NCBI GenBank assembly: GCA_023136775.1
Contig: JAGLQO010000003.1
Coordinates: 1-60,209, forward strand
Origin: Candidatus Pacearchaeota archaeon
GTDB lineage: Archaea; Nanobdellota; Nanobdellia; Pacearchaeales; GW2011-AR1
Length of the DNA: 60,209 bases
Direction of reading: 5' to 3'
A program made the position numbers and the translations under genes. The notes beneath the pieces were generated by a model, which was not told the origin of the DNA, ran no database searches, and was given only the letters and a program-made list of their open reading frames with translations. Positions within the stretch are counted from its first letter, which is position 1; the number at the start of each line of letters is the position of its first letter. Positions 1 through 60,209 of the stretch are shown here, piece after piece.

Positions 1-71
1 ACATATGTCACTGGATTGCACATGAAATTAACAATAACAATCTTTAAAACCATTTATCGTTATAAAAATGA

Positions 72-2675
72 ATGGAAGAAATTGACTTTTCAACAATTGA
101 AAAGAAATGGCAAGGAAAATGGGAGGCTGCTAAAATTTTTGAAGCGTCAGACCAAAGTGAAAAACCTAAGTATTATGTTTTGGAAATGTTTCCGTATCCA
201 TCGGGTTCTGGTCTTCACATGGGGCATGCTTGGAATTATACCATCGGGGATATTTTAGCTCGATATAAAATTATGAATGGATTTAATGTCATGCATCCAA
301 TGGGCTACGATGCGCTAGGGCTTCCAGCTGAAAACGCTGCTATAAAAGCTGGGACTCATCCTGAAGACTATAATAAGAAATCTATACAAAATTATATCAA
401 ACAACAACGTGAGTTGGGACTCTCTTATGATTGGTCTAGAATCCTTTCTACTGACGACCCAAAATATTACAGATGGGACCAATGGATTTTTTTAAAGATG
501 TTGGAAAAAGGTCTTGCTTACCAAAAAACTTCTGCGGTTAATTGGTGTCCTGAGTGTGAAACTGTTTTAGCGAATGAACAAGTTCAAGATGGAAAATGTT
601 GGAGACATGAAGATACTGATGTAAATATCAAACATTTGAAACAATGGTTTTTCAAAATCACAGAATATGCCGATGAGCTTTATGAAAATTTAGATAATAT
701 GGATTGGCCTGACAAGACTAAAGCTATGCAAAAAAACTGGATTGGAAAAAGCCATGGAACTGAAATTGATTTTGAAATCAATAATGAAACTTGGACAGTA
801 TTTACAACTAGACCAGATACAATTTTTGGAGTTACATTTGTTGTAGTTTCTGCTCAACATAAGAAGTTAATGGAACTAGTCACTGAAGAACGAACAAAAA
901 ACATTAAAGAATTTTTGAAAAACTTAGGTTCTATTAGTGAAAAGGAATTGGCGGATATGGAAAAACTTGGAGTTTTTACTGGAAGTTATGCAATCAATCC
1001 TGCTAATGGTGAAAAGATTCCTGTTTATGCTGGAAACTTTGTTGTCGCTGATTATGGATCGGGAATGGTTATGGCAGTTCCAGCTCACGATCAAAGAGAC
1101 TTTGAATTTGCTAAAAAATATGATATTGGAATTCAAGCGGTTGTTTGTCCTAGGGGAAAAGAAGATTTTGAGAATTTTGAATATGATATAGATTACTCTC
1201 GTAAAGATGGGAAAGAATATGTATTACAAGGAAATTCTTTAATTAGCAGTGGGATAAATGGGGAAACGACAGAAACTTATGATAACTATGCAGAAAGAAT
1301 AAGAAAGGAAATTTTCAATAATACCTTTCATTATAGGGCATGGAAAAGCCGGGGTGAGCTTATTCATTCTAAGCAATTTAATGGATTAGACTCTAAAAAA
1401 GCCAAAGAAAAAATAACAGAATGGTTAGTCAAAGAAGACAAGGGGAGAAAAGTTATTAATTTTAAACTTCGAGATTGGGGAATTAGTCGACAGAGATACT
1501 GGGGAACACCTATTCCAATTATCCACTGTGAAGATTGTGGGGCTGTTGCTGTGCCAGAAAATGAGCTTCCTGTAAAGCTACCTAGAGATGTTACATTCGG
1601 AGAAGGAAATCCTTTAGAGACTAATGCAGACTGGATAAACACAACTTGTCCTAAATGTGGGAATCCCGCTAGACGAGAAACTGACACTATGGATACTTTT
1701 GTAAATTCATCTTGGTATTTTTTAAGATATTGTGATCCTAATAATTCTGAAAAGATTTTTGATGAAGAAAAAGTAAAATACTGGAGTCCAGTTGACACTT
1801 ATATTGGTGGAGCTGAACACGCTTGCATGCATTTGATTTATTCAAGATTTTATGTTAAGTTCTTGAGAGATTTAGGAATGATTGATTTTGATGAACCTGC
1901 AAAAAAATTATTTCATCAAGGAATGCTTAACGGCGAAGGTGGAATTAAAATGAGTAAATCAAAAGGAAATGTAGTTTTACCCGAAACAGTTTCTGGCAAA
2001 TTTGGAATTGATACAGCTCGATTCTTTTTATCTGGATTAGCTTCGCCTGATAAAAATATTGATTGGGACGACAAGGGAATAATTGGTAGTGTAAAATTTG
2101 TAAGTAAAATTTTTAGGTATTTTGAGAATATTAAATTTGCAGACGACAATGAAAGTGTTTTATCTTTATTAAATCAAACAATAAAAAACGTAAGTGGATA
2201 TTATGACAATTTTGAATACCGAAAAGCGACGATTGAACTTCGTGAATTGTTTGATTTGATTGACAAAAACAAAGCGTCAAAAGAAACTCTTGGTAAATTT
2301 CTACAAATACTAAATCCAATTTGTCCACATATTACTGAAGAGCTTTGGGAAAAATTAGGAAATGATAATTTTATTTCGACAAGTGATTGGCCAAAAGCGG
2401 ATGAATCCAAAATTGTAAAAAAAGGTCAAAGTGGGGATTTGAACGATAAAGTTATTGAAAGTATAAAATCTATTATTGAAAAAGTCGAGGGAGATTTTTC
2501 CAAAATTTATATTTACATTATGCCATTTGAAATTTCCAAAATAGATTCTTCAAAAATTAGTGATGAGATTAAAAAAACTGTAGAAGTATTCGCAGTTAAT
2601 GATAAAGATAAGCACGACCCTCAAGGAAAAGCCAAGAAAGCAAAACCGGGGAAGCCCAGTATTTATTTAGAATAA
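72..2675 (+). CDS. leuS: Leucyl-tRNA synthetase
   Basis: 867-aa ORF. HIGH-type motif (SGSGLHMGHAWNY), KMSKS motif (IKMSKSKGN) and a long editing-domain insertion. Confidence 0.95.
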   Translation: MEEIDFSTIEKKWQGKWEAAKIFEASDQSEKPKYYVLEMFPYPSGSGLHMGHAWNYTIGDILARYKIMNGFNVMHPMGYDALGLPAENAAIKAGTHPEDYNKKSIQNYIKQQRELGLSYDWSRILSTDDPKYYRWDQWIFLKMLEKGLAYQKTSAVNWCPECETVLANEQVQDGKCWRHEDTDVNIKHLKQWFFKITEYADELYENLDNMDWPDKTKAMQKNWIGKSHGTEIDFEINNETWTVFTTRPDTIFGVTFVVVSAQHKKLMELVTEERTKNIKEFLKNLGSISEKELADMEKLGVFTGSYAINPANGEKIPVYAGNFVVADYGSGMVMAVPAHDQRDFEFAKKYDIGIQAVVCPRGKEDFENFEYDIDYSRKDGKEYVLQGNSLISSGINGETTETYDNYAERIRKEIFNNTFHYRAWKSRGELIHSKQFNGLDSKKAKEKITEWLVKEDKGRKVINFKLRDWGISRQRYWGTPIPIIHCEDCGAVAVPENELPVKLPRDVTFGEGNPLETNADWINTTCPKCGNPARRETDTMDTFVNSSWYFLRYCDPNNSEKIFDEEKVKYWSPVDTYIGGAEHACMHLIYSRFYVKFLRDLGMIDFDEPAKKLFHQGMLNGEGGIKMSKSKGNVVLPETVSGKFGIDTARFFLSGLASPDKNIDWDDKGIIGSVKFVSKIFRYFENIKFADDNESVLSLLNQTIKNVSGYYDNFEYRKATIELRELFDLIDKNKASKETLGKFLQILNPICPHITEELWEKLGNDNFISTSDWPKADESKIVKKGQSGDLNDKVIESIKSIIEKVEGDFSKIYIYIMPFEISKIDSSKISDEIKKTVEVFAVNDKDKHDPQGKAKKAKPGKPSIYLE

Positions 2676-2680
2676 AAGAT

Positions 2681-2707
2681 GTTGGTATTTTTTCTGGTGA
2701 AATCAAC
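2681..2707 (+). repeat. Solo P1-type hairpin of the structured-element family (copy G), 5 nt after the leuS stop
   Basis: Reads gttggtattttttctggtgaaatcaac. Stems GTTG/CAAC and ATTT/AAAT, with the family-specific loop CTGGTG. No P2-P4 follows. Confidence 0.6.
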
Positions 2708-2880
2708 TTTATAATCCATAACTGAGAAAGTTATAAAAAGCATTGTGACTGATTATTTTTGAAACGGGAGAAAGACGGGGTTTAATATTAAACATCTAGG
2801 TAATTATTTAACAAATGTTGTATCACTTTCTAGTGACGACAGATAGCAAAACTTATAAAGTCTTATTATTTGTGTGGATT

Positions 2881-3513
2881 ATGGCTATCGATAAAACAAC
2901 ACTGAGTGAAAGATATTCTAGCGGAGATGATTTGATTAAGAAATGTAATACTTGTGAATACTGTGTATACGAAGACGTATTGAAACCATATCAAAGAGTA
3001 ATGGATATTTTACAAAGAGACCTTCCCAAAGGAGACCATCCACATAGAAGAATAATCGAAGACCTATGTGGGGAAGATATGGACGAACCGTGTGATATGA
3101 AATATGCTGCTATGAGGGCTCATTTCCCTGATTTTATGCTTGGACAATTAGGTGTTATTGGAAAATATTTCAAATCCGATTTAGGGAAAACCATCAAAGA
3201 ACCAGTTAACTTTAAAGACGCTTATATGACTTGGAGCCTGAGTGAAAATAATCTGACTAATAGTGATGGGTCTTTAGTAAATAGCATGGGGAATCCAATA
3301 ACCTACTCTATGCGATGGCGAGAAGTTTGGAATGGTTCTCTAAATATAAATAAAGAACCTACGCTTACTGAACTTGGGATATATAGGGTTGTGGTATCCG
3401 ACAATGAAACATATGAGGAATGGTTTAGGGCTAAAGAGCTGCTAAAGGAATCCGAAGAGAAAAGACACAAAAGGGGAATTTTTTCCCTAGAGAATATAAT
3501 GATAGTGATTTAA
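2881..3513 (+). CDS. Hypothetical protein, Cys-rich N-terminus (CNTCEYC)
   Basis: Long ORF. I prefer the ATG at 2881 (MAIDKTT...) over the track start at 2815. No family recognised. Confidence 0.5.
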   Translation: MAIDKTTLSERYSSGDDLIKKCNTCEYCVYEDVLKPYQRVMDILQRDLPKGDHPHRRIIEDLCGEDMDEPCDMKYAAMRAHFPDFMLGQLGVIGKYFKSDLGKTIKEPVNFKDAYMTWSLSENNLTNSDGSLVNSMGNPITYSMRWREVWNGSLNINKEPTLTELGIYRVVVSDNETYEEWFRAKELLKESEEKRHKRGIFSLENIMIVI

Positions 3514-3564
3514 ATTACAATCGTTAGTACTTAATTATTTAAAATACATTTATCTTTACGATTT

Positions 3565-4197
3565 ATGAGCATGATAGAAATATTTATTTTATTCTTAATA
3601 GGGTCCATTATTGGATGGATATTAGAATTTTTATATTTAAATTTAATAGAAAAAAGAAATGTGAATCCCGGATTTTTAAAAGGTCCTTATCTGCCAATTT
3701 ATGGGTTTACTATACTTTTTCTTTACTTTATATCTGTCCTAAGTATTAATATAATTTATAAAATATTTTTGTTTATTATCTTCCCTACGCTAATCGAATT
3801 AATAACTGGGGTTGTCTTTGAAAAATATTTTAAAATAAAAATATGGGATTATCATAGAAAATTTTGGAATTATAGGGGTATAATCTGTCTTCAGGCGTCA
3901 TTTTATTGGGCAATTCTTTCTATTTTTTATCTTTTTGTTTTGCATAATTTTGTCGATGGATACTTGACTATAATATTATCTAGTACAAATTATATTTTCT
4001 TTTATGGGGCAATCGCTGGAATATTTTTACTAGACGAATTCTATGCTCTCAATATGGCTTTTAAGATAAAACAAATAGCTACTAAAATGAGAACGAAACA
4101 AATTGATTTTAATAAATTCAAAAAAGCCAGTAGTATTTTTGGAAATCTGAAAGATAAAGTTAAAACTGTGATAAAAGAAAAATCTTTACACTTGTAA
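3565..4197 (+). CDS. Multi-pass membrane protein, putative ABC-transporter type IV (PF06541-like)
   Basis: N-terminal IGSIIGWILEFLY...NPGFLKGPYLPIYGF matches my memory of the PF06541 signature. About 6 TM segments. Confidence 0.65.
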   Translation: MSMIEIFILFLIGSIIGWILEFLYLNLIEKRNVNPGFLKGPYLPIYGFTILFLYFISVLSINIIYKIFLFIIFPTLIELITGVVFEKYFKIKIWDYHRKFWNYRGIICLQASFYWAILSIFYLFVLHNFVDGYLTIILSSTNYIFFYGAIAGIFLLDEFYALNMAFKIKQIATKMRTKQIDFNKFKKASSIFGNLKDKVKTVIKEKSLHL

Positions 4198-4231
4198 TTA
4201 GTTATTTAAACTCCTAAAATTTAATAATATA

Positions 4232-4639
4232 ATGATACAAAAAAATGGGGCTGTTGTGAAAAATGGATCTGTGCAAAAAATTGTTAACGGTTCTCATTCG
4301 TTTGGGGAAAAGGCTAGTGATAATATATCAAAATGGGCTGGAAGTTGGACTTTTATTTTGTCTTTTACTGCATTTCTAGCAGCATGGATGATTTTAAATA
4401 CATCTATGGTTTTATTTGGGAAATGGGACGAACGTCCATTTATTCTTCTTAACTTAATATTGTCTTGTATGGCTGCATTTCAAGCTCCTGTAATTCTTAT
4501 GAGTCAGAATAGAGCGGCGAAAAAAGATAGACAGCGAATGGAATATGATTATTCTGTGAATAGAAAAGCTGAACGTGGAATCGAGGCTATTCAAAAGAAA
4601 CTGAAATCTATCGAGAGAAAATTAAGCAAGTCTCTTTGA
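4232..4639 (+). CDS. DUF1003-family membrane protein
   Basis: Two TM segments, then SQNRAAKKDRQRMEYDYSVNRKAE, typical of DUF1003. Confidence 0.7.
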   Translation: MIQKNGAVVKNGSVQKIVNGSHSFGEKASDNISKWAGSWTFILSFTAFLAAWMILNTSMVLFGKWDERPFILLNLILSCMAAFQAPVILMSQNRAAKKDRQRMEYDYSVNRKAERGIEAIQKKLKSIERKLSKSL

Positions 4640-4650
4640 GCTTTATTTTA

Positions 4651-4768
4651 CTGGAGCGTTAGCGATTAAATGGACAAGTCTTTCGAGCGGAATGAAATGG
4701 AGCGGTTATGAGTCGAATGAAGACGGAGTCGTAATGAGCGAATAAATATGAGAAACGAAGTTTCTCTA
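4651..4768 (-). repeat. Truncated, decayed long-form element (P4 hairpin plus 3' domain) immediately after the alaS stop
   Basis: Minus strand reads TAGAGAAACTTCGTTTCTCATATTTATTCGC...ACTTGTCCATTTAATCGCTAACGCTCCAG. This parallels copy B (AGGAGAACTTCGTTCTCATATTTTGCAGC...ACTTGGCTGTTCAATTGCGAAATAATTTTCGCTCCAAC). Confidence 0.55.
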
Positions 4769-6523
4769 AAGTAAAACTGCTTTTATTCTTCTTACACCTG
4801 CTGAACTTGATTCTTCTTTTTTAATCTTAAATCTTCCCATTTCGTCCGTGTTGTCTACGTGGGGTCCTGCACAAATTTCTTTTGAGAAATCTCCGATAGA
4901 ATAAACTTTTACTTTTTCAGAATATTTAGAATCGAAAATTCCTTCGGCTCCAGAAGCCTTTGCTTCGTCAACTGTCATTTCCTCCAACTTAACTTCCACT
5001 TCTTTTTGTATTTCTGCATTAACTAAATTCTCGACACTTATTTTTTCTTCTGATGTTAATTTTCTATCAAAGTTAAAATCAAACCTTAATCTTTCAGGTG
5101 TGATATTGGAGCCCTTCTGATGGATATTTTTATCTTTCAAAACAATTCGCAAAGCTTCACCCAACATATGACAAGCTGTATGAAGTTTTTTTGTTTCATC
5201 CGAATTATCAGCTAAACCACTTTTGAATTTTCCAGCTGAGGCAGTTCTTGACAATTCCTGATGTTTAGAAAGCTCTTCATTAAATCCCTTTTCGTCGACG
5301 CTAATTCCTTTTTCGTCGGCTAGTTCTTTAATTAATTCGATTGGGAATCCATAAGATTGGTAAAGTAAAAATGATTCTTTGGCATCAATTTTTTCATCAC
5401 TACACATTTTTTCAAATTCCTTTAATCCCTTATCAAGCGTCTTTTGAAATTTATCTTCTTCTTTCTTTAATTCCGATAAAATCTTTTCCTTGTTATTTGT
5501 TAAAATATCATAATCATCATAAAGTTCAATCACTACTTTTGAAATTTCAACCGTTGCGTCCATCTCCAAAATTGGAACGTCAATTTTTCTAAGACTTCTA
5601 ATTGCTCTTCTAATTAATCTTCTAAGGATGTATCCTTGCTCACTATTTCCAGGGACAACACCGTCGCCAATCATAAAAGTTGCGGCTTTTATGTGGTCTG
5701 CAACAATTCTCATCTCTCTTTCATTTCCAATATAAGATTTATTTGAGATAGATTCAATTTTTTCTATAATTGGTTTCCATACATCGATTAAATAATTATC
5801 TTCTAGACCATCCAGCGTAGTAATTATTCTTTCAATTCCTCCCCCAAAATCAATATTTTTTTGAGAGGATTCAGTATAGCTTCCATCTTTATTTTTAAAA
5901 TAAGCCATTAAAACATTGTTTCCAATCTCTACCCAATTAGAATCTTCGAGATTATATTTCTCTGGAGCTGGAATACCATTTGGCATCCAATAAAACATTT
6001 CAGTGTCGGTTCCGCATGGTCCCGTTTCTCCTCCAAGCTCCCACCAATTTTCAGACTTTGGTAAAAATGCAATTCTGTTTTCGCTAACGCCTAAACTTTT
6101 CCAAATATTTGCAGCTTCAACGTCACGCGGGGCATTATTATCTCCAGCAAAAACTGTAAAAGCTAATTTTCCCAATGGAATTTCTAAAACTTTAGTTAAA
6201 AATTCAAAAATATATTCAATTGCTTCTTTCTTAAAATAATCTCCAAGAGACCAATGTCCAAGCATTTCAAATAAGGTATGATGACAAGTATCTCCTACTT
6301 CTTCAATATCCACTGTCCTGACACATCTTTGAACATTAACTAAACGCTTTCCTTGAGGATGAGTTTGCTCTCCAGAAAAATATGGAATTAATGGTTGCAT
6401 TCCTGCGGTTGTAAATAAAACTGTTGGATCATTTTCAGGGACTAAAGACGCACTTCTAATTCTGACATGCCCTTTACTTTCAAAAAATCTCACGTACTTC
6501 TCGATTAATTCTTTCCTATCCAT
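4766..6523 (-). CDS. alaS: Alanyl-tRNA synthetase, short form (catalytic, tRNA-recognition and editing domains; no C-Ala domain)
   Basis: 585 aa. N-terminus FFESKGH...FTTAGMQP..., editing HxxxH (HTACHMLGEAL) and CAGPHV near the C-terminus. Confidence 0.9.
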   Translation of the reverse strand: MDRKELIEKYVRFFESKGHVRIRSASLVPENDPTVLFTTAGMQPLIPYFSGEQTHPQGKRLVNVQRCVRTVDIEEVGDTCHHTLFEMLGHWSLGDYFKKEAIEYIFEFLTKVLEIPLGKLAFTVFAGDNNAPRDVEAANIWKSLGVSENRIAFLPKSENWWELGGETGPCGTDTEMFYWMPNGIPAPEKYNLEDSNWVEIGNNVLMAYFKNKDGSYTESSQKNIDFGGGIERIITTLDGLEDNYLIDVWKPIIEKIESISNKSYIGNEREMRIVADHIKAATFMIGDGVVPGNSEQGYILRRLIRRAIRSLRKIDVPILEMDATVEISKVVIELYDDYDILTNNKEKILSELKKEEDKFQKTLDKGLKEFEKMCSDEKIDAKESFLLYQSYGFPIELIKELADEKGISVDEKGFNEELSKHQELSRTASAGKFKSGLADNSDETKKLHTACHMLGEALRIVLKDKNIHQKGSNITPERLRFDFNFDRKLTSEEKISVENLVNAEIQKEVEVKLEEMTVDEAKASGAEGIFDSKYSEKVKVYSIGDFSKEICAGPHVDNTDEMGRFKIKKEESSSAGVRRIKAVLL

Positions 6524-6611
6524 AATAGAAAATAAAGTATTTACCTTTTTAAGAATGTTGCGACATTCTTAAAAGATGGAGTTTTTACCGAAACAAGATA
6601 TCTCTTATGAA

Positions 6612-6983
6612 CTAAGAATTTAGTTGGGCTAACTTTTCTTGAATCAATCTTAATTCTATATCGAGCCCACTTCTTCTAGAAACACTTTGCTTAGGCTTGG
6701 GCTTTTCTACTTGAATTTCTATTATGGGGGTAGTTACTTGGATTGTTTTTGGGATTGAAGAAGTTGGCATTCTTTTTTGTATTGCATTAATCTCAGAGTT
6801 AACAGATTTCATTAATCTCAGTAATATTTTCTTTAAATCATTTTTTTGTCTAGCTAATACTTTCAGATTATAAAGTCTCTTCAGTGAGGCAAGAGTACTC
6901 GCTTGACACATTAATAAATTTGACTTTCCTCCTCTATAAACACCTCTGTCTATAGAAACATAGAGTTCTTCTTTACTTGCCAT
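6612..6983 (-). CDS. Hypothetical coiled-coil protein
   Basis: 123-aa ORF packed against the upstream ORF (stop and start 1 nt apart). No family recognised. Confidence 0.45.
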   Translation of the reverse strand: MASKEELYVSIDRGVYRGGKSNLLMCQASTLASLKRLYNLKVLARQKNDLKKILLRLMKSVNSEINAIQKRMPTSSIPKTIQVTTPIIEIQVEKPKPKQSVSRRSGLDIELRLIQEKLAQLNS

Positions 6984-6984
6984 A

Positions 6985-7581
6985 TTAAATTTGACTAAAA
7001 ATATCTGTGTCGATAACGCCCAACTTCAGCTTAATTTTTTCAACGTCTTCTGCCCAGCCCTTTAATTCTTCCTCTTCTCTTATTTTAACTTCTTTTATCT
7101 TTTGTAAAACTGATTCTATTTCTCCAACTCTATCCTTGATGTCATCAAAATCTTTTTGAGATTCTTGGAATTTATCTATCCTAACAAATATCGGCTCGCT
7201 GGTTCTTTCAATTGGAGTTGGAACAGCAGGGACTGAAGGAACCGGGGTGGGTTGCCCTACCGAAGAAGCAGGGGTTGGAAAAGTTAATGGTGCTGGAGCC
7301 TCAAAGGGTTTTGCTACGGGGGTCGGTTCTGGAGTTTCATTTACTTTTGGAATTTGCGGAATTAATGACTCTTTAGTTTCTTCTGTATTTGGGATAGTTG
7401 AATCACTAACTGCTGACTTTACCACTGCTTGATTAAAAGATTCATTTTTGGGGCTAGATGGAAATGATGGTAATTCGGGAAGGTCTTTTTTTTCTGATGC
7501 TTTTCCCATTGTTGGAAGTTCTGGTAAACTTGGTGCTGTTGGTATTTCTGGCACAGACTCCTTTTTATTAAATAACCCCAT
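6985..7581 (-). CDS. Hypothetical protein with a Pro-rich low-complexity linker and a C-terminal coiled coil
   Basis: 198 aa. The PxP-rich middle (PTPVPSVPAVPTP) is followed by a charged helical C-terminus. Confidence 0.5.
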   Translation of the reverse strand: MGLFNKKESVPEIPTAPSLPELPTMGKASEKKDLPELPSFPSSPKNESFNQAVVKSAVSDSTIPNTEETKESLIPQIPKVNETPEPTPVAKPFEAPAPLTFPTPASSVGQPTPVPSVPAVPTPIERTSEPIFVRIDKFQESQKDFDDIKDRVGEIESVLQKIKEVKIREEEELKGWAEDVEKIKLKLGVIDTDIFSQI

Positions 7582-7682
7582 AATAGGTTTAGCTCAAATT
7601 CTTTTTTATAGGTTTATTGTAATTATATAATTACGACACAAAGTCTGGAAAGATATATAAACGAAATCTTATTTTATTCACT

Positions 7683-8513
7683 ATGCAGATTAAACTTTTA
7701 CATGATTTGGTCGAAGAACTGGCTGGTGAAAATACTGGTAGAATTGTTGATATTTTATTTGGAAAGAAGAATGTTAATGAATTTTTAATAGCTAAGAAAA
7801 TGGACTTAACAATTAATCAAGTTAGAAATATTTTATATAAACTTTCTGCTGATAATCTTGTTTCTTTTGAAAGAAAAAAAGATAAGAGAAAGGGTTGGTA
7901 TATTTATTATTGGACTCTTAATACTGAAAAATGTTTGATGAAGTTGGAACTTTCGCTTGTCAATAAAATTGAAAAGTTAAAAATTATTTTAGAAAATAGA
8001 GAAACAAAAAGATTTTATGTTTGTAAGCCATGTGGCATTGAAGTTACCGAGGAGAAAGCACTTGATCATGGATTTAGTTGTGAAGAGTGTGCTGAAGTTT
8101 ATGAACTTTCTGATAATTCTGGTCCAATACGGGACACAAAAGCTAAGATTACTAGAACTGAAAAAAGTCTTACGTTGATTAAAGATGAACTTGAATTAAT
8201 TAGAGAGAAAGCTCGAAAGAAAAAAGCCAGAGCTGAAAAGAAAGCTGAAAAAGAAGAAGTTGAAAGAAAAGAATTAATGAAGCAGGTAAGAGCTGCTGCG
8301 AGAAAAAAAGTTGCAGAAGCTAAAGCAAAAGCTGAAGGAAAAACTTTGCCAGTAAAAAAAACGGCTGCGAAGAAAAAGGCTGTTGTTAAAAAAATTACTA
8401 CTAAAAAAGTTCCTGTCAAAAAGGCTGTTACAAGGAAATCGGTGACTAAAAAAAAAGCTGTTACTAAAAAAAAGGCTGGAAAGAAAGTTGTAAAGAAAAA
8501 AGGGAAGAAATAA
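7683..8513 (+). CDS. tfe: Transcription factor E alpha (TFIIE-alpha homologue) with a Lys/Ala-rich C-terminal tail
   Basis: Winged-helix N-terminus, Zn-ribbon CKPCG...CEEC, then about 100 aa of AKKK/VKKK repeats. Confidence 0.8.
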   Translation: MQIKLLHDLVEELAGENTGRIVDILFGKKNVNEFLIAKKMDLTINQVRNILYKLSADNLVSFERKKDKRKGWYIYYWTLNTEKCLMKLELSLVNKIEKLKIILENRETKRFYVCKPCGIEVTEEKALDHGFSCEECAEVYELSDNSGPIRDTKAKITRTEKSLTLIKDELELIREKARKKKARAEKKAEKEEVERKELMKQVRAAARKKVAEAKAKAEGKTLPVKKTAAKKKAVVKKITTKKVPVKKAVTRKSVTKKKAVTKKKAGKKVVKKKGKK

Positions 8514-9185
8514 ATGAAGAAATATGAACTCTTCTCGACCTATGCTGGGAAATTAATTGTTATTAATGTTATTGCATTTTTTGCGTTTATGATTTTTGTT
8601 GGGATTGTTGGCGGAGAAAAAGCCATTTCTTGGGTTGCTTTGATGCCTGCTGCTATTTTTTCTGGGAAAAGTGTTTGGACTTTTATTACTAGTATGTTTA
8701 TGCACGGGAGCTTTACTCATCTTCTTGTAAATATGATTTCGCTTTCATTTATTGGGAGCTTCGTAGAAAAGTTGATTGGAAAGAAAAGATTTTTGAGAGT
8801 TTATCTTATTGGTGGTTTGTTTGCTGGATTGTTGTTTGTGACACTCGCTGGGTTATTTGGGAATACTTTACTTGGTGAAAGAATTGTTGGAAGCCCCTTT
8901 GCCTATGCCGTTGGAGCTAGTGGTGCTATATTTGCTCTTGGTGGACTTTTAGCGGTGTTAACTCCGAAGCTTCCGGTGATGGTTTTCTTTATTATTCCTA
9001 TGCCAATGTGGATTGCTATGGCTGTTTTAATGTTTGGACTTTGGGCAGTGTCTCTTGGAGCTGGACTTGGAATTGGGAATACTGCTCACCTCGGAGGACT
9101 TATTATTGGCCTTGGATATGGATTTTATTTGAAGAAAAAATATCCACATAAAACTAAAATGATTAGTCGATACTTTACAAAATGA
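8514..9185 (+). CDS. Rhomboid-family intramembrane serine protease
   Basis: 6 TM segments. Motifs MHGSFTHLLVNM, GASGAIFALGG and HLGGLIIG. Confidence 0.85.
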   Translation: MKKYELFSTYAGKLIVINVIAFFAFMIFVGIVGGEKAISWVALMPAAIFSGKSVWTFITSMFMHGSFTHLLVNMISLSFIGSFVEKLIGKKRFLRVYLIGGLFAGLLFVTLAGLFGNTLLGERIVGSPFAYAVGASGAIFALGGLLAVLTPKLPVMVFFIIPMPMWIAMAVLMFGLWAVSLGAGLGIGNTAHLGGLIIGLGYGFYLKKKYPHKTKMISRYFTK

Positions 9186-9188
9186 AGC

Positions 9189-9340
9189 ATTGACATTTTT
9201 TTCTGGTGAAAAAAATCGTCAGAGAAAATCCGCACAGGATTTTAGATTCCAGACCGCTTACCGTACATGCCGCAGACGGTCTGATATATTTAGGGAATTT
9301 GTTACAAATTCCCGTTATTCGGAGTGAATGCTATGTAACC
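9189..9340 (+). ncRNA. Stop-codon-proximal structured element, short form, copy A
   Basis: P1 TTGAC-A-T7-CTGGTG-A7-TC-GTCAG. P2 AAAATCC/GGATTTT. P3 CAGACCG/CGGTCTG around CTTACCG..CGCAGA. P4 GGGAATTTG/CAAATTCCC. Starts 3 nt after the rhomboid stop. Confidence 0.7.
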
Positions 9341-9476
9341 TATTTGATTTCTCATACTCTCAATTAGATTCCCAACTAAAGATGACCCTAGTGCCATGAA
9401 TATATCTCGCCGTTTGTCGACACCTTCGGTTTTTTATTTTGGTAAGATTGATAAAGGTTATTTTCTTTATTGATTT

Positions 9477-10055
9477 ATGAAAAAGAGTTGGTTGAAGGAA
9501 AATTATATTGCGTGTTTTAAATTTTTTAAAGAAAGTGAAAAACACATTTTATTTGCAACTTTATTATTTTTTATAACTGCATTTATTGGATTTTTATTTC
9601 CTATTTTTTTTAGAGAACAAATTATAGATATAATGACTCAAATGATTGGTCTTTTAGATGGAAAATCTGCGTTTGAACTCGTGTCATTAATTTTTTTCAA
9701 TAATATGAAAGCTAGTTTTATGGCGATGGTTCTTGGAATTGCTATTGGTATTTTTCCAATCTTTACGGGAATTGTTAATGGATATATACTTGGATTTGTT
9801 TCTAGGCAGGTAGTGGCTGTCGAGGGGATTTGGGTTATGTGGCAACTTCTTCCTCATGGAATTTTTGAAATCCCTGCAATTTTATTTTCAATTGGGATTG
9901 GGGTAAAAATTGGGACTGATTTATTTAAAGAAAAAGCGAAAGAAAAGCTTCGGAAAAATTTCAGAGAAGGGTTAAGGTTTTTTGTTTTTGTTGTGTTCCC
10001 GCTTTTACTTATTGCTGGGATTATTGAAGGATTACTAATAGCCATACTCGGCTAG
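9477..10055 (+). CDS. SpoIIM-like (DUF95) membrane protein
   Basis: TM-rich ORF. LLPHGIFEIPAILFSIGIG is typical of the stage II sporulation protein M family. Confidence 0.7.
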   Translation: MKKSWLKENYIACFKFFKESEKHILFATLLFFITAFIGFLFPIFFREQIIDIMTQMIGLLDGKSAFELVSLIFFNNMKASFMAMVLGIAIGIFPIFTGIVNGYILGFVSRQVVAVEGIWVMWQLLPHGIFEIPAILFSIGIGVKIGTDLFKEKAKEKLRKNFREGLRFFVFVVFPLLLIAGIIEGLLIAILG

Positions 10056-10122
10056 TTGGTAGTGGGTAGTTGGCAGTTGGTAGTAGGCAGTGAAAGACAT
10101 TGTTGCGTCGTTTTTCGACGCT
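10053..10122 (+). repeat. R-motif copy 1: G/T-rich degenerate short tandem repeats plus conserved CATTGTTGCGTCGTTTTTCGACGCT
   Basis: Shares 24 of 25 nt with 58684-58708 and is identical to 11701-11725. Hairpin GCGTCG-TTTTT-CGACGC followed by a T-rich run. Confidence 0.7.
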
Positions 10123-10150
10123 TTTGTATTAGAAGTGAATGCCATATAAC

Positions 10151-10224
10151 ATTTAAAAAAATTGATTTAGACTTTTTTGTTTTCCGTAATTATTCAAGAC
10201 CCAAGATTCTTTTCTTATATCTTC
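10151..10224. repeat. 74-bp perfect duplicate of the 3' end of the nre-like gene (partner 10448-10521)
   Basis: Identical string atttaaaaaaattgatttagac...cttatatcttc at both positions. The two copies bracket element copy B. Confidence 0.9.
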
Positions 10225-10230
10225 ATAATA

Positions 10231-10446
10231 TCAACATTTTTCCTGGTGAAAAAATCGTTGAGAAAATTCTGCAGGAATTTTAAATTCCGAACCGCTTACC
10301 GTCAAGGCCGCAGACGGTTCGATATAATTCTTTAGGAGAACTTCGTTCTCATATTTTGCAGCTGGCATTTTCTTAACGGGCGTTGCCCTAAAAATACACA
10401 GGCTGCCGACTTGGCTGTTCAATTGCGAAATAATTTTCGCTCCAAC
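10231..10446 (+). ncRNA. Structured element, long form, copy B
   Basis: P1 TCAAC/GTTGA. P2 AAAATTC/GAATTTT. P3 CGAACCG/CGGTTCG. P4 GAGAAC/GTTCTC. An extra 3' domain has hairpins GGGC-GTT-GCCC and GCGAAA-TAA-TTTTCGC. Confidence 0.7.
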
Positions 10447-10449
10447 AAT

Positions 10450-11649
10450 TTAAAAAAATTGATTTAGACTTTTTTGTTTTCCGTAATTATTCAAGACCCA
10501 AGATTCTTTTCTTATATCTTCCATGTTAATATCGATTCTAGTTTGCATATTTTTTATTGCGTCATCGATTGAGTCGAAATATTTTGGCTCGTTTTTGAAA
10601 GTTCTTCTGGCTGTTTCTCTTACTACTCCAACTCCTAGTGGTGCGTAATATTCTGCCCTGATTTCCCTGAAGATGAAAACTGTGGCTTGTCGTTTTATTT
10701 TTTCTAGGTATTCTGTTAGGGGAAGTCTCATTGCGTAATAACCGCCTGTGATGTTTGAGGCGTATTTTGTTCGACCTTTGAAAGATTCGTAATCTTGAGA
10801 AATAACAGTTTTATCTCCGACGTAAAAGTTTCCGGCTTTCCATGCTTCAATTGCGTCAAATGTAAAATATCCTGGAAGAAGTAAGGCTTCTATATAATTA
10901 CCGACGAAGTTTCCTGAGAAAAGCATTATTTGATTAATCTCTGGGTAGAATCTTATTTTTTCTAAATGTTGTTTTGATATTGTGTCGTCGGTTGCGGTGA
11001 TGCTCCATCTAGTTGGGACCATTCTTCTTCGAATTTTTTTACCGAGCAAACCGATGGATAATAATTTTTGTAGATGATCAACTTTTGTGTTTGATTTATA
11101 TAATTCCTTTAGGGCATCAGTTGCTTTGACGTCGTAGTCGCTGGTCAAATAATCAACTTTCTTTGAGACTTTTACGTTCTCTTCTAGGATTGCTTTTTTT
11201 ATTGGTGCGGGATTTGTCATCGGTCTAAAAACTGAGTCTGGGGTAAATTCCATTGTTGGTTTTCTTTTTAGAAAAATTTCTGTCGAGACTGGTTTTGAAG
11301 AAAGAGCCAATTCTTTTGTAACGGACTTTAACCTATCATCTATTTTGATATGGGATTTTGATTTGCCATAAATTAATTGTCCTCTTAATCTAAGTACATT
11401 TGCTATTGAGAAATTGCTTTTGCTCCACTCTTCGGCTGTTGCGAAATTTGAAACGTTGTCATTATCTTGCGGGGTTAAGATTCCGGAATTAATATAGGGA
11501 TAGCCAATTCTTCCTACAAAAAGTTCTGGGGCTGATTTTCCAGAGAAATGTAATTTTGGTTTTGGGGCGTTGTCAATAAATTTATTTAAAATCTTGCAAG
11601 GCTTTCCACACATTCCTTTTCCTTTGCATTTGATACATAGATTATCCAT
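10450..11649 (-). CDS. NreA-like protein (archaeal Nre family, DUF650/DUF651)
   Basis: N-terminal LCIKCKGKGMCGKPCKIL Cys cluster and about 400 aa length fit my memory of Nre. I use the ATG at 11649 because the upstream extension runs through repeat R2. Confidence 0.55.
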   Translation of the reverse strand: MDNLCIKCKGKGMCGKPCKILNKFIDNAPKPKLHFSGKSAPELFVGRIGYPYINSGILTPQDNDNVSNFATAEEWSKSNFSIANVLRLRGQLIYGKSKSHIKIDDRLKSVTKELALSSKPVSTEIFLKRKPTMEFTPDSVFRPMTNPAPIKKAILEENVKVSKKVDYLTSDYDVKATDALKELYKSNTKVDHLQKLLSIGLLGKKIRRRMVPTRWSITATDDTISKQHLEKIRFYPEINQIMLFSGNFVGNYIEALLLPGYFTFDAIEAWKAGNFYVGDKTVISQDYESFKGRTKYASNITGGYYAMRLPLTEYLEKIKRQATVFIFREIRAEYYAPLGVGVVRETARRTFKNEPKYFDSIDDAIKNMQTRIDINMEDIRKESWVLNNYGKQKSLNQFF

Positions 11650-12112
11650 GGGATAATCTGCTTGTAGTTTGTGGCTGATAGTTTGTGGTTCTTTCCAATG
11701 CATTGTTGCGTCGTTTTTCGACGCTATTTATTTTTCTGTTTTCAAGCCTTAGTTTAATTGAATTATTAATTATTTTGATTAGACTTGATAATTTTAGTCC
11801 TATTGATTGTATATCTTGATTTAACTTCTCAAATTGTTCGTTAGATATATAATTTAAATCTCTTGACATTAATAAAAAATTCTCACACTCTTTTAGGCTT
11901 CCCATTGCTATATGTAAAAATCTTAGAAAATCTTTGTCCGAGTTTCTTCCTGTGCCTTCTGCTATGTTTGCTGAAATACTCAGAGAGGCTCGTCTTAATT
12001 GTGAAGTTATAGAATACATTTCTTCTCTAGGGAAATTTTTTGTTATTTTATAAACTTCTTTCCCAAATTCAAAGGATAGCTTCCATGTTTGTAATTTTTT
12101 AAAATCCTGCAT
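11642..12112 (-). CDS. Four-helix-bundle protein (23S rRNA intervening-sequence protein / Avd-like, PF05635-like)
   Basis: SITSQLRRASLSISANIAEG and MGSLKECENFL are characteristic. The last ~30 codons read through repeat R2, so the true C-terminus is uncertain. Confidence 0.75.
   Translation of the reverse strand: MQDFKKLQTWKLSFEFGKEVYKITKNFPREEMYSITSQLRRASLSISANIAEGTGRNSDKDFLRFLHIAMGSLKECENFLLMSRDLNYISNEQFEKLNQDIQSIGLKLSSLIKIINNSIKLRLENRKINSVEKRRNNALERTTNYQPQTTSRLSHG
11665..11725 (+). repeat. R-motif copy 2
   Basis: TAGTTTGTGG repeated twice, then CATTGTTGCGTCGTTTTTCGACGCT. Confidence 0.7.
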
Positions 12113-12197
12113 AGTATAATAATGAATCCTTTGGATTCACTGTTTGTGACTTGTCCAACTATCTCTTTTTACTTTCAACTTAAGATAGGCAATTTAC

Positions 12198-12383
12198 TTA
12201 TTCTTTCAAACTAGTAAATCCAACTACTAAAGAAACTAATCCTGCTAAAAGCATGACCCACATGAGGCCGCCTTTTAGGAAAACTAGAGCTGCGTCACCG
12301 AAGCCTTTGAAGTTAATAATCCAAGCGTAAACTGGGGAAAGTAATACCACCAATCCAACTAATATTCCGACGAATTTATTCAT
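12198..12383 (-). CDS. Small two-TM membrane protein
   Basis: 61-aa hydrophobic ORF. Confidence 0.4.
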   Translation of the reverse strand: MNKFVGILVGLVVLLSPVYAWIINFKGFGDAALVFLKGGLMWVMLLAGLVSLVVGFTSLKE

Positions 12384-12436
12384 GTTAAAAATTAGAGTAA
12401 TTTCTTTATAAGAATTATGCAGATTAATTAGGTATA

Positions 12437-12560
12437 TTGGAGCAAAGCGATTGAGTTGACCAAATTACGGGAGCGAAGGAATCTGAGCGATATGAGCGAG
12501 TGTTGGAACGAAGTGGTAGCTAAGCGAATAAATACGATAAGGCGTGAGCCTTATCTAAAT
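12437..12560 (-). repeat. Decayed long-form element fragment (P4-like hairpin plus 3' domain)
   Basis: Minus strand reads GATAAGGC-TCAC-GCCTTATC, GTATTTATTCGC ... AATCGCTTTGCTCCAA. Same layout as 4651-4768. Confidence 0.5.
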
Positions 12561-12604
12561 TGCTTTCTAGTTAATTTTATAAAGTTTTGAGGGTTAGGAA
12601 TTTT

Positions 12605-12889
12605 ATGAAGAAGGTGATTGGTTACGGAATTTCTGTTGCAGGTATTGCAACTATGGTAATTGGATTTGGAATGGTTAATGTTCCTTGGGAATTCGTAAAA
12701 ACTATTGGTTCAAAAATTCTAGTGATGATTGGAGTTGGTGCGATTGCTGTTGGTGTGATTATTGCTTTGAAGTTTGGTGGAAGTTCTAGTAAAAAAACTT
12801 CTAGGGTAAAAAGTTCTGGTGAAAAAGAGGTTCCAATTTACGAAGGAACTGGGAAAAATAGAAAAGTTATTGGATATAGAAATGATTGA
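12605..12889 (+). CDS. Small membrane protein
   Basis: ATG at 12605 (MKKVIGYG...). Two TM segments and a charged tail. Confidence 0.5.
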   Translation: MKKVIGYGISVAGIATMVIGFGMVNVPWEFVKTIGSKILVMIGVGAIAVGVIIALKFGGSSSKKTSRVKSSGEKEVPIYEGTGKNRKVIGYRND

Positions 12890-12893
12890 AACA

Positions 12894-13040
12894 GTTGGCT
12901 TTTTTTCTGGTGAAAAAAATACCAGGTGAAATCCGCAAAGATTTCTAGATTCCGAACCGCTTACCGTCACGCCGCAGACTGGTTCGATATATTTAGTGCG
13001 AATATTTATTCGCACGTTCTTGGAAGTGGATGTTATTTTA
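12894..13040 (+). ncRNA. Structured element, short form, copy C
   Basis: P1 outer TTGG/CCAG. P2 GAAATC/GATTTC. P3 CGAACC/GGTTCG. P4 GTGCGAAT/ATTCGCAC. Starts 4 nt after the stop. Confidence 0.65.
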
Positions 13041-13128
13041 TTTTGGAGATTTTAGTTTAGATATAAATATAGACGTATGAATTATTAGTTATCTAAATAT
13101 TTATAAAGAATTTATTACTTATTTTGTT

Positions 13129-13902
13129 ATGAAAAGGATGTTGAGTATTTTTGTTTTGGGATTAATTTTATTTTCATCTGGTATGAGCCTTGTTAGTGCG
13201 GCAACTGGACCAGTTGATGTTATTCAAGGTGTTGTTAGTGGTGCTTATGAATTAGTAAGACCTGTTTTAGAGGGAATAATTGGAGATACTGATACTGCAG
13301 AATTCTTTTTAGCTAAAATTTTATTTTTAGTAATTATTTTTGCAATTATTTATAAGAGTTTAGAAAAAATTCCATTCTTTAGTAGCTCTAATACAAAATG
13401 GGTATTATGGGTGGTTAGTATTTCTGTTTCTATATTATCAATCAGATGGTTTGGAGATTCAGAAATTATTCGGACTGTTATACTTCCATATTCTGCACTT
13501 GGAATAGCTATAACTGCTGGTATTCCGTTTGTAGTTTGGTTCACGATAACAGAATTTAGTAATATGTTAAGAATATATAGGAAAATAAGTTGGATTTTCT
13601 TTATTGTTATATTCACTTCATTGTCTTTAATGAGAAGAGATGCAGGGTTTTCATATATATATTCAATAACAGCTATCCTTGGATTTATTGCAATGATGAC
13701 GGATGCTCAAATACAAAGACTTAAACATGCGGCAAAACTAGAAAAGACTAGGACATATGCAAATAAAACTTTACTTGATAAATTAAGGGACAAGCTAAAA
13801 GATGCTGATGACAGATATTCTAGAGGAGATATTGACCATGAAGAATTTGAAAAGCGTGTTAAAGAATTGAAAATAAAAATAAATCATTTATCTGTAAAAT
13901 AA
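13129..13902 (+). CDS. Signal-peptide multi-TM protein with a SHOCT-like C-terminal helix (paralogue 1)
   Basis: Signal peptide and 4-5 TM segments. C-terminal RGDIDHEEFEKRVKELK. Alignable with 13941..14699 and 18382..19167. Confidence 0.6.
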   Translation: MKRMLSIFVLGLILFSSGMSLVSAATGPVDVIQGVVSGAYELVRPVLEGIIGDTDTAEFFLAKILFLVIIFAIIYKSLEKIPFFSSSNTKWVLWVVSISVSILSIRWFGDSEIIRTVILPYSALGIAITAGIPFVVWFTITEFSNMLRIYRKISWIFFIVIFTSLSLMRRDAGFSYIYSITAILGFIAMMTDAQIQRLKHAAKLEKTRTYANKTLLDKLRDKLKDADDRYSRGDIDHEEFEKRVKELKIKINHLSVK

Positions 13903-13940
13903 TTCCTAACTTTTATAAACTTCAAACGCTCTTAACAAAT

Positions 13941-14699
13941 ATGAAAAAATTACTTAGTATATCACCATTTATTTTATCTATGATAACTTTAGTTTCTGCT
14001 CAAAACAATGTCGCCACTGGACTTAGTAAAGGAATGAGTCAAGTGATTGGAATGATTGAAGGACTACTTGGACCATTTTTTTCTGCAATATTTGGTGGTG
14101 GGTCTGGGATGCTTTTTGAAAAAGTTTTATTCTTGGCAATTATTTTGACAACTGTTTATATGATTGTGAAAAAAATGCCCGTATTTGGCAATAAAGAACC
14201 TGTTATCTGGATTGTTTCAATTTCAATATCCCTTCTTTCTACAAGATTTATGTCTGCAGAAATGATTCAAACTATGCTCTTGCCATATTCAACTTTAGGA
14301 ATAGCTTTAACAGCTGCACTACCTCTATTGATTTTCTTTGCATTTGTGTATAATAATGGCTTTACGGAAACTGTAAGAAGAACTTTATGGATATTTTATA
14401 TTGTTATATTTTTAACAGTTTGGGGGACCAGATATGATACAGTAGGAGATATAGCTTGGATATATCTAGCGAGTGCTGGAATAGCATTCCTATTTTTCTT
14501 ATGGGATGGAAGAATACAAAAAATAATATTAGCTCAAGGACGAGAAAAATTAAATCAAGATATAAGGGAAGATAGAGCTATTCAAATAAGAAGAAGACTA
14601 AAAGAACTTGAAAGGGATAATAATGAAGGAATTGTAACTCCGGAAAGATATAAGAAAAAAAGAAAAGAACTTGAAGAACGTCTTGCAAACACTCATTGA
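13941..14699 (+). CDS. Signal-peptide multi-TM protein with a SHOCT-like C-terminal helix (paralogue 2)
   Basis: EKVLFLAIILTTVYMIVKKMPVF...LLPYSTLGIALTAALP parallels paralogue 1. C-terminal EGIVTPERYKKKRKELEERL. Confidence 0.6.
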   Translation: MKKLLSISPFILSMITLVSAQNNVATGLSKGMSQVIGMIEGLLGPFFSAIFGGGSGMLFEKVLFLAIILTTVYMIVKKMPVFGNKEPVIWIVSISISLLSTRFMSAEMIQTMLLPYSTLGIALTAALPLLIFFAFVYNNGFTETVRRTLWIFYIVIFLTVWGTRYDTVGDIAWIYLASAGIAFLFFLWDGRIQKIILAQGREKLNQDIREDRAIQIRRRLKELERDNNEGIVTPERYKKKRKELEERLANTH

Positions 14700-14707
14700 T
14701 ATGTAAC

Positions 14708-15889
14708 CTAATACAACTCATCAGCACTTTCATAAATCTCTTGCTCATAAATTCCTTCAGGCTTTTTTTCCATATCTCTTTTGATTAACAAAATTAATAA
14801 TAACATAACCAAAATTCCGATTCCAAGAAATAATAAAATAATCCAACCAAGCATTGACTTAGGTTTACTAGATGACAAAATTATTTCTTCAATAGTTCCA
14901 TTAACTTCTTCGTAATAATTATTTGGAATTATAATTTCGTCATCTTCTTCCTCATCGTTATTACTTGATTTCTTTCTAACTTTAAATGTCACTTTTGAAC
15001 TTCCAACATTTCCAACATCATCAGTCGCATAAACAATTAACTCATGAGTCCCATAGCTTACTCTGTCCTCATAAGTAAAAATATAATCTGCAATCTTATC
15101 CATTGAGACATTATCTTCTCCATCCAAACTAAATTTAACATCAGCATTTTCGTTTAATTGAACTTTGAATAATCTATCTTTAGAATAATAAGTTTTAGCT
15201 TTTGGAAAAATAATTATTACTTGTGGAGCAGTCGTGTCTAGCTCTTCTACGACCGTTACTGTTCTTGTAACTTGCGTTGCATTATTTCCTGCGGCGTCTT
15301 GAACATTGTAAGTAATTATGTAGGTTTCTAAAACTGATGTATTTACTGGATTAACTATTACTATTGAAGAGGTTATGTCGCCATCTACGGTGTCGTTGGC
15401 TGTTGCACCTGCGTCTGTATAATTTGAATCTAATAAAATTATGATTGGATTGTCTCCTAGTAGTGTGATTATTGGGGCGGTTGTGTCTTGGGGAGTTTGG
15501 GCTGGATTAACTGTTAAATATAATAAATCTGTTTTAATATTATTCTCAGAATCCACTACTTGAATTATAATTTTAAACGAACCCGCAGAATACATATCTG
15601 GAGTTATTATAAAAGTATTACTGTAAATACCGTTAGAGGTACTTGTTGAACCAAATTCATGAATTAAGTTATCTTCAGAATCATATAAATTAACATTTAC
15701 ATTTATAGAAGGGATGTTTGATATTGCAAATACTTTAAATTCAATACTTTCCCCGTCATTTATGGAGATAACTTCAGTTTGATCTTCCCATAACGCATAG
15801 CTGGATAATGCACTTGTAAAATTAATCAAAATTAATCCTAATAGTAATGATGTAAGAAATTTAATATTCATCTTAATTTTTTTCTCCAT
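14708..15889 (-). CDS. Secreted, C-terminally TM-anchored protein with a DUF5011-like Ig domain
   Basis: TAPIITLLGDNP...YTDAGATANDTVDGDIT...YNVQDAAGNNATQVTRTV. C-terminal TM segment. The start may be the ATG at 15871. Confidence 0.65.
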   Translation of the reverse strand: MEKKIKMNIKFLTSLLLGLILINFTSALSSYALWEDQTEVISINDGESIEFKVFAISNIPSINVNVNLYDSEDNLIHEFGSTSTSNGIYSNTFIITPDMYSAGSFKIIIQVVDSENNIKTDLLYLTVNPAQTPQDTTAPIITLLGDNPIIILLDSNYTDAGATANDTVDGDITSSIVIVNPVNTSVLETYIITYNVQDAAGNNATQVTRTVTVVEELDTTAPQVIIIFPKAKTYYSKDRLFKVQLNENADVKFSLDGEDNVSMDKIADYIFTYEDRVSYGTHELIVYATDDVGNVGSSKVTFKVRKKSSNNDEEEDDEIIIPNNYYEEVNGTIEEIILSSSKPKSMLGWIILLFLGIGILVMLLLILLIKRDMEKKPEGIYEQEIYESADELY

Positions 15890-17024
15890 TAACTTCTGCT
15901 AATGCTCTTTGTTGCTGTGTTGCTGCTCTACTTTTTTGAAAATTTGGGAGGCTATATTTTACTTGGAAAGCTACTGATGGGTCAAGCTTTGTATCAAGTG
16001 AGGCGTAAAGTCCAATCCCTATGTTTTTGCTGATAAGCTCGGCTCCAATTCTAGCATATCCTCTAAAATCTGTTCCAGAATTTTCTGTGTTACTTTGATC
16101 CATAATCATTCCATTATGTGAAACACTATCGAACTGGTTTGTTGTGTAATTAAAAATACTAAATCCACCTCCACCAGAGGCATAAAGAGAAATATCTTCA
16201 TTTATTGGTCCTCCAATTTTAAAATCTCCTCCGATTCTTGTATTTATTACTTTTTTCAATGTCTCATTTTTATTCATAACTATGTTGTATGCCGGGTCTT
16301 CTATTCTTTCTTCACTTAACAATTCGCCATTTTCAAGTCCACTTAGAAAACCTGCGTTAAAAGAAAATCCTAAATTTTTCCCATAAAAACCGAAATCAAA
16401 TTCTCCACCTGCTAGGTCTCCAAATTCTTTTGAGTTTGAATATATTGGTCCAGCAGAAAGTACTAATCTATTGTCACTTACTTCTTTTTCTAAAGTGTTT
16501 ACAGATTTTTTACCTTGCTCTCTATAGAAATCAGCTAAGGTATTATCCCATTGACTTGTAAATTCATTATCTTTAAAAATTAATCCGCCATTTTTTATAA
16601 ATTCTCCTTCTGTAGCATAATCAAATGCAAATTTTCTTGGATTTGTGCTATCTGTAACATCTCCATCCATATTCCAAAATGTTTGTTTCCCGTATCTAAC
16701 ATTATCATTACTAGCTAAAGTTGCAAAATTCTCTCCAGTTTCTGGATTAACAAAAATATTATATTCTCTCTCGGCCCCACCAAGTTCGTCCTTTGGGTGA
16801 GTATTTGTAGCTAAAAAACTTCCAGCTAAAACATATTCACTAAAATCAAATTCTTGACCAGAAGGGTGCATAAAATCTCCAGCAGGAATCTTAGTCCCAT
16901 AATCGGTTCTAATTTGTGCCTCTCTAACACTTTCTTCTAAAGATTTATCTTGAGCTCCAGAGGCGAACACGCTAGCTATTCCACCCAAAAGAAATGCTCC
17001 TGTTAATAATGCTTTTTTTACCAT
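15873..17024 (-). CDS. Secreted protein whose C-terminal half resembles an OMP-type beta-barrel
   Basis: Signal peptide MVKKALLTGAFLLGGIASVFA. Alternating amphipathic strands rich in G/Y/F (GFSFNAGFLSG, LYASGGGGFSIFNY, SVAFQVKYSL). Confidence 0.5.
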   Translation of the reverse strand: MVKKALLTGAFLLGGIASVFASGAQDKSLEESVREAQIRTDYGTKIPAGDFMHPSGQEFDFSEYVLAGSFLATNTHPKDELGGAEREYNIFVNPETGENFATLASNDNVRYGKQTFWNMDGDVTDSTNPRKFAFDYATEGEFIKNGGLIFKDNEFTSQWDNTLADFYREQGKKSVNTLEKEVSDNRLVLSAGPIYSNSKEFGDLAGGEFDFGFYGKNLGFSFNAGFLSGLENGELLSEERIEDPAYNIVMNKNETLKKVINTRIGGDFKIGGPINEDISLYASGGGGFSIFNYTTNQFDSVSHNGMIMDQSNTENSGTDFRGYARIGAELISKNIGIGLYASLDTKLDPSVAFQVKYSLPNFQKSRAATQQQRALAEVNGEKN

Positions 17025-17100
17025 TCTAAAGTGATACAATTATTGTTTATAAGTTTTTCTGTTTGTTGTTATTTTAAAGTGACACTGATTTAGAGAGAAA

Positions 17101-17335
17101 ACGGGGTTTGAGTGATTGAGGTGGCGGATTGTTGGAGCGAGAACTTGTTCGAGCGATGGGATATTCAAGACAGGGGAAACAAATTTTGGCTCGCGGATTT
17201 ATAGGATTTAATGTATTCAAGGTAGTGGAATGGGGGACAATTTTTGCTCACGGATTTTCACAGACACCTTCGGTGTTCACGGATTCAAGGCAATGATTTT
17301 GGGAATGTCAACAAAGGGGCAATTTTGTTTTGGAA
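17101..17335. repeat. Intergenic repeat array (GAGCGA module, CAGGGGAAACAAATTTTGGCTC module, CACGGAT-hairpin unit)
   Basis: 17123-17200 resembles 18097-18175. The unit 17246-17307 resembles 45661-45723. Confidence 0.7.
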
Positions 17336-17340
17336 ATTAA

Positions 17341-17589
17341 TCATTGAAATTTTTTATGGTATAAATCTCTGATTAAAATGACATCTTCTTTTAAATTATA
17401 AATATATGACAATCTAAACGGCTTAATATACAATTCTCTTGTACCTGCTCTGACATTTCTCATAGGTTTCCCAGCCAAAGGATTTTCAGAAATCTTTCTT
17501 ATTTGCTTTTGTATTTTTAATTTTAAAGTTTCATCTTTAATTTTTGAAAAAATTTGCGTAAATTTTTTATCAAAACGAACAATCACCAT
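17341..17589 (-). CDS. RelE/ParE-family type II toxin
   Basis: 82 aa. Overlaps the upstream antitoxin stop by 7 nt. RelE-like C-terminus (RLSYIY...VILIRDLYHKK). Confidence 0.7.
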   Translation of the reverse strand: MVIVRFDKKFTQIFSKIKDETLKLKIQKQIRKISENPLAGKPMRNVRAGTRELYIKPFRLSYIYNLKEDVILIRDLYHKKFQ

Positions 17590-17849
17590 TTATTCATTTC
17601 TTCCTCTAAGGTATCTAGTTCAACTTCCACATATTCACCCGTATCCATTCTTTTTTCAGCTTCCCTAGTTCTATTTTCAAATTCTAAATCTTCTAATATG
17701 CTTGCTTCAACATCAGATTCATTTGTTAGTATTATTTTATTATTTTCAATTACTACAATAAAATTATCTCCTTCATTAAAATTTTTTCTCATTTCTTGAG
17801 GAATTACTATTTGCCCACGGGAACTTAATTTTGTCATACCTATTGTCAT
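17583..17849 (-). CDS. AbrB/SpoVT-type antitoxin
   Basis: MTKLSSRGQIVIPQEMRK is a swapped-hairpin motif, followed by an acidic C-terminus. I chose the ATG at 17849 or 17837 because the longer track ORF runs into repeats. Confidence 0.7.
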   Translation of the reverse strand: MTIGMTKLSSRGQIVIPQEMRKNFNEGDNFIVVIENNKIILTNESDVEASILEDLEFENRTREAEKRMDTGEYVEVELDTLEEEMNKW

Positions 17850-17902
17850 AGTAAGATTAAACTTATTTAATATATAAATCTTCCTTTGTGTTAATTTTGA
17901 TA

Positions 17903-18250
17903 AATATTCAAGACAGGGGAAACAAATTTTGGCTCGTAGATTTTGGGGATTCAAGACAAGAAGACAAATAGCTCACGGATTTACACGGATGAGCTTGCCC
18001 ATTCACGGCATTCTCACAATATATAATTAAATAGGTTGGGTATATTTATTCAAGATACTAGGTTATTGGAGTGAGAACTTGTTCGAGCGATGAGGTGGAT
18101 GGATTGTTGGAGTGAAGATGGAATCGAGCGATGGGATATTTAAGATAGGGAAAACAAATTTTGGCTCACGGATTTACACGGATGGGCTTGCCCATTCACG
18201 GATTTTATTCCTAGGATTGTTGGAGTGAAGATGGAATCGAGCGATATTAA
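17903..18250. repeat. Intergenic repeat array (same modules as 17101-17335, two to three rounds)
   Basis: attcaagacaggggaaacaaattttggctc at 17906, with a variant at 18137. CACGGAT-hairpin units at 17971-18017 and 18164-18206. ggattgttggagtgaagatggaatcgagcgat occurs twice. Confidence 0.7.
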
Positions 18251-18381
18251 TATATATAGGTGAATGTAGAAATACTTATAACCGAATTATCCTTGATATT
18301 GTTGATTAAACTAATCAGTAAAAATGAGTTGGCGTTGAGTTAATATTATTTTTACAAATAAAAGTGGAGAAGGAGGTTAAT

Positions 18382-19167
18382 ATGAAAAAAAATACAAAAA
18401 AGATTTTAGCATTTAGTGTACTTGGTTTGTTTATGCTTATGTTTGCTATGCAATTTGTTGCGGCGGATAGAGCTTCAGATTTAGCTAAAGCTGAAGCAGA
18501 AAGAATAGAAAATGAGCAGGTATATGATAATTGGAAATTCAATATAAAAGATAATCCAATCGGAGGATGGTTTAGAGATTGGGAAACTGGAGAGAATTTT
18601 AGTGCAAATATTGCAAAATATTTATTTTGGGCTTTAATTTCTATAGTAATATTCGCTATAGCCAAGAATATACCTGGTATAGGTTCTCAAAAAGATGGAA
18701 TAAAATGGGCATTTGCAATACTTATTGGATTCCTAACTATGGCTTACATTACTCCGGATGAAGTTTACAATCTAATGACTGGATATACTGCATTGGGTCT
18801 TATTCTCGGTGGAGCTATGCCCTTAGTTATTCTACTATATTTTACGATAACTATGGCAGGAGAAACATATAAGAAAAATGCGACAGAGATATTAACAACT
18901 AGAATCATGGCTTTTGGACTATGGATAGCTTTCACCGGCTTTTTAATAATAAAGCTTATACAAACACCTGAAAATATTGATGGAACCGCAATACAATGGA
19001 TAATGATAGTATTATCTGCTGCTGTAACTATTGGTATGACGGCTATTTTTAAATTCATGAGGGTACAAATGCATGATGCATCAGTAGAAAAATATGAAAC
19101 AGACGAAGAGAAAAGAAGACTTGTGGCAAGACAAGAAATAAATAAATTCAATGCCGAAACAAGTTGA
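18382..19167 (+). CDS. Signal-peptide multi-TM protein (paralogue 3 of the 13129/13941 family)
   Basis: AKYLFWALISIVIFAIAKNIPGI...TGYTALGLILGGAMPLVILLYF aligns with paralogues 1 and 2. Confidence 0.6.
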   Translation: MKKNTKKILAFSVLGLFMLMFAMQFVAADRASDLAKAEAERIENEQVYDNWKFNIKDNPIGGWFRDWETGENFSANIAKYLFWALISIVIFAIAKNIPGIGSQKDGIKWAFAILIGFLTMAYITPDEVYNLMTGYTALGLILGGAMPLVILLYFTITMAGETYKKNATEILTTRIMAFGLWIAFTGFLIIKLIQTPENIDGTAIQWIMIVLSAAVTIGMTAIFKFMRVQMHDASVEKYETDEEKRRLVARQEINKFNAETS

Positions 19168-19277
19168 TCTTTATTTTTAACCCTTATTATTTCACTCCTT
19201 TATTTTCTAGGAGTTATTTTTTATTTGCCAAAACCGAAAGATTTTGGCAAGATTTATTTTTTTAATGTGACGAAAGT

Positions 19278-19934
19278 CTAAACTTTATTACTTCTTTGTA
19301 CTTTTCCCATAAACTTCAAAAATCCTATATCTCCTCCAGTGACTTTCGCCTCTTCTAAAATAAGTTTTTCCTTAAATCTATTAACAACTTTGCCTACTAA
19401 ATATGCTATCCCTACTGTGATTATTATTCCCAAAATTAATCTGAGCGGACTCGAATTTTCTAATAATTTCAACGTAGCAAGGTACTGAAAATAGCTCGTC
19501 GTTAAATTATTGATAGTCCCTGTCATTCCAATCAAAATCATCACTATTACGGAAACACCTATTTGTATTTTCTTATCATCGAACATCGGAAGAAATCCTA
19601 TTGTCGCAAAAATCATCGCAAAAATCAATATCCAAATACCACTAAGCAACGCCAACTTTTCTATAGTAATCGGTTCATTCCATCCAAGTCCAAAAATCAA
19701 CTTCGTAAAAAATTGAAGTGGTACTGGAAAATTAATTTCTTTCTCAAGAATATTTACTGTTTCATCGTTAAGAGTTCCCTTAATAGCTCCGAATTCAGTT
19801 TTCTTTTCCCCGATATCAAGAAATCTTTCTGGCTCTTCCTTTTCCCCTTCATCAACATCTTCTTGCGCAAGTACCAACGCGGTCAAACCCAAAAACATCA
19901 AAATAAACGTCACCGCTATAAATCTTTTATTCAT
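19278..19934 (-). CDS. Signal-peptide multi-TM protein
   Basis: 218 aa. Signal peptide, acidic ectodomain, 4 TM segments and a basic tail. Confidence 0.55.
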   Translation of the reverse strand: MNKRFIAVTFILMFLGLTALVLAQEDVDEGEKEEPERFLDIGEKKTEFGAIKGTLNDETVNILEKEINFPVPLQFFTKLIFGLGWNEPITIEKLALLSGIWILIFAMIFATIGFLPMFDDKKIQIGVSVIVMILIGMTGTINNLTTSYFQYLATLKLLENSSPLRLILGIIITVGIAYLVGKVVNRFKEKLILEEAKVTGGDIGFLKFMGKVQRSNKV

Positions 19935-20006
19935 AATTTAATTACTATTTTCAACTTTAAATATTCATCGAGTAAGATTTAAAAGATTGAATGCTTTAGA
20001 AAAACC

Positions 20007-20729
20007 ATGAGAGGGAAAATATTTGTTGTAGTTTTTTTAATTGTGTTTATGAGCTTTGCTTTGGCATTAGAAAAACCGTCTGCGATTGTTGGCGAAAGCG
20101 ACGCTGAAAAACTTCAGGAGAATATTGACAAGTATGCTCCATTTGATGAGGGTGGGGAAATTGATTTAAGTGGATATAAACCAGTAAAAAGTAAGGTTGA
20201 AGAAAAAATTGCTGAAATAAATAAATGGCTAGAAGAAAATGCTTCTTGGCTTAAAGCAGTTTTTGGGATGGTTCCATCTTTTACTATTTTGTTTTTTGTT
20301 AATTTTTATTTTATATTGTTATTCCTTACAATCTTGGTATTTAACGGGAAGTCACTTTTCGGATTTATTGATGGACTTACAAAAGAAATTGATTTAGGAT
20401 TTATTGAAACTACTTGGGCAAATATTATGGGCATCGTAGTTTTTTTAATTTTACATATAACAAAAACTACTGTGTCATTAGCTAAAATAGCCACTAACGC
20501 TTGGATACTTGCATGGGAAAAACTATTGATATTGGGAATTGCCGTCGCGATAATTGTAGGGGTGATTGCTTTGATTGTCCTCGCTGTTCTCTATATGTAT
20601 TTTCCACAGGTTCTACGTACTTTTGAAAAAAAGAGGGAAGAGGCAAAAGAAAAGAAAGCCAAAAGAAAACAGGATTTAGACCGACAGGCGCTAGATACAA
20701 TTATTCAAAAAGCTACTCAGGATGCATAA
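20007..20729 (+). CDS. Signal-peptide multi-TM protein with a K/E-rich C-terminal tail
   Basis: 240 aa with the same architecture as 19278..19934. Confidence 0.55.
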   Translation: MRGKIFVVVFLIVFMSFALALEKPSAIVGESDAEKLQENIDKYAPFDEGGEIDLSGYKPVKSKVEEKIAEINKWLEENASWLKAVFGMVPSFTILFFVNFYFILLFLTILVFNGKSLFGFIDGLTKEIDLGFIETTWANIMGIVVFLILHITKTTVSLAKIATNAWILAWEKLLILGIAVAIIVGVIALIVLAVLYMYFPQVLRTFEKKREEAKEKKAKRKQDLDRQALDTIIQKATQDA

Positions 20730-20959
20730 TATTCTTCCAATTCTTTTTCTGGCTTCTTTATAATTAATGCTAAAAAGAAAACTGCGACTAGTGACAAAAT
20801 AAAAGATATTACTGCATAGGAAATCGCACCTGTTGATCCGATGACTGCTCCTGTTACTAATCCTTGCTTTACTGCTCCCGTGGCTGTGAGGAGAATGACC
20901 CCTAAAGAAGAGAACATAATCGCAAGACTGACGCCTAAAAGCATACCTATCATCACCAT
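20717..20959 (-). CDS. Small 3-TM membrane protein
   Basis: 80-aa hydrophobic ORF. I prefer it to the overlapping 20691..21071 ORF, whose translation is not protein-like. Confidence 0.4.
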   Translation of the reverse strand: MVMIGMLLGVSLAIMFSSLGVILLTATGAVKQGLVTGAVIGSTGAISYAVISFILSLVAVFFLALIIKKPEKELEEYYAS

Positions 20960-21186
20960 AAATTAAACAAGTTAAGTTTTTATATAAATATAGTGGTTGA
21001 CATTTTCGTTGATGTGAAAATTGTTGAGGGAAAATTGGGGGATTCCAGATTCCAAAAATTTTCGCAAGCAAATTGTGGAGTTTTTCTTTAAAAAATGAAT
21101 TTTCTATTCACGGCTTATTTAACCTTGTCATACAACCTATTAGAACTGTTATATAATTTTATAAAGTTATTTTATATCGAAGATAT

Positions 21187-22143
21187 ATGGTATTGCCTTA
21201 TATTTTATTTGGTTTGGGGATTTTTATTCTGATTAAGAGTGCTGATTATATCATTGAGGGTTCTTCTTCTTTAGCCAAAAAACTGGGAGTTTCAAATATT
21301 ATTATTGGACTTACTGTCGTTGCGTTTGGGACTAGTCTTCCTGAGTTAGTTGTTAATATTTTTGCTTCAGTTCAGGGTGCTAGTGGAGTATCGTTTGGAA
21401 ATATCGCTGGAAGTAATATCGTTAATGTTCTTTTGATTCTTGGGATTACTGCTATTATTACAAATGTTAAAGTTCGGTCTAGAACTGTTTGGAAAGAAAT
21501 TCCATTTGCACTACTTGCTACTTTCGTTTTGTTTGCTTTAATTAGTAAAATATTTTTTACAAATGAGACAAGTTTACTTTGGAATGATGGATTGGTTTTG
21601 CTTGCTCTTCTTGTTATGTTTATTTATTATATAATACAATCTGCGATTGAGGATAAAAAAAGAATTGAGCTTATTGAGGAGGTTGATGTATCTAATTGGA
21701 AAATAACTGTTAAATTAATTGTGGGTCTTGTTGGTATTTATTTTGGTGGGCAATGGGTTGTTGATGGGGCTGTGTTTATGGCCGGGCAATTGGGGCTTAG
21801 TCAATTTTTAATTTCAGCGACGATAATTGCGATTGGAACTAGTCTTCCGGAATTAGTTGTTTGTATCGTTGCGGCAACTAAGAAAAATATCGATTTGGCG
21901 GTTGGGAATATTGTCGGTAGCAATATTTTCAATATACTTTGGGTATTTGGAGTAATTCCTTTTATTAGTCCTATAAAAATTCCGCCATTTATTGGAATTG
22001 ATATTGGAATTATGTTTGGTTCTATGCTTTTACTTTTTGTGTTTATGTTTCTTGGAAAGAAGAAGGAATTAACAAGAAAGGATGGAATAACTTTTGTTCT
22101 GTTTTATGTTATTTATGTTATTTATATAATAGCGAGAGGATAG
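21187..22143 (+). CDS. Na+/Ca2+ exchanger family (CaCA, YrbG-like)
   Basis: Two alpha-repeats (GTSLPELVVNI and GTSLPELVVCI). About 10 TM segments. Confidence 0.85.
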   Translation: MVLPYILFGLGIFILIKSADYIIEGSSSLAKKLGVSNIIIGLTVVAFGTSLPELVVNIFASVQGASGVSFGNIAGSNIVNVLLILGITAIITNVKVRSRTVWKEIPFALLATFVLFALISKIFFTNETSLLWNDGLVLLALLVMFIYYIIQSAIEDKKRIELIEEVDVSNWKITVKLIVGLVGIYFGGQWVVDGAVFMAGQLGLSQFLISATIIAIGTSLPELVVCIVAATKKNIDLAVGNIVGSNIFNILWVFGVIPFISPIKIPPFIGIDIGIMFGSMLLLFVFMFLGKKKELTRKDGITFVLFYVIYVIYIIARG

Positions 22144-22225
22144 GATAGACCTTTGGTCTACGGTGAGCGGGTTTAAGGTAACGGGTCTGAGGTCTGAAAA
22201 ATATAGGAACGAAATATTCTCTAAA
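22144..22225 (-). repeat. Decayed element fragment downstream of fen
   Basis: Minus strand reads AGAGAATATTTCGTTCCTATATTTTTCAGACC, which resembles the P4+junction of the long form (AGGAGAACTTCGTTCTCATATTTTGCAGC). The match is weak. Confidence 0.35.
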
Positions 22226-22244
22226 TGAATTATTAATAATTATT

Positions 22245-23270
22245 TTAAAAAAAATCTGAAAGTCCTTTTTGTTTTTTTGCTTCTTTGATTGCTTTTAATT
22301 TATTTAATCCTGATTCTATTCTACTTTCGGAGAAGTCATGTTTTAGTAAAAGTTCTTTTACTTTTTGTTCATTTACTTGTTTAAATTCTATGATTTCGTT
22401 ATAGCTGGATTCGTATTCATGGAATTGCTTGAATATTATTTGCCAATTAAAATCTATTTCAAATTTCTTTTTTACTTCTGCAAAAATATCGATTGGATAT
22501 CTGAACTGCTGAACAATTTCTAAAGCTCGTTTTTGGCCAAGCCCCTTTACTCCACCTGGATTATAATCTGTTCCAACTAAAATTGCTAAACAAATAAGTT
22601 GATCTTTATCTATTTGTAATTGGTTTAAAACATTTTGAAATTCTATTAATTCTATTTTAACTTCTTCGTAAAGGCCTGTGCTCATTTTCTTTCTTCTGGA
22701 TGATGTTAAATTTCTTACCAAATATGGGGTTGCGTAGAGAAGTGCGTCGTAATCTTGAGATGCTGCTGCCCAAACTTTGTGTGCCCTAGCTAAAACGGCA
22801 GCTTCTGATTCACCCTCTGAAGGAGCTTGAATAACTGGGATACCGAGGGCAATAAGTAATTCTTTTGATTGAGAAATTATATCATCGGTTATTTTTACAA
22901 ATCTTCCAGCATATTTTTTCATACCATCAATATCTTGACTTGCTTTTGCCTCCTTAAATTTTTCTTCAGCGGCTTTTTTGGCAACTCGTCGTTTTTCAAT
23001 TTCAGCTTGCTTTAACTCTGGAGGGATTCCATCAAAAACATACACTGGCTTAATTCCTTCTTGAAGTAGATTTATGTTTCTGTAAAATAATCCTGAAAGG
23101 TGAGAGGTAACGTCTCCGTTTTTGTCCATTAGTGGAGTTCCATCTAATTGTCTGATTGTTGTTAAGAATTGATACAGTGCGTTGTACGCGTCTATTGCTA
23201 AAGTTTTACCCTTTAAGTCTGAAAGACTAATTTCTTTTCTTGGAATGATGTCTGATATCTGAATGCCCAT
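22245..23270 (-). CDS. fen: Flap endonuclease 1
   Basis: MGIQISDIIP...LAIDAYNALYQFL N-domain, I-domain and a C-terminal PIP-like GLSDFF. Confidence 0.95.
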   Translation of the reverse strand: MGIQISDIIPRKEISLSDLKGKTLAIDAYNALYQFLTTIRQLDGTPLMDKNGDVTSHLSGLFYRNINLLQEGIKPVYVFDGIPPELKQAEIEKRRVAKKAAEEKFKEAKASQDIDGMKKYAGRFVKITDDIISQSKELLIALGIPVIQAPSEGESEAAVLARAHKVWAAASQDYDALLYATPYLVRNLTSSRRKKMSTGLYEEVKIELIEFQNVLNQLQIDKDQLICLAILVGTDYNPGGVKGLGQKRALEIVQQFRYPIDIFAEVKKKFEIDFNWQIIFKQFHEYESSYNEIIEFKQVNEQKVKELLLKHDFSESRIESGLNKLKAIKEAKKQKGLSDFF

Positions 23271-23307
23271 AGAATAAGGATGTTAATAAAGTTAATATAT
23301 TTAGTGA

Positions 23308-23739
23308 TTATCGATTATCTCTTTTAAAAAAATATTTTTCAACAAAGTTATGATAATCTGACTCTTTGCCCCCTAATTTTTTGGAAGCCGCAAGGGTCAA
23401 TTCATCCATTTTAACATCTGGAAGAATTTCAACATCCATTAAGGATCCCTTAATTTTACTAACTGCAACTCTTGCTTCTAAGTCATCTAAATCTTTAAAA
23501 TCTAAGACGAATTCTTGTAAATGACCGTTGGCGTCTCCTTTCTTGTTTTGTAAATAATGCATTACAACTCCTATTGCGTCTTTTCCAACTTCTTCAAATA
23601 AAACTCGAGCAACGGCTTGATCTTTACTATAAGCAACTCTTCCAATTACTTTTTCTTCAACGCGCGCATAAGAATTCGTGGGAAGATAAGACAATCTGGG
23701 TAATCTAACACAATAATCAAATTCTCTTTTGCTACCCAT
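23308..23739 (-). CDS. Hypothetical protein
   Basis: 143-aa ORF with typical composition. No family recognised. Confidence 0.5.
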   Translation of the reverse strand: MGSKREFDYCVRLPRLSYLPTNSYARVEEKVIGRVAYSKDQAVARVLFEEVGKDAIGVVMHYLQNKKGDANGHLQEFVLDFKDLDDLEARVAVSKIKGSLMDVEILPDVKMDELTLAASKKLGGKESDYHNFVEKYFFKRDNR

Positions 23740-23740
23740 T

Positions 23741-24019
23741 TTAAACTAGAATATTTATATGAGATTCTACCCTTGTTTCAAGAGACAATTCTTTAGAATC
23801 TTGTTTAATTGGTGAATATATATGAATTTTATTTTCCCTATTTTTTTTGTCTGTCGATTGATAAATTTTTTGAGCTGGATTTATTTTATAAGAATTTTCT
23901 ACTGTTTCTTGTTTTCCATTTATTGGATTTTTTGCTTTTCCCAAGGTTTTGCTTGTTTGCAACATCGATGCGTAGGTTGCTATTGTTCCGTTGTACGTAT
24001 GCACACTTTCTATTCCCAT
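23741..24019 (-). CDS. Hypothetical small protein
   Basis: 92-aa ORF abutting the downstream ORF (1-nt gap). Confidence 0.35.
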   Translation of the reverse strand: MGIESVHTYNGTIATYASMLQTSKTLGKAKNPINGKQETVENSYKINPAQKIYQSTDKKNRENKIHIYSPIKQDSKELSLETRVESHINILV

Positions 24020-24209
24020 GATATTATAGACCTTTTATCTTTATAAAGTTTTTGTTAGTTGTCTCTTAATAGTAGTCACAATAGCTCTTACAAAATAATA
24101 TAAATCTTCAATGTTTTTCATTCTACGGCAGTTCGCTTCGCTTTACAACTTTGTTAAACACAATCTTCTCGACAAAACATTTATATGTTTTGTCTCCGAA
24201 ATTCATTTA

Positions 24210-26675
24210 ATGAGATTTAACTTTATACCTATTGATTTTGATTACTTCGATTTTGAAGGGGAAAATTATGTGCAATTAGTTGGGCGAAACGAAGAAGGCG
24301 AGAAAATTTGTGTTATCGATTCTTACGAAAGTAACTTTTGGGTAATTTTGAAAGAGAATGCTGATGCTGAGGGAATTGCTGCTAAAATAGTGAAAGCTAA
24401 AATTATTAAGCCATCGAGAACTACTGTTGTTTTAAAAACTGAAATATATGATAAGAAATTTCTTGGCAAAGACGTAAAGGCAATTAAAATTTTTATTACT
24501 AATCACAAAGATGCTCATGATATAGCGTCAGAAATTGGGGATATTGATGAAATTTGGAAAAGGCGAGAATATGACATTCCTATTATTACTAAATATATTA
24601 AGGAGAAAAAAGTGCAGCCTTTGATGTGGCACGATGTAGAGGCTAGAGAATTAACTGATGAAGACTTTAATGGAATTAATAAAAAAATAAATTTGGATAA
24701 ATGCTATATTGCTGAGTCTATTTTTTTGACTGAAAAAGAATTAGAATTTACTCCTAAAATTCTAGCTTATGATATTGAAACAAGCGAAAGGGAAATTGGA
24801 AAGGGTGAGATTTCTATGGTTTCTCTTTTTGGCGATAATATCAGAAAAGTTTTAACTTGGAAAGAATGTGAATCTGCAGGTAACTATGTTGAATTTTTTG
24901 AAGACGAAAAAACAATGTTAAAAGAATTTTCCAAACAAGTTAGGGAAGCTAATGCAGATATTTTAACTGGATATTTTTCGGATGGATTTGATTTGCCATA
25001 CATAAAATCAAGATGTGATAAATATAAAATGAAATTAGATTTAGGAACTAATGGAAAAAATCCATCTTTCAATAAGGGAAGAATTCCTTCTGGTAAAATT
25101 TCAGGAACTGTTCATGTTGATTTATACAGATTTATTAATTCTGTATTTTCACAATATTTACAAAGTGAAACTTTATCGTTAGACGAAGTTGCTAAAGAAT
25201 TAATTGGTGAAACAAAAGAAGAATTTGATTTTAGTAAACTAAGTAATATGTCTGACTCTGACTGGGGGAAATTTATGTCTTACAATTTACAAGACTCTAA
25301 AGTTACCCATAAATTAGCCTTGAAAATTTGGACGGATATTTTTGAATTTTGTAAAATTATCAAAGAGCCTTTGTTTGACATAACTAGAGACAGCATGGCG
25401 ACACACGTTGAAAATCATATTTTACATAACTTAGATAGATTTAATGAGGTGGCAGAAAAACGTCCTGGGTATAGTGAACTGCAAGAGCGAAAGATGAAAG
25501 GTAAATTCGGTGGAGCATTAGTTCGTGAACCAAAACCAGGATTTTATGAGAATATTGTAATGTTCGATTTTACTTCTATGCATGCTAGTATAATTGTATC
25601 ATTTAATATTTCCCGGGCAACTCTTCACGAAGAAGAAAGTGAAGACGTTTACGAATCTCCAGAATTCGATTTAGACAATATTCCAACAAAAGTTTACTTC
25701 GACAAAAAACAAGGATTTTTTGCGACACTTCTTTCAGAAGTTGTTGATAAAAGAAAGAAATTCAAAAAAGAATATGCTGCTAATAAAAATGCAATGACTA
25801 AAGCTAGAAGTAACGCCTACAAACTTTTAGCAAATGCTACTTTTGGTTATCAAGGATTTTTTGGAGCTAGATATTATTCTAGAGAAGCAGCGGCAGCAAC
25901 CTTAGCTTTTGTTAGAAAATTTACAACTGACACTATTGCAACAATTGAAGACGCTGGCTTTGAAATTGTATATTCCGATACGGATTCCATCGCATTTTTA
26001 CAAAATGAAAAATCAGTTGACGACATTATGAAATTTTTAAAAGAATTAAATGATAAGCTTCCTGGAATTATGGAATTAGATTTAGAAGATTTTTACAAGA
26101 GAGGTTTATTTGTTGCTAAACGAAGTGCAACCAAAGGTGGAGCGAGAGAAGGTGCTAAGAAAAAATACGCTTTAATGGACAGCAAAGACAAAATAAAAAT
26201 TCGTGGATTTGAAACTGTTCGGCGAGATTGGTGTAAACTAACTAGAAGATTACAAAGTGAAATGCTTGAGAAAATCTTAAGAGAAGGAAATGAAAAAGCC
26301 GCACTTATTTTAGCGAAAGATGTAATTTCAAAATTAAAGAAAAGAGAGATTGATAAAAACGACCTTTTAATTAAAACTCAACTTCGCCGACCCTTGAATG
26401 AATATACTTCTCAAGGTCCCCACGTAATTGCTGCTAAAAAAATAGGTGAGACTGGGATTCCTATTCAAGTTGGAATGGTGATTGAATATTATATTGGTGA
26501 AGCCAAAGGAAAATTAGTTCGTGATAAAGTTATGCTGCCTAATGAAAATGTCAAATATGATATTAATTATTATTTAAATAGTCAAATTCTTCCAGCGATT
26601 GAAAATATTTTTGATGTATTTGGTGTCGATATTCAAGGAATCGTCGATGGAGAAACTCAGAAAACTTTATTTTGA
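24210..26675 (+). CDS. polB: Family B DNA polymerase
   Basis: Exo I YDIETS. Pol motifs KLLANATFGY and YSDTDS. ATG at 24210, with a TATA-like tttatat about 30 nt upstream. Confidence 0.93.
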   Translation: MRFNFIPIDFDYFDFEGENYVQLVGRNEEGEKICVIDSYESNFWVILKENADAEGIAAKIVKAKIIKPSRTTVVLKTEIYDKKFLGKDVKAIKIFITNHKDAHDIASEIGDIDEIWKRREYDIPIITKYIKEKKVQPLMWHDVEARELTDEDFNGINKKINLDKCYIAESIFLTEKELEFTPKILAYDIETSEREIGKGEISMVSLFGDNIRKVLTWKECESAGNYVEFFEDEKTMLKEFSKQVREANADILTGYFSDGFDLPYIKSRCDKYKMKLDLGTNGKNPSFNKGRIPSGKISGTVHVDLYRFINSVFSQYLQSETLSLDEVAKELIGETKEEFDFSKLSNMSDSDWGKFMSYNLQDSKVTHKLALKIWTDIFEFCKIIKEPLFDITRDSMATHVENHILHNLDRFNEVAEKRPGYSELQERKMKGKFGGALVREPKPGFYENIVMFDFTSMHASIIVSFNISRATLHEEESEDVYESPEFDLDNIPTKVYFDKKQGFFATLLSEVVDKRKKFKKEYAANKNAMTKARSNAYKLLANATFGYQGFFGARYYSREAAAATLAFVRKFTTDTIATIEDAGFEIVYSDTDSIAFLQNEKSVDDIMKFLKELNDKLPGIMELDLEDFYKRGLFVAKRSATKGGAREGAKKKYALMDSKDKIKIRGFETVRRDWCKLTRRLQSEMLEKILREGNEKAALILAKDVISKLKKREIDKNDLLIKTQLRRPLNEYTSQGPHVIAAKKIGETGIPIQVGMVIEYYIGEAKGKLVRDKVMLPNENVKYDINYYLNSQILPAIENIFDVFGVDIQGIVDGETQKTLF

Positions 26676-26697
26676 ATAAAAAATATTTTAAAAAACC

Positions 26698-29526
26698 CTA
26701 AACATAAGCAAAAGTACTTGATGATAATTCATTAATTGTTTTTCCATAGGCAATACCTGGCAATCTTTTAACAAGTATTTCGTCCCTGAATCCTTCCCAA
26801 TCTTTTTCATTTAATCTTGTATAATCAATATATGCACTTTGTAACATTGTATAAACATAATAATTTTTAAATTTACTTATAAAATCATTACGTGGATAAT
26901 GGTAAAATTCATCTAAAACTACTCTGGCTTCATCTTCATTATCAATAATCCCATCACTTAGAATAATATCTTTATCATCTGCTTCACTGCAAGTTTTTTC
27001 AAGCCACCATAATTGAATAAGAGAAACTCTTGGGTCAATTTCGACATTAGTTAATAAATAGCTACTAGTTCTTTCATCTCCAAAATTATAATCTCCCTCA
27101 ATCTTTGCTTCTCCTGATTGTAGCCCGTGATAACCTTCATGTAATAAAATAAAATAAAAATTATCTTTATCTCTGCTTCCGTCAAAAATATATGGGTTCA
27201 TGTATATTGGAGAATCTGAGCCATAAGAGTATCCTGAAGCCTCTGGCGGAATAGATAAGCTATAATAAAGTATACTTGTGCAATCATAAATAATTGGAAC
27301 ACAACTATCTTCTTCTGGATTTATATGTATTAAGCTATCACTCATCTTCCTATAATCTTCTTTTTTTCTAAATATATTCGTTATATCTTTTTCATTCAAG
27401 CTTGGACAAATCTTTTTATATGTATTTCTTAATTCTTTCCAAACACAAAATTCATCATTATATTCATACAATTTTTTATACATATTAATATTGTTAACAC
27501 AATTTTCATATTTTGCATAACTTTCAAAATCTAATTTTTTCTTTAACACTTCATCACAAAAATCCCCCTTTCCGATGGTAAGAGTTTTGTAATCTTCTTC
27601 AATAGAATAACAGGCACCAAAATAAGATGATAAATCACGGCTATATAAGAATGAAGACTTATCTGGCTCTTGTTTTAAATTTACAACTGAATTTCTCAAT
27701 AAGAGTCTTTCTTTATTATTAGAAGATGATTCAATTATTATTGGATTATCATCTACAGCATTGAGTTCGAATCCAGAAAAAACCCCTCCAGATTCCTTAT
27801 TTTCATATAATCTATAATTATTGGGTAGAAGCATAACCTCTTCTAATTTAAATTCTACTTTCCAATTTACTCTATCATCCCTAGAAGTGCTTGCGCTGGT
27901 ATCAAGATTTCTTAAATAATAACCTTTCCCATTGTCCTCTATAACAACGTATTCCATAATGAACTTGTCTAAGATAATATGTTGAAAATCTATATCGCTT
28001 CCCTTGCCGACATCAATTAATAATCTTCTTTTATCATCTGTTTCTGCAAAATAACTATTTCCTCCAATATTTATTCTATCATTATCCCCCCACGATGCTA
28101 ATTCTAACAAATCTATATCTACCTTTACATTAAATGGTAGAATTTTTCCCTTTTTTAATCTTGGATGTTCTGTAGTATCTTTCGACTCAAAAATTGCATT
28201 ATCCTCTGCCACCTCATCTCTTTGTAATTTATTATCTATTAGTTTTGCGCTGACTGGCAAACTATATTTATTCCATGTCACCAAAGACTCATCATCTTTT
28301 GATAAAATATCAAACTGTCCTTCGTTGTTAATTCTTAATTTTGTATCCATATTCAACGAGTCTGACTCTATGTCAAATGCAACACTTTTATTATTTAATA
28401 CATTTTTATATTCTGACGATTTTAAGGGTATCATCGAAAGCTCATTTTTATTTAGACTAAATTCTAAATTTCCGTTTTGGATAATTGTCTTTCCGTTTTC
28501 AGAACTTATGTGATTTATTACTGGAATTAATCCTAGGCTATTTCTTTCGTTGATTATTAAACCGTCACCATTTTCAATTTGCGCAGACATTAAATCACTG
28601 CTATCAATATACAATATATCATGGTTTTCTAAAAATTTAATATTTACTTTTTTACCTTCATAACTTTGAATTTCTAAACTATTATCTACTTGCCTTATCC
28701 AATTTCCTTTATAGTTTGATAAATCTGTATTTTTACTTGCTATTAAAACCGTTCCACTATCATTTTCCACCTGAATAGAATTTTGTTTATAGATAGCATT
28801 TCCCTCATCTAAAGCATAACCTTTATTGCCCATTGTAACTTTTCCTTCAATTAAATTAAATCCGTCTGGAAATTCTATATTTTTTCCCTCAATTGATACT
28901 GGACTGCCTCCTTTAAAATTAAATAAACTAAAAAAACCTGTCAAATCAACGCCATCTTTAATTTTTATTTCAACGCCGTCTTCTGTAGTAAATATAATTC
29001 TTGATTCTGGGGGCGCATAAAATGTATCATTTCCAAATGTGTAATTCCCCCCAATTTTATTTACTATAAAATTTGCATTAATAATTTCTTCATTTATGTA
29101 ATCAAACTCTATAAAGCTAGTTTCTAACGGAATGATGTTTGCGAATGTGTCGTTATACATTTTAAAAAAACTATTTTCGTTTGAAAATCCTAATGTAATA
29201 GTTTTGTTTGAAAATTCCTTTAAAACAACTCCTGATAACTCTATGAAACTTTCCTTATTGTTAATATTAAATCCTTTGTCTATCCAAATTTGAGTATAAA
29301 AAAATTTGTCTTCATGTCTTAATCTATTAAATTGTTTATTTTCATCTAATTTATACCATCCTGGGTCAGTCAATATATTTTTATCTATACACTCATAATA
29401 AATTTCATTATTCTCGAAATGTCCTCCAACTATTGGACAGTCAGGATTTTCTTGCGCAATAATAAATGGGATTGTAAAAAATGAAAATACTATTATGATC
29501 AATAGTTGTAAAAATTTTATTTTCAT
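26698..29526 (-). CDS. Large secreted protein with a C-terminal HExxH (putative zinc metallopeptidase) region
   Basis: Signal peptide MKIKFLQLLIIIVFSFF. ILLHEGYHGLQSGE near the C-terminus. The start lies 1 nt after the stop of the pilin-like gene. Confidence 0.6.
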   Translation of the reverse strand: MKIKFLQLLIIIVFSFFTIPFIIAQENPDCPIVGGHFENNEIYYECIDKNILTDPGWYKLDENKQFNRLRHEDKFFYTQIWIDKGFNINNKESFIELSGVVLKEFSNKTITLGFSNENSFFKMYNDTFANIIPLETSFIEFDYINEEIINANFIVNKIGGNYTFGNDTFYAPPESRIIFTTEDGVEIKIKDGVDLTGFFSLFNFKGGSPVSIEGKNIEFPDGFNLIEGKVTMGNKGYALDEGNAIYKQNSIQVENDSGTVLIASKNTDLSNYKGNWIRQVDNSLEIQSYEGKKVNIKFLENHDILYIDSSDLMSAQIENGDGLIINERNSLGLIPVINHISSENGKTIIQNGNLEFSLNKNELSMIPLKSSEYKNVLNNKSVAFDIESDSLNMDTKLRINNEGQFDILSKDDESLVTWNKYSLPVSAKLIDNKLQRDEVAEDNAIFESKDTTEHPRLKKGKILPFNVKVDIDLLELASWGDNDRINIGGNSYFAETDDKRRLLIDVGKGSDIDFQHIILDKFIMEYVVIEDNGKGYYLRNLDTSASTSRDDRVNWKVEFKLEEVMLLPNNYRLYENKESGGVFSGFELNAVDDNPIIIESSSNNKERLLLRNSVVNLKQEPDKSSFLYSRDLSSYFGACYSIEEDYKTLTIGKGDFCDEVLKKKLDFESYAKYENCVNNINMYKKLYEYNDEFCVWKELRNTYKKICPSLNEKDITNIFRKKEDYRKMSDSLIHINPEEDSCVPIIYDCTSILYYSLSIPPEASGYSYGSDSPIYMNPYIFDGSRDKDNFYFILLHEGYHGLQSGEAKIEGDYNFGDERTSSYLLTNVEIDPRVSLIQLWWLEKTCSEADDKDIILSDGIIDNEDEARVVLDEFYHYPRNDFISKFKNYYVYTMLQSAYIDYTRLNEKDWEGFRDEILVKRLPGIAYGKTINELSSSTFAYV

Positions 29527-29527
29527 T

Positions 29528-30250
29528 TTAATACCTATTAGCAAACTGCCACTTGATTGGCACCCCATTTATTTTAGAATTTTCATCTTGAATGACAAAA
29601 AGCGTTGTTTCTTCTAATCCTATAATATTTATAATTAAATCATTTTCTAATGCAATATTTGTTATGCAACTTAGACAAACGTCTTCACGAGTTAATTGGT
29701 CTTTGATTATTTTTTCTAAAGATTTATAGATAGCATCAAACCTTGTTCTAACTATTATGTCTTTGAAATTTTTCAGAGAATATGTTTTTTCATTTTTAGT
29801 TATTATTAATGGGTAATTTGCATTAATTTTGATTTGACCTTCTTCGATCATCACTTCACTGAGAACTTCTCCTGAGTCTACGCTTGACTGCGGAAAATTT
29901 TCAAAAGACCCTGTGCAGTATTCTAAATTATTATTTATGTAAAGGGCTAATTGATTTTCAATTTCCGTTTTAGAAATAAGTAAATTTTCTCCGCTATAAT
30001 AATAGTAAGGTATTCCGTTAGCTGTAGAGACTTTAGCTGGTAAATAATATCCTCCGTTTTGAGCTATTTGATAAATTGCATCTTCTCCTGTTTTTTTTAT
30101 GCAATCTTTTACAAATGAATATATTTCATTAGTAGCTGGATTTACAATATCTTTTGAATTATTGTTTAAAGAAAAATATGCTATAATTGCCCCAACAATT
30201 ACAATTGCAAGTATGATAAATATAGTTACTTGCCCTCTTTTATTTACCAT
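29528..30250 (-). CDS. Class III signal peptide (type IV pilin-like) protein
   Basis: MVNKRGQVTIFIILAIVIVGAIIAYF has a KRGQ cleavage-type motif followed by a hydrophobic helix. Confidence 0.65.
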   Translation of the reverse strand: MVNKRGQVTIFIILAIVIVGAIIAYFSLNNNSKDIVNPATNEIYSFVKDCIKKTGEDAIYQIAQNGGYYLPAKVSTANGIPYYYYSGENLLISKTEIENQLALYINNNLEYCTGSFENFPQSSVDSGEVLSEVMIEEGQIKINANYPLIITKNEKTYSLKNFKDIIVRTRFDAIYKSLEKIIKDQLTREDVCLSCITNIALENDLIINIIGLEETTLFVIQDENSKINGVPIKWQFANRY

Positions 30251-30332
30251 ATAAATATAATAGATATGTTAATTATAAAGGTTTTTAGTTACTCTGCAAT
30301 AATCTTATAAAACAAAAAAATATAGTTTAATT

Positions 30333-30941
30333 ATGAAAAAGAACAAAAACAGGGGTAACACTATTTTACATGAGCTAAAACATCATTTGCCATTTACTTT
30401 AACTTCTAGTATAGCTGCTGGTATTTTGGTTGCAATTTTTTATTTAATTAATAAAACATTTTTTGTCGGTGTGGTATCTAATCTTTTTGAGATTATGCAT
30501 CCCGCCCATGTTTTTGTTTCAGCTATGGCAACTGCGGCCATTTATAATAAATATAAAAAATCTATTCCAAAATCTATCTTTATAGGAATGGTTGGGGCTA
30601 TTCTTATCGGAAGTTTAAGTGATGTGATTTTTCCATGGGTTGCTGGAAATTTATTTTCACTTCATACTCATTTTCATTTACCGATAATTGAAAAAACATT
30701 TTTTATTTTAGGAGTTGCTGGAATTGGGGCTGCGATTGGTTCAAAATGGAATTTGTTTAATGCAAGTCATTCCGTACATGTTTTTATTTCAATTTTTGCT
30801 AGCTTATTTTATTTATTAACATTTAGTGTTGAAATGAATCCATTGACGGTTATGCTAACTTCATTAATAATTTTTCTTGCTGTTTATATTCCATGTTGTA
30901 TAAGTGATATTATATTCCCTCTATTATTTGTAAAGAAATGA
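30333..30941 (+). CDS. His-rich multi-TM membrane protein
   Basis: 202 aa, about 6 TM segments. HELKHH, HPAH and HTHFH motifs. Confidence 0.5.
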   Translation: MKKNKNRGNTILHELKHHLPFTLTSSIAAGILVAIFYLINKTFFVGVVSNLFEIMHPAHVFVSAMATAAIYNKYKKSIPKSIFIGMVGAILIGSLSDVIFPWVAGNLFSLHTHFHLPIIEKTFFILGVAGIGAAIGSKWNLFNASHSVHVFISIFASLFYLLTFSVEMNPLTVMLTSLIIFLAVYIPCCISDIIFPLLFVKK

Positions 30942-31008
30942 ATTGACATTTTTTTCTGGTTCATACTCACCTAGTACACCACTCACGAGAAGCAGCGAAA
31001 ATGTCAAT
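30942..31008. repeat. Head-to-head ATTGACATTTT arms between convergent genes (copy H)
   Basis: aattgacatttttttctgg follows the + gene stop. The reverse complement of gaaaatgtcaatatt contains the TGA stop of the GH13 gene on the minus strand. Confidence 0.6.
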
Positions 31009-33022
31009 ATTGATTTACTTTTTTGAAAACTATTACTCCATATGGAGGGAGTATTGGCAGAACAATTTCTTTATCTAACAACTCAAAATTATTTGATGAA
31101 TTGACTTTTAATTTATCTGGATAACTAGCTAATCCAAATCCAGCATACTTTAATTTGTCTGAATTAAAAACAGTAATATATTCTTCACCATCTTTAATAC
31201 CGACGCTATAATCATAATGTTTCCAAGAAGACGTATTAATAACTATTATATATTTTGAGTCATCTCCTTTTCTCTCAATTACTAAAACTTTATTTTTATC
31301 ATCCACACTTAAAAAATTTCTATGTTTTACATTCTTTGGCCAAAAGGCAGAATCATCCATCAATAAATTTATATCTTTTTTATAATCCACAAGAGCCCGT
31401 GAAATTTCGTTAAAAGACTGAAACCATTCTATCGAAGAATTATGCTCAAAAGTTCCTGGTTGTAATAAAAATGTTTGAAGTAAATCAAGAGTTCTCCCTT
31501 CGCCGGCCAATGAAATTAAGGCCTCCATAACTTTTATTTTTCCAACTCCGTGAATGTGATTTGATTCTCCTCCTTCCATCATACAATTGTAAGCATAAGC
31601 TCCTGTACATCTGTTTTCCATCAAACCAGCTGCTGCATCATGATTATGAAAATCGGCTATTGTCGAATTTGACTTTCCCCAAACTTTTTCTTCAACAATA
31701 TTTCTGAACTTCCAAACAGAAATATTTTCGGAAGCATTAAACATATATTTTGTATGGAAATAATGAGTCATTCTTGATGAGTTATAAGCTGTACCCCCAA
31801 GTGCTCTTGAGTCACTATTAATTGGAGCAATCAACATTTTAGCATTATCATCATAAAAAAAATGAGCTTCATAATTAATTAAAGCAGCTGGATTAAAAGA
31901 ATAAATTGCTTGGTTTAATTCTCTTAAAAATTTTCTTCCATTTGGACGATCCTCTCCTTGTCCAGAATCGCCATATCTAATTATTCCGTCAACATTATCA
32001 ACCCTAAATCCATCTACGTGATAATATTTCATAAAATGAATACAACTGGAAATAAAAAAATCCCGAACATAAGCATTATCAAAATCAACTCTCATAGTCC
32101 CCCAAGAAGTCTCTTCTTTCATATATAATCTACGCTCATGTCCGTTTGACGAATTTTGTTTCTTCCATTGATGAAGTCCATGGTCAGCAGAACTTTGGCC
32201 AAAAATACTAAAATCCTTACTCGGCAAATGCCCAAGGACAAAGTCTCCTACGACTGCAATTTTATTTTTATGAAACATGTCAATCATGTAAGCGAAATCG
32301 TCAGGAGTTCCCCAGTTTTTTTGAACGGCAAATTGAAATGGAACTAAATATCTAAATTTCCAATTGTCCCCGTCAATACTCTGGGCAAATGGTAAAAACT
32401 GAACAGTGTTAAATCCTAAATTTTTTATTTCCTCAATCACTCCGCTCTCCGCTATAAATCTATACAAATTCTTATTGTCAATATCTTTTCCGCAAATATT
32501 ATTTTTATTCGCAAAATGCGCAACAAGTCCTGGCAAATCGGTTTGCATAATTTTTACAGAACGCTCAAATGTATTTACAAAATCAAACTTCGGAGAATAA
32601 GCTGACGGATCATTATAATCCCAAAAAATATTATTCCCAGAATCACTGAAAAGTGCACCAGCAGGATCTTGAATCATAAACTGACTCTTAGTCTTATTGT
32701 TGTGAACTAATAATTTATACTCGTCCTTATGTTTTACATCATCTAAATCTACATTCCCAATAACCGAATGTTGATCTTTTTTTAATTTGTATGTTTTTAA
32801 TTTTAAAATATCACTTTCCCAATTATTAAAATCTCCAACAACAAAGACATCTAAATCAGCATTATCAATTAAGACGTTAAATTTAATTTTAGAAGCAAAT
32901 CCATCTTCATCTCTGTCAATTACATTCGCACCATAATTGGAAACCCAATCTTTTAAATTATTTTTAGGTTCAGTATTTTCCGAATTAATTTCCCATTGGT
33001 ATTTATAATTGTCTAATTGCAT
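31004..33022 (-). CDS. GH13-family glycoside hydrolase (branching-enzyme/alpha-amylase-like)
   Basis: GH13 regions DGFRVDNVDG, NYEAHF and FHNHDA. The N-terminal beta-domain resembles CBM48. Confidence 0.8.
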   Translation of the reverse strand: MQLDNYKYQWEINSENTEPKNNLKDWVSNYGANVIDRDEDGFASKIKFNVLIDNADLDVFVVGDFNNWESDILKLKTYKLKKDQHSVIGNVDLDDVKHKDEYKLLVHNNKTKSQFMIQDPAGALFSDSGNNIFWDYNDPSAYSPKFDFVNTFERSVKIMQTDLPGLVAHFANKNNICGKDIDNKNLYRFIAESGVIEEIKNLGFNTVQFLPFAQSIDGDNWKFRYLVPFQFAVQKNWGTPDDFAYMIDMFHKNKIAVVGDFVLGHLPSKDFSIFGQSSADHGLHQWKKQNSSNGHERRLYMKEETSWGTMRVDFDNAYVRDFFISSCIHFMKYYHVDGFRVDNVDGIIRYGDSGQGEDRPNGRKFLRELNQAIYSFNPAALINYEAHFFYDDNAKMLIAPINSDSRALGGTAYNSSRMTHYFHTKYMFNASENISVWKFRNIVEEKVWGKSNSTIADFHNHDAAAGLMENRCTGAYAYNCMMEGGESNHIHGVGKIKVMEALISLAGEGRTLDLLQTFLLQPGTFEHNSSIEWFQSFNEISRALVDYKKDINLLMDDSAFWPKNVKHRNFLSVDDKNKVLVIERKGDDSKYIIVINTSSWKHYDYSVGIKDGEEYITVFNSDKLKYAGFGLASYPDKLKVNSSNNFELLDKEIVLPILPPYGVIVFKKVNQY

Positions 33023-33077
33023 ATTAATTTCATAACATCAATCCTTTTATAATTTTCATTTTAGTAATTTAACTAAA

Positions 33078-34205
33078 TTAAAATTTATGCTGGATATAAT
33101 CAACTAAAGAACCTCCTGATAATTTTATGCTAGCTGAACCATTTCTTACGTAAAACTCTTCAGTGTTTTCATTTTTCAAAAATACTCGTTTTTTACTTTC
33201 TTTGCAGTTTATTATTACGAGTTGTTTATCTTTTAATTGCATTATTTGCAATCTAATAAACGGCAAGAATTCATTTCCTATATGGGATTTAATTAAATTT
33301 GTAAAATGCAAACTCAATTTGTCATTGTTTTGAAATTTGTCATTTTCTAATCCCAAAACATTTCCATCGTCGCTAACTCCGACTAATAAATTCCCCCCTT
33401 TTGTATTTAAGAACGCTGCAACTGTTTTTAAAATTCCAAGTTCCATTCTTTTGTCAAATTCGTTTGTGTGTAAATTGGTTCTGAAGCTTGATTTGAATTC
33501 TGTTCTGTCATTTTCTCCTTCATTAATTAGATCCAAGAGTCTCATCTGAGGATTCTTCGCAACTTTTTTATCTCCAACTTTCCATAAATTTCTCTCTATT
33601 ATCCCAGACAAAAAAGTACTCACCAAATAATCTTTTCCCTGTTTCAAATAAAATGCTCCAACAATTGAAACTGCAAAGGCTCCAAGAATATTAACGCAAA
33701 TGTCTTGCATTGTATCCATTAATCCCTTTTGAAGTCCAGAATGAATTAGTAAATCTAAAGCAAATTCAAAGATTTCCCAAAAGACTCCGAGAGTTATTGT
33801 AAAGCTAAAAATTAGAAATCCTGCAAAAATTGGATTTGCACTAATTCTACTTTTCTTGAGTAATACGTGAACAACGCTTAGTGAGATAAAGCCTAGGGCA
33901 ACTGAGGCTGTGAATGTTGTTAGAATACTCCACCACCAAACTCCTGAGAAGAGTCCTCTAAGTTCTCCGAAATTTAAAATTCCGTATATCAACATTAAAT
34001 AAAGAACTTCAAGACTCATGGGTAAATCAATGCCAAATAAATTCTTTAGAATCTTTGGTAAGAATGTAAAGCAAAATGCAATTACTGAAACTACTTGAAT
34101 AATTGGGTGATTGGATTTTAGAGTATAAATAAATGTCACGCAAAGGATTAACCGAATTAATCCAATAATTATGGAATGCACTATGTGAGTTTTACTTCCC
34201 CCCAT
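33078..34205 (-). CDS. Membrane-anchored AlbA_2/Schlafen-like (PF04326-like) domain protein
   Basis: About 6 N-terminal TM segments, then GENDRTEFKSS...LKTVAAFLNTKGGNLLVGVSDDGNVLG. Confidence 0.65.
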   Translation of the reverse strand: MGGSKTHIVHSIIIGLIRLILCVTFIYTLKSNHPIIQVVSVIAFCFTFLPKILKNLFGIDLPMSLEVLYLMLIYGILNFGELRGLFSGVWWWSILTTFTASVALGFISLSVVHVLLKKSRISANPIFAGFLIFSFTITLGVFWEIFEFALDLLIHSGLQKGLMDTMQDICVNILGAFAVSIVGAFYLKQGKDYLVSTFLSGIIERNLWKVGDKKVAKNPQMRLLDLINEGENDRTEFKSSFRTNLHTNEFDKRMELGILKTVAAFLNTKGGNLLVGVSDDGNVLGLENDKFQNNDKLSLHFTNLIKSHIGNEFLPFIRLQIMQLKDKQLVIINCKESKKRVFLKNENTEEFYVRNGSASIKLSGGSLVDYIQHKF

Positions 34206-34248
34206 GCGAATATTAAAACTATTAGATTAATAAGCATTATTGAGGTAA

Positions 34249-34402
34249 ATTGACATTTTTTAGTGGTCTAAAAAATCGTCAGGGGAAATCCACACAGGAT
34301 TTCTAGATTCCAAACAGCTTACCGTCGAGGCCGCAGACTGGTTCGATACATGGAGGGAATTTCTTTGAAATTCCCGTTTAGGGGAGTGGCTGTTATCTTT
34401 CA
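34249..34402 (+). ncRNA. Structured element, short form, copy D
   Basis: P1 inner TTTTTTAG/CTAAAAAA. P2 GAAATCC/GGATTTC. P3 imperfect (CAAACAG vs CTGGTTCG). P4 GGGAATTTC/GAAATTCCC. Lies between divergent genes. Confidence 0.6.
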
Positions 34403-34473
34403 TGAAACAAGCAGTATTTTATTTCAAAAAACTAATTAATTAGAATTATAAAGGTATTATCTGATATTTTACT

Positions 34474-35475
34474 ATGACAAAACAAGAAGATTATTCAGCA
34501 TATTTGAAAGAGAAATTTCCGCCCAAAGAAGGATTTGTAAAAAGGATGGAAGCTTTAATTGGAAAAGCAGACACCGAAGAATTTTTTGATATCTCTTATA
34601 CTAAATGTCCAACTTCGATTAGATGTAATACTTTGAAAATTACTTCTGAAGAACTAAAGAAAAGATTGAATGCTTATAGATGGGATATTAGACAACCTTA
34701 CGATGAATTTCCAGAAGTGATGATTATTGATTCCAAATTAAACCCTGGTGAAATAGGAAAAACAAAAGAACATTTACTTGGATATTATTATGTACAAGAA
34801 ATTTCTTCGATGCTTCCTATGCTTGCATTGCAGCCAGTTGATGGAGATTTTGTTTTGGATTTGTGTGCAAGTCCTGGAAGTAAAACTACTCAAGCTGCGG
34901 CTATGATGAATAATGGGGGAACAATTATTGCTAATGAAATTAGTCTTGGACGAGTTGGGATTTTAAATTCTAATCTTGAAAGATGTGGGGTTGCGAATAC
35001 TATTGTTACAAGAAAAGAAGGTGTTGCGCTTTGTGAAAGATTCTTGAAAAAAACACAATTTAGATTTGATAAAATTTTAGTTGATGCTCCGTGTTCAGGA
35101 GAAGGAACTCTTCGTAAATCTCCGAGAACTCTTGAAATGTGGAATGTTAATATGATTAAAAAAATTGCTGGGGTTCAACGGAATTTAAGCGAAGCTGCAC
35201 TTCGATTATTAAAAGTTGGAGGGACTATGATTTATTCAACTTGCACTTTGGCTCCAGAGGAAAACGAAATGATTGTGAATAATTTGTTGGAACATTTTGA
35301 TATTGAAATTGAACAACTAAATCTTCCATTGAAATTTCGAGAAGGAATTACTGAATGGGAAGGAAAGAATTTATCTAAAGAATGTGCAAAGTGCCTAAGG
35401 CTTTATCCACAAGACAACAATACTGATGGATTCTTTGTAACCAAAATTAAAAAATTAAGTGAGGAAGAAAAATGA
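34474..35475 (+). CDS. NOL1/NOP2/Sun-family RNA m5C methyltransferase
   Basis: Motifs DLCASPGSKT, DAPCSGEGTLRK and YSTCTLAPEENE. Confidence 0.9.
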   Translation: MTKQEDYSAYLKEKFPPKEGFVKRMEALIGKADTEEFFDISYTKCPTSIRCNTLKITSEELKKRLNAYRWDIRQPYDEFPEVMIIDSKLNPGEIGKTKEHLLGYYYVQEISSMLPMLALQPVDGDFVLDLCASPGSKTTQAAAMMNNGGTIIANEISLGRVGILNSNLERCGVANTIVTRKEGVALCERFLKKTQFRFDKILVDAPCSGEGTLRKSPRTLEMWNVNMIKKIAGVQRNLSEAALRLLKVGGTMIYSTCTLAPEENEMIVNNLLEHFDIEIEQLNLPLKFREGITEWEGKNLSKECAKCLRLYPQDNNTDGFFVTKIKKLSEEEK

Positions 35476-35975
35476 AAATACAAATAATGGACAGAGCCAA
35501 GAAAAAGAAATTAATAGCGGGCTTAGATGATTTAGGGCTAAAAAAAATTCCACAATTACTTGTCAAAAGTGGAAAAGAAAGAATTCGTGCTTATTCAGGA
35601 GATTTGTCAACAGAACAAATTATGGAAATTTGGAGACTCTTGCCAATTGAAGGAGTTGGACTTTACGTTGGAAAAGATATGATTAACAGAAATGGTGTTC
35701 ATGAAATTAGAATTAGTTTAGACGGAATGCATCTTTGGAAAGAACAATTAACTGAACGAGTTTTTCAATTAACAGAGAGCCAAGAAGAAGTTTGGTTTAA
35801 AGGAGATGAGGTTATATTAACCGAAGAACAAATTGGAAGAATAACCGACGGGTTTGTAAATGTAAAATCTTTTTCTGGAGATGATTTTGTTGGGATGGGA
35901 AAAATCGGAAGCGAGGGGAAAATCTTATATGGATTCTTACCTAAAGAAAGGAGGAGAAAAAGTCAAACACTATAA
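35472..35975 (+). CDS. NIP7-like pre-PUA/PUA domain protein
   Basis: 4-nt overlap with the methyltransferase gene. GLYVGK...HEIRISLDG and a C-terminal PUA-like segment resemble Nip7. Confidence 0.55.
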   Translation: MKIQIMDRAKKKKLIAGLDDLGLKKIPQLLVKSGKERIRAYSGDLSTEQIMEIWRLLPIEGVGLYVGKDMINRNGVHEIRISLDGMHLWKEQLTERVFQLTESQEEVWFKGDEVILTEEQIGRITDGFVNVKSFSGDDFVGMGKIGSEGKILYGFLPKERRRKSQTL

Positions 35976-36886
35976 TGGAAAAAGAAGAATTTGATAAGTA
36001 CGTGAAGGCTGGAAAAATTGCTCAAGAGATAAAAAAATTTGCTTTAGAAATTGTTAAGCCAGAAATGAAATTGATTAATATTGCAGAAGCAATTGATGCT
36101 AAAATTTTTGAACTTGGAGGGAAACCTGCATTCCCATTAAATTTATCTTTGAATGAATGCGCTGCGCACTTTACTCCAGCAAGAGGCGACGAGATAATCG
36201 CTACAGGGATTTTGAAAATTGATATTGGTGTTGCAGTCGATGGATTCATCGCAGATACTGCTCTTTCAATCGACTTGACCGAAGACAAAAGATTTAGCGA
36301 GATGATGGAATTGAATGAGCAAATTTTAGCAGATGTTACCAAAGTTGTAAAACATGGAATGGAAGTAAAGGATGTTGGGAATGCCGCAGCGATTAGTTTT
36401 GAACAATGGAATAAAACACATGATTCTAATTTTTCTATCATCAAAGGACTATGCGGGCATTCTCTTGCAGAATATAATATTCATGCTGGACTTACAATTT
36501 CAAATTACGAAAATGGAAATACTAAAAAGTTAGATGAAATGGCTTTTGCTATTGAGCCTTTTGTTACAACTGGTGACGGAGATATTTACGAAGGACAACC
36601 TGGCGGAATCTATGTATTACAAAATGAAGGAAATGTTCGCGACAGAGACGCTAGAAAAATTTTAGAATACATCAAAGAAACTTATTCCACATTACCCTTT
36701 TGTTCTCGATGGCTAGACAAAGAAGGATTTAAGAAAATTAGATTTAGTTTATCAATGATGGAAAAAGCTGGTATTATTTATCAGTATCCAATGCTTATGG
36801 AAAAAAGCAGAGCACCCGTAAGTCAATTTGAAAATACTTTTGTAATCTTCGACGGGAAAGTTGCCAATACTACTAAAGTAGAATAA
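35975..36886 (+). CDS. map: Methionine aminopeptidase, type 2
   Basis: FPLNLSLNECAAHFTP, DIGVAVDGFIADTA, CGHSLAEY and the E residues fit the archaeal MetAP2 pattern. Confidence 0.9.
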   Translation: MEKEEFDKYVKAGKIAQEIKKFALEIVKPEMKLINIAEAIDAKIFELGGKPAFPLNLSLNECAAHFTPARGDEIIATGILKIDIGVAVDGFIADTALSIDLTEDKRFSEMMELNEQILADVTKVVKHGMEVKDVGNAAAISFEQWNKTHDSNFSIIKGLCGHSLAEYNIHAGLTISNYENGNTKKLDEMAFAIEPFVTTGDGDIYEGQPGGIYVLQNEGNVRDRDARKILEYIKETYSTLPFCSRWLDKEGFKKIRFSLSMMEKAGIIYQYPMLMEKSRAPVSQFENTFVIFDGKVANTTKVE

Positions 36887-36922
36887 ATAGTTTAATTTTG
36901 TAATTTTTTTTTAGAGAATATC

Positions 36923-38200
36923 CTAATTAGCTCTTTTTATTTTTCGTGGTGCATAAAATTTTCTGTAAATGATTAAGAGCATAATTAAAAGAACAACTAG
37001 TCCTGCCAGAATAATTGTCATAATATTAATAACTTTGTCTATCAGTTTAATACATTCATTATCCTTACATCCAAACTCGCAATCTTCTACTATCTCCCAT
37101 AATGATTCATTACCACATCTTTGAATATCGTCTCTTCTACATCTTGACTGTTCCCCATGACATATTTCAGACTTATCCAATCCTGTTACAAAAGTTGAAA
37201 AACCTAAAGCTTCTACACTATAATAATAATAATCGTCGTTGGAATAAAGAAAAGTTACGTTAATATTTTTCCAATTATCAAAATCATTTTCTCGTTTATA
37301 TATTTTAAATAATTTTTCTGCTAAATTCATGGAGCCATCAAGATGTTCTTTTAGCCAAACTTTTGTTGCTTTGAAATGCAGGGTTACATTTTTAATTTTG
37401 TCATTTGTTATTATAATTTTATCTACAGTAAAAACTTCATAAATTTGGAAATCTAGGCCTAATCCCAAATCAATACTTGATTGACTTAGGTTTTCAATTT
37501 CTTCTATAATGAAAGCTCCTTTGACCATTTCTCTTACATTAATTGAAACTTTGGTTAATCCAAAATCTGTATTATTTATTAAAATGTTTGTTGTTTCGTT
37601 TGGATACATTGTTATGAGACTCATGTTTGTTGTTTCGTTTACTGTTTTTATTGGAACGATGGTGGAACTACCTCCACCTCCACTTGAACTAGAACTTTTT
37701 TCCTCAATTGAACAATTTTGAAATTCTGTTTTATTCACGTTTTCTGCATCACAAATATTAGTCTCATTACAGGTTCTTGATTGAGAGCCTCCCTCACAAG
37801 TTGTCCAATCTGTACAGGTCCAATTTTCTAAACAGCAAGGAATAATTTCCACCCAAGAAATATTATCTAAATCGCATGGTACACTATCTGTCCAGGTTCT
37901 TGATTTATGCGTTCCATTGCATACCACATCTTCCCATTCTGGACGAAACCATATTGGGACGCAAGGTGGAATTGATTCTGAGGACGAATGAAAAAATCCT
38001 ATATCTGCTACATGAATAGCTGAAAATATTTCCCCCGATAAAATACCTACAATGAAATTCGCAATATGTTCAGCTGAAGATGTGTTTACTCCACCTGAGG
38101 ATGTCCCTAGCCCTTCAATTTTATAATTTTCAGAACTCATTGACGCAGCTATTGAAATAGTTAGAACTGCTATTGCAAAGAAATATATTAATCGTCCCAT
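36923..38200 (-). CDS. Secreted Cys-rich protein with a PGF-pre-PGF-like domain and a C-terminal TM anchor
   Basis: Signal peptide, Cys-rich ectodomain, VNIREMVKGAFIIEE...VTLHFKATKVWLKEH, and a terminal TM segment plus basic tail. Confidence 0.6.
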   Translation of the reverse strand: MGRLIYFFAIAVLTISIAASMSSENYKIEGLGTSSGGVNTSSAEHIANFIVGILSGEIFSAIHVADIGFFHSSSESIPPCVPIWFRPEWEDVVCNGTHKSRTWTDSVPCDLDNISWVEIIPCCLENWTCTDWTTCEGGSQSRTCNETNICDAENVNKTEFQNCSIEEKSSSSSGGGGSSTIVPIKTVNETTNMSLITMYPNETTNILINNTDFGLTKVSINVREMVKGAFIIEEIENLSQSSIDLGLGLDFQIYEVFTVDKIIITNDKIKNVTLHFKATKVWLKEHLDGSMNLAEKLFKIYKRENDFDNWKNINVTFLYSNDDYYYYSVEALGFSTFVTGLDKSEICHGEQSRCRRDDIQRCGNESLWEIVEDCEFGCKDNECIKLIDKVINIMTIILAGLVVLLIMLLIIYRKFYAPRKIKRAN

Positions 38201-38361
38201 TATGTAGTGATGTAATTATAATTTATAAATATTTATTTTAAAGAGGATAAATATTAAAATAAGTTTCTCGTTTTTGAAATAAATGCTAACAAAAACTATA
38301 ACTATTATCTCGGGTACAAAGTTCCTCTTTTAATAAATCGTTCTCAGTTTTGAGTTAAATC

Positions 38362-41300
38362 TCATCCTATCACATACCAGGAAATACCATTACAGGCAAG
38401 AGTTACCCCCCCATAATTTGTAAAAGACAAATCAACACCATCTGGACATATTATTTTTTGAGTTCCACTTGCCTCATTATGTTCAATAATCATGGTATAA
38501 GATGGATGAGATTTATAAATATGAACTATTTGTCCATCAACACCATTAGCTAATCCTGCAATATATATATTTGCATCTGATGGACTAACTATAACAGAAT
38601 TCACTCCGCTTACATCTAATGCATCACTTGAAGCTGAGATTACCTTAACAGAAGAAGATATTGCCCCATTAACTTCTAGTTTTGAATGCGGATCTGTTAC
38701 TCCAATCCCCACATCCCCACCCATAATACACATAGAATTCGCCTGATTACAATTAACCCCATTCATATCATCCAATCCAATCGCAACAACATAATCAGCC
38801 CCTGCTTGGATTTCTCTTCCCATTGCTGTTGAATAATCCCCTGAAGCTATTGTATAGGCGCCCATTGCTGTTGAATAATCACCTGAAGCATTTGTAGTAC
38901 GCCCCATTGCTGTTGAATAACTCCCTATAGCATCTGTATTAGAACCCATAGCTACAGAAGAAGTACCTGAAGCTGTTGTATAGGCGCCCATTGCTGTTGA
39001 GGTAGAACCTAAAGCAGTTGTCCAAAAACCCATTGCTGTCGAATAAAATCCTGAAGCATTTGTTCGATACCCCATTGCTGTTGCAGATGGACCCGAAGCA
39101 GTTGTATCCCCACCCATCGCCACAGCATAATCACCTGTCGCACTATTCAAAGACGAACCAATTGTCGCCGCCCCACCAGAACTTACCTCTACATCTAATT
39201 TAGCAGAAGGAGTTGTTGTTCCAATTCCAACTCTATTATTAGTTTGATCAATAACTAAAGTATTAGAATCAAAGTTAAGATTACTAGTTAAAGTCCAAGC
39301 TCCACCCGTTGGCATTCTAATAGATTCTATATTTCCACTTGGGAAAAAACTAGTTGCTGAATCTCCAGTTAATGCAGAACCTCCTTCTGAAGATGAACCT
39401 GCATAGTTTCCTGTTGTGTCGGTTCCAAGTGCAACTGAATTTGCTCCTATAGCTATATTCCCAATAGTTCCTGTCACATCTCCTCCAACTCCAACTCCTT
39501 GAACGTCAGTTGCTGTTTCTATCACATCTGTTGTGACATGATTATAAGCAATATTTCCATAGTCTCCTCTGTATGCTGTTGTGCTTGTAGTTCCTAGATT
39601 TACTCCAACTGTGTCTGCTCCTAAATTTACGGTTCCAACACTTCCAGCTGTTCCTGCATGACTTGCAACATTTAAAGTTGGAGTCCCTGTAGTTCCACCA
39701 CCAGTAAGCCCAGTTCCTGCCGTAACGCCTAAAATATCTCCTCCATCATTTGCATCTGTTCCACAGCTAAATTCATTTGTTCCTGCAGTATATAATAATT
39801 TTCCAGTTGTACAATCTGGAATTATTTTAGCTTCCCAATTATTAACACCATTTCCAATCATTATAGCGTCTTCAATACTTGCTGAAAGTCCTGTTCCTCC
39901 CCTAGCAATTGCTAATGTTCCTGTTGTTAATTTTGTTACTGCTAGGTTTGGAATATCATTTGCCACTAAACTTCTAAAGTTTGGAGAACCAGCTGACCCA
40001 CTTGGAGAAGCAAATACTAAGTTTGCTGCTTGACTAACTAGGGTCGCCGTCAAAGTTCCAGAAGTTGTTACTGGAGAATTTGCGACATTAAAGATTGAAG
40101 GCATTGAAAGTCCTACACTTGCAACGTCTCCTGCTCCTCCAATAGCGTCAACTATCCAGGTAAATCCTGCAGTTGCTGAATCATAACTTAAAATATAATT
40201 ATCAGTTGGAGTGTTTGTAGCTTCTAAATCTATTTCTTGAATTGTATTGTCTAAAATTTCTGCAGTTGCTACTCCGCCTGTTGCAATCTCAGTAGTACCA
40301 ATTGAGTCTTGAACAATTTCATTATTACCGATACTGTTTGCTGTTACCGCAATATCTGGGATTGGACCAGTTCCAAATGTAACTGTTATTGCGTTTCCTC
40401 CAGTTACTTCGGTTAAATCTCCCGAGCCAGTTCCAACTGTTGAAATATCTTTACAATTTATACCGTTTTCATCACAATATTCTGTAGCTCCGACTTGACC
40501 TTCAACATCTAATTTTAAAGTTTCAGATGGGGTAGTTGTTCCTATTCCTACCCTGCTGCTGGTTGTTATATTTCCAGATGAATTTTCCCAAAGACTTGTT
40601 ACTGAAATGTCTGCATATAGGGTGTCCGCGTATGATTCATTCCAACTTTCATTGTCTCCCGCTACTGCGATATCTGCATATAGGGTATCTGCGTATGTTT
40701 TGTTAAATGTGGCGTATGTGTCGTTCCAGTAATTTAATGGGTTAAATATTGAATAAAATAATGTTTCGGCCAAAGATTGATTCCATGATTGATTATCTGC
40801 TCCAGAAATTCCCGTGAGTAAACTTCCGTTTCCTATAAAATAATCTGCTGTGATATTATATCCTGTTGCGTTCAAATTTTCGTCGAATATGATTCCGCCA
40901 ACGTAAACATTTTGAGCCATAAAAGAATAGGGGCTTGTTGTTAAATTCATTCTTGGTGCCATTTCGCTGTCGCCTTCAATTGTAATTCCTAGATAATATT
41001 GTTCGGAGAAATTAAGTCCTGTTGCGTCTAAAATTACGTCGTAGAAAATTCCATCAGTAATTGTCACATCTCTAACAGAATTCCAGAGTGAAACTCCGCC
41101 CGTATAAGAATCATAAATATTAAAAGTAAATTGAAATGTTCCGTTCATTGAACCAGATGAATTGGAGAGTTTACCATGAATGTTAAAAGTTTGAGGAACA
41201 GCGTCGGTTATTGGAGTTGGGTCCACTATGTAATCGAATTCAACTGAATTTCCTATAATTTTCAAATCAAAAGTGTCTTCATTTCCTACTAGAGAAGTTA

Positions 41301-42675
41301 AATAAATTTTATGAGTGGCTTCTTGTTCTACGTTTCTGAATCTTGCGATTTCTGTTGTCTCGTCTTCTATGTAAACTATTATGTCGCTAATCCCTTCAGA
41401 CTTTGCGTGGATTGTTATATCTTTAGTATTGTCAAGTTGCTTTTCAAATCTAACTCTTATATATTCGTTTTCATGGATTGGGTTGGTCCAAATATTATCT
41501 TGACTAAAAACTTCATTGTAAATGTTGGTGATAAATTCTTTATTAACTCCGAGATGTTCTGCTTGTGTTATGTAAATTATTTCGTAAATCTGTGCTGACA
41601 AATGTGGAACAATCCACTCTATATAATCGACATAACCGTCGTTGTCAAAATCATAAGGTATAAATTCGACTTGCTTTCTTGCTCGGTTGACTTTAACGCT
41701 TGGACTCAAATATTTTTTTACAACTGAATCCAAATCTTCTTCTTGCGATATAACTTGTCCAGTAATGAGTATGGTTATGTTTTCTTCCGTTTGGTTTTCG
41801 ATTAGAACTTCATTGTCTTCTTCGGTTGGAATTTTTATAGTTACATTGGTTATGTTTTCTTCAATAATTTCTTCTGTTTGAACATCTATAACTTCTGGAA
41901 TTGTTATTGGAATATTATCTTCGATTGGGTCTTCGTACCAGTATAATTTTAAATTGGGGTCATTCATTTTAATTTGCATTCCTTCTACTACTGAATATGC
42001 TAAAATTTCTGTATAATTTAATTCGCTTGGAGCTGAGACAATAATTCTTTTACCGTTGGTTAGAGCTGTTTCATTTGCTATTGGGGCTTTTGTATAATAT
42101 TCAATTGCAACTTCAGTTATTTCTTCTGAGATGTCTTTAATTTCTATGATTGTTTCATTTGGGGTCTCTATAATATTTTCTTCAATTTCTTCAGATACAA
42201 CCTTGCCAGTAATAGTTAGACTGGATAAATAATTCATAAATCTGGTTAAAATCCCTGTTTTTCTATCAATATTAAAAGTTACTTTTCCTGTCAAGGCAGT
42301 ACCTTTAATTATGGTTTTTCTATCGGTGTTTTCGACTACGGTCTTGTATTCTTTAACTTTTTTTACGGCTTTTGTTACCTCTTCGTTTGTTAAGATAGAA
42401 ATATTTTCTGCACCTTTTGGTAATTTTATATTGATATTTTTATCTTTAGATTCTATTTTTTTAATCCACTTAACTGGTCTTCCGATTACTGCCTTATATT
42501 GCAAAGTGGATGTGATTGGAATTTCTTCTGTTTGGTTTTCTTCAGCTTGAATGAAACTTATATTAGAAAGTAAAAGTAATATAATAATTCCGATAAAAGA
42601 GAATATTGATATATTAGTTTTAACTACCCTTTTTTCCAAATTAACTTTCTTAGATGAAACACTCCCTTTTTTCAT
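38362..42675 (-). CDS. Giant (1437 aa) surface protein with tail-fibre-like and YadA-head-like (xSTAMG) repeats
   Basis: Signal/anchor at the N-terminus. GIGTTTPSxxLDVEG motif occurs twice. At least 8 tandem YSTAMGxxTxASG repeats near the C-terminus. Confidence 0.75.
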   Translation of the reverse strand: MKKGSVSSKKVNLEKRVVKTNISIFSFIGIIILLLLSNISFIQAEENQTEEIPITSTLQYKAVIGRPVKWIKKIESKDKNINIKLPKGAENISILTNEEVTKAVKKVKEYKTVVENTDRKTIIKGTALTGKVTFNIDRKTGILTRFMNYLSSLTITGKVVSEEIEENIIETPNETIIEIKDISEEITEVAIEYYTKAPIANETALTNGKRIIVSAPSELNYTEILAYSVVEGMQIKMNDPNLKLYWYEDPIEDNIPITIPEVIDVQTEEIIEENITNVTIKIPTEEDNEVLIENQTEENITILITGQVISQEEDLDSVVKKYLSPSVKVNRARKQVEFIPYDFDNDGYVDYIEWIVPHLSAQIYEIIYITQAEHLGVNKEFITNIYNEVFSQDNIWTNPIHENEYIRVRFEKQLDNTKDITIHAKSEGISDIIVYIEDETTEIARFRNVEQEATHKIYLTSLVGNEDTFDLKIIGNSVEFDYIVDPTPITDAVPQTFNIHGKLSNSSGSMNGTFQFTFNIYDSYTGGVSLWNSVRDVTITDGIFYDVILDATGLNFSEQYYLGITIEGDSEMAPRMNLTTSPYSFMAQNVYVGGIIFDENLNATGYNITADYFIGNGSLLTGISGADNQSWNQSLAETLFYSIFNPLNYWNDTYATFNKTYADTLYADIAVAGDNESWNESYADTLYADISVTSLWENSSGNITTSSRVGIGTTTPSETLKLDVEGQVGATEYCDENGINCKDISTVGTGSGDLTEVTGGNAITVTFGTGPIPDIAVTANSIGNNEIVQDSIGTTEIATGGVATAEILDNTIQEIDLEATNTPTDNYILSYDSATAGFTWIVDAIGGAGDVASVGLSMPSIFNVANSPVTTSGTLTATLVSQAANLVFASPSGSAGSPNFRSLVANDIPNLAVTKLTTGTLAIARGGTGLSASIEDAIMIGNGVNNWEAKIIPDCTTGKLLYTAGTNEFSCGTDANDGGDILGVTAGTGLTGGGTTGTPTLNVASHAGTAGSVGTVNLGADTVGVNLGTTSTTAYRGDYGNIAYNHVTTDVIETATDVQGVGVGGDVTGTIGNIAIGANSVALGTDTTGNYAGSSSEGGSALTGDSATSFFPSGNIESIRMPTGGAWTLTSNLNFDSNTLVIDQTNNRVGIGTTTPSAKLDVEVSSGGAATIGSSLNSATGDYAVAMGGDTTASGPSATAMGYRTNASGFYSTAMGFWTTALGSTSTAMGAYTTASGTSSVAMGSNTDAIGSYSTAMGRTTNASGDYSTAMGAYTIASGDYSTAMGREIQAGADYVVAIGLDDMNGVNCNQANSMCIMGGDVGIGVTDPHSKLEVNGAISSSVKVISASSDALDVSGVNSVIVSPSDANIYIAGLANGVDGQIVHIYKSHPSYTMIIEHNEASGTQKIICPDGVDLSFTNYGGVTLACNGISWYVIG

Positions 42676-42732
42676 ATAAAATAAAAACAAGTTTAATATA
42701 AAAGGATTGCTGTGAAGAATTATTTTAAATGT

Positions 42733-45045
42733 TTATCCCATATAGCTAACACTGGTATCGCTTAATGCAGCTTTAGCATTTTTCAAATATTTGGATTCTA
42801 TTTGCTTGTATCTTTCTTGGTCATTTTTTGAAACTGACGGCAAAACTTTTTCCATTGCTTCTTCAAAATGTTCTTTTGTAACCTTTTCTGTTTCTATGTT
42901 CTCCCGAAGAGCAAGCATTGCGGCTTCCCTAACTAAAGATTCTAAATCTGCTCCTGTGTAACCTTCAGTAATTTCAGATAACTTTTCTATGTTAACATCT
43001 TTATTTAGTGGCATATTTTCAGTATGAATTTTTAAAATTGCTAGTCGACCTTCTTTTTCTGGAACTGTTACAAAAACAATTCTGTCAAATCTTCCTGGTC
43101 TCATTAAAGCTGGGTCTAGAATATCTGGTCGGTTTGTTGCCCCGATAACTATTACATTTGTCAAATCTTCTATTCCATCCATTTCTGACAATAACTGGTT
43201 TAGAACATTATCTGCTACTTTTGCGCCCCCCATGTGACCTTCAGCTCTTTTGCTAGCCAATGAATCAATTTCGTCAAAGAAAATAACACAGGGCGAAACC
43301 TGCCTAGCCCTTTCGAAAATTTTACGAACACCTTCTTCAGATTTTCCAACCCACATGCTCAATAAACTCGGTCCTTTAACTTGAATAAAATTTGCTTCGG
43401 ATTCGTTGGCTACCGCTTTTGCTAGTAGGGTTTTTCCTGTTCCTGGGGGACCGTAGAGTAAAACTCCTTTTGGTGGTTTAATTCCCATTCGAGTAAATGA
43501 TTTTGGAAATTTCAAAGGCCATTCAACAGCTTCTTTCAAATCTCGCTTCACTTCCTCAACTCCACCTATATCTTTCCATTTTGTACTTGGGGTTTCAACC
43601 AAAACTTCTCGCATGGCTGAGGGTCTAACAATTTTTAATGCTTCGTCAAAATCTTTTTGAGATATTTTTAATTCATCAAGAAGTGTTTGCGGAATTTCTT
43701 CGTTTTCCTCTAAATTAAATTTATGTAAATTTTTTCGAAGCACAATCATTGCTGCTTCTTTACAAAGAGAATTTACATCTGCTCCAACGAAGCCGTGAGT
43801 TTTCCTTGCAATTTCGTCTAACTCAACATCTTTTGTTAGGGGCATTGTTCTGGTGTGAATTTTTAGAATTTGTAATCTCCCGTTTTTATCTGGAACTGAA
43901 ATTTCAACTTCTCTGTCGAATCTTCCTGGTCGTCTTAATGCTGGGTCAATTGCGTTTGGTCTGTTTGTTGCTCCGATAACTACAACTTTTCCACGGGATT
44001 GAAGACCGTCCATCATGGTTAATAATTGAGAAACTACTCGTCTTTCAACTTCTCCGGAAACCTCTTCTCGCTTTGGGGCAAGTGAATCTATTTCGTCTAT
44101 GAAAATAATTGATGGTGAATTCTTTTCTGCTTCGTTAAAAATTTCTCTAATCTTTTTTTCAGATTCTCCATAAAACTTACTCATGATTTCTGGACCGTTA
44201 AGTAAAATAAAGTGTGCTTCGGATTCGTTGGCTACTGCTTTTGCCAATAGAGTCTTTCCTGTTCCTGGTGGGCCATAAAGTAAGACTCCTTTCGGTGGTT
44301 CGATCCCAAGTCTCATAAAAATTTCTGGTCTTTTCAATGGAAGTTCCACCATTTCTCTAACTTTTTTTACCTCGTCGGTTAATCCACCTATATCTTCGTA
44401 AGTAATTGAGGGAATTGATTCTTCGGAAATTTCAACTGCTTTTGGAGAAAGTGTTATTTGTGTATTTTCGGTTATTATTCCAGGCTGAGAGGGGGTTGTT
44501 GAAATAATTGAAAATCGAATTTGAGTAAGTCCTCCTGGAATTCCTCCAAACCCCATTTGGTTAAACATATCTCCTATATCTCCTCCGAATAAATCTCCAA
44601 TTCCATTTGACATTAAATCCTTTCTTCGCTGAGCTCCACCCATTACAACTATATCTCCTTTGTTAACTGGTTTTCCAAGAAGCCCTCTTTTGAAGTTGTC
44701 TGGGTCACCTTGAACAACTACTCCTTTTTGTGCTGGAGCAATGGTTACTTTTTTTACTTCTTTCATGGCTATTTTTGCTACTTCAATATTTTCCCCTATG
44801 CCTGTTTTTGCATTTTTTCTTGTGATACCATCCATTCGGATTATATCTTCTCCTCTGTCGGCAGGATAAGCTTGATCAACTATTGAATAGGTTATTCTGT
44901 CTCCTTTTATGGAAATAATATCTCCTCTGCCTAGATTTAATTGCTGCATTAGAGCTGGATCAATTCTGACTATGCCTTTGTAGGCGTCATCTTGCAAGGC
45001 TTCGACAACTCGAAGTTTAATTTTATTTGAATTTTCTTTTGCCAT
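42733..45045 (-). CDS. cdc48: CDC48/VCP-like AAA+ ATPase
   Basis: N-domain plus two AAA modules, each with [17 protein letters not shown] and a second region of homology. Confidence 0.95.
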
Positions 45046-45051
45046 TTTTAT

Positions 45052-45384
45052 TTAGAAATGTAGTGAAATTCTCCCGATTTCTTCTAGAGACAAATCCACC
45101 ATTTCATTCATTTCGTTTTCTTGTTCGTTCATGAAATCTATAATTTCTCTTGGTATTGAAACCGCATAGGAGTTTCCAACGAACCGAAGTTTAACTTTAA
45201 AGTTTTTCTTCTTCAGATTTTGGAAATCAGCGTATTCTTTTAAGTCTTCTGGGTGGATGATTTGGTTATTGCAATCTTTGCATCCAAGCGCTCTGAGATT
45301 AAAACCGTTCTTTCTTACTAGAATTGGTTGCATTTTTTTTTGGCAATCTTTGCAGAGTATTGTATTTTCGAATATGTCTGACAT
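45052..45384 (-). CDS. Zinc-ribbon plus AbrB/SpoVT-like small protein
   Basis: CKDC...CKDC followed by VGNSYAVSIPREI. Confidence 0.55.
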   Translation of the reverse strand: MSDIFENTILCKDCQKKMQPILVRKNGFNLRALGCKDCNNQIIHPEDLKEYADFQNLKKKNFKVKLRFVGNSYAVSIPREIIDFMNEQENEMNEMVDLSLEEIGRISLHF

Positions 45385-45420
45385 GTATATACACCGTGTG
45401 TATATTATATAAGGATTGTG

Positions 45421-45730
45421 GGGGTTTATTTTTGGAATCTGGGGGAAGGCAAATTGCTCGCGGCACCCTCACAAATATATGGTAGATATTGGTTGGGGCA
45501 TTCTAATTTTGGGGATTTTGGGGATTTAAGAACTGGAATAGCCACTAACACCTTCGGTGTACACTAACGCAATAAATTGCGCGCACGAACCTGCGGTGCT
45601 TTTTGTTGATATTTTGATTTTGGCTAAATTTTGCTTGAGAATGTTTTGTTAATTTTAATTGCTCACGGATTTGCACAGATGCCTAACGGCATTCACGGAT
45701 TGAGGACAATGATTTTGAGAGTGAATTTCT
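45421..45730. repeat. Intergenic repeat array related to 17.1-18.2 kb arrays
   Basis: atctgggggaaggcaaattgctcgcgg resembles agacaggggaaacaaattttggctcgcgg. The CACGGAT-hairpin unit at 45661-45723 is also present. Confidence 0.6.
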
Positions 45731-45834
45731 TGTTAGAATAATGACGAGGAGTGGGTGCACTGGTAAATATTTGAACAAAAGTGTTAAATACGGTTTATTC
45801 TTTGTTTTTATATCCGTTAAAAGGGAGGTGAAAA

Positions 45835-46437
45835 ATGAAAAAAATATTTATTTTTATGATAATGACTTTTTTGGTTATTGGAATTGCTAATGCTGCTTCA
45901 GATATTGATAGTGGTAAAGACGAGACTGTGGCTGCTGGATCCGATGGAGAAGGACAAGGGGACGCTGGAAAAATTGGCGAGCCCAAGACTCAACTTCAAG
46001 GAGATGGACAATTTACGTCTGAAAGTGGTAAGCTCATGCGATTTTCTGAAGAAGGTGGACAAATTAGACTTCAAGCTGGAGAACATTCTGCTGAATGTAA
46101 AGGATGTGAACTAACTCAGGAAGATGGTAAACTTAAGGCAAAAATGTCTAACGGCGCAAATGCTGAGATTAAAGTTATGCCAGACCAAGCAAACGAAAAA
46201 GCACTTGAAAGATTGAGATTAAAATCTTGCGAGAATTGTTCAATCGAACTTAAAGAAGTTGGAAAGGGCGATGATATGAAGATGGCTTATGAGGTTAAAA
46301 CTCAAAAGAAAGCTAAGGTGTTTGGAATTTTTAATGCTGATATGAAGGTTGAGGCTCAAGTTGATGCTGAGACTGGAGAGGTTATTAAATCAAAGAAGCC
46401 TTGGTGGGCATTCTTAGCTTCGGAGAAATCTGAATAA
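45835..46437 (+). CDS. Secreted hypothetical protein
   Basis: Signal peptide MKKIFIFMIMTFLVIGIANA. 200 aa. Confidence 0.6.
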   Translation: MKKIFIFMIMTFLVIGIANAASDIDSGKDETVAAGSDGEGQGDAGKIGEPKTQLQGDGQFTSESGKLMRFSEEGGQIRLQAGEHSAECKGCELTQEDGKLKAKMSNGANAEIKVMPDQANEKALERLRLKSCENCSIELKEVGKGDDMKMAYEVKTQKKAKVFGIFNADMKVEAQVDAETGEVIKSKKPWWAFLASEKSE

Positions 46438-46464
46438 GTTCAATTTTATTTTTTATTTTTTATT

Positions 46465-46670
46465 TTTGGAGCGAGGATTTTTCCTCGCGATAGATTTTTT
46501 AGTTACGGGCCTCAAACGGCATAGCGTCTTCCGACCCCGAGCGAAAGTTGTTTTCGCGATTACATGAGAGACGAGACTTTCGCCAAGGGCGAAAAAGGAG
46601 AAGCCTGATGTCGAGCGATATATAATCGAATCGATAGATTCGACAAATGAAAACGGAAGGGTTAAAAGTA
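46465..46670 (-). repeat. GC-richer multi-hairpin block, probably a divergent long-form 3' domain
   Basis: TTGGAGCGAGGATTTTTCCTCGCGATAG parallels AATGGAGCGGAAATTATTTCCGCGATTAAATAG of copy F (plus-strand reading). Further hairpins GCGAAA-GTTG-TTTTCGC and CGCC-AAG-GGCG. Confidence 0.45.
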
Positions 46671-46689
46671 GTATTGACAATTTATTTTA

Positions 46690-47271
46690 ATGAAAAAGAA
46701 CTCTAATTATTTTAAGAGATTTTGGGCATTTTTACAAAAAGATACTTGGCCATCATTTGTTGTTACGCTTGCACTTGCTTTCGTCTTGATTAAATTTATT
46801 TTCTTTCCTGGATTATCACTTTTGACTGGGACTGCTTTGCCTTTGGTTATTGTTGAAAGTTGTTCTATGTATCACCATGAAGGTGGATTCGAAAAAATAT
46901 TTGAAAGTCCTGTTTATGAAAAAAATGGTATTTCTATAGTTGATACTAACGAATGGTCGTTTAGAGATGGATTCAACAAGGGGGATGTTATCTTTGTTGT
47001 TGGTGCTAGAAATGTTGAAATTGGAGATGTGATTATATTTAATGCTGGAGCTAAACATCCTTTGATTCATCGAGTTGTTGAGGACGAAGATAATTATGCT
47101 ACGAAGGGGGATAATTACAAAACAAATGCAAGGCAACTTACTTCTGAAAAAAATATTTCTGAGGAACAATTTGTTGGGAAGGCATTATTTAGAGTTCCTT
47201 TTATTGGATGGGCGAAGTTAATTTTCTTTGAGGCTGGAAGAAGTCCAAATGACCGTGGACTTTGCCGATGA
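46690..47271 (+). CDS. Signal peptidase I, archaeal/Sec11 type
   Basis: N-terminal TM segment, SCSM (catalytic Ser box), HRVV and KGDNY boxes. Confidence 0.75.
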   Translation: MKKNSNYFKRFWAFLQKDTWPSFVVTLALAFVLIKFIFFPGLSLLTGTALPLVIVESCSMYHHEGGFEKIFESPVYEKNGISIVDTNEWSFRDGFNKGDVIFVVGARNVEIGDVIIFNAGAKHPLIHRVVEDEDNYATKGDNYKTNARQLTSEKNISEEQFVGKALFRVPFIGWAKLIFFEAGRSPNDRGLCR

Positions 47272-47340
47272 ACATATCCTTTTAATTTGTCAACAATCGT
47301 TGGTCGGTAATTTTATAAATTGGAATATCTTGGTTTTTCA

Positions 47341-47649
47341 ATGGAATTTTGTCCTAAGTGCGGAGCTATTTTGATGATGAAAGTGACTAAAGTTGGTTGC
47401 CCTAAGTGTAACTATGTTGCCAAGGGGAAAGTTAATTTAGAAATGAAAGAAGAAGTTAATGAAAGGGTTGAAATTGCTGTAGTAGACGAAAAGAAGGATA
47501 ATCCAAATCCAATTACTGATTTTCCATGTAAAAAATGTGGTCATAAAAGAGCATACTTTTGGATTAGGCAAATGAGATCTGGAGATGAGCCAGAATCCAA
47601 ATTTTATGAATGTGTTAAGTGTAAAAACACAACAAGAGTAGATGATTAA
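47341..47649 (+). CDS. tfs: Transcription factor S (TFIIS/RpoM-like)
   Basis: Two zinc ribbons (CPKCG...CPKCN and CKKCG...CVKC) and the RSGDEP acidic-loop motif. ATG at 47341. Confidence 0.9.
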   Translation: MEFCPKCGAILMMKVTKVGCPKCNYVAKGKVNLEMKEEVNERVEIAVVDEKKDNPNPITDFPCKKCGHKRAYFWIRQMRSGDEPESKFYECVKCKNTTRVDD

Positions 47650-47653
47650 AAAC

Positions 47654-47803
47654 ATTGACAAAATTTTCTGGTGAAAATTTTCGTCAGGTATCGTCCACAC
47701 AGGACTCTAATTTCCGAACCGCTTACCGCACAGGTCGCAGACGGTTAGATATATGAGGGAATTTGTTCCAAATTCCCGTTTTGGGGAATGGATGTTATAT
47801 GAC
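47654..47803 (+). ncRNA. Structured element, short form, copy E
   Basis: P1 inner AAAATTTT/AAAATTTT. P2 GTCC/GGAC. P3 CGAACCG/CGGTTAG (one mismatch). P4 GGGAATTTG/CAAATTCCC. Starts 4 nt after the tfs stop. Confidence 0.65.
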
Positions 47804-47921
47804 TTTTAGAATTAGTTAAATAATTTTTATATATTAACTGAAGTTACTGGAATCACGCATGTGATTTATTTGAAACTCGCGTCGCAATAATTAATTTTGT
47901 TGGTATTTTGCTATGTAACTT

Positions 47922-48731
47922 TTAGAATTTATTAATCTCTATAATCTTGTGACCTGCAACGCCTAAGTTGTGAACTTCTGTCTTGCCAATTTTTGTATGA
48001 CCTTCGGATTCGTGAATATGTCCACAAAAAACATATTTTGGCTGAAACTTTTTGATGTAATTTAAGATAACTTTACTTCCAGCATGTTTGCCATTTCTAG
48101 AACTTGGAGCGAAAGTATTGTTCACTTTGTCTAAATATCCAAATGGAGGTTGATGACAAACTAAAATATCTAGTTTTCCAAAATTCTTTAAAATTCTTTT
48201 TGTTTTTTCTGTTTCTTTTTTTGCTTTAGATATCATATACTCATCAGTATATCCAAGCTCTTTGTTTTGACAAGAATCAAAAAACCATTCTAAAAATCCA
48301 ATTCTAAGCCCATCGATATTTCTAACCGCATTTCTAACAAGATAAAAATCTTCAATTTTATTAAGGCTATCCCTAAGTCTAGGCAATTTCAGTCCAAACC
48401 TTTTTTCTTCTTTATTAATAGAAGAATTGTAAATCATGCTCCCGCCTGTGTTCCCCATTATAGTATAAGTCGGAGCAAATTTACAAGTATGCTTCAAAAC
48501 ATTAACCATGGAATCATGAATTTCCACAATAGCAAATTTATTATCTTTGCCTGTGTACTTTATTTCTTTTAATCCAGCATCTCTAAGCTTTTTGTTCTCC
48601 CAAAATCTATTACGGGCAAAATCAGCTTTGCCGACATCGCCAGTAACCAAAATTAAATCAATACCTTTAAATGGAATCTTTTTAATTTTAGAAATCTCCC
48701 CATGAGGATCGCCAATCGCACAAATCTTCAT
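47922..48731 (-). CDS. Calcineurin-like metallophosphoesterase
   Basis: GDPHG, GDVGK, GNTG, HQPP and GHIHE motifs. Confidence 0.8.
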   Translation of the reverse strand: MKICAIGDPHGEISKIKKIPFKGIDLILVTGDVGKADFARNRFWENKKLRDAGLKEIKYTGKDNKFAIVEIHDSMVNVLKHTCKFAPTYTIMGNTGGSMIYNSSINKEEKRFGLKLPRLRDSLNKIEDFYLVRNAVRNIDGLRIGFLEWFFDSCQNKELGYTDEYMISKAKKETEKTKRILKNFGKLDILVCHQPPFGYLDKVNNTFAPSSRNGKHAGSKVILNYIKKFQPKYVFCGHIHESEGHTKIGKTEVHNLGVAGHKIIEINKF

Positions 48732-48732
48732 T

Positions 48733-50619
48733 TTAATAGATTAAATCGAATTCTCCAAAAACTTTTTTCAAAACTTCTAGTGAATTGAAATCTATTTTCA
48801 TTTCCTTATCCTTGCTGTCCGATAATTGTTCTTGTAATTCTTTTGTTGTTGATTTAACTAAATTCGAGTCTTTGATTTTTTGTATTTTTGAACCTTGAAC
48901 AACAAATGCATCTTTCAAGAAGAATATTTCTGCGTCTTGATCTCTAGCTTTAATTTGAAATCTGGATTTTTCTGTTGCTGCCAAATCACTCCTTTGAGAA
49001 TGTTCAACCAGGGCTGTAATTATTTCTGTTGAAAGTTTTCTTGCATTATCTACTGCTCGTCTTTGCTTTGCAGTTAATTCATGTTTCTTTTTCTTAGCAG
49101 AATCTTTAGCATCTTTTGCCAAAACCACTTCATTTTCTTTTGCCTTTTCGACATCCTTTCTTACTTTGGAGATCAATTTCAAATTTTCTAAATATCTTGG
49201 TGGAAATTTCCCAGTCTTAATCATCTTTAAATTAAATTCTTTTAAAATAGCTTCTTCAGTTTTTCTATTTAATAAACTTCCAAGCATTCCGAAAACATCA
49301 TTATATATTTGTTCAATTGATTTTTCCTGAATTCTCTTTTCAATTTGTTCTCGGAGTTCCTTTAATCTGTCAATATAGTCTAAGGCATTTTTTGACAATC
49401 TGTCAAGTTCTTTTCCACTAATATCTCCAGGTTTTAATTTGCCATGTTCATAAGCTTTCCAAACTTTGATGATTATTTCTTCTAAAATGTCTGCATATTT
49501 TTTCTCCACTAATTTTTCTTTATTCACAAAAACTTCCCTAAATTGTTTTACTGTTTCGTAAACGTTTGGTGGAGACATTCCGTAAAGCATAAGTAAACCT
49601 TGTGTTGGCGTAGAAATTCCCCAGAATAAATCCAGAGTCGCAACATCAAAAATTCTTTTCTGAATCGTCTCTTTAAGCTTATTTCCCGAAGACATAAACA
49701 TATCAATTGCTTCTGAACTTGGTTTAATCTTTCCCATTCGAAGTAAAGATTTCCAAGGTAAAAATGTTCCCCTGTCGTAAAGTGGAATTCCATCTCGGAT
49801 AAATGTAAACATAACTGGCTGAGCATCTTTTACTGCTTCCCAAAATTCTGTCATTAAATAAATCTGAACATTAAGAGTATTTTTCTTAACTCCAGCCATT
49901 CCTTCAGCCTCGGGGATATAAGAATAAATAATTCCTCTAAGTTTTTCTTTTAACTCTAATCTTGGCATTCTTTTTACATCTGTATCGTCAATTATAACGA
50001 AGACATCAACGTCAGAATCTTTTTTTGTTGTTCCGGTTGCGAGACTTCCTCCGACTACATAACTTGTTACATATTTTTCGAACTTCTTTAAAACTAAAGA
50101 TTTATGAATTTGTCCAACTCTAATATGGCTTAAGATTCCTTTATCTATAATTGGATAAGACATTGCGATTGCTTCCATTACTTCAAACTTAGAATCTAAT
50201 CCTAAATTCCAAAAATCTATTGGGGTCATTACATGAATCCAGAATTTATCATTAATCTTTTTAGCGGTCTCAATTATCTCAAGTCTAATTTTTCCGATAT
50301 TCTTAAATTGTTTTTCTGGAATTATAACGAGCAAATGAATCAAACCTTTCTTAGAATCCTCTTCAGAAATTTCATATTCTTCTTCTATCTTTTTCGCAGC
50401 TTGAGACGGAACTACCCCGAAAGCTTCTACGAATTTATAATTTTTAGCAATTTCATCTTTTAATTTTTCAATATCTTTTTGTGCTTTATTCGCTTTTTTT
50501 TTTAAGGCATCTTCAATTTGGTTTGATGCTGGAATAGAATTTGGATTTTGTTTTGGTACAAAATTCTTTGACAAGTTTTGTTCAACAGATTTTTCAGAAT
50601 TATTTTTGTGTTCTGTCAT
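48733..50619 (-). CDS. Large Pol-beta-superfamily nucleotidyltransferase-domain protein
   Basis: GGSLATGTTKKDSDVDVFVIIDD (GS...DxD) in the middle of a 628-aa helical/coiled-coil protein. The start lies 1 nt after... the stop lies 1 nt upstream of the phosphoesterase start. Confidence 0.65.
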   Translation of the reverse strand: MTEHKNNSEKSVEQNLSKNFVPKQNPNSIPASNQIEDALKKKANKAQKDIEKLKDEIAKNYKFVEAFGVVPSQAAKKIEEEYEISEEDSKKGLIHLLVIIPEKQFKNIGKIRLEIIETAKKINDKFWIHVMTPIDFWNLGLDSKFEVMEAIAMSYPIIDKGILSHIRVGQIHKSLVLKKFEKYVTSYVVGGSLATGTTKKDSDVDVFVIIDDTDVKRMPRLELKEKLRGIIYSYIPEAEGMAGVKKNTLNVQIYLMTEFWEAVKDAQPVMFTFIRDGIPLYDRGTFLPWKSLLRMGKIKPSSEAIDMFMSSGNKLKETIQKRIFDVATLDLFWGISTPTQGLLMLYGMSPPNVYETVKQFREVFVNKEKLVEKKYADILEEIIIKVWKAYEHGKLKPGDISGKELDRLSKNALDYIDRLKELREQIEKRIQEKSIEQIYNDVFGMLGSLLNRKTEEAILKEFNLKMIKTGKFPPRYLENLKLISKVRKDVEKAKENEVVLAKDAKDSAKKKKHELTAKQRRAVDNARKLSTEIITALVEHSQRSDLAATEKSRFQIKARDQDAEIFFLKDAFVVQGSKIQKIKDSNLVKSTTKELQEQLSDSKDKEMKIDFNSLEVLKKVFGEFDLIY

Positions 50620-50643
50620 GGTTTAGATTAATCAATTTGTTAT

Positions 50644-51102
50644 TTAAATGTTGTTGCTGGAATTTGATGAATATATGAATTGTTTTTTTGGGAATAATTT
50701 ATTTTTTAATTCTCCAATTTTACGATCTGCATTATATGCTAAACAATTCTCTAGCCATTCATTTGGGCATTTTTTCATGTAATGACTATTGAGTTGATTT
50801 TCTATAAGCTCATGCTGGATATGTGGCCCTGGATTAGTTTGTATAACTTTCTCATTTTCCATATAAACCATATTTACACTAGATTTTGCTTTCCAATAAT
50901 TATTTCTTATTGCATAATGAAGAAAATTAGTTTGGTCTAATGATAATCTGAGGTTAACGCGAATCAATTCTATTTCTGATGGATTTTGTAAATCTTCTAG
51001 ATTTAAATTAAATTTTGTTTTAAAATACTCAGAAAAATTTATTACTCTAATACCTTTAGGGGTTTCTTCAAATCCTAAAACTTCATCCTCTAGCGTTTCC
51101 AT
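50644..51102 (-). CDS. Hypothetical protein
   Basis: 152-aa ORF. No family recognised. Confidence 0.45.
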   Translation of the reverse strand: METLEDEVLGFEETPKGIRVINFSEYFKTKFNLNLEDLQNPSEIELIRVNLRLSLDQTNFLHYAIRNNYWKAKSSVNMVYMENEKVIQTNPGPHIQHELIENQLNSHYMKKCPNEWLENCLAYNADRKIGELKNKLFPKKQFIYSSNSSNNI

Positions 51103-51158
51103 GGAAATACTTATGGTTTTAGACTTATATGTATTTATGTATTGAATTTAAAATAAAA

Positions 51159-51175
51159 TGACTCCACCAGGAATC
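51159..51175 (-). repeat. 17-nt copy of the tRNA-Val 3' end
   Basis: tgactccaccaggaatc is identical to 51292-51308. The A-rich flank aaaataaaa is also shared. Confidence 0.8.
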
Positions 51176-51237
51176 TACTCAAATTTTGCATCTCACAAAA
51201 ATCTAGTTATGTTTATTTTTGTTCAAAGCAAAATTTT

Positions 51238-51278
51238 CACCTAGGCCACGGCCCAGCTCCATTCGGTTGTAGTAATTT
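51238..51278 (-). pseudogene. Decayed partial tRNA-Val copy (anticodon-arm to T-arm region)
   Basis: cacctaggccacggcccagctccattcggttgtagtaattt aligns by eye with caccaggaatcggacctgggccttttcggtgtaagcgaaat of the intact gene. Confidence 0.45.
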
Positions 51279-51291
51279 TTAAAAATAAAAA

Positions 51292-51362
51292 TGACTCCAC
51301 CAGGAATCGGACCTGGGCCTTTTCGGTGTAAGCGAAATAGTCTACCATTAGCTTATGGAGTC
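51292..51362 (-). tRNA. tRNA-Val (anticodon UAC)
   Basis: Folded by hand. Acceptor GACTCCA/TGGAGTC. Anticodon arm TTTCG-CTTACAC-CGAAA. T arm CCAGG-TCCGATT-CCTGG. 4-nt variable loop. No encoded CCA. Confidence 0.85.
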
Positions 51363-51383
51363 ATATAATGAATTCATAAGCTT

Positions 51384-51422
51384 CGTGAAGCAACTTGATT
51401 GCTACTATAGCTTATGGAGTCA
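51384..51422 (-). pseudogene. Partial tRNA-Val-like 5' half
   Basis: 15 nt (tagcttatggagtca) are identical to the tRNA 5' end and the D/anticodon region is diverged. There is no T arm or acceptor 3' strand. Confidence 0.5.
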
Positions 51423-51524
51423 ATATTATATTATCATAATTTAGTTTTATAAAGTTAATTATTAATAATTTGAACCTAATATCTTCGCAACAACTACTTT
51501 AAAGAAAATTGTCTATCTATTTTC

Positions 51525-51716
51525 ATGAAAGAAGTCATTTCAACATCAATATTTATAGCTGTAATTTTGACAATATTTATAGCATTTATATTGAGCTATA
51601 GAAGAAGGATAAAAGAAGAATCTATAACTGATAAAGATGCCAAGGAAGAAAAGTATTTAGAAAAAGAGGCAGAAAAGGCAGAAAAGAAAGAAAAAATAGT
51701 GAAGCCTAAAAAGTAG
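51525..51716 (+). CDS. Small single-TM protein with a K/E-rich tail
   Basis: 63-aa ORF. Confidence 0.4.
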   Translation: MKEVISTSIFIAVILTIFIAFILSYRRRIKEESITDKDAKEEKYLEKEAEKAEKKEKIVKPKK

Positions 51717-51843
51717 TTATCTGAGAATCTAATTGTTCATTAATTTTATCAATTGACTTATTTATGAATCCGCATCGAGCACATTTCATTTCACCTTCAA
51801 TATTTTTATATCTACTAGAATTACATGCTGGACATTTCTTCAT
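51706..51843 (-). CDS. Small zinc-ribbon protein (45 aa; not in the ORF track)
   Basis: Hand translation gives MKKCPACNSSRYKNIEGEMKCARCGFINKSIDKINEQLDSQITTF, with CPxC...CxxC. Confidence 0.4.
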   Translation of the reverse strand: MKKCPACNSSRYKNIEGEMKCARCGFINKSIDKINEQLDSQITTF

Positions 51844-51904
51844 ATTAATAAAAAATCATGTTAAGATTTAAACTTATCTAATAAATATAACAAAAGTTGT
51901 GTTA

Positions 51905-52191
51905 ATCAATGGAGCGGAAATTATTTCCGCGATTAAATAGCCAAGTTGCAGTCTGTGTTTTTTTAGGGCGGATGCCCGTTAATCTCACGTAAAAGTGTAC
52001 CCTTTAGATAGGCAATCTGAGATTGCATTTTAATCGGGCAAAAAAACCAGCTGCAAAATATGAGAATCGAAGATTCTCCTAAAAACCTATATCAAATTAT
52101 CTGCGACGCGAGTCGGTAAGTAATTTGGGATCTAGGACTTGCCTCTCGAAGACCAACCTGACGATTTTTTTCACCAGAAAAAAATGTCAAT
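51905..52191 (-). ncRNA. Structured element, long form with an extra nested-helix insertion, copy F
   Basis: P1 is identical to copy A over 34 nt. P3 CAAATTA/TAATTTG. P4 GAGAATC/GATTCTC. 3' domain hairpins GGGC-ATCC-GCCC and GCGGAAAT-A-ATTTCCGC. Starts 3 nt after the stop of 52195..52869. Confidence 0.7.
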
Positions 52192-52194
52192 TGC

Positions 52195-52869
52195 TCATAT
52201 CATCTTTTTCATTTCTTCAATTTCTACGGAAGAAATTGCTGCACCTTTAAACTTTACACCGTAAAGCAAAGCATCTAAAAGATTTTTATCTTTTTTTATT
52301 GGGATTAATCCCTTCTTGTATGCCACAAATAACAACTCTGCAGATCTAATGTATTTGAATTGTTTTAGATCTTTTAGTAATTCCAAATTTGAATCTAAAG
52401 GGGTATGTAATTTTCTCTCCATCATATTTTCTAAATTTTCTGGAGCTTCTGTTAACATACGAGTTGTCCTTTCATCTATTACTATAACATTATCACAACC
52501 GCAAAGATTTGAAAACGCTAAGCATGCAGCTTCTCCTTCATGAATAATTTTTATTTTTTCTCCAGTAGCGGTTGTTCTTAAAGCTCCATTTGTAATTTTC
52601 AAAATTTTCTTAACTTCTTTGTCCATTTTTTCTTGAGAAATAATTTCTGTTGACATTTTAAAAATTCCACGGTTAATCATTTCATTAACTTGGAGGGCTT
52701 CTAATTTATACTTTTTAATTTTCATTGGTCTATCGACTACTTCATATCTAACCCTTGGAGTCAAAACAAACTCTCCATCAAAAACTTCTTTTAATTTTTC
52801 AATTACTGGAAGCATTCCATTCATCGTTAAAGAAATAATAGGACCTGCGTCAAATATTAAATATTTCAT
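52195..52869 (-). CDS. PIN-like domain protein
   Basis: MKYLIFDAGPIISL... and IHEGEAACLAFS...VIVIDERT suggest a PIN-like fold. The ATG at 52869 lies 1 nt after the upstream stop. Confidence 0.5.
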   Translation of the reverse strand: MKYLIFDAGPIISLTMNGMLPVIEKLKEVFDGEFVLTPRVRYEVVDRPMKIKKYKLEALQVNEMINRGIFKMSTEIISQEKMDKEVKKILKITNGALRTTATGEKIKIIHEGEAACLAFSNLCGCDNVIVIDERTTRMLTEAPENLENMMERKLHTPLDSNLELLKDLKQFKYIRSAELLFVAYKKGLIPIKKDKNLLDALLYGVKFKGAAISSVEIEEMKKMI

Positions 52870-52870
52870 T

Positions 52871-53431
52871 TTATCCGAAAATGTCCTCCGCAATTTTTAC
52901 CCTTTTTGCAATCGGCATACTGATTGCTACTTTTGAATCTCCGATGGAAGACTGTCCAATATAAGAAGACAAATCCCAAAGACTTATCCCTAATAACTCT
53001 GCTGTTTTTTCCGTCGATAAACCATGCTCATATAATTTGAAAGCTTTATTTATTTCAGCCTTTCTAAACACATCTTTAATGTACCGACCAAGGTCACCAG
53101 AAATTTTATTTAATGAGTTCCTGATTCTTCCAAGATATATTCGAGCGTTATCTACATCTTCTTTTTCCAAAGCTTTTATCACTAGATCTAAATTTTTAGA
53201 AAGTGATTTTTCAAATTCTACCCAACCTTCCATTTTTCTGTAATGCTCACGTTCTAAAACTTTTCCTATAGAATAAATTAAAACTGCCACGACAATATTA
53301 TCGGCATCTTGGGAAATTGTTGCAGAGTGTACTGTTTGTCCAGAAAGTATTTTTAATTCGTGGGATCTATCATCTCCAATTAATTTTCTGGCTTCACGAA
53401 GTATCCTCAAAATATTATCAATCTCTTTCAT
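52871..53431 (-). CDS. HTH-containing hypothetical protein
   Basis: C-terminal GLSTEKTAELLGISLWDLSSYI helix-turn-helix. Confidence 0.5.
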   Translation of the reverse strand: MKEIDNILRILREARKLIGDDRSHELKILSGQTVHSATISQDADNIVVAVLIYSIGKVLEREHYRKMEGWVEFEKSLSKNLDLVIKALEKEDVDNARIYLGRIRNSLNKISGDLGRYIKDVFRKAEINKAFKLYEHGLSTEKTAELLGISLWDLSSYIGQSSIGDSKVAISMPIAKRVKIAEDIFG

Positions 53432-53481
53432 TTTACCATAAGTAACTCAACTTATTTAAAGCTATGCTGACTTTGAATTTT

Positions 53482-53865
53482 ATGAAAATTTTACTTGATA
53501 CAAATTTTATTTTAACTTGTGCAAAGAACAAATTGGACTTTGGAGAAATTGTGAATGAGATAACTAGCGAGCCTGTTGAATGGATTGTTCTTCAGGATGT
53601 TTTGAATGAACTCGGGACCCTTAAGGACAGAGGGGGGATGAAGACTGCGGACAAGCAAGCCGCTGAGCTTGGGTTTGAATTGCTTCAACTTGTGAAGCCA
53701 GAGGTCATTGAGGTTAGTGGACGTAATCCTAACGTGGATATAAAAATTGTTAATTACATAATGGATAAAGATATTGTTCTTGCGACGATGGATAAAAATT
53801 TAAAATCTAGAGTTAAAAATAAAATTTTGACAATTCGCGGGAAGAATAATTTAGAACTTATTTAA
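53482..53865 (+). CDS. Fcf1/Utp24-type PIN-domain nuclease
   Basis: MKILLDTNFIL...VLATMDKNLKSRV. An alternative ATG is at 53464. Confidence 0.7.
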   Translation: MKILLDTNFILTCAKNKLDFGEIVNEITSEPVEWIVLQDVLNELGTLKDRGGMKTADKQAAELGFELLQLVKPEVIEVSGRNPNVDIKIVNYIMDKDIVLATMDKNLKSRVKNKILTIRGKNNLELI

Positions 53866-53875
53866 TTATTAGAAT

Positions 53876-55309
53876 TTATTTTTTAGCAATTTTCTTTTGC
53901 TTCATCAAGTTTTCAATTGTACTAATTTCTACAAAACTTGCTCCGTGAGTTGGTCCGTAGTTTCCAGCTAATACTACGACTAAATCAGTTTTTTTGAATT
54001 CTTTTTTTGTTAATAAAGATTTCAAAGATAAATCAATAAAATGATCATGAGTTTTTGTTTTATCTAAATGAGATGCAGAAACTCCGTAAGATAAAGCCAA
54101 TTCTCTCATTACGTTATCGTTGTAACATTCTGCGAAAACAAATTTATTTCCTCTAAATGATGAAATATATCTTGCAGTTCTTCCAGTTTCTGTATCTGCA
54201 ACAATTGCTTTTACGGGTAATTCTAATGCTGCTTTAACTGCCATATTAGATAAGAATGCTGGGATTTCTTTTCCTACTGCTTTAACTGCGGTATCTTGAA
54301 TTTTATCTATCCTCTCCATTTCTACTTCTCTGGCAACCGTGGTCATTGTTTTAACGGCTTCAATAGGATACTTTCCGTAAGCCGTTTCTCCACTAAGCAT
54401 TATTGCATCAGTTCCAGAACGAATTGCATTTGCAATATCTGCAATCTCAGCTCTTGTTGCTCGAGGATTTTCAATCATATTATGAAGCATTTGTGTCGCA
54501 ACAATCACTGGTCTTTTTCTTGCTATACATTTTTTAATCATAGAATATTGAACCATTGGAATTTTTTCTGCGGCAACTTCTATTCCCAAATCTCCCCTAG
54601 CTACCATTATTCCATAAGCTACATCCAAAATTTCATCTAAATTGTCAACACCTTCTTGATTTTCAATCTTTGCAATAATTTTTGCGTGGCTATTATATTT
54701 ATCTAATATTTTTTGTACGGCTAGAACATCTTTCTTACTTCTAACAAATGAGTGAGCTATAAAATCAATTCCTATTTTTGCTGCAAATTCAATATAATTT
54801 CTGTCTTTTTTTGTTATTGATGGCAAGCGAATTGAAACACCAGGAATATTTACACTTTTTCTTCCTTTAATTGAAGAGGAATTCATAACCTTACAAACTA
54901 AAGCTCCCTTGGACTTGCTCATAACTTTGAATTCAATATCTCCATCATCAACTAAAATACTCTTTCCAACAGAAACATCTTTTACAATTCCTGAATATGA
55001 AACATAAATTGTATCTTTAGTATGATTTTTTTTAATATCTCCTTTAATCATGATTTTTTCACCTTTCTTAAAAAATCGTTCTGTTTCAAATTTATTTGTT
55101 CTAATTTCTGGACCTTTAGTGTCTAATAAAAGTGGAATTTTATCTGAAACTGCTCTAACATTTTTTACAACTCTTAGAGTATCTTCATGGGCTTGATGTG
55201 CTGTGTTTAATCTTACTACGTTCATTCCTTCGTTGTATAATTTTTGAATAAAATCCACGTCACATTTCAGGTCGGATATAGTCGCTACAATTTTTGTTTT
55301 CTTTATCAT
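53876..55309 (-). CDS. pyk: Pyruvate kinase
   Basis: KTKIVATISD, LDTKGPEIR, MVARGDLGIE and GETAYGKYP. ATG at 55309. Confidence 0.93.
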   Translation of the reverse strand: MIKKTKIVATISDLKCDVDFIQKLYNEGMNVVRLNTAHQAHEDTLRVVKNVRAVSDKIPLLLDTKGPEIRTNKFETERFFKKGEKIMIKGDIKKNHTKDTIYVSYSGIVKDVSVGKSILVDDGDIEFKVMSKSKGALVCKVMNSSSIKGRKSVNIPGVSIRLPSITKKDRNYIEFAAKIGIDFIAHSFVRSKKDVLAVQKILDKYNSHAKIIAKIENQEGVDNLDEILDVAYGIMVARGDLGIEVAAEKIPMVQYSMIKKCIARKRPVIVATQMLHNMIENPRATRAEIADIANAIRSGTDAIMLSGETAYGKYPIEAVKTMTTVAREVEMERIDKIQDTAVKAVGKEIPAFLSNMAVKAALELPVKAIVADTETGRTARYISSFRGNKFVFAECYNDNVMRELALSYGVSASHLDKTKTHDHFIDLSLKSLLTKKEFKKTDLVVVLAGNYGPTHGASFVEISTIENLMKQKKIAKK

Positions 55310-55380
55310 ATATAAAAAACCAAAAATTGATTTATAAAGCTTAGCACGAAAAATCTTGAGAAATAAACAACCCATCGTTC

Positions 55381-55900
55381 GCTGAGGCTCACTTCAAAGC
55401 TCGCTGCGGGATATTTCTAAACTCGGGACAATTTCAACTGCCCAACCTTCCGACCTTGATTCTCAACATATCTTTTAACATCATCTAGTCCCCGACCATC
55501 GCCAACAGTATCAATATGTCCACCATCGCTCCAGAATTCGCCACCCCACAGTTCTTCCTTCAGCTTCGGGAATTTTTTAAAAATCTGAATTGCCAAAATA
55601 CTTTTGCAAATTTGCATAATTCTTGACGGTGAATTCTTTGGAGCACTTTCAACAACAATATGAATATGATCATCTTCATGTCCCAATGCATCAAACCAAA
55701 GATAATATCTCTTGGAAATTCCACGACAAATTTCTTTCATAAAATCAAAAACGTCGTCGGTGATTAAATCCGGCCTATACTTTACAACGAAGACCATGTG
55801 ATATCGGATCCTATACGAACAATGACTAGCCTTTCTAACTTTCATAAAAAAACAAACTTCAAAACCTAGTTAAGCTTATCGCAGCAAGCTGCGGGGTATT
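55381..55900 (-). mobile_element. IS200-like element (tnpA only) with similar subterminal sequences at both ends
   Basis: Both flanks carry AATA(T/C)CCCGCAGC in direct orientation. The 5' flank forms CGCAGC-TT-GCTGCG. Confidence 0.7.
55417..55845 (-). CDS. tnpA: IS200/IS605-family Y1 (HUH) transposase
   Basis: 142 aa. YHMVFVVKYR, HUH motif DHIHIVV and catalytic-Tyr region VKRYVENQG. Confidence 0.9.
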   Translation of the reverse strand: MKVRKASHCSYRIRYHMVFVVKYRPDLITDDVFDFMKEICRGISKRYYLWFDALGHEDDHIHIVVESAPKNSPSRIMQICKSILAIQIFKKFPKLKEELWGGEFWSDGGHIDTVGDGRGLDDVKRYVENQGRKVGQLKLSRV

Positions 55901-56130
55901 CACCCAGTGAGAAATAATTTAAACTCTTAGTGCTTAGGGAAATTATGAAAACTAATTTAGAGAAAATTTTAATTAAAGAATTCTGCGAAAAACTACCTTT
56001 CAATTGGGCTCCGATTGAAAAGAATGGAATCTGTAGAATTCCAAATGATTACTGTATATATTGTAAAGAATTTTTTAAAATATAATTTACGAAAAATCAA
56101 ATATATACTTTAATCAATAAAAAATATAGT

Positions 56131-57153
56131 TTAATTTGATTCACTAAAAGCATTCAAAACAAATCTTGAATCGATAAGACCTTCTGCAAGAAATGTCTCA
56201 TCCGACTGCCCATGGTCTAACATGAATTCTGAAATGAATTCTGAAACTCTATATAAAGAAATATCACTGCTAGAATCACTCAGGGCCAATTTGTTTTCTT
56301 CTAAATTAAGCAGCTTAATTCCTCCAGAAGCTCCCATCAAATCCGACAAAGGAACACCAGTTCTGTTTGACATTAATGAATAAGCACCATTTTTATTTCC
56401 TGCTATAAAGTTATGAGCTCGAACCAAGGCATTGACTATTCCCTGAATATCCTCTTCTCTATCTTCTATAACATCCTTTTTAATGGTCAAAACGTCAACA
56501 ATAAATCCGGGTGCGTCCTTGGAACTTGCAATTAAATTATATCCACTTTCTACAGCCTTCGTTTTTATTGGTTCCCATGTATGCCCCGCATCTATTTCGC
56601 CATTTTCTAAAGCGTCAAGAACATTATAGGCAGAAACTTCTACAATTTCAACATCGCCTTCTGTTAAATTGTTTTTTTCAAGTAAATAAACCAAAAATCT
56701 ATGAGAGAAACCGTTCAAAAATGAAACCCCAACCTTCTTACCTTTCAATTCAAAAACAGAATGAATATCAGGACTTGCGACTATAACATCTCCTCCGTAC
56801 GAATAATCAAATATATAGACCACTCGAGAATCAAAATCAACTGTCCCATTTACAGAATATGGGGGATAAACTCCAGGGTACCCATCATAAGGAGAATCTT
56901 CTTTAATAACCTCTTCTCCTATAGTTTCACTATCAATTAATATATCAAAATTTACATCAACCCCTTCATCTTCAAAAAAACCATTCTCATAAGCGACATA
57001 TAAGGGAATATATCCAGCCCAGCTATCAACTATCAAATATATGGGGTCCTTATTAGGATGTGTAGTAGAACCAACTAAAAAAAACGTTCCAAAAATCAAT
57101 GAAACAACTATTAAAAACCAAACACAAAAAAATACAATAAAATGCTTCTTCAT
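56131..57153 (-). CDS. NMT1/SsuA-like ABC-type substrate-binding protein
   Basis: N-terminal anchor. LIVDSWAGYIPLYVAYENGFFEDEGVDV is typical of NitT/TauT-family binding proteins. Confidence 0.7.
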   Translation of the reverse strand: MKKHFIVFFCVWFLIVVSLIFGTFFLVGSTTHPNKDPIYLIVDSWAGYIPLYVAYENGFFEDEGVDVNFDILIDSETIGEEVIKEDSPYDGYPGVYPPYSVNGTVDFDSRVVYIFDYSYGGDVIVASPDIHSVFELKGKKVGVSFLNGFSHRFLVYLLEKNNLTEGDVEIVEVSAYNVLDALENGEIDAGHTWEPIKTKAVESGYNLIASSKDAPGFIVDVLTIKKDVIEDREEDIQGIVNALVRAHNFIAGNKNGAYSLMSNRTGVPLSDLMGASGGIKLLNLEENKLALSDSSSDISLYRVSEFISEFMLDHGQSDETFLAEGLIDSRFVLNAFSESN

Positions 57154-57200
57154 GTACTAATGTAGAAAAATAAAGTTATATAACAAACTACGAATATATT

Positions 57201-57800
57201 CTAAAGCTCAAGTTCCATTAGCGCACAAGAAGGTGTACTATTAATATCTTCAAAAACTTTTTCGCCATTATAAGAAAAATCTTTATAAAAAATTTCATTG
57301 ACTGTTTTGAATCCAAGCTTAGAAACAGCCTTACGAGAATATGGGGAAGTAGCTTCTAAAATAATTTTTCTATAGCCCACATTTTTTGCCAAATCAATAT
57401 TTCGAATAATCATCTCATGAGCTACTCCTTTATTCGCATAATCTAAAAGAACTCCAATATAAGAAAAATGTAAAACATTATCAGAAACATTATATCCTTC
57501 ATGCAACTCCCCCATAAGCTTTGAAATAGGAGTAAAAGAATCAACTAAAATATAATTACTAGGCTTATAATCCAAAAAATCATAGGCCAAAAGCGCTCCA
57601 ACTATCTTCTCGTCAATTGCGCAAAAAGACAAGTTCTCATCAATAGACCTATTAACTTCTCCATTTGCAAAAGAAACCCAATCATTAAAACTAATCCCAA
57701 GGGCAACACTCAATGAATCTTTGTTAAAAAAAGATTCTGCAATACAATTAATCGCGCCTTCGCAATCATTTCTACCAAGCAATTTATATTCTAAATCCAT
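57201..57800 (-). CDS. GNAT-family N-acetyltransferase
   Basis: Motif A region YIGVLLDYANKGVAHEMI...LEATSPYSRKAVSKLGF. The start overlaps the upstream stop (TAATG). Confidence 0.75.
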   Translation of the reverse strand: MDLEYKLLGRNDCEGAINCIAESFFNKDSLSVALGISFNDWVSFANGEVNRSIDENLSFCAIDEKIVGALLAYDFLDYKPSNYILVDSFTPISKLMGELHEGYNVSDNVLHFSYIGVLLDYANKGVAHEMIIRNIDLAKNVGYRKIILEATSPYSRKAVSKLGFKTVNEIFYKDFSYNGEKVFEDINSTPSCALMELEL

Positions 57801-58543
57801 TATACTTTTCCAATTTCATCTTGCAAATTCTTTGGCAAATGAACATATGGACACATAACTAAAGCCATCCCAATTTCATTAAAACCAATTTCTATTTCTT
57901 TTTTTGAGATATAAATTTTCTCAACATTAATCTTTTGCATGTCAGCAACTTCGAGAGAACTCATGACCGCCTTTTCAAAATAATCGTCATCTATATTTTC
58001 CACAAGTCCAACGTCTTCCATTAACAAAAATGGATTAATTGCCTTGTCTTTTGGAACACTAATAGACAAAGCAGAATAAATACTGCTGCCCTCTTTATCA
58101 TAAGACAAACTCTTCATTGCACAAGGAACCATAGAACCAGGGAAGAATGGATAATTGGGATTTTTAATAGTTCCGAGTATACTGGAAGTAACTTCTAGTA
58201 GAGGATCCAAGCTGCAAATCTCAATACCTTCAATGCTATCAATTACCTGATCTTCTTTTTTAAAAAAATCATATCCTGCCAATCTTCCATTGGGGCCGAT
58301 AAAAGAAGAAACGCCAATCGCATTTATTTTTCCAGCATTGGCGAAACTAACTTGAGCAGCATCAAATGCCGCTATTTCTTCTAATTTTTGTGGGCGTCCT
58401 TTTTTAGTAATTGATGCAACTCCGAGATAAGGCAAAACAACATATCTTCCATTGGGGTTATCTAAAAATCCAGAACAATGTCCGTCATGACTTGAAAAAT
58501 AAGAATCGTCAAGCTCTCTACCTTTAATGAAATCACCTTTCAT
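57800..58543 (-). CDS. hdcA: Pyruvoyl-dependent histidine decarboxylase-like proenzyme
   Basis: NAIGVSS|FIGPNGRLAGYDFF resembles the Lactobacillus HdcA self-cleavage site (TASS|FTGVQGRVIGYDIL). PGSMVPCAMKS and MCPYVHLP also match from memory. Confidence 0.65.
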   Translation of the reverse strand: MKGDFIKGRELDDSYFSSHDGHCSGFLDNPNGRYVVLPYLGVASITKKGRPQKLEEIAAFDAAQVSFANAGKINAIGVSSFIGPNGRLAGYDFFKKEDQVIDSIEGIEICSLDPLLEVTSSILGTIKNPNYPFFPGSMVPCAMKSLSYDKEGSSIYSALSISVPKDKAINPFLLMEDVGLVENIDDDYFEKAVMSSLEVADMQKINVEKIYISKKEIEIGFNEIGMALVMCPYVHLPKNLQDEIGKV

Positions 58544-58625
58544 ATAGAATAAACATTATGTTTTTTTATAAATGTAGAGGTAAATCCTTTGGATTTACGG
58601 TAGGGGTAATTCTGCGGAATTTACT

Positions 58626-58708
58626 GGTCTGGGGTGGCGGGTCTGGGGTGGCGGGTCTGGGGTGGCGGGTCTGGGGTAGAAAACATTGTTGCGTCGTTTG
58701 TCGACGCT
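58626..58708 (+). repeat. R-motif copy 3: 14-mer GGTCTGGGGTGGCG x3.7 plus CATTGTTGCGTCGTTTGTCGACGCT
   Basis: Perfect tandem 14-mers at 58626-58677. The conserved motif is at 58684-58708. Confidence 0.85.
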
Positions 58709-58722
58709 TTTGTTTTTGTGTT

Positions 58723-60159
58723 TTAATTCCTAAATATTCTGTCCATTGCGTCTTTTCTTTTTTCTTCGCCTAAGCATTTTTGACAAACTTTTGAACCGTC
58801 AATTGCTATTCCGAAATATTTTTCTTGGGTCATTCCGTGACATCTTAGACATGCTCTTAAACAATTTCTGCATCTTTCGTCACCAGTTACACAATCTTTT
58901 CGGAGGTGTTCTTTACAAATTGATTTGCCGCAACCATGACACACTATAAAGCAACTTTTACAAAGTGACTTCCCACAAATAGAACAACTTCGCTTTAAAC
59001 AATTCTTACAAAAAGTTTTCCCACAGTCGTTGCAAGTACTCAAACAATCATCACAACTAATATGTCCAGCAGAACAAAGATTTATTTTTGATATTTCTTT
59101 CCCGCAACTTTCGCAATTTAATTTGTTTAAAGTTTTTGTCAAGGGGTCATAGTTCATTTCTATAAATCTTCCAGAAGAATCACCTTTTAGAAATAGGTTA
59201 AAACTGAAAACTGGGTAGTAAATTATCGTCGTGTTTGCGAGTTTATTGTCGACGCTTAAACTGTGTTTATGTATTGCGTCTTTAATTGTAAATTCTTTTT
59301 CTTTTAGGACTCTAACCCGAGCATCGTCATCACCTATTTTTATTAGAGATTTTTTTAATCTGTCTAATTTAGTTCTTAGGTTCTCAATTTCTTCTTGAGG
59401 GGCAGTTCTTAAAGATAATTCTGTTTTTTTTACTTTTTCTAACTGGGTTGCTAAATCTGTCCCTAGCTCCCTAATCAACTTATCATAATGTATATTAATT
59501 CTTGCTATTTCTTCTTCTGCCTTTTTCTCTAAATTTTCTCCTATCTCCGCTGTCTTCTTATTTAATATTTCTTTTAATATTTCTTTTGCCGTCTTGTAAT
59601 CTTTTTTTATATGATTACTTGATGCTTTGTCACTTTCGCCCTCTGTAACTGTATACCCGCTAAGGTCTCCGTTTACAATTTTTCCGTTATGAATATAGAT
59701 TTCGTTTATAATTTGTTCTGATTCGTTCATATACCTGAAAGTTGTTACGAACGTGAATCTTGAAAAGAAATTATTCCTGTGCCTTTTTTCTAGATTATCT
59801 ATTTCACAATTTTCTAAACTAATAGCTGATTTAATTTCTTTTACTGGGTCTACATCAAAATCTATTTTCAGTAGAGTTGTTTTTCCTGTACCTGATAAAT
59901 ATTTTGTCATAGTGGTAAACATTAAACTTCCTTTTCCTACAAAATGATTTACCCCTGGAGTTGTGAAATTTATTTTGTAAGGCGGGGATGTTCCCAATAA
60001 ATCTTCAAAACTTTTTGGAACATTTTCAACTATTAAAAATTCTCCAACTTTAGAAAGTTTACATTTTAAATTTTGGAAAAATTTGATTGTGAAATCCTCT
60101 ATTTGCTCTGTCATGAGAAATTTGGGGGAAATTCGTTTAAGAATATTGTTGTAGGCCAC
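58723..60159 (-). CDS. Hypothetical protein with a coiled-coil middle and a C-terminal array of about 12 CxxC pairs
   Basis: 478 aa. C-terminal CESCG..CDDC..CNDCG..CKNC..CSICG..CKSC..CHGCG..CKEH..CRNC..CLRCH..CQKC. Confidence 0.6.
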   Translation of the reverse strand: MAYNNILKRISPKFLMTEQIEDFTIKFFQNLKCKLSKVGEFLIVENVPKSFEDLLGTSPPYKINFTTPGVNHFVGKGSLMFTTMTKYLSGTGKTTLLKIDFDVDPVKEIKSAISLENCEIDNLEKRHRNNFFSRFTFVTTFRYMNESEQIINEIYIHNGKIVNGDLSGYTVTEGESDKASSNHIKKDYKTAKEILKEILNKKTAEIGENLEKKAEEEIARINIHYDKLIRELGTDLATQLEKVKKTELSLRTAPQEEIENLRTKLDRLKKSLIKIGDDDARVRVLKEKEFTIKDAIHKHSLSVDNKLANTTIIYYPVFSFNLFLKGDSSGRFIEMNYDPLTKTLNKLNCESCGKEISKINLCSAGHISCDDCLSTCNDCGKTFCKNCLKRSCSICGKSLCKSCFIVCHGCGKSICKEHLRKDCVTGDERCRNCLRACLRCHGMTQEKYFGIAIDGSKVCQKCLGEEKRKDAMDRIFRN

Positions 60160-60209
60160 TTTTTTAGAAAAAGCCCCCTGGGGTAAAAATCAATTAGATT
60201 TAGTCTAAA

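Follow-up and report, generated by a model that had tools for sequence, protein, structure and literature searches.

The window analysed in this study, that is, the whole stretch of 60,209 nt, harbors a family of structured repeat elements, the copies of which are individual features inside it. The PolB protein encoded here is at most 61% identical to its counterparts in MAGs of Pacearchaeota, Woesearchaeota and Nanoarchaeia, which identifies the host as a DPANN archaeon resembling Pacearchaeota and Woesearchaeota. The sole mobile-DNA gene in the window encodes an IS200-type Y1 transposase (55417-55845; PF01797, 108 bits) with hairpin-bearing ends; precomputed annotations and Pfam scans revealed no reverse transcriptase, integrase or TnpB in the window, and no partner enzyme for the element was found within it. 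An Avd-like protein of the 23S-rRNA-IVP four-helix-bundle type (11642-12112; PF05635, 134 bits) scores 27.9 bits against bAvd, which is under the cutoff, and a ParE/MazE pair is present as well. Other duplications, unrelated to the element, flank tRNA-Val.

A repeat search (families D2/D4/D7 and I1-I3) recovered six full copies of the element on both strands, each at the site where the first-pass annotation had placed it. The motif CTTACCG-N6-8-CGCAGA-N6-7-GATA has six matches, exactly these six copies, with 0.00 expected from shuffles, and a covariance model built from the 100-nt core, which comprises the helices P1 to P3, scores them at 89-117 bits (E = 1e-16 to 1e-21). Pairwise identity among the copies is only 61-82%, corresponding to a divergence of 18-39%. 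Copy A (9189-9340, plus strand; 117 bits) consists of the core and a short tail. Its P1 spans positions 9190-9222, with the loop CTGGTG at 9203-9208, and is followed by P2 (9225-9243), the junction TAGATTCC (9243-9250), P3 (9250-9283, with CTTACCG at 9257-9263 and CGCAGA at 9272-9277), GATATA (9283-9288), P4 (9293-9313) and the tail (9314-9340), all on the plus strand. Copies C (12894-13044, 89 bits), D (34249-34402, 95 bits) and E (47654-47806, 106 bits), likewise on the plus strand, are also composed of core and short tail; in C, P4 is a different hairpin (GTGCGAAT/ATTCGCAC), and in E the inner stem of P1 is swapped (AAAATTTT/AAAATTTT). Copies B (10225-10447, plus strand; 95.8 bits), a recent insertion, and F (51905-52191, minus strand; 92.7 bits) carry a long tail behind the core, and F contains about 60 nt of additional internal hairpins.

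Beyond these six, the covariance model detected a degenerate seventh copy (20996-21091, plus strand; 26.3 bits, E = 0.0025), in which P1 and AGATTCC are still recognisable and CTTACCG and CGCAGA are gone. An eighth copy, which is intact, was found in the sister strain L156, and four isolated fragments were identified in the window by eye and with nhmmer.

The element is modular, in that the P1-P3 core is joined to one of two interchangeable 3' modules. The short module, carried by copies A, C, D, E and the L156 copy, is the P4 hairpin followed by GTTTTGGGGAGTGGATGTTAT; the long module, carried by B and F, is P4 followed by a multi-hairpin domain of about 110-170 nt that ends in CGCTCCA. The isolated fragments correspond to these parts. 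The copy that had been described as hairpin-only downstream of leuS is indeed a solo P1 hairpin (GTTGGTATTTTTTCTGGTGAAATCAAC; 2681-2706, plus strand), located 5 nt past the leuS stop codon, while a second supposed hairpin turned out to be merely the first 19 nt of the element (ATTGACATTTTTTTCTGGT; 30942-30960, plus strand), flush with the stop codon of the gene for a His-rich protein (30333-30941). A solo short-tail module (10094-10150, plus strand), made up of ACATTG, the hairpin GCGTCG/CGACGC and TTTTGTATTAGAAGTGAATGCCATATAAC, abuts a duplicated 3' end of the Nre gene. Lastly, a solo, degenerate long-tail module (4640-4765, minus strand) comprises a P4 of the B/F type and GACTTG..TTTAATCGC..CGCTCCA; it takes up all of the space that separates the convergently oriented AlaRS and DUF1003 genes, directly adjoining the stop codon of AlaRS. 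The short-tail motif (TTTTGGGAGTGG..) also closes a second, unrelated repeat family of the CACGGATT type.

On its own strand, the 100-nt core folds into the three helices P1, P2 and P3. P1 is a long hairpin with a CUGGUG loop, P3 encloses the invariant internal loop CUUAC(CG)/(CG)CAGA, and GAUAUA follows the core. All stem variants previously listed for P1 to P4 proved correct on reading the sequence, and the compensatory changes claimed for them are borne out by an alignment of eight sequences, in which the six copies are joined by the sister-strain copy and by a variant of E from another strain. Canonical pairs make up 91.9% of the pair cells in these eight sequences, compared to 33-61% when the partners are slid by 1-3 columns. 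Changes on both sides are found in 18 of 28 pairs, compared to 5.6 +/- 1.9 in shuffles, and 18 was reached in none of 500 shuffles; as the eight sequences stem from one species-level population, this test can be inflated by relatedness, which alone exceeds the shuffle control in 5-25% of unconstrained alignments. The slid controls contain at most 6 pairs with double changes. A run with seven sequences had the same outcome.

P4 shows compensatory changes as well: a G-C pair is flipped to C-G between A/E and D, one base pair is inserted between B and F, and copy C and the solo short tail have wholly different hairpins at this position. Invariant columns are more frequent in the unpaired segments (23/44) than in the paired ones (17/56; Fisher p = 0.04), and CTTACCG, CGCAGA and GATA show no substitution at all, although the stems have diverged by 18-39%, in line with the near-invariance that had been noted for the single strands. 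Folded as single sequences, copies A, F and B reach z-scores of -3.6, -4.2 and -2.3 against shuffles, respectively. G-U pairs are only slightly in excess of A-C mismatches (11 compared to 6), 7 of the 11 being instances of a single conserved U-G at the P1 base, and the folding energies of sense and antisense strands are alike; the folded species may be either RNA or ssDNA. Taken together, the alignment suggests that the fold is clearly under selection. The loops of P1 and P3 might also pair with each other (UGGUGA with UUACCG); both motifs are nearly invariant, so that there is no covariation to score. In copy D, the P1 loop deviates from the others but retains UGGU, without a compensating change.

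The co-occurring sister strain L156 shares 98.4-98.5% nucleotide identity with the window in the SpoIIM and Nre genes and nevertheless differs from it by three gains or losses of the element within 2.3 kb. In the spacer between the rhomboid and SpoIIM genes, copy A is absent from L156, and 75 nt of other sequence are found instead. Between SpoIIM and Nre, copy B is absent, and a 74-nt segment, of which the window has one copy on either side of B, is present only once, leaving a clean empty site (...TATATCTTC directly joined to CATGTTAATATC...) and an uninterrupted Nre 3' end. Conversely, L156 has a copy of its own (L156:2144-2290, 95.8 bits), and the matching site in the window is without one; this copy runs antisense to Nre, its one visible neighbor on a contig that stops short of the next gene, and its 5' end overlaps the Nre start-codon region. 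In the window, the left 74-nt repeat (10151-10224) is a non-functional duplicate of the Nre 3' end, and the right one (10448-10521) forms the functional end of this minus-strand gene, with the stop codon at 10450-10452. The two repeats are 100% identical (empirical p = 0.0007), and the repeat-B-repeat junctions also occur in the independent assembly L155.

Given the empty site in L156 and the perfect flanking repeats, B is an insertion with a target-site duplication. It was acquired in one piece, with its P1, and 74 nt of the target were duplicated in the process; B is the one insertion for which we have both a clean empty site and a firm duplication (n = 1). The direct repeat around copy D, about 30 nt long, is imperfect and, like that around the seventh copy, marginal (p = 0.025 and 0.039, respectively; about 30-40 nt); a local alignment, which is blind to duplications of a few nucleotides, found no significant flank repeats for A, C, E and F. 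As site A contains filler in L156 instead of a clean empty site, whole spacers may also be replaced by recombination. Moreover, B differs by 23-39% from every other copy seen. Since it is nonetheless a recent arrival, several diverged and still foldable source lineages must be active. The identical flanking proteins of sites C, E and F led us only to contigs in the same state.

More distant relatives that are syntenic with the window, with SpoIIM proteins of 64-73% identity, have kept the gene order and have no copies, and no copy occurs in about 110 kb from the relatives L132-135, L157, L158 and L164-166. At those syntenic junctions with a copy or fragment in the window that were checked for compaction, the genes of these relatives are packed tightly: rhomboid and SpoIIM as well as SpoIIM and Nre overlap by 4 nt, and DUF1003 and AlaRS are 3 nt apart (in L164). 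The corresponding spacers in the window measure 291, 394 and 126 nt, respectively. The element family is thus a recent acquisition, with fast turnover, by a single species-level lineage. The genomes of DPANN archaea are among the most compact known, and their non-coding DNA has been little studied; in this one lineage, spacers have grown from about 0 to 130-400 nt through fast-turnover modular repeats.

The position of the copies relative to stop codons has to be seen against this background. The first-pass annotation had reported that copies A, C, E and F begin 0-5 nt after the stop codon of the upstream gene, and this spacing is confirmed by measurement: ATTGAC starts 3 nt past the stop of the rhomboid gene (A), 5 nt past that of a gene for a 94-aa protein (C), 4 nt past that of tfs (E) and 3 nt past that of a gene for a 224-aa protein with only a faint PF11848/DUF3368 match, the 'PIN-like' gene of the first-pass annotation (F). 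No stop codon precedes copy D or the seventh copy, both of which are located in promoter regions of divergent genes, and B lies 170 nt past a co-oriented gene and has a stop codon 2 nt from its 3' end instead. Counted by hand, a 5' end flush with a co-oriented stop codon is found in seven units, namely copies A, C, E and F together with the 19-nt fragment, the solo P1 and the solo long tail, and a flush 3' end in one unit, for a one-sided binomial probability of about 0.035. This polarity is suggestive only, but may hint at a link to transcription. If the ancestor had no spacers, insertions could be tolerated only right at a gene end, and the gaps of 0-5 nt are then largely a survivorship effect. 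We also considered that P1 might be a pre-existing terminator that merely serves as a target. We rejected this idea, since P1 is missing from the empty site of B and occurs away from any gene end in three copies (D, the seventh and that of the sister strain).

Searches for homologs did not link the element to any described family. A window-wide Rfam 15 scan at gathering thresholds reported tRNA-Val alone, and scans of copies A-C, E and F at relaxed E-values gave matches that were 20-60 bits under the threshold, so that the earlier statement that no Rfam family applies still stands. In the GTDB representative genomes, none of 111 matches to a loose pattern, among those listed, agreed with the element beyond the seed; a stricter pattern had a single match, in L112, which is weak beyond the seed (nhmmer, 19 bits) and was judged to be due to chance without being read. 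A pattern scan of JGI metagenomes returned eight loci, all of them coding or chance matches, and scans of IMG/VR returned nothing real. Likewise, BLAST searches found no similarity in phage and plasmid collections, and a search for spurious ORFs with the translated open antisense frame gave nothing among 5.8 billion proteins. A conserved small ORF can be dismissed, because the reading frame is not maintained from copy to copy owing to stem indels, and a bias in replication direction can be dismissed as well, because the GC skew merely tracks gene orientation.

Several classes of structured or mobile elements were considered and rejected. A hammerhead ribozyme does not fit, as the element has CUGGUGA and not CUGANGA, with no stem II after it and no support from Rfam. 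The hairpin ribozyme, the SRP Alu domain, the k-turn, tRNA-derived elements, bridge RNA and omega RNA are unfit in topology or defining motif and also lack Rfam support. Group II introns are excluded by the missing Rfam intron match, the start AUUGAC (not GUGYG) and the length of only 150-290 nt; the likeness of P3 to domain V (GAACCG...CGGUUC) is superficial. An integron attC site is contradicted by ends that deviate from R'' (RYYYAAC) and R' (GTTRRRY), by the presence of several helices, by the absence of an integrase from the Pfam listings and by neighboring genes with housekeeping functions (leuS, tfs, alaS). A component of a diversity-generating retroelement (DGR) does not fit either, given that the window genes have no RT domain and that there is no TR/VR-type repeat near the Avd-like gene. 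As for the hallmarks of transposons, the left end (ATTGACATTT) has no inverted counterpart in either type of right end (...GGAGTGGATGTTAT or ...CGCTCCA), a fixed short target-site duplication of 2-10 bp is at odds with the 74 nt found at B, and conservation in the left flanks is limited to a loose ATGA, which precedes four copies by about 8-14 nt.

We consider it somewhat better than an even bet (probability of roughly 0.55) that these copies represent a lineage-specific, non-autonomous family of mobile mosaic repeats, the fold of which is needed for propagation. The strain and species comparisons show that copies insert and vanish on the timescale of strain divergence and that related species with the same gene order have none; some copies are decayed or truncated. 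In the mechanism that we propose, the fold and its invariant loops would be the substrate of a copying or insertion enzyme acting in trans, and selection would then act on the active source copies. Insertions would survive at gene boundaries only, since the genome is nearly spacer-free, and long target duplications would leave an interrupted gene end intact. Furthermore, the excess of stop-flush 5' ends suggests that read-through from the upstream gene may matter, either because mobility would proceed via an RNA intermediate or because such insertions would be better tolerated. To our knowledge, a 74-nt duplication is atypical of any known prokaryotic transposase; it is more readily explained by staggered breaks, target-primed copying or template switching, with one duplication (n = 1) to judge from. 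The invariant loops would in this case point to a candidate binding protein or enzyme.

An explanation that does without parasitic spread is that of a host-selected, cis-acting 3'-UTR RNA that was recruited by many genes, where the U-run hairpin P1 and P4 with its U-tract would terminate or protect the mRNA, or the loops would bind a regulator. It would account for the seven units at 0-5 nt from a co-oriented stop and for the invariant loops and covarying stems, and the T-runs in P1 and past P4 would suit it as well, oligo-T being the archaeal termination signal. However, a T7 run at the extreme 5' end would stop transcription with most of the structure still unmade. Two copies, D and the seventh, are situated in the promoter regions of divergent genes, the copy of the sister strain overlaps the Nre start-codon region in antisense orientation, and B is separated from its co-oriented gene by 170 nt. 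Moreover, the sister strain does without A and B in flanks of 98.4-98.5% identity, and the syntenic relatives have no spacer at these junctions at all. The gain and loss of copies among strains that are otherwise nearly identical mark the element as a mobile repeat rather than a fixed regulatory RNA; the earlier view of an RNA firmly coupled to stop codons does not survive this turnover, the duplication-flanked insertion of B, the decayed copies and the relatives without the element. We therefore regard the 3'-UTR explanation as unlikely.

The hairpins could also be read as folded single-stranded DNA by an HUH/Y1 transposase, without ever acting as RNA, in the manner of IS200/IS605-derived PATEs or of REP/REPIN elements that RAYTs mobilise. 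The presence of a Y1_Tnp gene with hairpin-bearing ends in the window speaks for such a transposon, as do the hairpin-rich make-up of the element, the missing terminal inverted repeats and the similar folding energies of its two strands, and the mosaic modules at gene 3' ends are reminiscent of BIMEs (PMC2817692). We consider this improbable in view of the duplication at B. Transposition by HUH Y1 enzymes, both of the IS200/IS605 and of the REP type, makes no target duplication. Left-flank sequences are not conserved either, P1 and P4 resemble neither each other nor the end hairpins of IS200, and a hairpin for transposase binding would require less than a core of several helices in which about 30 unpaired nucleotides are invariant. 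The resident Y1 transposase is, for the same lack of a target duplication and because its end hairpins differ, a poor candidate for the mobiliser: the hairpins around its gene (55376-56130; CGCAGCTTGCTGCG) are unlike P1 and P4 of the element.

A more speculative version of the mobile-repeat reading, which we hold to be a long shot, is that of a SINE-like retroposon mobilised as RNA. In this scenario, the element would be co-transcribed with the upstream gene, possibly with self-processing at its own 5' end, and the folded RNA would be recognised by a protein or reverse transcriptase and copied back at staggered breaks. This would explain the long duplication, the rapid divergence that preserves the fold and the sense polarity at stop codons. 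Like eukaryotic SINEs, the element has a structured, RNA-like body, variable 3' modules and a long target-site duplication, it would need no promoter in its flanks if co-transcribed, and its diverged subfamilies remain foldable. Unlike SINEs, it comes without a visible RT partner, poly(A) tail or internal promoter, and its fragments keep 5' ends as often as 3' ends; the corresponding tally is one firm duplication (74 nt), two marginal ones (about 30-40 nt) and no RT in the window. We know of no SINE-like retroposons in archaea, and this one, if true, would be the first described there.

It is very unlikely that we are dealing with a neutral repeat or with recombinational spacer shuffling, in which the covariation would be inherited and the 74-nt repeat would be a product of assembly or replication slippage. 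Relatedness among merely eight sequences can exceed the shuffle control, whole spacers do differ between the strains, and unrelated duplications exist near tRNA-Val. Yet the 18 double-change pairs are spread over three helices, with no more than 6 in the slid controls, which keep the relatedness; CTTACCG, CGCAGA and GATA are free of substitutions next to stems diverged by 18-39%; and the repeat-B-repeat junctions are present in two assemblies. A family of independently transcribed, trans-acting sRNA genes with their own promoters, which would match the conserved structure and invariant loops and could use P4 and the following T-tract as its own terminator, is highly improbable, as the upstream regions are unrelated coding DNA without a common promoter-like motif, copies are dispensable between strains, 3' modules are exchanged and fragments are common.

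Compared to known systems, the mobile mosaic repeat that we favor most closely resembles the bcr1 repeat of Bacillus, followed by REP/BIME mosaics. In the Bacillus cereus group, bcr1 (a Group A bcr repeat) is a non-autonomous, non-coding and transcribed element of about 150-155 nt, which lies between genes and close to them, has a distribution that is not conserved between close strains and maintains its predicted RNA structure by compensatory changes (PMC3184786). Both the strain-variable distribution and the compensatory changes are seen for the present element. However, bcr1 is bacterial, has direct repeats of 5 bp and adopts a cruciform-like fold of two stems, whereas the archaeal element forms three to four helices, keeps about 30 of its unpaired nucleotides invariant, and has swappable 3' modules and a single firm target duplication, which measures 74 nt. 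The two share no sequence similarity. REP/BIME sequences are extragenic, form hairpins, lie at gene 3' ends, occur in mosaic arrays and vary between strains (PMC2817692). These traits recur in the element, and, as for the REP/BIME/REPIN systems with their RAYT enzymes of the Y1 type, a Y1 gene is found in the same window. REPs, on the other hand, are GC-rich palindromes of 20-40 nt that carry a GTAG/CGTC tag and occur as inverted pairs, whereas the element has a tagless, AT-rich core of 100 nt. Classical, Sulfolobus and haloarchaeal MITEs as well as PATEs are likewise small, non-coding, multi-copy, intergenic, strain-polymorphic and dependent on an enzyme provided in trans, but the element lacks terminal inverted repeats and a fixed short duplication, and no parent IS with matching ends was found. 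We thus place it in the class of structured, non-autonomous interspersed repeats. A described DPANN counterpart was not found in the literature searched, and neither was any archaeal mobile element like it, in line with the first-pass annotation, which recognised none.

The element offers a testable system for the spread of archaeal mobile elements without terminal inverted repeats, for the origin of unusually long target duplications and for the co-option of such elements as terminators or 3'-end structures. It is also a sensitive strain marker for the host population. Strain L123 differs from the window by a single mismatch over 6876 nt, and this mismatch lies inside P1 of copy E. The window corresponds to one end of a metagenomic scaffold of 162.6 kb (ENA ERZ23498471), and the same population is also found in NCBI assembly GCA_030641395.1.

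The left flanks of the structured element have a short motif in common: (A/G)ATGA(A/T) lies 8-14 nt 5' of TTGAC in copies A, C, E and F, and the isolated P1 hairpin after leuS is preceded by GATG. In relatives, the junction of the rhomboid and SpoIIM genes is an overlapping ATGA; in the window, ATGA(A) flanks the inserted spacer at both ends. The ATGA-type motif may represent a short duplication or a target preference. Over 6876 nt, a single nucleotide sets the near-identical strain L123 apart from the window: a T to G change at window 47680, in the 3' strand of copy E's P1, where it disrupts a base pair.

Two further kinds of repeats occur in the window. The first, an intergenic family, consists of a variable hairpin amid three direct repeats resembling CACGGATT and ends with CAATGATTTTGGGAGTG, a tail motif that it shares with the short tail of the structured element. 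Its copies are found at 17247-17310, 17971-18010, 18164-18201 and 45661-45742, and at L156:822-958 in the co-occurring sister strain L156, where the family fills the spacer between SpoIIM and Nre; in the window, this spacer is occupied by other modules. The second is a module (10056-10130, 11655-11733 and 58618-58716; L156:62-100) in which short G/T-rich repeats are followed by (A)CATTGTTGC and then by a GCGTCG-TTTTT-CGACGC hairpin. These G/T-rich repeats are GTTGGTAG-like, except at 58618-58672, where GGTCTGGGGTGGCG occurs four times.

One copy of this module (11697-11733) sits within the 3' extension of a gene for an Avd-like/23S-rRNA-intervening-sequence protein (11642-12112, minus strand), whose ORF comprises 156 residues, with the Pfam domain stopping at residue 109. 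The gene lies between Nre and the gene for a 61-aa membrane protein, and no RT was found near it. Among more distant relatives with the same gene order, the syntenic site is empty in L164, while in L166 it harbors genes for a ParE-family toxin and a DUF7557 protein, which may form a toxin-antitoxin pair; the site is therefore a hotspot for accessory genes.

Duplicated gene ends surround a tRNA-Val gene (51291-51363, minus strand, within the region 51140-51425): its last ~26 nt (GATTCCTGGTGGAGTCATTTTATTTT) recur 133 nt downstream, and about 45 nt upstream its initial 15 nt (TGACTCCATAAGCTA) are repeated. The arrangement reflects either remnants of att sites or short insertions between duplicated gene ends, akin to copy B. 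An IS200-like element (55376-56130, minus strand) has inserted between the genes for pyruvate kinase and an NMT1-family protein; its Y1_Tnp gene (PF01797, 108 bits) is flanked by hairpins containing CCCGCAGC. Within a 1442-aa ORF with a weak YadA_head match, at least six tandem 42-nt (14-codon) repeats span 38777-39137, and the product is likely a repeat-containing surface protein.

Finally, a CPR bacterium (Candidatus Paceibacterota MAG SO_2016_GW1_92) carries at least two copies (L172:5361-5420 and L178:5339-5400) of a repeat containing the identical 22-mer ATTTTTTTCTGGTGAAAAAAAT, which forms a hairpin resembling P1, its loop identical to that of the structured element, and is followed by an unrelated GC hairpin. 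The shared 22-mer may be due to chance, convergence or exchange among co-occurring ultra-small organisms.

Follow-up and report, generated by a model that had tools for sequence, protein, structure and literature searches.

The 3' end of the nre gene in this Candidatus Pacearchaeota genome stands beside a dead second copy of itself, with a structured, non-coding repeat element, B, exactly between the two. Comparison of sequences indicates that B together with one of the 74-bp copies behaves as an insertion that is specific to the lineage and probably recent. The best explanation, to which we assign a probability of roughly 0.45, is a recent single event in which DNA was copied and rejoined by a one-off template switch; a transposase with a fixed long stagger is less likely. 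Positions given below refer to the window, the whole 60,209-nucleotide stretch that was analysed, and the features discussed are collected in Table 1.

Table 1. Features of the window that bear on the duplication at the nre 3' end
Feature	Position	Strand	Details
nre	10450..11703	-	archaeal Nre-family DNA repair protein; PF04894 (Nre_N) 1.2e-75, PF04895 (Nre_C) 6.6e-34
SpoIIM-family membrane protein gene	9477..10055	+	PF01944 2.9e-26; convergent with nre; syntenic in relatives
'tail' repeat	10054..10130	+	14-bp GGTAGTTGG-type tandem and hairpin GCGTCGTTTTTCGACGC
Probable 3'-end remnant of an older short-form, A-like element	10126..10150	+	TATTAGAAGTGAATGCCATATAAC versus TATTCGGAGTGAATGCTATGTAAC in copy A
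L74 (left 74-bp copy)	10151..10224	.	non-coding duplicate of the nre 3' end; 100% identical to 10448-10521
Element B, long form	10225..10447	+	223 bp: 5 nt (ATAAT), 146-nt conserved core, ~70-nt 3' extension
R74 (right 74-bp copy)	10448..10521	-	2 nt past the stop, stop and last 23 codons of nre
Copy A, short form	9189..9340	+	R1 163 bits; between rhomboid and SpoIIM
Copy C, short form	12893..13042	+	R1 149 bits
Copy D, short form	34249..34400	+	R1 147 bits; in a divergent promoter region
Copy E, short form	47654..47802	+	R1 148 bits; between convergent genes
Copy F, long form	51905..52199	-	R1 110 bits; sole minus-strand copy
Copy G, degenerate	20996..21135	+	R1 26 bits, E = 8e-4; without the CTTACCG...CGCAGA core
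IS200-type Y1 (HUH) transposase gene	55417..55845	-	PF01797 3.6e-31; NF033573 4.6e-35

The two 74-bp blocks had been described as identical in a sequence-only reading of the window, and they are: 100% identity extends over 74 nt, start-to-start distance is 297 nt, and a scan of the whole window for repeats recovers the same pair. An exact 74-mer repeat within 60 kb is beyond chance. Blastn lengthens the match leftward by 3 nt with one gap (AAC-ATTT versus AACAATTT; 77/78). The right copy had been taken for the last 23 codons plus stop of a minus-strand, nre-like gene, an assignment borne out by the open reading frame and its Pfam matches to Nre: the stop codon occupies 10450-10452, with a run of seven T residues at the stop and within R74, and the last 23 codons occupy 10453-10521. 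Because Nre_C reaches residue 416 of 417, the duplicated codons lie inside a conserved domain. At the other end of the gene, the true start is probably 18 codons downstream of the start of the open reading frame, the downstream position being favoured because homologues are 398-399 aa long. A 23S_rRNA_IVP gene with weak likeness to bAvd (score 27.9, below the cut-off of 40) lies immediately upstream of nre. The left copy is non-coding, as had been proposed, and its plus strand is antisense to nre; B likewise fills the gap between the copies without remainder. Two finer claims about the repeat's edge did not hold. The further ~10 bp of similarity on the right (ATAATATCAAC versus CATGTTAATATCGAT) is at the level that random segments of the window give by chance (P = 0.085), and the TCAAC there belongs to B itself, as the 5' arm of a hairpin in which GTTGA is the compensating partner. 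The 'one G missing' is only one possible alignment of that non-significant stretch.

On its left side the duplication begins exactly where what is probably an older element ends. Against random segments of the window, the remnant's likeness to the 3' terminus of copy A has P = 0.0017, and the remnant belongs to a region kept in the apparently empty allele described below; a search of the window with the family's covariance model did not detect it. Its last base, 10150, is the left edge of the duplication. The remnant ends in …ATAAC and B ends in …CCAACA, and the AAC common to these two ends accounts for the 3-nt leftward extension of the repeat. The 'tail' repeat alongside it has further copies at 11660-11733 and 58626-58716 and is present in filled and empty alleles alike.

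B belongs to a family with six intact copies (A-F) and one degenerate copy (G) in the window, six of the seven on one strand. A covariance model, R1, built from the six intact copies matches them with 110-163 bits, and it detects B at 10230-10375 over the full model with both termini intact (119 bits, E = 3e-24). The 3' extension of B runs to about 10444 and is common to copy F by alignment. Five of the six intact copies start about 12 nt or less from the stop codon of a co-directional gene, and a stop-codon-like WTRA precedes the 5' hairpin by 1-5 nt, at a distance that varies between copies. The elements begin with ATTGACA… and end with …GYTAT(N)AAC; the 5' and 3' ends do not pair as terminal inverted repeats in any copy, and no A-rich 3' tail was found. 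Pairwise identity among the window copies is 66-80%, with none close to B, which indicates that the family is old. Yet the flanks of B are perfect, so that B represents a new event and not an old resident. A near-identical donor of B was not found within the 60-kb window. Copy E was also seen in samples RS_6, RS_7 and RS_8 (contigs L034-L036).

The family has a conserved fold. This fold comprises a 14-bp 5' hairpin (TTGACATTTTTTTC-UGGU-GAAAAAAATCGTCAG), a closing helix, a GGGAATTTG/CAAATTCCC hairpin and a helix that surrounds the invariant CTTACCG…G.CGCAGA, giving a multi-helix structure with a three-way junction. In a covariation test 92% of cells are paired and 20 of 39 pairs change on both sides, values reached by none of 500 shuffles; slid controls pair at 34-53%. 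The occurrence of G-U pairs on the plus strand indicates that this is the strand that folds, as RNA or single-stranded DNA. Indels between copies break reading frames, so that the element is not protein-coding, and no conserved open reading frame is present in the 223 bp of B. In Rfam the element has no match: only tRNA-Val exceeds its gathering threshold in the window, and nothing relevant appears over 9000-13300 at E ≤ 5. When the core pattern of the family (CTTACCG N4-6 G N CGCAGA N6-7 GATAYA) was run against GTDB genomes, JGI metagenomes and IMG/VR, it gave only chance matches in high-GC bacterial coding DNA, and viral scans with the long-form motif and with the 5' hairpin returned none, so that the family gained no members from these collections.

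Evidence that B and one repeat are additions comes from relatives and from an adjacent sample. The closest Nre homologues, 83-85% identical, are from genomes named Pacearchaeota or Nanoarchaeota, which places the source among the DPANN archaea, and the nearest available genomes keep the TFE-rhomboid-SpoIIM→←nre synteny. The gap between nre and SpoIIM is 65 bp in one relative (L011), and the two genes overlap by 4 nt in two others (L015, L016); rhomboid and SpoIIM, which are separated by copy A in the window, also overlap by 4 nt in relatives. Over about 38 kb of the relatives' loci the covariance model found no family copy, and nre has a single end. Thus the closest relatives without the element have one nre 3' end, as the sequence-only reading had anticipated for orthologous loci. 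Other relatives carry unrelated insertions of 1.6-3.2 kb at the SpoIIM/nre junction, and no duplicated nre end of an att-like kind surrounds these. The comparison with relatives indicates that the 23S_rRNA_IVP gene upstream of nre, like the 'tail' repeat and the elements, is a lineage-specific addition; to judge from these loci, the nre/SpoIIM junction is a recurrent insertion point.

An empty site with a single 74-bp copy had likewise been predicted, and contig L031 from RS_9 (SAMN18200497), the next sediment layer down, matches it exactly, although this contig is chimeric at its far end. It joins window positions 9009-10224 directly to 10522-10975 with 1 mismatch in 1670 bp, retaining SpoIIM, the same left flank, one 74-bp copy and nre in this order and lacking exactly B and one repeat (L74; 297 bp). 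Its first 412 bp are unrelated bacterial-type sequence (F-type ATPase a-subunit-like) joined inside the rhomboid gene, and in a second chimeric RS_9 contig (L039) a bacterial CusA-like gene is fused to element E at its middle. These two contigs point to low coverage of this genome and to low-k chimeras in RS_9. The unbranched P-74-nre contig implies that both B junctions are absent from the assembly graph. From the coverage implied by the 1.7-kb gap-free stretch, the chance that B was skipped artefactually is roughly estimated at 5-15%, or up to about 30% allowing for unknowns, and on this sequence evidence the empty allele is probably real. It may be ancestral or a revertant produced by recombination between the repeats, alternatives that the sequences do not distinguish.

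The filled arrangement is found in three assemblies. The first is the 162.5-kb scaffold that includes the window. It comes from sample SAMN18200496 (RS_8), which was taken from a sediment column at Site-F, a South China Sea cold seep, and sequenced with 2x150 reads on a HiSeq X Ten (PMC9357000). The source assembly was made with MEGAHIT at k = 21…141 (PMC9357000), and SPIRE assembles each sample with default MEGAHIT (PMC10767986); the naming style of the ENA contigs suggests that they are SPIRE assemblies. An NCBI MAG contig (L041, DAOWHN010000016.1) is 100% identical over 15,137 bp, including both repeats and B. An RS_6 contig (L002), 99.87% identical, contains nre, R74 and B and then 55 bp of L74 before its end. 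This reproduction in independent assemblies argues against an expansion during assembly.

The other copies offer little sign of a common duplication length. The sequence-only reading had pointed to them as places where similar long duplications might be found; among the window copies, A, C and E have none and those at D, G and F are weak and debatable. No copy in the window besides B has a clear long flank repeat, and repeats of the same length do not recur at every copy. At copy A the 291-bp insert, which splits an ancestral ATGA start/stop overlap, is flanked by just ATGAA on each side, and copies C and E have no flank repeats. At copy D, 34216-34247 and 34428-34456 agree at about 80% over 33 nt (P = 0.004), at copy G similarity covers about 40 nt (20958-20997 versus 21153-21191; P = 0.007), and at copy F 13 of 14 nt match (P = 0.017), all against real intergenic DNA. 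A second scoring scheme and null model give 0.006-0.05 for D, 0.06-0.16 for G and 0.02-0.07 for F. As decayed flank repeats, these sequence similarities are suggestive only. The genes that flank copy G are 45 bp apart in one relative (L013) and 229 bp apart in the window. A transduction of nre-derived sequence to the 3' flank of copy F was considered and rejected, the similarity being at chance level (P = 0.35).

Enzymes that might move the family are scarce in the window. A scan of its approximately 50 open reading frames found no reverse transcriptase, integrase, Cas1 or TnpB, and the only mobile-element enzyme is the IS200-type Y1 transposase, which scores only 18 bits against the RAYT model (cut-off 80). 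Any link between this transposase and the repeat family is conjectural. Local alignment of the IS200 flanks with all copies on both strands yielded a single AT-rich 15-mer, and the ends are dissimilar. GC skew was uninformative as to the relation between copy orientation and replication direction.

In the preferred reading, a single recent event would have brought in B and L74 at once, inserting 297 bp where SpoIIM and nre converge. On the target, 74 bp would separate the joints of this insertion: one joint falls exactly where the remnant ends, 2 nt beyond the stop codon of nre, and the other falls within nre, 23 codons from its end. The sequence between them would have been synthesised twice, leaving the nre 3' end intact and a dead copy beyond B. 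A one-off copy-and-rejoin event, in replication or break repair, would have used a B-type element at another place in the genome as template; re-annealing may then have occurred through the AAC that the B 3' end (…CCAACA) shares with the remnant 3' end (…ATAAC), after which the 74 bp would have been copied again. The perfect direct repeats would now permit precise loss by recombination, so that filled and empty alleles could coexist. We infer both the order of these events and the template-switch mechanism. This mechanism is favoured because the 74-bp length is not a property of the family and because a joint coincides with an element end; with no flank repeats at A, C and E, a fixed stagger of 74 bp does not characterise the family. 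Several observations weigh against a template switch. The searched 60 kb hold no near-identical donor of B, the microhomology amounts to just 3 nt in AT-rich DNA, and the departure joint, where …CTTC meets ATAAT…, has no donor counterpart in this stretch to be compared with. In addition, the empty-site contig and a second RS_9 contig are chimeric, and D, G and, weakly, F may have decayed repeats of 13-40 nt (P = 0.004-0.16).

The main rival is a true long target-site duplication in which nicks 74 nt apart are filled in after DNA nicking or after target-primed reverse transcription of a structured RNA. The first nick would fall at the end of the remnant, and the machinery would recognise element ends or the T-rich nre terminator. 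This explanation is tentative and clearly less probable than a template switch. It is consistent with the completeness of B and its intact termini (119 bits), with a strand-specific conserved fold whose G-U pairs suit an RNA or single-stranded DNA intermediate, with the coincidence of one duplication edge with an element end, with possible decayed repeats of about 33 nt at D, about 40 nt at G and 13 nt at F, and with the closer spacing in L013 of the genes that flank G (45 versus 229 bp). However, A, C and E are without repeats, the signals at D, G and F weaken under the second scoring scheme and null model, and no reverse transcriptase, integrase or Cas1 was found in the window. Moreover, the resident IS200-type transposase makes no target duplications and has ends unlike those of the elements, which themselves lack A-rich tails and terminal inverted repeats. 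The sequence-only reading had called the locus an insertion footprint. Its insertion half is supported by the relatives, the apparently empty site and the reproduced filled state, whereas the window copies do not show the 74 bp to be a target-site duplication typical of the family; the repair or template-switch alternative that it also offered accounts for the locus no less well than a long staggered cut does. Should the signals at D and G be real, the target-site reading gains weight, and real signals at D, G and F would suggest a family-wide insertion mechanism that makes long, variable target duplications. More speculative still is the proposal, doubtful at present, that the structured repeat represents a type of non-autonomous mobile element undescribed in archaea and is active, moving through an RNA or single-stranded DNA intermediate and making variable target duplications of about 30-74 bp that regenerate gene ends or promoters in a genome with almost no intergenic DNA. 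B would then be the youngest copy, still polymorphic between adjacent sediment layers.

Recombination of the Campbell type is improbable. A small circular or linear DNA carrying B and the nre 3' end would have integrated within the 74 bp, leaving att-like repeats whose excision restores the empty allele. Identical direct repeats of which one rebuilds a gene 3' end do resemble attL and attR, and the filled and empty states differ by exactly one unit. But the 223 bp encode nothing and come from an old chromosomal repeat family, no integrase is found among the approximately 50 open reading frames of the window, the other insertions at the junction in relatives lack a duplicated nre end, and the coincidence of the repeat edge with the end of an older element is left unexplained. 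An assembly artefact is very improbable. It would take the form of a 74-mer loop in the graph, arising from an empty chromosome plus a free circle or array of B and the 74-mer, or from an expansion. These are short-read metagenome assemblies, RS_9 contigs contain chimeric joins, and a Logan k=31 contig from RS_8 (L033) ends 30 nt into L74, as would be expected from two different left neighbours of the 74-mer and hence a branch in the graph. Simple expansion is nevertheless unlikely, since no assembler could produce the two B/74 junctions unless real DNA contained them, and since the repeat is resolved by k-mers of more than 76 nt; MEGAHIT with k up to 141 on 150-nt reads spans the 74-mer. The same filled path also appears in three assemblies, including the 162-kb contig and the separately deposited NCBI MAG contig. 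It is hardly credible that the two copies are a functional pair, either template and variable repeats of a diversity-generating retroelement (DGR) served by the bAvd-like gene or an antisense regulator of nre. The position of the 23S_rRNA_IVP gene just upstream of nre and the antisense orientation of the L74 plus strand to the nre 3' end are the points in favour. Against a pair stand the absence of mismatches over 74 bp, adenines included, the identity of the nre end across samples and its conservation in relatives, a bAvd score (27.9) below 40 and the lack of the pair in the empty allele. The DGR version was rejected, there being no reverse transcriptase found in the window and no adenine differences between the repeats, and the functional-pair reading as a whole is close to refuted.

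Comparison with known systems yields partial likenesses. Target duplications of transposable elements measure 2-15 bp for insertion sequences and MITEs and about 14-15 bp for casposons, and spacer integration duplicates the CRISPR repeat; LINE and SINE insertions by target priming produce duplications of variable and occasionally great length. A length of 74 bp is well beyond any prokaryotic transposase stagger known to us. The arrangement at B resembles such duplications in having a direct repeat of the target on both sides of a repeat-family member and an empty site with one copy, and differs in the 74-bp length, which other copies do not share, and in the lack of terminal inverted repeats, a poly(A) tail and a matching enzyme. 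A SINE-like retroposon would have target duplications of variable length, an A-rich 3' tail and a source of reverse transcriptase; here the flank repeats may vary in length (74, and possibly 33, 40 and 13 nt), the elements' 3' ends have no A-rich tail, and no reverse transcriptase was found in the 60 kb. The attL and attR sites of archaeal and bacterial integrative elements are identical direct repeats, one of which reconstitutes a gene 3' end. Here too perfect repeats of tens of base pairs include one that completes a gene and one dead 3' end, and precise excision is possible; unlike those elements, the insert is a 223-bp non-coding chromosomal repeat without an integrase, and relatives use the site differently. 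Microhomology-mediated template switching (FoSTeS/MMBIR) has been documented mainly in eukaryotes. It is matched by an insert from elsewhere, a re-copied target, the 3-nt AAC microhomology at one joint and the one-off character of the event, whereas a donor copy and a second microhomology are not observed at B.

As a family, the elements are comparable to the bacterial structured intergenic repeats known as REP/BIME, ERIC/IRU, BOX, RUP and Correia and to the IS200/IS605-derived MITEs of archaea (PATEs). They too are short, non-coding, hairpin-rich units at gene ends in a compact genome, and the short and long forms, the strand bias (6/7) and the presence of an IS200-type Y1 transposase in the genome add to the resemblance. 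The elements nevertheless have no relation in sequence or in Rfam to these repeats, and their ends are unlike those of the resident IS200. In contrast to REP-type palindromes they have a multi-helix fold with a three-way junction and an invariant CTTACCG…G.CGCAGA core. IS200/IS605-derived elements insert without duplication, 3' of a conserved tetra- or pentanucleotide; most copies in the window have no duplication, the WTRA before the 5' hairpin lies at variable distance, and the 74-bp repeat at B does not fit such elements. A literature search on DPANN MITEs and on prokaryotic templated insertions found nothing specific.

DPANN genomes are tiny and tightly packed, and to our knowledge almost nothing is known of their non-coding repeats or of how these move. 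Target duplication coupled to insertion is a known phenomenon; what is unusual here is how long the duplication is and how novel the inserted element. The filled site and an apparently empty one occur in neighbouring sediment layers, and the structured element matches no known RNA family or transposon; the filled and empty pair makes mobility directly testable from existing public reads. If the long duplication is regular, it would suggest an unusual integration mechanism and would explain how insertions persist between overlapping genes. If it results from a one-off template switch, the locus would stand as a clear prokaryotic case of templated insertion with a flanking duplication. Either way, the perfect repeats make an unstable, reversible polymorphism beside a DNA-repair gene.

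The junction between the convergent SpoIIM and nre genes, which holds the long-form copy B, also carries a 25-nt fragment similar to the 3' end of the short-form element A (P = 0.0017). The fragment is probably what is left of an earlier short-form copy that occupied this junction.

The window also holds another small repeat family, here called the 'tail', built from 14-bp tandem units resembling GGTAGTTGG that are followed by a hairpin, GCGTCGTTTTTCGACGC. The 23S_rRNA_IVP (bAvd-like) gene has one copy as its 3' end and a solo copy lies past SpoIIM, so that nre is flanked by two direct copies. On the other side of SpoIIM, copy A and 136 bp of additional sequence keep it apart from the rhomboid gene; in relatives the two genes share an ATGA overlap. 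The 291-bp insert has ATGAA on each edge.

Coordinates of repeats and genes in the window
Feature	Position	Strand	Match
Element A-like fragment	10126-10150		
'Tail' copies	10054-10130; 11660-11733; 58626-58716		
23S_rRNA_IVP gene	11642..12112		
Rhomboid-SpoIIM spacer	9186-9476		
Candidate repeats, copy D	34216-34247; 34428-34456		
Candidate repeats, copy G	20958-20997; 21153-21191		
Candidate repeats, copy F	52215-52228; about 51835-51848		
30-100-nt repeat cluster	17106-18245; 45661-45698		
Tandem repeat	38777-39137		
tRNA-Val(TAC)	51291-51363	-	
IS200-type Y1 transposase gene	55417-55845	-	PF01797 3.6e-31; NF033573 4.6e-35
Transposase-gene flanks	55340-55416; 55846-55960		

The solitary transposase gene has pyruvate kinase on one side and an NMT1/THI5-like gene on the other, and both its flanks contain the motif CCCGCAGC. 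The 30-100-nt repeats (for example, GCTCACGGATTTACACGGATG…) adjoin MazE/ParE-like genes, and a 42-nt-period tandem repeat (at least six units, 66-72% identity) falls within a 1442-aa ORF with YadA-head repeats. The tRNA gene, the sole Rfam or ARAGORN match in the window, follows the long-form copy F at a distance of ∼540 bp on its downstream side.

Two contigs from the neighboring sediment-layer sample RS_9, L031 (1-412) and L039 (reverse complement, 1-225), are chimeras of this archaeon and bacterial genes, one F-type ATPase a-subunit-like and one CusA-like. About 22 nt common with element E spans one of the two chimeric joins.

Candidate flank repeats at copies D, G, and F overlie promoter or start regions of adjacent genes. 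Their significance varies with the scoring scheme and null model, and the sequences on either side of these copies may be decayed direct repeats.

Follow-up and report, generated by a model that had tools for sequence, protein, structure and literature searches.

A strongly folded, insertion-bearing copy of a dispersed intergenic repeat family behind a PIN gene cluster of a cold-seep archaeon

Introduction

Does an intergenic locus with a strong fold, in which variable outer helices surround a conserved core, represent a large functional RNA or a copy of a repeat? This question is raised by a locus of 287 bases (copy F) in a stretch of 60,209 nucleotides, referred to here as the window, which lies at the end of a 162.6-kb cold-seep metagenomic scaffold. 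The genes of the window are archaeal (TFS, Nre, PolB, CDC48; GC 29-35%), with the closest named homologues found in Nanoarchaeota and Pacearchaeota MAGs. Copy F had been read as a long form of a large functional RNA, with variable peripheral helices on a conserved core.

Two PIN-type genes are located at 52195-53865 of the window (DUF3368-like, 52195-52869, minus strand; PIN_9, 53464-53865, plus strand), together with a 186-aa gene without an assigned function that overlaps the DUF3368-like gene. This cluster is probably a toxin-antitoxin locus, and copy F is inserted directly behind it.

Results

Copy F and the extent of the inserted DNA

All strings quoted for copy F in the original prediction are present in the DNA, and the locus can be divided as follows (5' to 3' on the minus strand).

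52191..51905, minus: copy F, 287 bases
52195..52200, minus: ATATGA at the 5' junction, which provides the TGA stop of the upstream PIN-like (DUF3368) gene
52158..52190, minus: P1, UUGACA-U7C-UGGU-GA7-UCGUCAG
52135..52157, minus: P2 equivalent, divergent and without a clean hairpin
52128..52134, minus: single-stranded junction UAGAUCC, conserved; UAGAUUCC in most copies
52093..52127, minus: P3, CAAAUUA/UAAUUUG (DNA arms CAAATTA 52127-52121 and TAATTTG 52099-52093)
52120-52100, minus, inside P3: invariant CUUACCG (52120-52114), variable loop ACUCGCGU (52113-52106) and invariant CGCAGA (52105-52100)
52088..52093, minus: conserved GAUAUA junction
52062..52079, minus: P4 hairpin, GGAGAAUC-UUCG-AUUCUC, of the long-form type and 1 bp longer than in copy B
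51948..52054, minus: long-form inserted domain; closing helix GCAGCUGG-U7 (52054-52040) with A7-CACAGACUGC (51965-51948), apical hairpin GGGC-AUCC-GCCC inside 51982-51966
51983..52039, minus: nested block of 57 nt, hairpin GCAAUC-UCA-GAUUGC plus alternative pairings
51910..51947, minus: tail-like AACUUGGCUAUUUAAUC, homologous to the short-form tail, then hairpin GCGGAAA-UAA-UUUCCGC and UCCA
51849..51909, minus: 3' part of the F insert, beyond the end first assigned to copy F

The predicted identity of P1 between copies F and A was borne out over 34/34 nucleotides (52191-52158 vs 9189-9222). P3 is indeed re-coded yet paired, since 4 of its 7 pairs are changed on both sides relative to copy A and all of them pair, and it encloses CTTACCG and CGCAGA (52120-52114 and 52105-52100) as described, separated by an 8-nt loop that reads ACTCGCGT in the DNA. 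Homology of the 3' domain with copy B likewise holds, at 97/114 identical positions (85%) once the extra block is taken out. The existence of that block was correctly predicted, but its size of 70-80 nt was not: it measures 57 nt (52039-51983), while copy F exceeds copy B by 73 nt overall. The complementary segments said to be nested within it are all present, namely GCCCGATTAA (52039-52030) with TTAACGGGC (51982-51974), AATCTCA (52024-52018) with TGAGATT (51987-51981) and the hairpin GCAATC-TCA-GATTGC (52026-52012). However, they overlap one another and the GGGC/GCCC hairpin, and are thus alternative pairings as opposed to one nested set.

A 1250-nt contig of a related genome (flanks ~85% identical) skips 51849-52200 exactly. 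The DNA missing from that genome amounts to 352 nt (52200-51849), and the inserted DNA therefore runs ~56 nt past the 3' end originally given for copy F. At the empty site the PIN-like stop codon and the ATG of the zinc-ribbon gene are 1 nt apart. The ATATGA hexamer occurs again at 51845-51840, on the other side of the insert, making it a possible target duplication. The 3' part of the insert contains a second tail-like/TATA-like stretch, CAACUUUUGUUAUAUUUAUUAG (51899-51873), placed ~30 nt before the start codon (ATG) of the zinc-ribbon gene, which encodes 45 aa.

Copy F belongs to a family of about 30 copies

A covariance model built on P1-P3 was used together with BLAST to find copies of the family. 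The six window copies A-F score 94-120 bits (copy F, 93.8 bits), and the model has no match in 766 kb of control (unrelated) DNA and relatives' DNA. Besides copy F, the window contains the following members and fragments.

9189..9340, plus: copy A, short form, 4 nt past the rhomboid stop codon
10231..10447, plus: copy B, long form without the 57-nt block
12895..13040, plus: copy C, short form with a fully re-coded P4
34249..34402, plus: copy D, short form, top of P1 changed from UC/GA to AG/CU
47655..47806, plus: copy E, short form, P1 changed from UUU/AAA to AAA/UUU
~47830-47935: decayed partial copy after E
30941..31010, plus: P1-only fragment, AATTGACATTTTTTTCTGGT...AAAATGTCAAT, between convergent genes

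Four further copies were identified in sister contigs, G (L009), H (L144), N (L156) and a truncated E (L149), so that 10 or more copies have been sequenced. The core has a read depth of ~1657 vs ~50 on the flanks in run X2 and of 153 vs ~5 in run X1, and this ~30-fold excess over single-copy flanks corresponds to about 30 copies per genome equivalent. The elements are 150-350 nt long and have no conserved ORF; a peptide from spurious ORFs across the core (...RFRTAYRxGRRRFDI...) had no match in 5.8 billion predicted proteins. The copies are 60-90% identical to each other rather than near-identical, and so give no sign of a very recent burst.

A degenerate relative (20997-21095, plus strand, 24 bits) has P1-like and AGAUUCC motifs and lacks CUUACCG/CGCAGA. 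A strong TATA-like box of archaeal type (TTTTTATATAAATA) precedes it by ~15-20 nt, and a T-run closes it, an arrangement suggesting that it may be an independently transcribed small RNA.

A four-helix core maintained by compensatory changes

A core of ~150 nt with four helices (P1-P4) is found in every copy, with compensatory substitutions in the helices and invariant motifs (UGGU, UAGAUUCC, CUUACCG, CGCAGA, GAUAUA) in the loops and junctions. Two alignments supported the claim that the core is conserved and that compensatory changes preserve its helices. The first was made with MAFFT from 7 short forms, with P1-P4 written by hand, and is independent of the covariance model. Here 95.6% of cells pair, against 31-59% when the partners are slid; double-sided changes affect 17/40 pairs, and none of five measures is attained by any shuffle (0/500). 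The second, model-fitted alignment has 96.9% of cells paired and 13/25 pairs changed on both sides. Within P1, 8/14 pairs are changed on both sides: the outer 4-5 bp and the inner 8 bp covary around the invariant UGGU loop, and UGAC/GUCA is re-coded to CAAC/GUUG in copies B, H and N. P2 reads GAAAUCC-ACACA-GGAUUUC in other copies, from which the corresponding region of F departs. A tertiary pairing of UAGAUUCC with GGAGU of the tail was considered and rejected, as it works in copies A, D and E and fails in G, H, B and F.

The calculated fold of copy F has an energy of -82.3 kcal/mol, compared with -61.9 +/- 4.8 for shuffled sequences (z = -4.2). The opposite strand folds equally well (z = -4.8), and the fold consequently does not separate selection at the level of RNA from selection at the level of single-stranded DNA. 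The choice of strand from folding energy was dropped for this reason, and the counts of G-U versus A-C are too few to assign a strand. When the insertion of F is folded together with its closing arm, the energy is -17.2 kcal/mol vs -10.7 +/- 2.7, with 7/500 shuffles as good.

Such a core could belong to a structured RNA that acts in trans (an RNP component, a guide-like RNA or a new ribozyme) and is encoded by a family of many gene copies, with the genomic spread being secondary. Copy-specific function would then come from the peripheral helices or from the variable loop flanked by CUUACCG and CGCAGA. The covariation of four helices and the invariance of loop and junction nucleotides are in line with this, as are the variable loop of 5-8 nt held in a fixed frame, the long-form additions that keep pairing too, and the degenerate relative at 20997-21095 behind its TATA-like box TTTTTATATAAATA. 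However, no conserved promoter is found upstream of the copies, most of which lie 1-5 nt past a stop codon in unrelated sequence, and archaeal RNA polymerase would be expected to terminate at the T7 tract with which P1 opens on its 5' side. We regard this explanation as unlikely, and the distribution of the copies presented below also weighs on it.

The long form is a short form with an inserted domain

In the short forms H and N, GUGCAACUUUGGCUAUG follows P4 immediately, whereas copy F has it as CUGCAACUUGGCUAUU past the extra domain; the long-form junction UGCAACUUUGGCUAUG is also carried by H and N. The position of GUGCAACUUUGGCUAUG indicates that the long form is a short form with an inserted domain. 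By sequence comparison, this is a hairpin domain placed between P4 and the tail, with the 57-nt block of F nested inside it.

A search of metagenomes for further long forms yielded more copies, on contigs from four cold-seep runs. These skip 56-58 nt exactly at the extra block of F. The block is absent from copy B and at least 3 other long-form copies, and is carried by at least 1 other copy. Failure of the 3' domain shared by B and F to covary in additional homologues had been named as the observation that would overturn the prediction, and the additional long forms do covary. The changes comprise GGGC/GCCC to GGAC/GUCC on one unitig (at approximately three-copy depth) and A-U to G-C in P4 of a third long-form copy (one 3.1-kb contig). 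Between B and F, an A-U to U-A swap occurs in the U-run/A-run helix, and P4 and the terminal hairpin each differ by complete base pairs, gained on both strands. The second copy of the 57-nt block has one extra base on each arm of its hairpin, a compensating change. Taken together, these linked changes demonstrate covariation of the long-form 3' domain, modest in extent.

Parts of the element also occur by themselves: the P1 module is found alone at 30941 and the tail module alone at 10131-10150, and the tail motif UUUUGGGAGUGG is common to this family and another repeat family. The decayed copy behind E has the tail of E plus 16 nt of its flank, which suggests a local duplication. The variable 'peripheral helices' of copy F are better read as nested insertions of hairpin modules in a repeat element.

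Directly behind the AlaRS stop codon, at 4744-4766 (minus strand), lies a stand-alone hairpin, GAGAAAC-UUCG-UUUCUC followed by AUAUUU, which hardly differs from the long-form P4 with its 3' flank.

Genomic setting and turnover between strains

Copies A, C, E and F and the P1 fragment at 30941 start 1-5 nt past a co-directional stop codon. Copies D, H and N adjoin divergent gene starts, H being antisense between S27e and eIF2alpha. The neighbouring genes are unrelated, and no particular gene is associated with the copies.

In relatives, the equivalent sites were found to be empty. The rhomboid and SpoIIM genes overlap by 4 nt in genomes with 60-73% identical SpoIIM, and SpoIIM and Nre converge and overlap in the closest of these (L139/L140), the neighbour or the spacer being different in other relatives. 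No family element was found at the A and B sites in any genome with 60-73% identical SpoIIM. A comparison at shorter evolutionary distance is provided by contig L156, the flanking genes of which are 98.4-98.5% identical to those of the window. It lacks copy A and has a different repeat (second repeat family) at that site; it has a third repeat family at the site of copy B; and it carries the family copy N where the window has a third kind of repeat and no family copy. The two strains thus have different elements at three consecutive intergenic sites. Similarly, L009 is 99.8% identical to the window over 3.6 kb and then carries copy G, at a site where the window is without a copy. Searching with the zinc-ribbon and TFS proteins revealed no additional strain variants.

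The second repeat family occurs in the window at 10056-10130, 11660-11733 and 58600-58716, in L144 at 7690-7740 and in L156 at 44-114. It consists of G/T-rich short tandem repeats (GTTGGTAGT..., GGTCTGGGGTGGCG four times) followed by ACATTGTTGCGTCG-TTTTT-CGACGC and a T-run, and its 3' part looks like a hairpin terminator. The third repeat family (window 17100-17330, 17900-18250 and 45400-45740; L156 780-947) has the layout ATTCAAGACAG...GGCTCACGGATTTACACGG...hairpin...TTCACGG...CAATGATTTTGGGAGTG, with the tail motif UUUUGGGAGUGG at its 3' end. Repeats of another kind, with a 42-nt period, are found at 38777-39137 (six overlapping 151-nt copies, 66-72% identical); they lie within a 1442-aa ORF (38362-42690, minus strand) that resembles a giant surface-protein gene with YadA-head repeats.

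Depth is zero in both X1 and X2 over 47808-47993, which comprises the decayed copy after E and a metallophosphatase 3' end, and is ~50x in X2 on the left flank. This suggests a further strain-level structural difference beside an element.

Gain, loss and replacement of copies between strains with 98.4% identical flanking genes argue against genes for a trans-acting RNA, as do the restriction to one lineage in the searches made, the lack of association with a particular gene and the lack of an Rfam family. The position of the copies could instead point to a cis-acting gene-end cassette that is kept by the host as bidirectional terminator, mRNA 3' stabiliser and outward promoter, and is duplicated by recombination instead of by transposition. 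Consistent with such a role, the five copies or fragments A, C, E, F and 30941 lie 1-5 nt past a co-directional stop, P1 gives T6-T7 on both strands in most copies, the DNA inserted at F closes with a TATA-like box ~30 nt before the next ATG, and the shared tail and 16-nt flank of E and its decayed neighbour suggest local duplication. A cassette of this kind is nevertheless distinctly unlikely: H, N and D adjoin divergent gene starts, with H antisense in the S27e-eIF2alpha operon, P1 of copy E has only T4, the elaborate core is needless for termination, and relatives have overlapping genes and no element at all.

Searches for relatives and for signs of transposition

In the window, Rfam at gathering thresholds identified only tRNA-Val, and a permissive Rfam cmscan of copies F, A and B (including HEARO) returned only noise at <=18 bits. 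ARAGORN identified neither a tRNA nor a tmRNA at the elements; its only hit, tRNA-Val at 51291-51363, led us to reject a tRNA, tmRNA or tRNA-like reading of the hairpin-UCCA end. Scans for core motifs in GTDB representative genomes, JGI metagenomes and IMG/VR produced only high-GC bacterial or chance matches, none of which was confirmed by the covariance model, and a 15-mer from the long-form domain had >117 chance matches in IMG/VR. No family member was found in ~100 kb from eight related genomes or contigs. Within these searches (GTDB, JGI, IMG/VR, proteins, relatives) the family was not found outside one lineage.

Several likenesses seen by eye were rejected, as they were inconsistent across copies or contradicted by Rfam: words shared with hammerhead or hairpin ribozymes (UGAC/GUCA, CUGGU, AUAU), a bulge-helix-bulge splice motif in P3, integron attC sites and the ORB boxes of archaeal origins.

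Terminal inverted repeats were looked for by inspection of the F and A inserts, where nothing at the 3' end is complementary to the 5' end (GCAATTGACATTTTTTTC), and by a repeat search, which returned only matches between copies and no terminal inverted repeats. The 5' flanks of the elements (GAAGC, GGTAA, AAAAC, GAGCA, AATGA) have no common motif. The flanking repeats are ATATGA at F and 74 nt at B; the single case of F does not make a rule. The 74-nt direct repeat that brackets copy B is perfect (10151-10224 and 10448-10521); it duplicates the final 24 codons of the Nre gene together with the stop codon and is far longer than usual target duplications. An ATGAA target duplication for copy A looked exact against relatives, and was rejected when L156 was found to share 47 nt upstream of SpoIIM without carrying A.

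A source of mobility could be the resident IS200/IS605-type element, if the family consisted of its non-autonomous (PATE/REP-like) derivatives, moved as folded single-stranded DNA by the Y1 (HUH) transposase. This IS200-like element has 556 nt and encodes TnpA only (126-aa Y1 transposase; window 55362-55917, minus strand). It is inserted after TTATT and ends in ...GTTGTTTATT; a second copy on scaffold_5354 / L144 (~9881-10436) is 99.8% identical, giving at least two copies, and the element looks active. Y1 transposases recognise hairpins in single-stranded DNA, which would fit the similar folding of both strands of F, and 5/6 window copies share one orientation. When the boundaries of the IS were set from its two copies, however, its ends proved dissimilar to the elements: local alignment to seven elements on both strands found only a T-run (best z = 2.7). 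Moreover, the IS sits 3' of TTATT whereas the elements have no conserved 5' flank, and they lack its CCGCAGC hairpins. An IS200/IS605 origin was rejected on these grounds, and we consider it highly improbable.

With respect to known classes, the family resembles MITEs in being small (<~600 bp), non-coding, multi-copy and dispersed. Ends in common with an autonomous transposon were not found, the IS200-like element being the only transposon in ~90 kb. As with large functional ncRNAs of the OLE, GOLLD, ROOL and raiA type, there is a conserved, covarying fold; occurrence in many lineages with a characteristic gene context is not seen, the ~30 copies lying beside unrelated genes. A strain-variable distribution combined with compensatory upkeep of the fold, as known for bcr1, is found in the family.

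Discussion

Copy F is a strongly folded, long and insertion-bearing copy of a dispersed intergenic repeat family. The inference of a large functional RNA from its pattern of conservation was not supported: the family has about 30 copies, which are absent from orthologous sites or swapped between strains, share modules with other repeats and were found in one lineage only in the searches made. For copy F, a small structured mobile element is the more probable reading, ahead of a unique large functional RNA. In full, we propose, with a probability of about one half, that it is a lineage-specific, non-autonomous, modular structured repeat of a DPANN archaeon (Nanoarchaeota/Pacearchaeota-like) from cold-seep sediment.

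Under this proposal the elements would be non-autonomous and would spread or be exchanged as DNA, through a trans-acting activity or recombination. At gene ends they would be co-transcribed with neighbouring genes, and selection on the fold would act on the transcript. P1 places oligo-T on both DNA strands, and its sequence (U7-loop-A7) is probably an oligo-T terminator of the archaeal type that also supplies a hairpin for the 3' end. A protein would recognise the surface formed by the invariant loops, and the additional helices of F would be tolerated nested insertions as opposed to functional expansion segments. Counting against a mobile repeat are the absence of terminal inverted repeats, of a consistent target duplication and of a mobilising protein (~90 kb examined), as well as a four-helix core with invariant loops that is more than a terminator or stabiliser needs.

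A further reading, which we think improbable, is that the core with its invariant UGGU, CUUACCG...CGCAGA and GAUAUA motifs is a new class of active DPANN RNA, for example a self-processing or protein-recruiting one that spreads via an RNA intermediate. The core would then be a prokaryotic counterpart of SINEs or retrozymes, the hairpin-UCCA 3' end of the long form would be a priming or recognition site, and target-primed insertion would have left the variable flanking repeats (6 nt at F, 74 nt at B) as its footprint.

The closest described analogue of the proposed mobile repeat is bcr1, and more loosely the ERIC and Correia MITEs and the BIME/BOX mosaics. In the Bacillus cereus group, bcr1 is a dispersed, strain-variable and transcribed repeat whose fold is kept by compensatory changes, and it is regarded as a co-transcribed mobile sequence of a special class (PMC3184786). 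Both bcr1 (~155 bp, intergenic) and the archaeal family are small, non-coding and multi-copy, have a multi-hairpin fold and vary in distribution between close strains. They belong to different domains of life and their sequences show no similarity; a regular 5-bp direct repeat accompanies bcr1, whereas none is established for the archaeal family, the core of which has four helices with invariant loops and exists as a short and a long form. ERIC/IRU, Correia and other bacterial MITEs are intergenic and co-transcribed, with promoter or terminator side effects and strain-variable sites (PMC3184786). In size, intergenic location and strain-variable sites, ERIC/IRU and Correia elements are similar to the archaeal family. 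Wilson and Sharp in 2006 are said to have described longer forms of ERIC too, arising from internal insertions. Terminal inverted repeats and short target duplications are the defining features of MITEs; the archaeal family has no terminal inverted repeats and no consistent target duplication, and is an ordered series of separate hairpins instead of one long palindrome. BIME and BOX elements (E. coli, Streptococcus pneumoniae) share with it the recurrence of modules in varied combinations at gene ends. Its modules are longer, however, without homology to theirs, and its P1-P4 core is a fixed, ordered and covarying unit. The family is thus unrelated in sequence to bcr1, ERIC, Correia and BIME/BOX, and falls outside the inverted-repeat definition of MITEs.

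The guide RNAs of mobile elements, namely IscB HEARO/omega RNA, TnpB omega RNA and IS110 bridge RNA, are likewise structured RNAs of 150-300 nt that are present in many copies and travel with mobile DNA. In contrast to these, the archaeal family is conserved in its loops and not in guide-flanking stems, and has no Rfam match; no IscB, TnpB or IS110 gene lies beside any copy in the ~90 kb examined.

These observations carry a warning for the interpretation of intergenic conservation, in that covariation and 'variable peripheral helices' alone do not suffice to distinguish housekeeping RNAs from structured repeats that are selfish. The genomes of DPANN archaea are tiny and densely packed, with genes that overlap, and here such a genome tolerates ~30 copies of an elaborate folded element in addition to at least two other repeat families. 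The turnover of elements between strains with flanking genes less than 2% different offers a natural system in which to ask how minimal genomes create and police intergenic DNA, and the elements may show how gene ends gain terminators and promoters. If the core binds a protein or is catalytic, it would represent a new class of archaeal RNA or mobile element.

Follow-up and report, generated by a model that had tools for sequence, protein, structure and literature searches.

A probable amine-forming and amine-acetylating gene block with a surface binding protein in a DPANN archaeon

Background

Pyruvoyl-dependent decarboxylases of the HDC/PvlArgDC fold are known in two roles, namely histamine-linked acid resistance in bacteria and the supply of agmatine in archaea. 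The bacterial form is typified by HdcA of Lactobacillus 30a (1PYA/1HQ6), a protein of about 310 residues with a β-chain of about 80 residues, and the archaeal form by PvlArgDC (PdaD) of Methanocaldococcus jannaschii (1MT1/1N2M), with a β-chain of about 52 residues in a total of about 165. In a bacterial, largely CPR, cassette, for which our literature searches gave no description, an HDC-like decarboxylase occurs with a 7TM-GAF sensor kinase and a cryptic acyltransferase. Among solute-binding proteins (SBPs), LuxP-LuxQ and TorT-TorS represent SBP-dependent sensors, with LuxP and TorT working without a transporter.

Here we describe a block of three genes in a 60,209-nt stretch of DNA (hereafter the window) on contig JAGLQO010000003.1 of Candidatus Pacearchaeota archaeon, a DPANN-type archaeon with a tiny genome from cold-seep sediment. 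The block fits neither known role and appears to represent a third arrangement, the fixed association of a decarboxylase with an amine N-acetyltransferase and an SBP of the sensory type. The window decarboxylase shares with HdcA the superfamily, the fold, the position of the Ser-Ser site and the approximate length of the β-chain; however, it is shorter (247 residues), is only 26% identical in the α-chain, belongs to a separate clade and occurs in an archaeal rather than a bacterial host, without hdcP, hdcB or hisRS. With PvlArgDC it has in common the fold, the set of Asp, Asn, Ser-Ser and Glu residues, and the Phe and Leu-Met-Glu residues of the pocket, whereas its predicted β-chain (79 residues) and total length are both greater. 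In both the bacterial cassette and the window block the decarboxylase is accompanied by a GNAT-fold protein and an extracytoplasmic sensing-type protein, but the acyltransferase lies upstream in the former and downstream, as an A654L/AANAT-type protein, in the latter, where no HisKA_7TM kinase is adjacent, an orphan SBP is added and the host is an archaeon.

Results and discussion

Organization of the gene block

The three reading frames of the block are all intact and lie on the minus strand in the order decarboxylase, GNAT, SBP (Table 1). At the decarboxylase-GNAT junction the stop and start codons have one base in common within a TAATG (57802-57798), confirming the coupling claimed in an earlier sequence-only reading of this DNA, and the GNAT and SBP genes are separated by a 47-nt spacer that houses the TTATATAA box. 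The TTTATAAAAAAA box, in AT-rich DNA, might tentatively be read as an archaeal promoter giving a leaderless or near-leaderless transcript, and a similar TATA-like box also precedes the homologous locus L005; the TTATATAA box is a possible internal promoter for the SBP. A scan of positions 55000-60209 against Rfam gave no match, and a sigma-70 promoter scan, a model that is not relevant to an archaeal host, did not rise above shuffled controls. The immediate neighbors of the decarboxylase gene are those for the GNAT, the SBP, an IS200 element and a Cys-rich protein, and beyond these archaeal core genes flank the block on both sides of the one 60-kb contig, in keeping with the archaeal host assumed by the earlier reading. 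The GC content of the block (0.335) lacks an island signature against that of the genome (0.328); hence any transfer was either not recent or proceeded via other low-GC organisms.

Table 1. Features of the gene block and its surroundings in the window
Feature	Positions	Strand	Evidence
Predicted proenzyme (247 aa) of a pyruvoyl-dependent amino-acid decarboxylase; non-canonical clade of the HDC/PvlArgDC superfamily	57800..58543	-	
Predicted amine N-acetyltransferase (GNAT), 199 aa, PBCV-1 A654L / insect AANAT type	57201..57800	-	
NitT/TauT-family solute-binding protein (SBP), 340 aa, N-terminal TM helix anchor	56131..57153	-	
Ser79-Ser80 codons, predicted self-cleavage site	58304..58309	-	Alignment with Ser81-Ser82 of Lactobacillus 30a HDC
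TATA-like box TTTATAAAAAAA, centre ~24 nt 5' of decarboxylase ATG	58561..58572	-	Sequence reading
Second TATA-like box TTATATAA, ~26 nt 5' of SBP start	57176..57183	-	Sequence reading
IS200-type element, Y1 transposase 55417-55845	55362..55917	-	Y1_Tnp, 108 bits

The decarboxylase

The decarboxylase matches the Pfam HDC profile (PF02329) far beyond chance, scoring 66.5 bits where the gathering score is 25 (E=2.8e-18), its residues 10-239 covering profile positions 7-267 of 294. The PvlArgDC profile (PF01862) is also matched above the Pfam cut-off, with 35.7 bits, in the C-terminal half only. The equivalog models are more demanding, and here the protein falls well short of both: it scores 60.3 bits against the cut-off of 346.65 of the HdcA model TIGR00541 (EC 4.1.1.22), with the canonical member P0135 reaching E=3e-175, and 40.4 bits, over residues 133-215, against the cut-off of 106.95 of the PvlArgDC model TIGR00286. 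A published criterion for HdcA combines a PF02329 E-value of at most 1e-40 with an amino-acid antiporter within three genes (PMC8465708); the window protein has the E-value given above and no antiporter among its neighbors. Genome-wide, AA_permease_2 yielded a single weak match of 31.8 bits on an unlinked contig (C33).

In the PDB the protein matches the α-chain of HDC (1hq6_B, E=6.5e-5), and a search with its N-terminal 83 residues alone gave no match, the β-chain numbering being obtained via the canonical HdcA P0135. Its AF2 model (pLDDT 95.5) recovers PvlArgDC and HDC as the only matches in Foldseek, with E=9e-12 and target TM-scores of 0.72-0.79 for the PvlArgDC structures 2qqd and 1n2m. 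The likeness to HdcA that had been proposed around the Ser-Ser site holds: in the alignment Ser81-Ser82 of the Lactobacillus 30a enzyme has its counterpart in Ser79-Ser80, and the block around this pair, together with the later blocks PGSMVPCAMKS, SALSISVPKDK and MCPYVHLP, is present in the translation. A comparison of the active-site positions showed that: 1) Asn74 and Lys144 are equivalent to Asn76 and Lys155 of the Lactobacillus protein, and Glu176, Asp177, Asp61 and Ile57 to its Glu197, Asp198, Asp63 and Ile59. 2) The Ser-Ser site and the aligned catalytic residues are invariant in a seven-member clade of close homologs, which are 57-82% identical, and the second Ser is kept in 123 of the 124 members of the wider family. 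3) In place of Tyr62, Phe195, Val196 and Glu66 of the HDC pocket the window protein has Phe, Leu, Met and Gln, of which Phe60 and Leu174-Met175 are the residues found in PvlArgDC. 4) In the imidazole pocket the equivalents of Ile59 and Asp63 are kept, with Tyr changed to Phe, Phe to Leu, and Glu either to Gln or kept as Glu. As the kept pocket residues are also kept in the PvlArgDC branch or in the entire non-canonical clade, they do not identify the substrate.

By this alignment, self-cleavage at Ser79-Ser80 would give a 79-residue β-chain and a 168-residue α-chain that begins with Ser80 as the pyruvoyl group. The protein is thus best described as a predicted pyruvoyl-type proenzyme of the HDC superfamily with an intact cleavage site, for which the label "histidine decarboxylase" is unproven, and its case cautions against annotating PF02329 matches by that name; one database labels a homolog of it PvlArgDC.

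Ancestry and distribution of the decarboxylase

In phylogenetic trees the decarboxylase is nested in a mostly bacterial clade, with a Magasanikbacteria (CPR) protein (P0009/L051) as its sister at 99% support in both FastTree and IQ-TREE. The window protein belongs to a clade of 40 rows (99% support) that does not include canonical HdcA (P0135, P0124), and long, well-supported branches lie between the two proteins. This topology bears out the bacterial acquisition suggested by the sequence-only reading and points to descent from a bacterial, largely CPR, lineage. The non-canonical HDC-like clade comprises 215 representative clusters and is uncharacterized; our literature searches found neither a paper on it nor a microbial pathway that combines HDC with an acetyltransferase. 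Six of the homologs are metagenomic, and the evidence for the domain of their hosts is indirect and concerns L005 only. A search for clade-specific remodeling of the active site turned up no more than 6 changes, 3 of which also occur in the CPR sister, and with few conserved positions differing we see no evidence in the alignment for a change of substrate after the transfer.

No HDC-like gene was found in any of 36 congeners or of 400 genomes of the host phylum, and in the congener G015 the two genes that flank the block adjoin each other with nothing between. These observations indicate that the block is accessory rather than housekeeping. A search of genome contigs for related loci with the query A1 gave no match, and a hand-made degenerate pattern was used in place of related-loci queries.

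The linked acetyltransferase

The second protein matches PBCV-1 A654L (3qb8_A) with E=8.6e-12 over residues 15-190, followed by AANAT, dopamine and agmatine N-acetyltransferases; these best matches are alike in length, at about 200 residues, but only 17-24% identical to it. Its AF2 model, from a shallow alignment of five sequences and with one of the five models confident, superimposes on 3qb8_A with TM-scores of 0.92/0.93 and an rmsd of 1.8 Å, and almost all further structural matches are small-amine acyltransferases. An EATSPYS block in the protein aligns with the DATGAFS block of AANAT. The acetyl-CoA motif A (R/Q-x-x-G-x-G/A) takes the form N-K-G-V-A; two of the homologs have Asn or Arg in place of its Gly, and the Ala is invariant. 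Both sequence and model argue for an amine N-acetyltransferase of the A654L/insect AANAT type, which gives a more specific class to the GNAT named in the sequence-only reading. The relation to the upstream protein of the bacterial cassette is remote (hhalign probability 70%, E=4e-5).

This GNAT family is tiny, with 4 proteins among 5.8 billion, and its members always occur together with the decarboxylase. L005 encodes the same overlapping pair at 59% identity, and the contigs with GNAT homologs measure 3157, 4035 and 7105 nt, which are the sizes for the decarboxylase homologs P0007, P0004 and P0006. Judged by these matching contig sizes and by L005, all relatives whose contigs are long enough carry the decarboxylase-GNAT pair.

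The solute-binding protein

The SBP scores 63.1 bits with NMT1 and 52.1 bits with NMT1_2, both over the cut-off, and 77.6 bits with SsuA_fam, which is under it; its best match of solved structure is TauA (6ssy, E=1.9e-7). The fold is thus that of the NitT/TauT SBPs (TauA, SsuA), but the window protein is membrane-anchored and has no permease or ATPase in its genome: BPD_transp_1 was absent from the 87.5%-complete assembly, which agrees with the earlier description of an orphan NMT1/SsuA-like binding protein. It seems to function independently of a transporter, as LuxP and TorT do. Its nearest homologs (31-39% identical) are flanked by dCache_1, HAMP and PAS sensor proteins, and ABC operons are found only around distant homologs (27-30% identity). 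The genome has 9 dCache_1 and 3 HAMP matches, and no transducer is adjacent to the SBP in the window. The presence of the SBP with the decarboxylase-GNAT pair was confirmed on only one other contig, of 4035 nt, where the homolog P0163 accompanies P0004 and P0158; the neighbor of the L005 pair belongs to a family that adjoins dCache clusters in the window genome. In G015 two ORFs of 244 and 201 residues before an SBP homolog resemble a decarboxylase and a GNAT in size; this is a coincidence, as they have no Pfam matches, gave a BLASTP E-value of 0.58 and an hhalign probability of 1%, and show radical-SAM-like features.

Proposed function and alternatives

On balance we favor, with some reserve, a block that specifies a two-step amine pathway together with a surface binding protein, probably a receptor, and with a decarboxylase of bacterial, largely CPR, descent whose former partners have been replaced. 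As judged from the sequences, its products probably convert an amino acid to an amine, which is then acetylated to an N-acetylamine. Following the chemistry of the family, the proenzyme would cleave itself between Ser79 and Ser80, and the resulting pyruvoyl group would form a Schiff base with the α-amino group of the amino acid and remove the carboxyl group, with Glu176 as the likely proton donor. Asp61 and the new C-terminus at Ser79 may bind a side chain that is cationic or a hydrogen-bond donor, for which histidine is the leading single candidate and arginine, ornithine and lysine are also candidates. The coupled GNAT would then move an acetyl group from acetyl-CoA onto the new primary amine to yield a neutral N-acetylamine. 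In what is the weakest step of the scheme, the SBP may be a receptor that recognizes the product, or a precursor of it, outside the cell, and not an importer component, as suggested by the missing permease and by the transducers of the dCache, HAMP and PAS types beside its closest homologs. The cryptic acyltransferase and 7TM sensor kinase of the bacterial ancestor would have been replaced in the archaeal lineage.

The sequence-only reading had specified histidine, histamine and N-acetylhistamine, or a related amine pathway; the latter part stands, and the histidine label is not supported by the equivalog model, the published criterion or the tree. A genuine histidine decarboxylase, in an operon that makes histamine and then N-acetylhistamine, would be one special case of the favored explanation and is possible if doubtful: the HDC profile outscores that of PvlArgDC and does so over the full length, the β-chain is close to the 81 residues of HDC, identity to the HDC α-chain is 26% as against 17% to PvlArgDC, the equivalents of the imidazole-binding Asp63 and Ser81 and of Ile59 are kept, and histamine is acetylated by some AANAT-like enzymes of insects. 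Against it, in addition to the 60 bits where the model asks for 347, the long branches that set canonical HdcA apart and the missing hdcP, hdcB and hisRS, three of the four replaced pocket residues (at Tyr62, Phe195 and Val196) are those of PvlArgDC, and pyruvoyl decarboxylases are reported to switch substrate (PMC9992855). The closest solved relative of the GNAT, whose entry title (3qb8) names ORF A654L a polyamine N-acetyltransferase, as also reported for PBCV-1 (PMC9992855), and the agmatine and polyamine N-acetyltransferases among its matches would suit the decarboxylation of Arg, Orn or Lys followed by acetylation of agmatine, putrescine or cadaverine for homeostasis or detoxification, as would the PvlArgDC-like Phe60 and Leu174-Met175-Glu176, the passing of the Pfam PvlArgDC cut-off and the name given to the homolog. 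We nevertheless consider such a polyamine role unlikely, given that the protein reaches 40 of the 107 bits set for a PvlArgDC equivalog and matches the profile in the C-terminal half only, that a PLP-dependent Orn/Arg decarboxylase beside deoxyhypusine synthase already covers the housekeeping supply of polyamines, that the gene's absence from all 36 congeners speaks against housekeeping, and that TiaS_FLD was not found in the genome, which leaves agmatine supply for tRNA modification without an anchor. In a classical HdcA system for acid resistance and proton-motive force, histidine would be exchanged for histamine through an antiporter. Only the Pfam family name speaks for this; the sole AA_permease_2 match is weak and unlinked, no antiporter is adjacent, hdcB is missing and acetylation of the amine would remove the exchange substrate, and we give the idea hardly any credence.

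Genes for a HisKA_7TM-GAF kinase (33 loci) and a GNAT-like protein (29 loci) lie next to the bacterial relatives, which raises the prospect of a make-and-sense module, with the N-acetylamine as a diffusible signal and the SBP with dCache/HAMP transducers as the receptor in place of the 7TM kinase. The sensor proteins around the nearest SBP homologs, the many dCache proteins of the genome and the neighbor of the L005 pair are in line with this; the argument is guilt by association throughout, with no transducer adjacent in the window and a single other contig linking the SBP to the pair, and we rate it as rather improbable. A still more speculative version, which we would back only at long odds, has the signaling unit transferred from CPR to DPANN, the decarboxylase re-paired with the AANAT-like GNAT and an SBP that feeds dCache/HAMP proteins, and the archaeon both making and sensing an N-acetylated amine; this would make it a first candidate for a system of chemical communication among DPANN archaea, with a signaling chemistry common to both groups of ultra-small symbionts. 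Very improbable, finally, is that the block represents functionless cargo of a mobile IS-associated island or a chimera of assembly or binning. The adjacent multi-copy IS200 and the variability within the genus of the region downstream of the 478-aa gene would agree with this, and the short contigs of three further samples stop at the IS200 and at a tandem repeat, bridging neither, so that the outer junctions rest on the window contig itself. In those samples, however, the depth of the block equals that of flanking core genes and one contig covers SBP, GNAT and decarboxylase with 0 differences; the archaeal core genes on both sides of the contig, the genome-like GC content, the intact frames and the catalytic residues that are invariant across homologs of 57-82% identity likewise speak against it.

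If the proposed amine chemistry of the favored scheme is correct, the block offers a handle on the substrate of a sizeable clade (the 215 clusters above), a clear case of genes moving between the ultra-small symbiont lineages of CPR and DPANN, and a testable candidate for small-molecule production, possibly signaling, in DPANN archaea.

The IS200 element, which had been placed upstream of the block, is upstream in plus-strand coordinates only; in the direction of transcription it lies directly downstream. The genome has two further, near-identical copies, on contigs C24 (99%) and C20 (95%), and the element shows a 2-4x higher depth with loose ends at 55880 and 55917.

Family assignment, catalytic residues and fold of the decarboxylase

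The decarboxylase of the cluster matches the Pfam histidine decarboxylase (HDC) model PF02329 with 66.5 bits (cut-off 25) over almost its full length, and its C-terminal half also passes the Pfam model of the pyruvoyl arginine decarboxylases (PvlArgDC) with 35.7 bits. With the NCBIfam equivalog models it scores 60 bits for HdcA, where 347 are needed, and 40 bits for PvlArgDC, where 107 are needed. Its AlphaFold model, with the family alignment as input, was very confident (pLDDT 95.5), and its only Foldseek matches were the proenzyme of PvlArgDC, at 17% identity (E 1e-11), and the alpha chain of HDC, at 26% (E 4e-9). We anchored residue numbering through P0135, a canonical HdcA with about 90% identity to the structurally solved enzyme of Lactobacillus 30a, and mapped window residues to the latter through a 124-sequence alignment. 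This comparison showed that: 1) the predicted cleavage site, Ser79-Ser80, aligns with Ser81-Ser82 of the Lactobacillus enzyme and is invariant across the close relatives. 2) Ile57, Asp61, Asn74, Lys144, Glu176 and Asp177 are kept, corresponding to Ile59, Asp63, Asn76, Lys155, Glu197 and Asp198, respectively. 3) Phe60, Leu174 and Met175 replace Tyr62, Phe195 and Val196, and are the residues seen at the matching sites of the Methanocaldococcus jannaschii arginine decarboxylase. 4) Gln64 is equivalent to Glu66, a position at which the clade has Gln or Glu. Mutagenesis has defined Glu197 and Glu66 in HDC, and Glu109 in PvlArgDC, as the catalytic and cleavage residues, going by the references cited in PMC2720952.

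The protein is thus a member of the pyruvoyl decarboxylase superfamily with catalytic residues predicted to be intact. Since both the HDC and PvlArgDC branches have the kept residues, the substrate is not readable from them. The sequence-only reading had proposed this family and this cleavage site, and the peptide blocks that it quoted all occur in the translation; its name, histidine decarboxylase, is not established, given the HdcA equivalog score and the position of canonical HdcA outside the clade of this enzyme.

Gene organization and the linked acetyltransferase

Coordinates are collected in the table. The decarboxylase stop and the start of the acetyltransferase gene have one base in common (TAATG). 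TATA-like boxes lie about 24 nt 5' of the decarboxylase ATG and about 26 nt 5' of the third cluster gene; both would be compatible with leaderless archaeal transcripts, a weak indication in DNA of 33% GC. The AT-rich DNA between the Cys-rich gene and the decarboxylase promoter holds a 14-nt tandem repeat (~3.5 copies; plus strand G-rich, gene strand C-rich), followed by a GC-rich hairpin and a T-run; short-read contigs end at this repeat. Many congener matches of the Cys-rich protein (L089-L096) carry one in-frame TGA or TAA, which may only reflect an alignment overrunning the gene end.

Features of the window, host-genome contigs (C-numbers) and related loci (L-numbers)
Feature	Sequence	Position	Strand	Transcription order
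Cys-rich gene, 478 aa	window	58723-60159	minus	first
Decarboxylase, 247 aa	window	57800-58543	minus	second
GNAT acetyltransferase, 199 aa	window	57201-57800	minus	third
Binding protein, 340 aa	window	56131-57153	minus	fourth
IS200-type transposase	window	55417-55845	minus	fifth
Pyruvate kinase	window	53876-55375	minus	sixth (last listed)
14-nt tandem repeat, hairpin and T-run	window	58630-58708		
GC-rich hairpin	window	58691-58707		
IS200-type element, 556 nt	window; C24; C20	55362-55917; 10757-11312; 15807-16358		
LeuRS gene	window	72-2675		
AlaRS gene	window	4766-6523		
PLP-dependent decarboxylase and deoxyhypusine synthase (L098, L099)	C19	26681-28287		
dCache_1/HAMP clusters (L123-L133), with related loci L086 and L105	C36; C20; C13; C4	34051-39371; 6650-10974		
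Gene adjoining the L005 pair	L005	3-482		
Host members of its family	C36; C20	40099-41046; 5618-6040		
Bacterial three-gene unit, examples (L006-L081)	L028; L016; L051	2140-5916; 3752-7871; 5064-7999		

The 199-aa protein is weakly placed in Pfam GNAT. By sequence, the solved protein closest to it is A654L of the virus PBCV-1 (E 8.6e-12 over 175 residues), followed by arylalkylamine, dopamine, polyamine and agmatine N-acetyltransferases of mosquito, beetle and fly. A polyamine N-acetyltransferase has been reported for PBCV-1 (PMC9992855), and PDB entry 3qb8 names ORF A654L as this enzyme. The AF2 model superimposes on A654L with a TM score of 0.92 (rmsd 1.8 Å), and almost all of the ~20 structural matches that follow are small-amine acyltransferases; as the input alignment had only 5 rows and only one of five models was confident, the fold reading leans on its agreement with the sequence matches. 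Only 4 proteins of this family were found, 3 of them on contigs of 3157, 4035 and 7105 nt, sizes equal to those of the contigs bearing the decarboxylase relatives P0007, P0004 and P0006. In L005, a metagenomic locus whose decarboxylase-GNAT pair shows 59% identity, the two reading frames overlap by 8 nt. Hence the pair is conserved wherever this could be checked, in line with the coupling claimed earlier. L005 also has a gene 47-58% identical to genes of the host, suggesting that its source is probably a related archaeon. The gene adjoining its pair belongs to a family with members directly beside dCache clusters in the host.

As a pyruvoyl enzyme acts on a substrate whose alpha-amino group is free, the carboxyl group would have to be removed first and the resulting amine acetylated afterwards, except where the acetyl group is placed on a side-chain amine. 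The affinities of the GNAT protein with amine N-acetyltransferases are consistent with this amine-then-N-acetylamine logic of the sequence-only reading.

The binding protein

The third protein combines a membrane helix at its N-terminus with NMT1/NMT1_2 domains; TauA and SsuA are its best solved relatives. Neither a BPD_transp_1 permease nor a second clear NMT1 protein was found in the host genome (87.5% complete), and its description as an orphan holds for the assembled part. A 61%-identical homologue sits with decarboxylase and GNAT homologues on a single 4035-nt contig, so this layout of three genes is seen at least once more. Elsewhere in the phylum, homologues lie between two dCache_1 proteins, with translational coupling (G011), between a dCache_1-HAMP and a PAS protein (G251), or before a HAMP-PAS protein (G406), and those of G187 and G414 (27-30% identity) lie within permease-ATPase operons. 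In the host itself dCache_1 gives 9 hits and HAMP 3, and there is at least one sensor kinase. The missing permease, the sensor-rich neighborhoods and these host hits suggest a receptor-type role outside the cell more than a part in an importer, which is the weakest step of our interpretation. The dCache_1/HAMP hits cluster on few contigs, and the C36 dCache pair, counterpart of that in G011, has ~600 nt between its genes and no binding protein.

Bacterial ancestry of the cluster

Close relatives of the decarboxylase (57-82% identity) number 8 among 5.8 billion proteins. A full-profile HMMER search of 1.84 billion representatives recovered 215 clusters, mostly of 260-295 aa, in which V-S-S-F-C-G-P is a conserved motif. 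When GTDB species genomes were scanned with a degenerate DNA pattern of this motif, 76 loci came up; 63 encode true members, every one bacterial, many of them CPR/Patescibacteria and others Myxococcota, Acidobacteriota, Actinomycetota and Gammaproteobacteria. In FastTree (184 rows) and IQ-TREE (LG+C20, 47 rows) phylogenies the 7-member clade of the window enzyme (support 99-100%) has a long stem (0.97) and a Magasanikbacteria sequence, P0009, as sister (99%), and both nest in a 40-row clade (99%) without canonical HdcA. The gene was not found among 36 same-genus genomes, and 400 high-quality genomes covering 280 genera of the host phylum yielded no HDC-like gene. In the congener G015 the 478-aa gene adjoins pyruvate kinase at ~210 nt, and in other congeners the region beside it is arranged differently again. 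The IS200-type element lies on the downstream side of the cluster as transcribed, not upstream as had been stated. It has three copies in the genome (95-100% identity), and its depth is 2-4x higher in other samples, indicating recent activity. The GC content of the block equals that of the genome. Together, the relatives, trees, absence from congeners, IS200 copies and GC content support an accessory block that descends from bacteria, as suspected from the sequence, and probably from CPR, and argue against a fresh arrival from a compositionally different donor.

Among the bacterial loci, 33 have a gene for a HisKA_7TM-GAF-HisKA-HATPase kinase after the HDC-like gene, and 29 have one for an unannotated 230-280-aa protein before it. 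This three-gene unit is found chiefly in CPR bacteria, with further cases in Myxococcota, Acidobacteriota, Actinomycetota and Gammaproteobacteria. Profile-profile comparison of the window GNAT family with the upstream family gave a probability of 70% (E 4e-5) across 145 aligned columns that cover the GNAT core, and the profile of the latter had weak acetyltransferase matches in PDB. This suggests that in the archaeal and bacterial lineages alike the decarboxylase is accompanied by a GNAT-fold enzyme and an extracytoplasmic sensing-type protein, although the partners are different and non-orthologous. Even the Magasanikbacteria sister locus (L051) keeps the bacterial layout. We regard the cluster as an archaeal offshoot of the bacterial cassette. 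The archaeal clade differs at only 6 conserved positions, and 3 of these changes are in common with the Magasanikbacteria sister, so the archaeal enzyme probably retains the substrate of the bacterial clade.

Alternative explanations

An HdcA of the classical acid-resistance kind is very unlikely: antiporter, hdcB and hisRS are missing, and the sole permease match is weak and unlinked. A housekeeping arginine decarboxylase is unlikely too, as the host already has a PLP-dependent Orn/Arg decarboxylase adjoining deoxyhypusine synthase and the pyruvoyl gene was not found in the congeners searched. Substrate switching is known among pyruvoyl decarboxylases (PMC9992855); histidine is the best single candidate, though a tentative one, and a polyamine-type basic amino acid a still more doubtful second. 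An assembly chimera is likewise unlikely: block depth equals flank depth in three further samples, and one contig from further samples covers all three genes with zero differences, while the outer junctions rest on the window contig. Family, cleavage site, coupling, amine logic, orphan binding protein, host and origin stand from the sequence-only reading, and the histidine decarboxylase name is not established. The C19 module of PLP-dependent decarboxylase and deoxyhypusine synthase is compact and might provide polyamine for modifying aIF5A. A search of the host genome for a TiaS_FLD domain gave no match.

The host

The host genome (1.2 Mb in 38 contigs) encodes ribosomal protein L21e, whose family matched archaeal controls only, and the window encodes a CDC48 ATPase, a family-B DNA polymerase, NreA and a PGF-pre-PGF protein. 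With relatives' genomes of 0.5-1.9 Mb and remoter binding-protein homologues labelled Pacearchaeota, these indicate a DPANN-type archaeon, in agreement with the archaeal host assumed earlier. The window DNA occurs in cold-seep metagenomes from one study. Its LeuRS and AlaRS genes score as bacterial types (LeuRS with 909 bits for leuS_bact, AlaRS with 738 bits for the short PRK01584 form, each far exceeding the archaeal model), and are additional bacterial-type genes within this genome.
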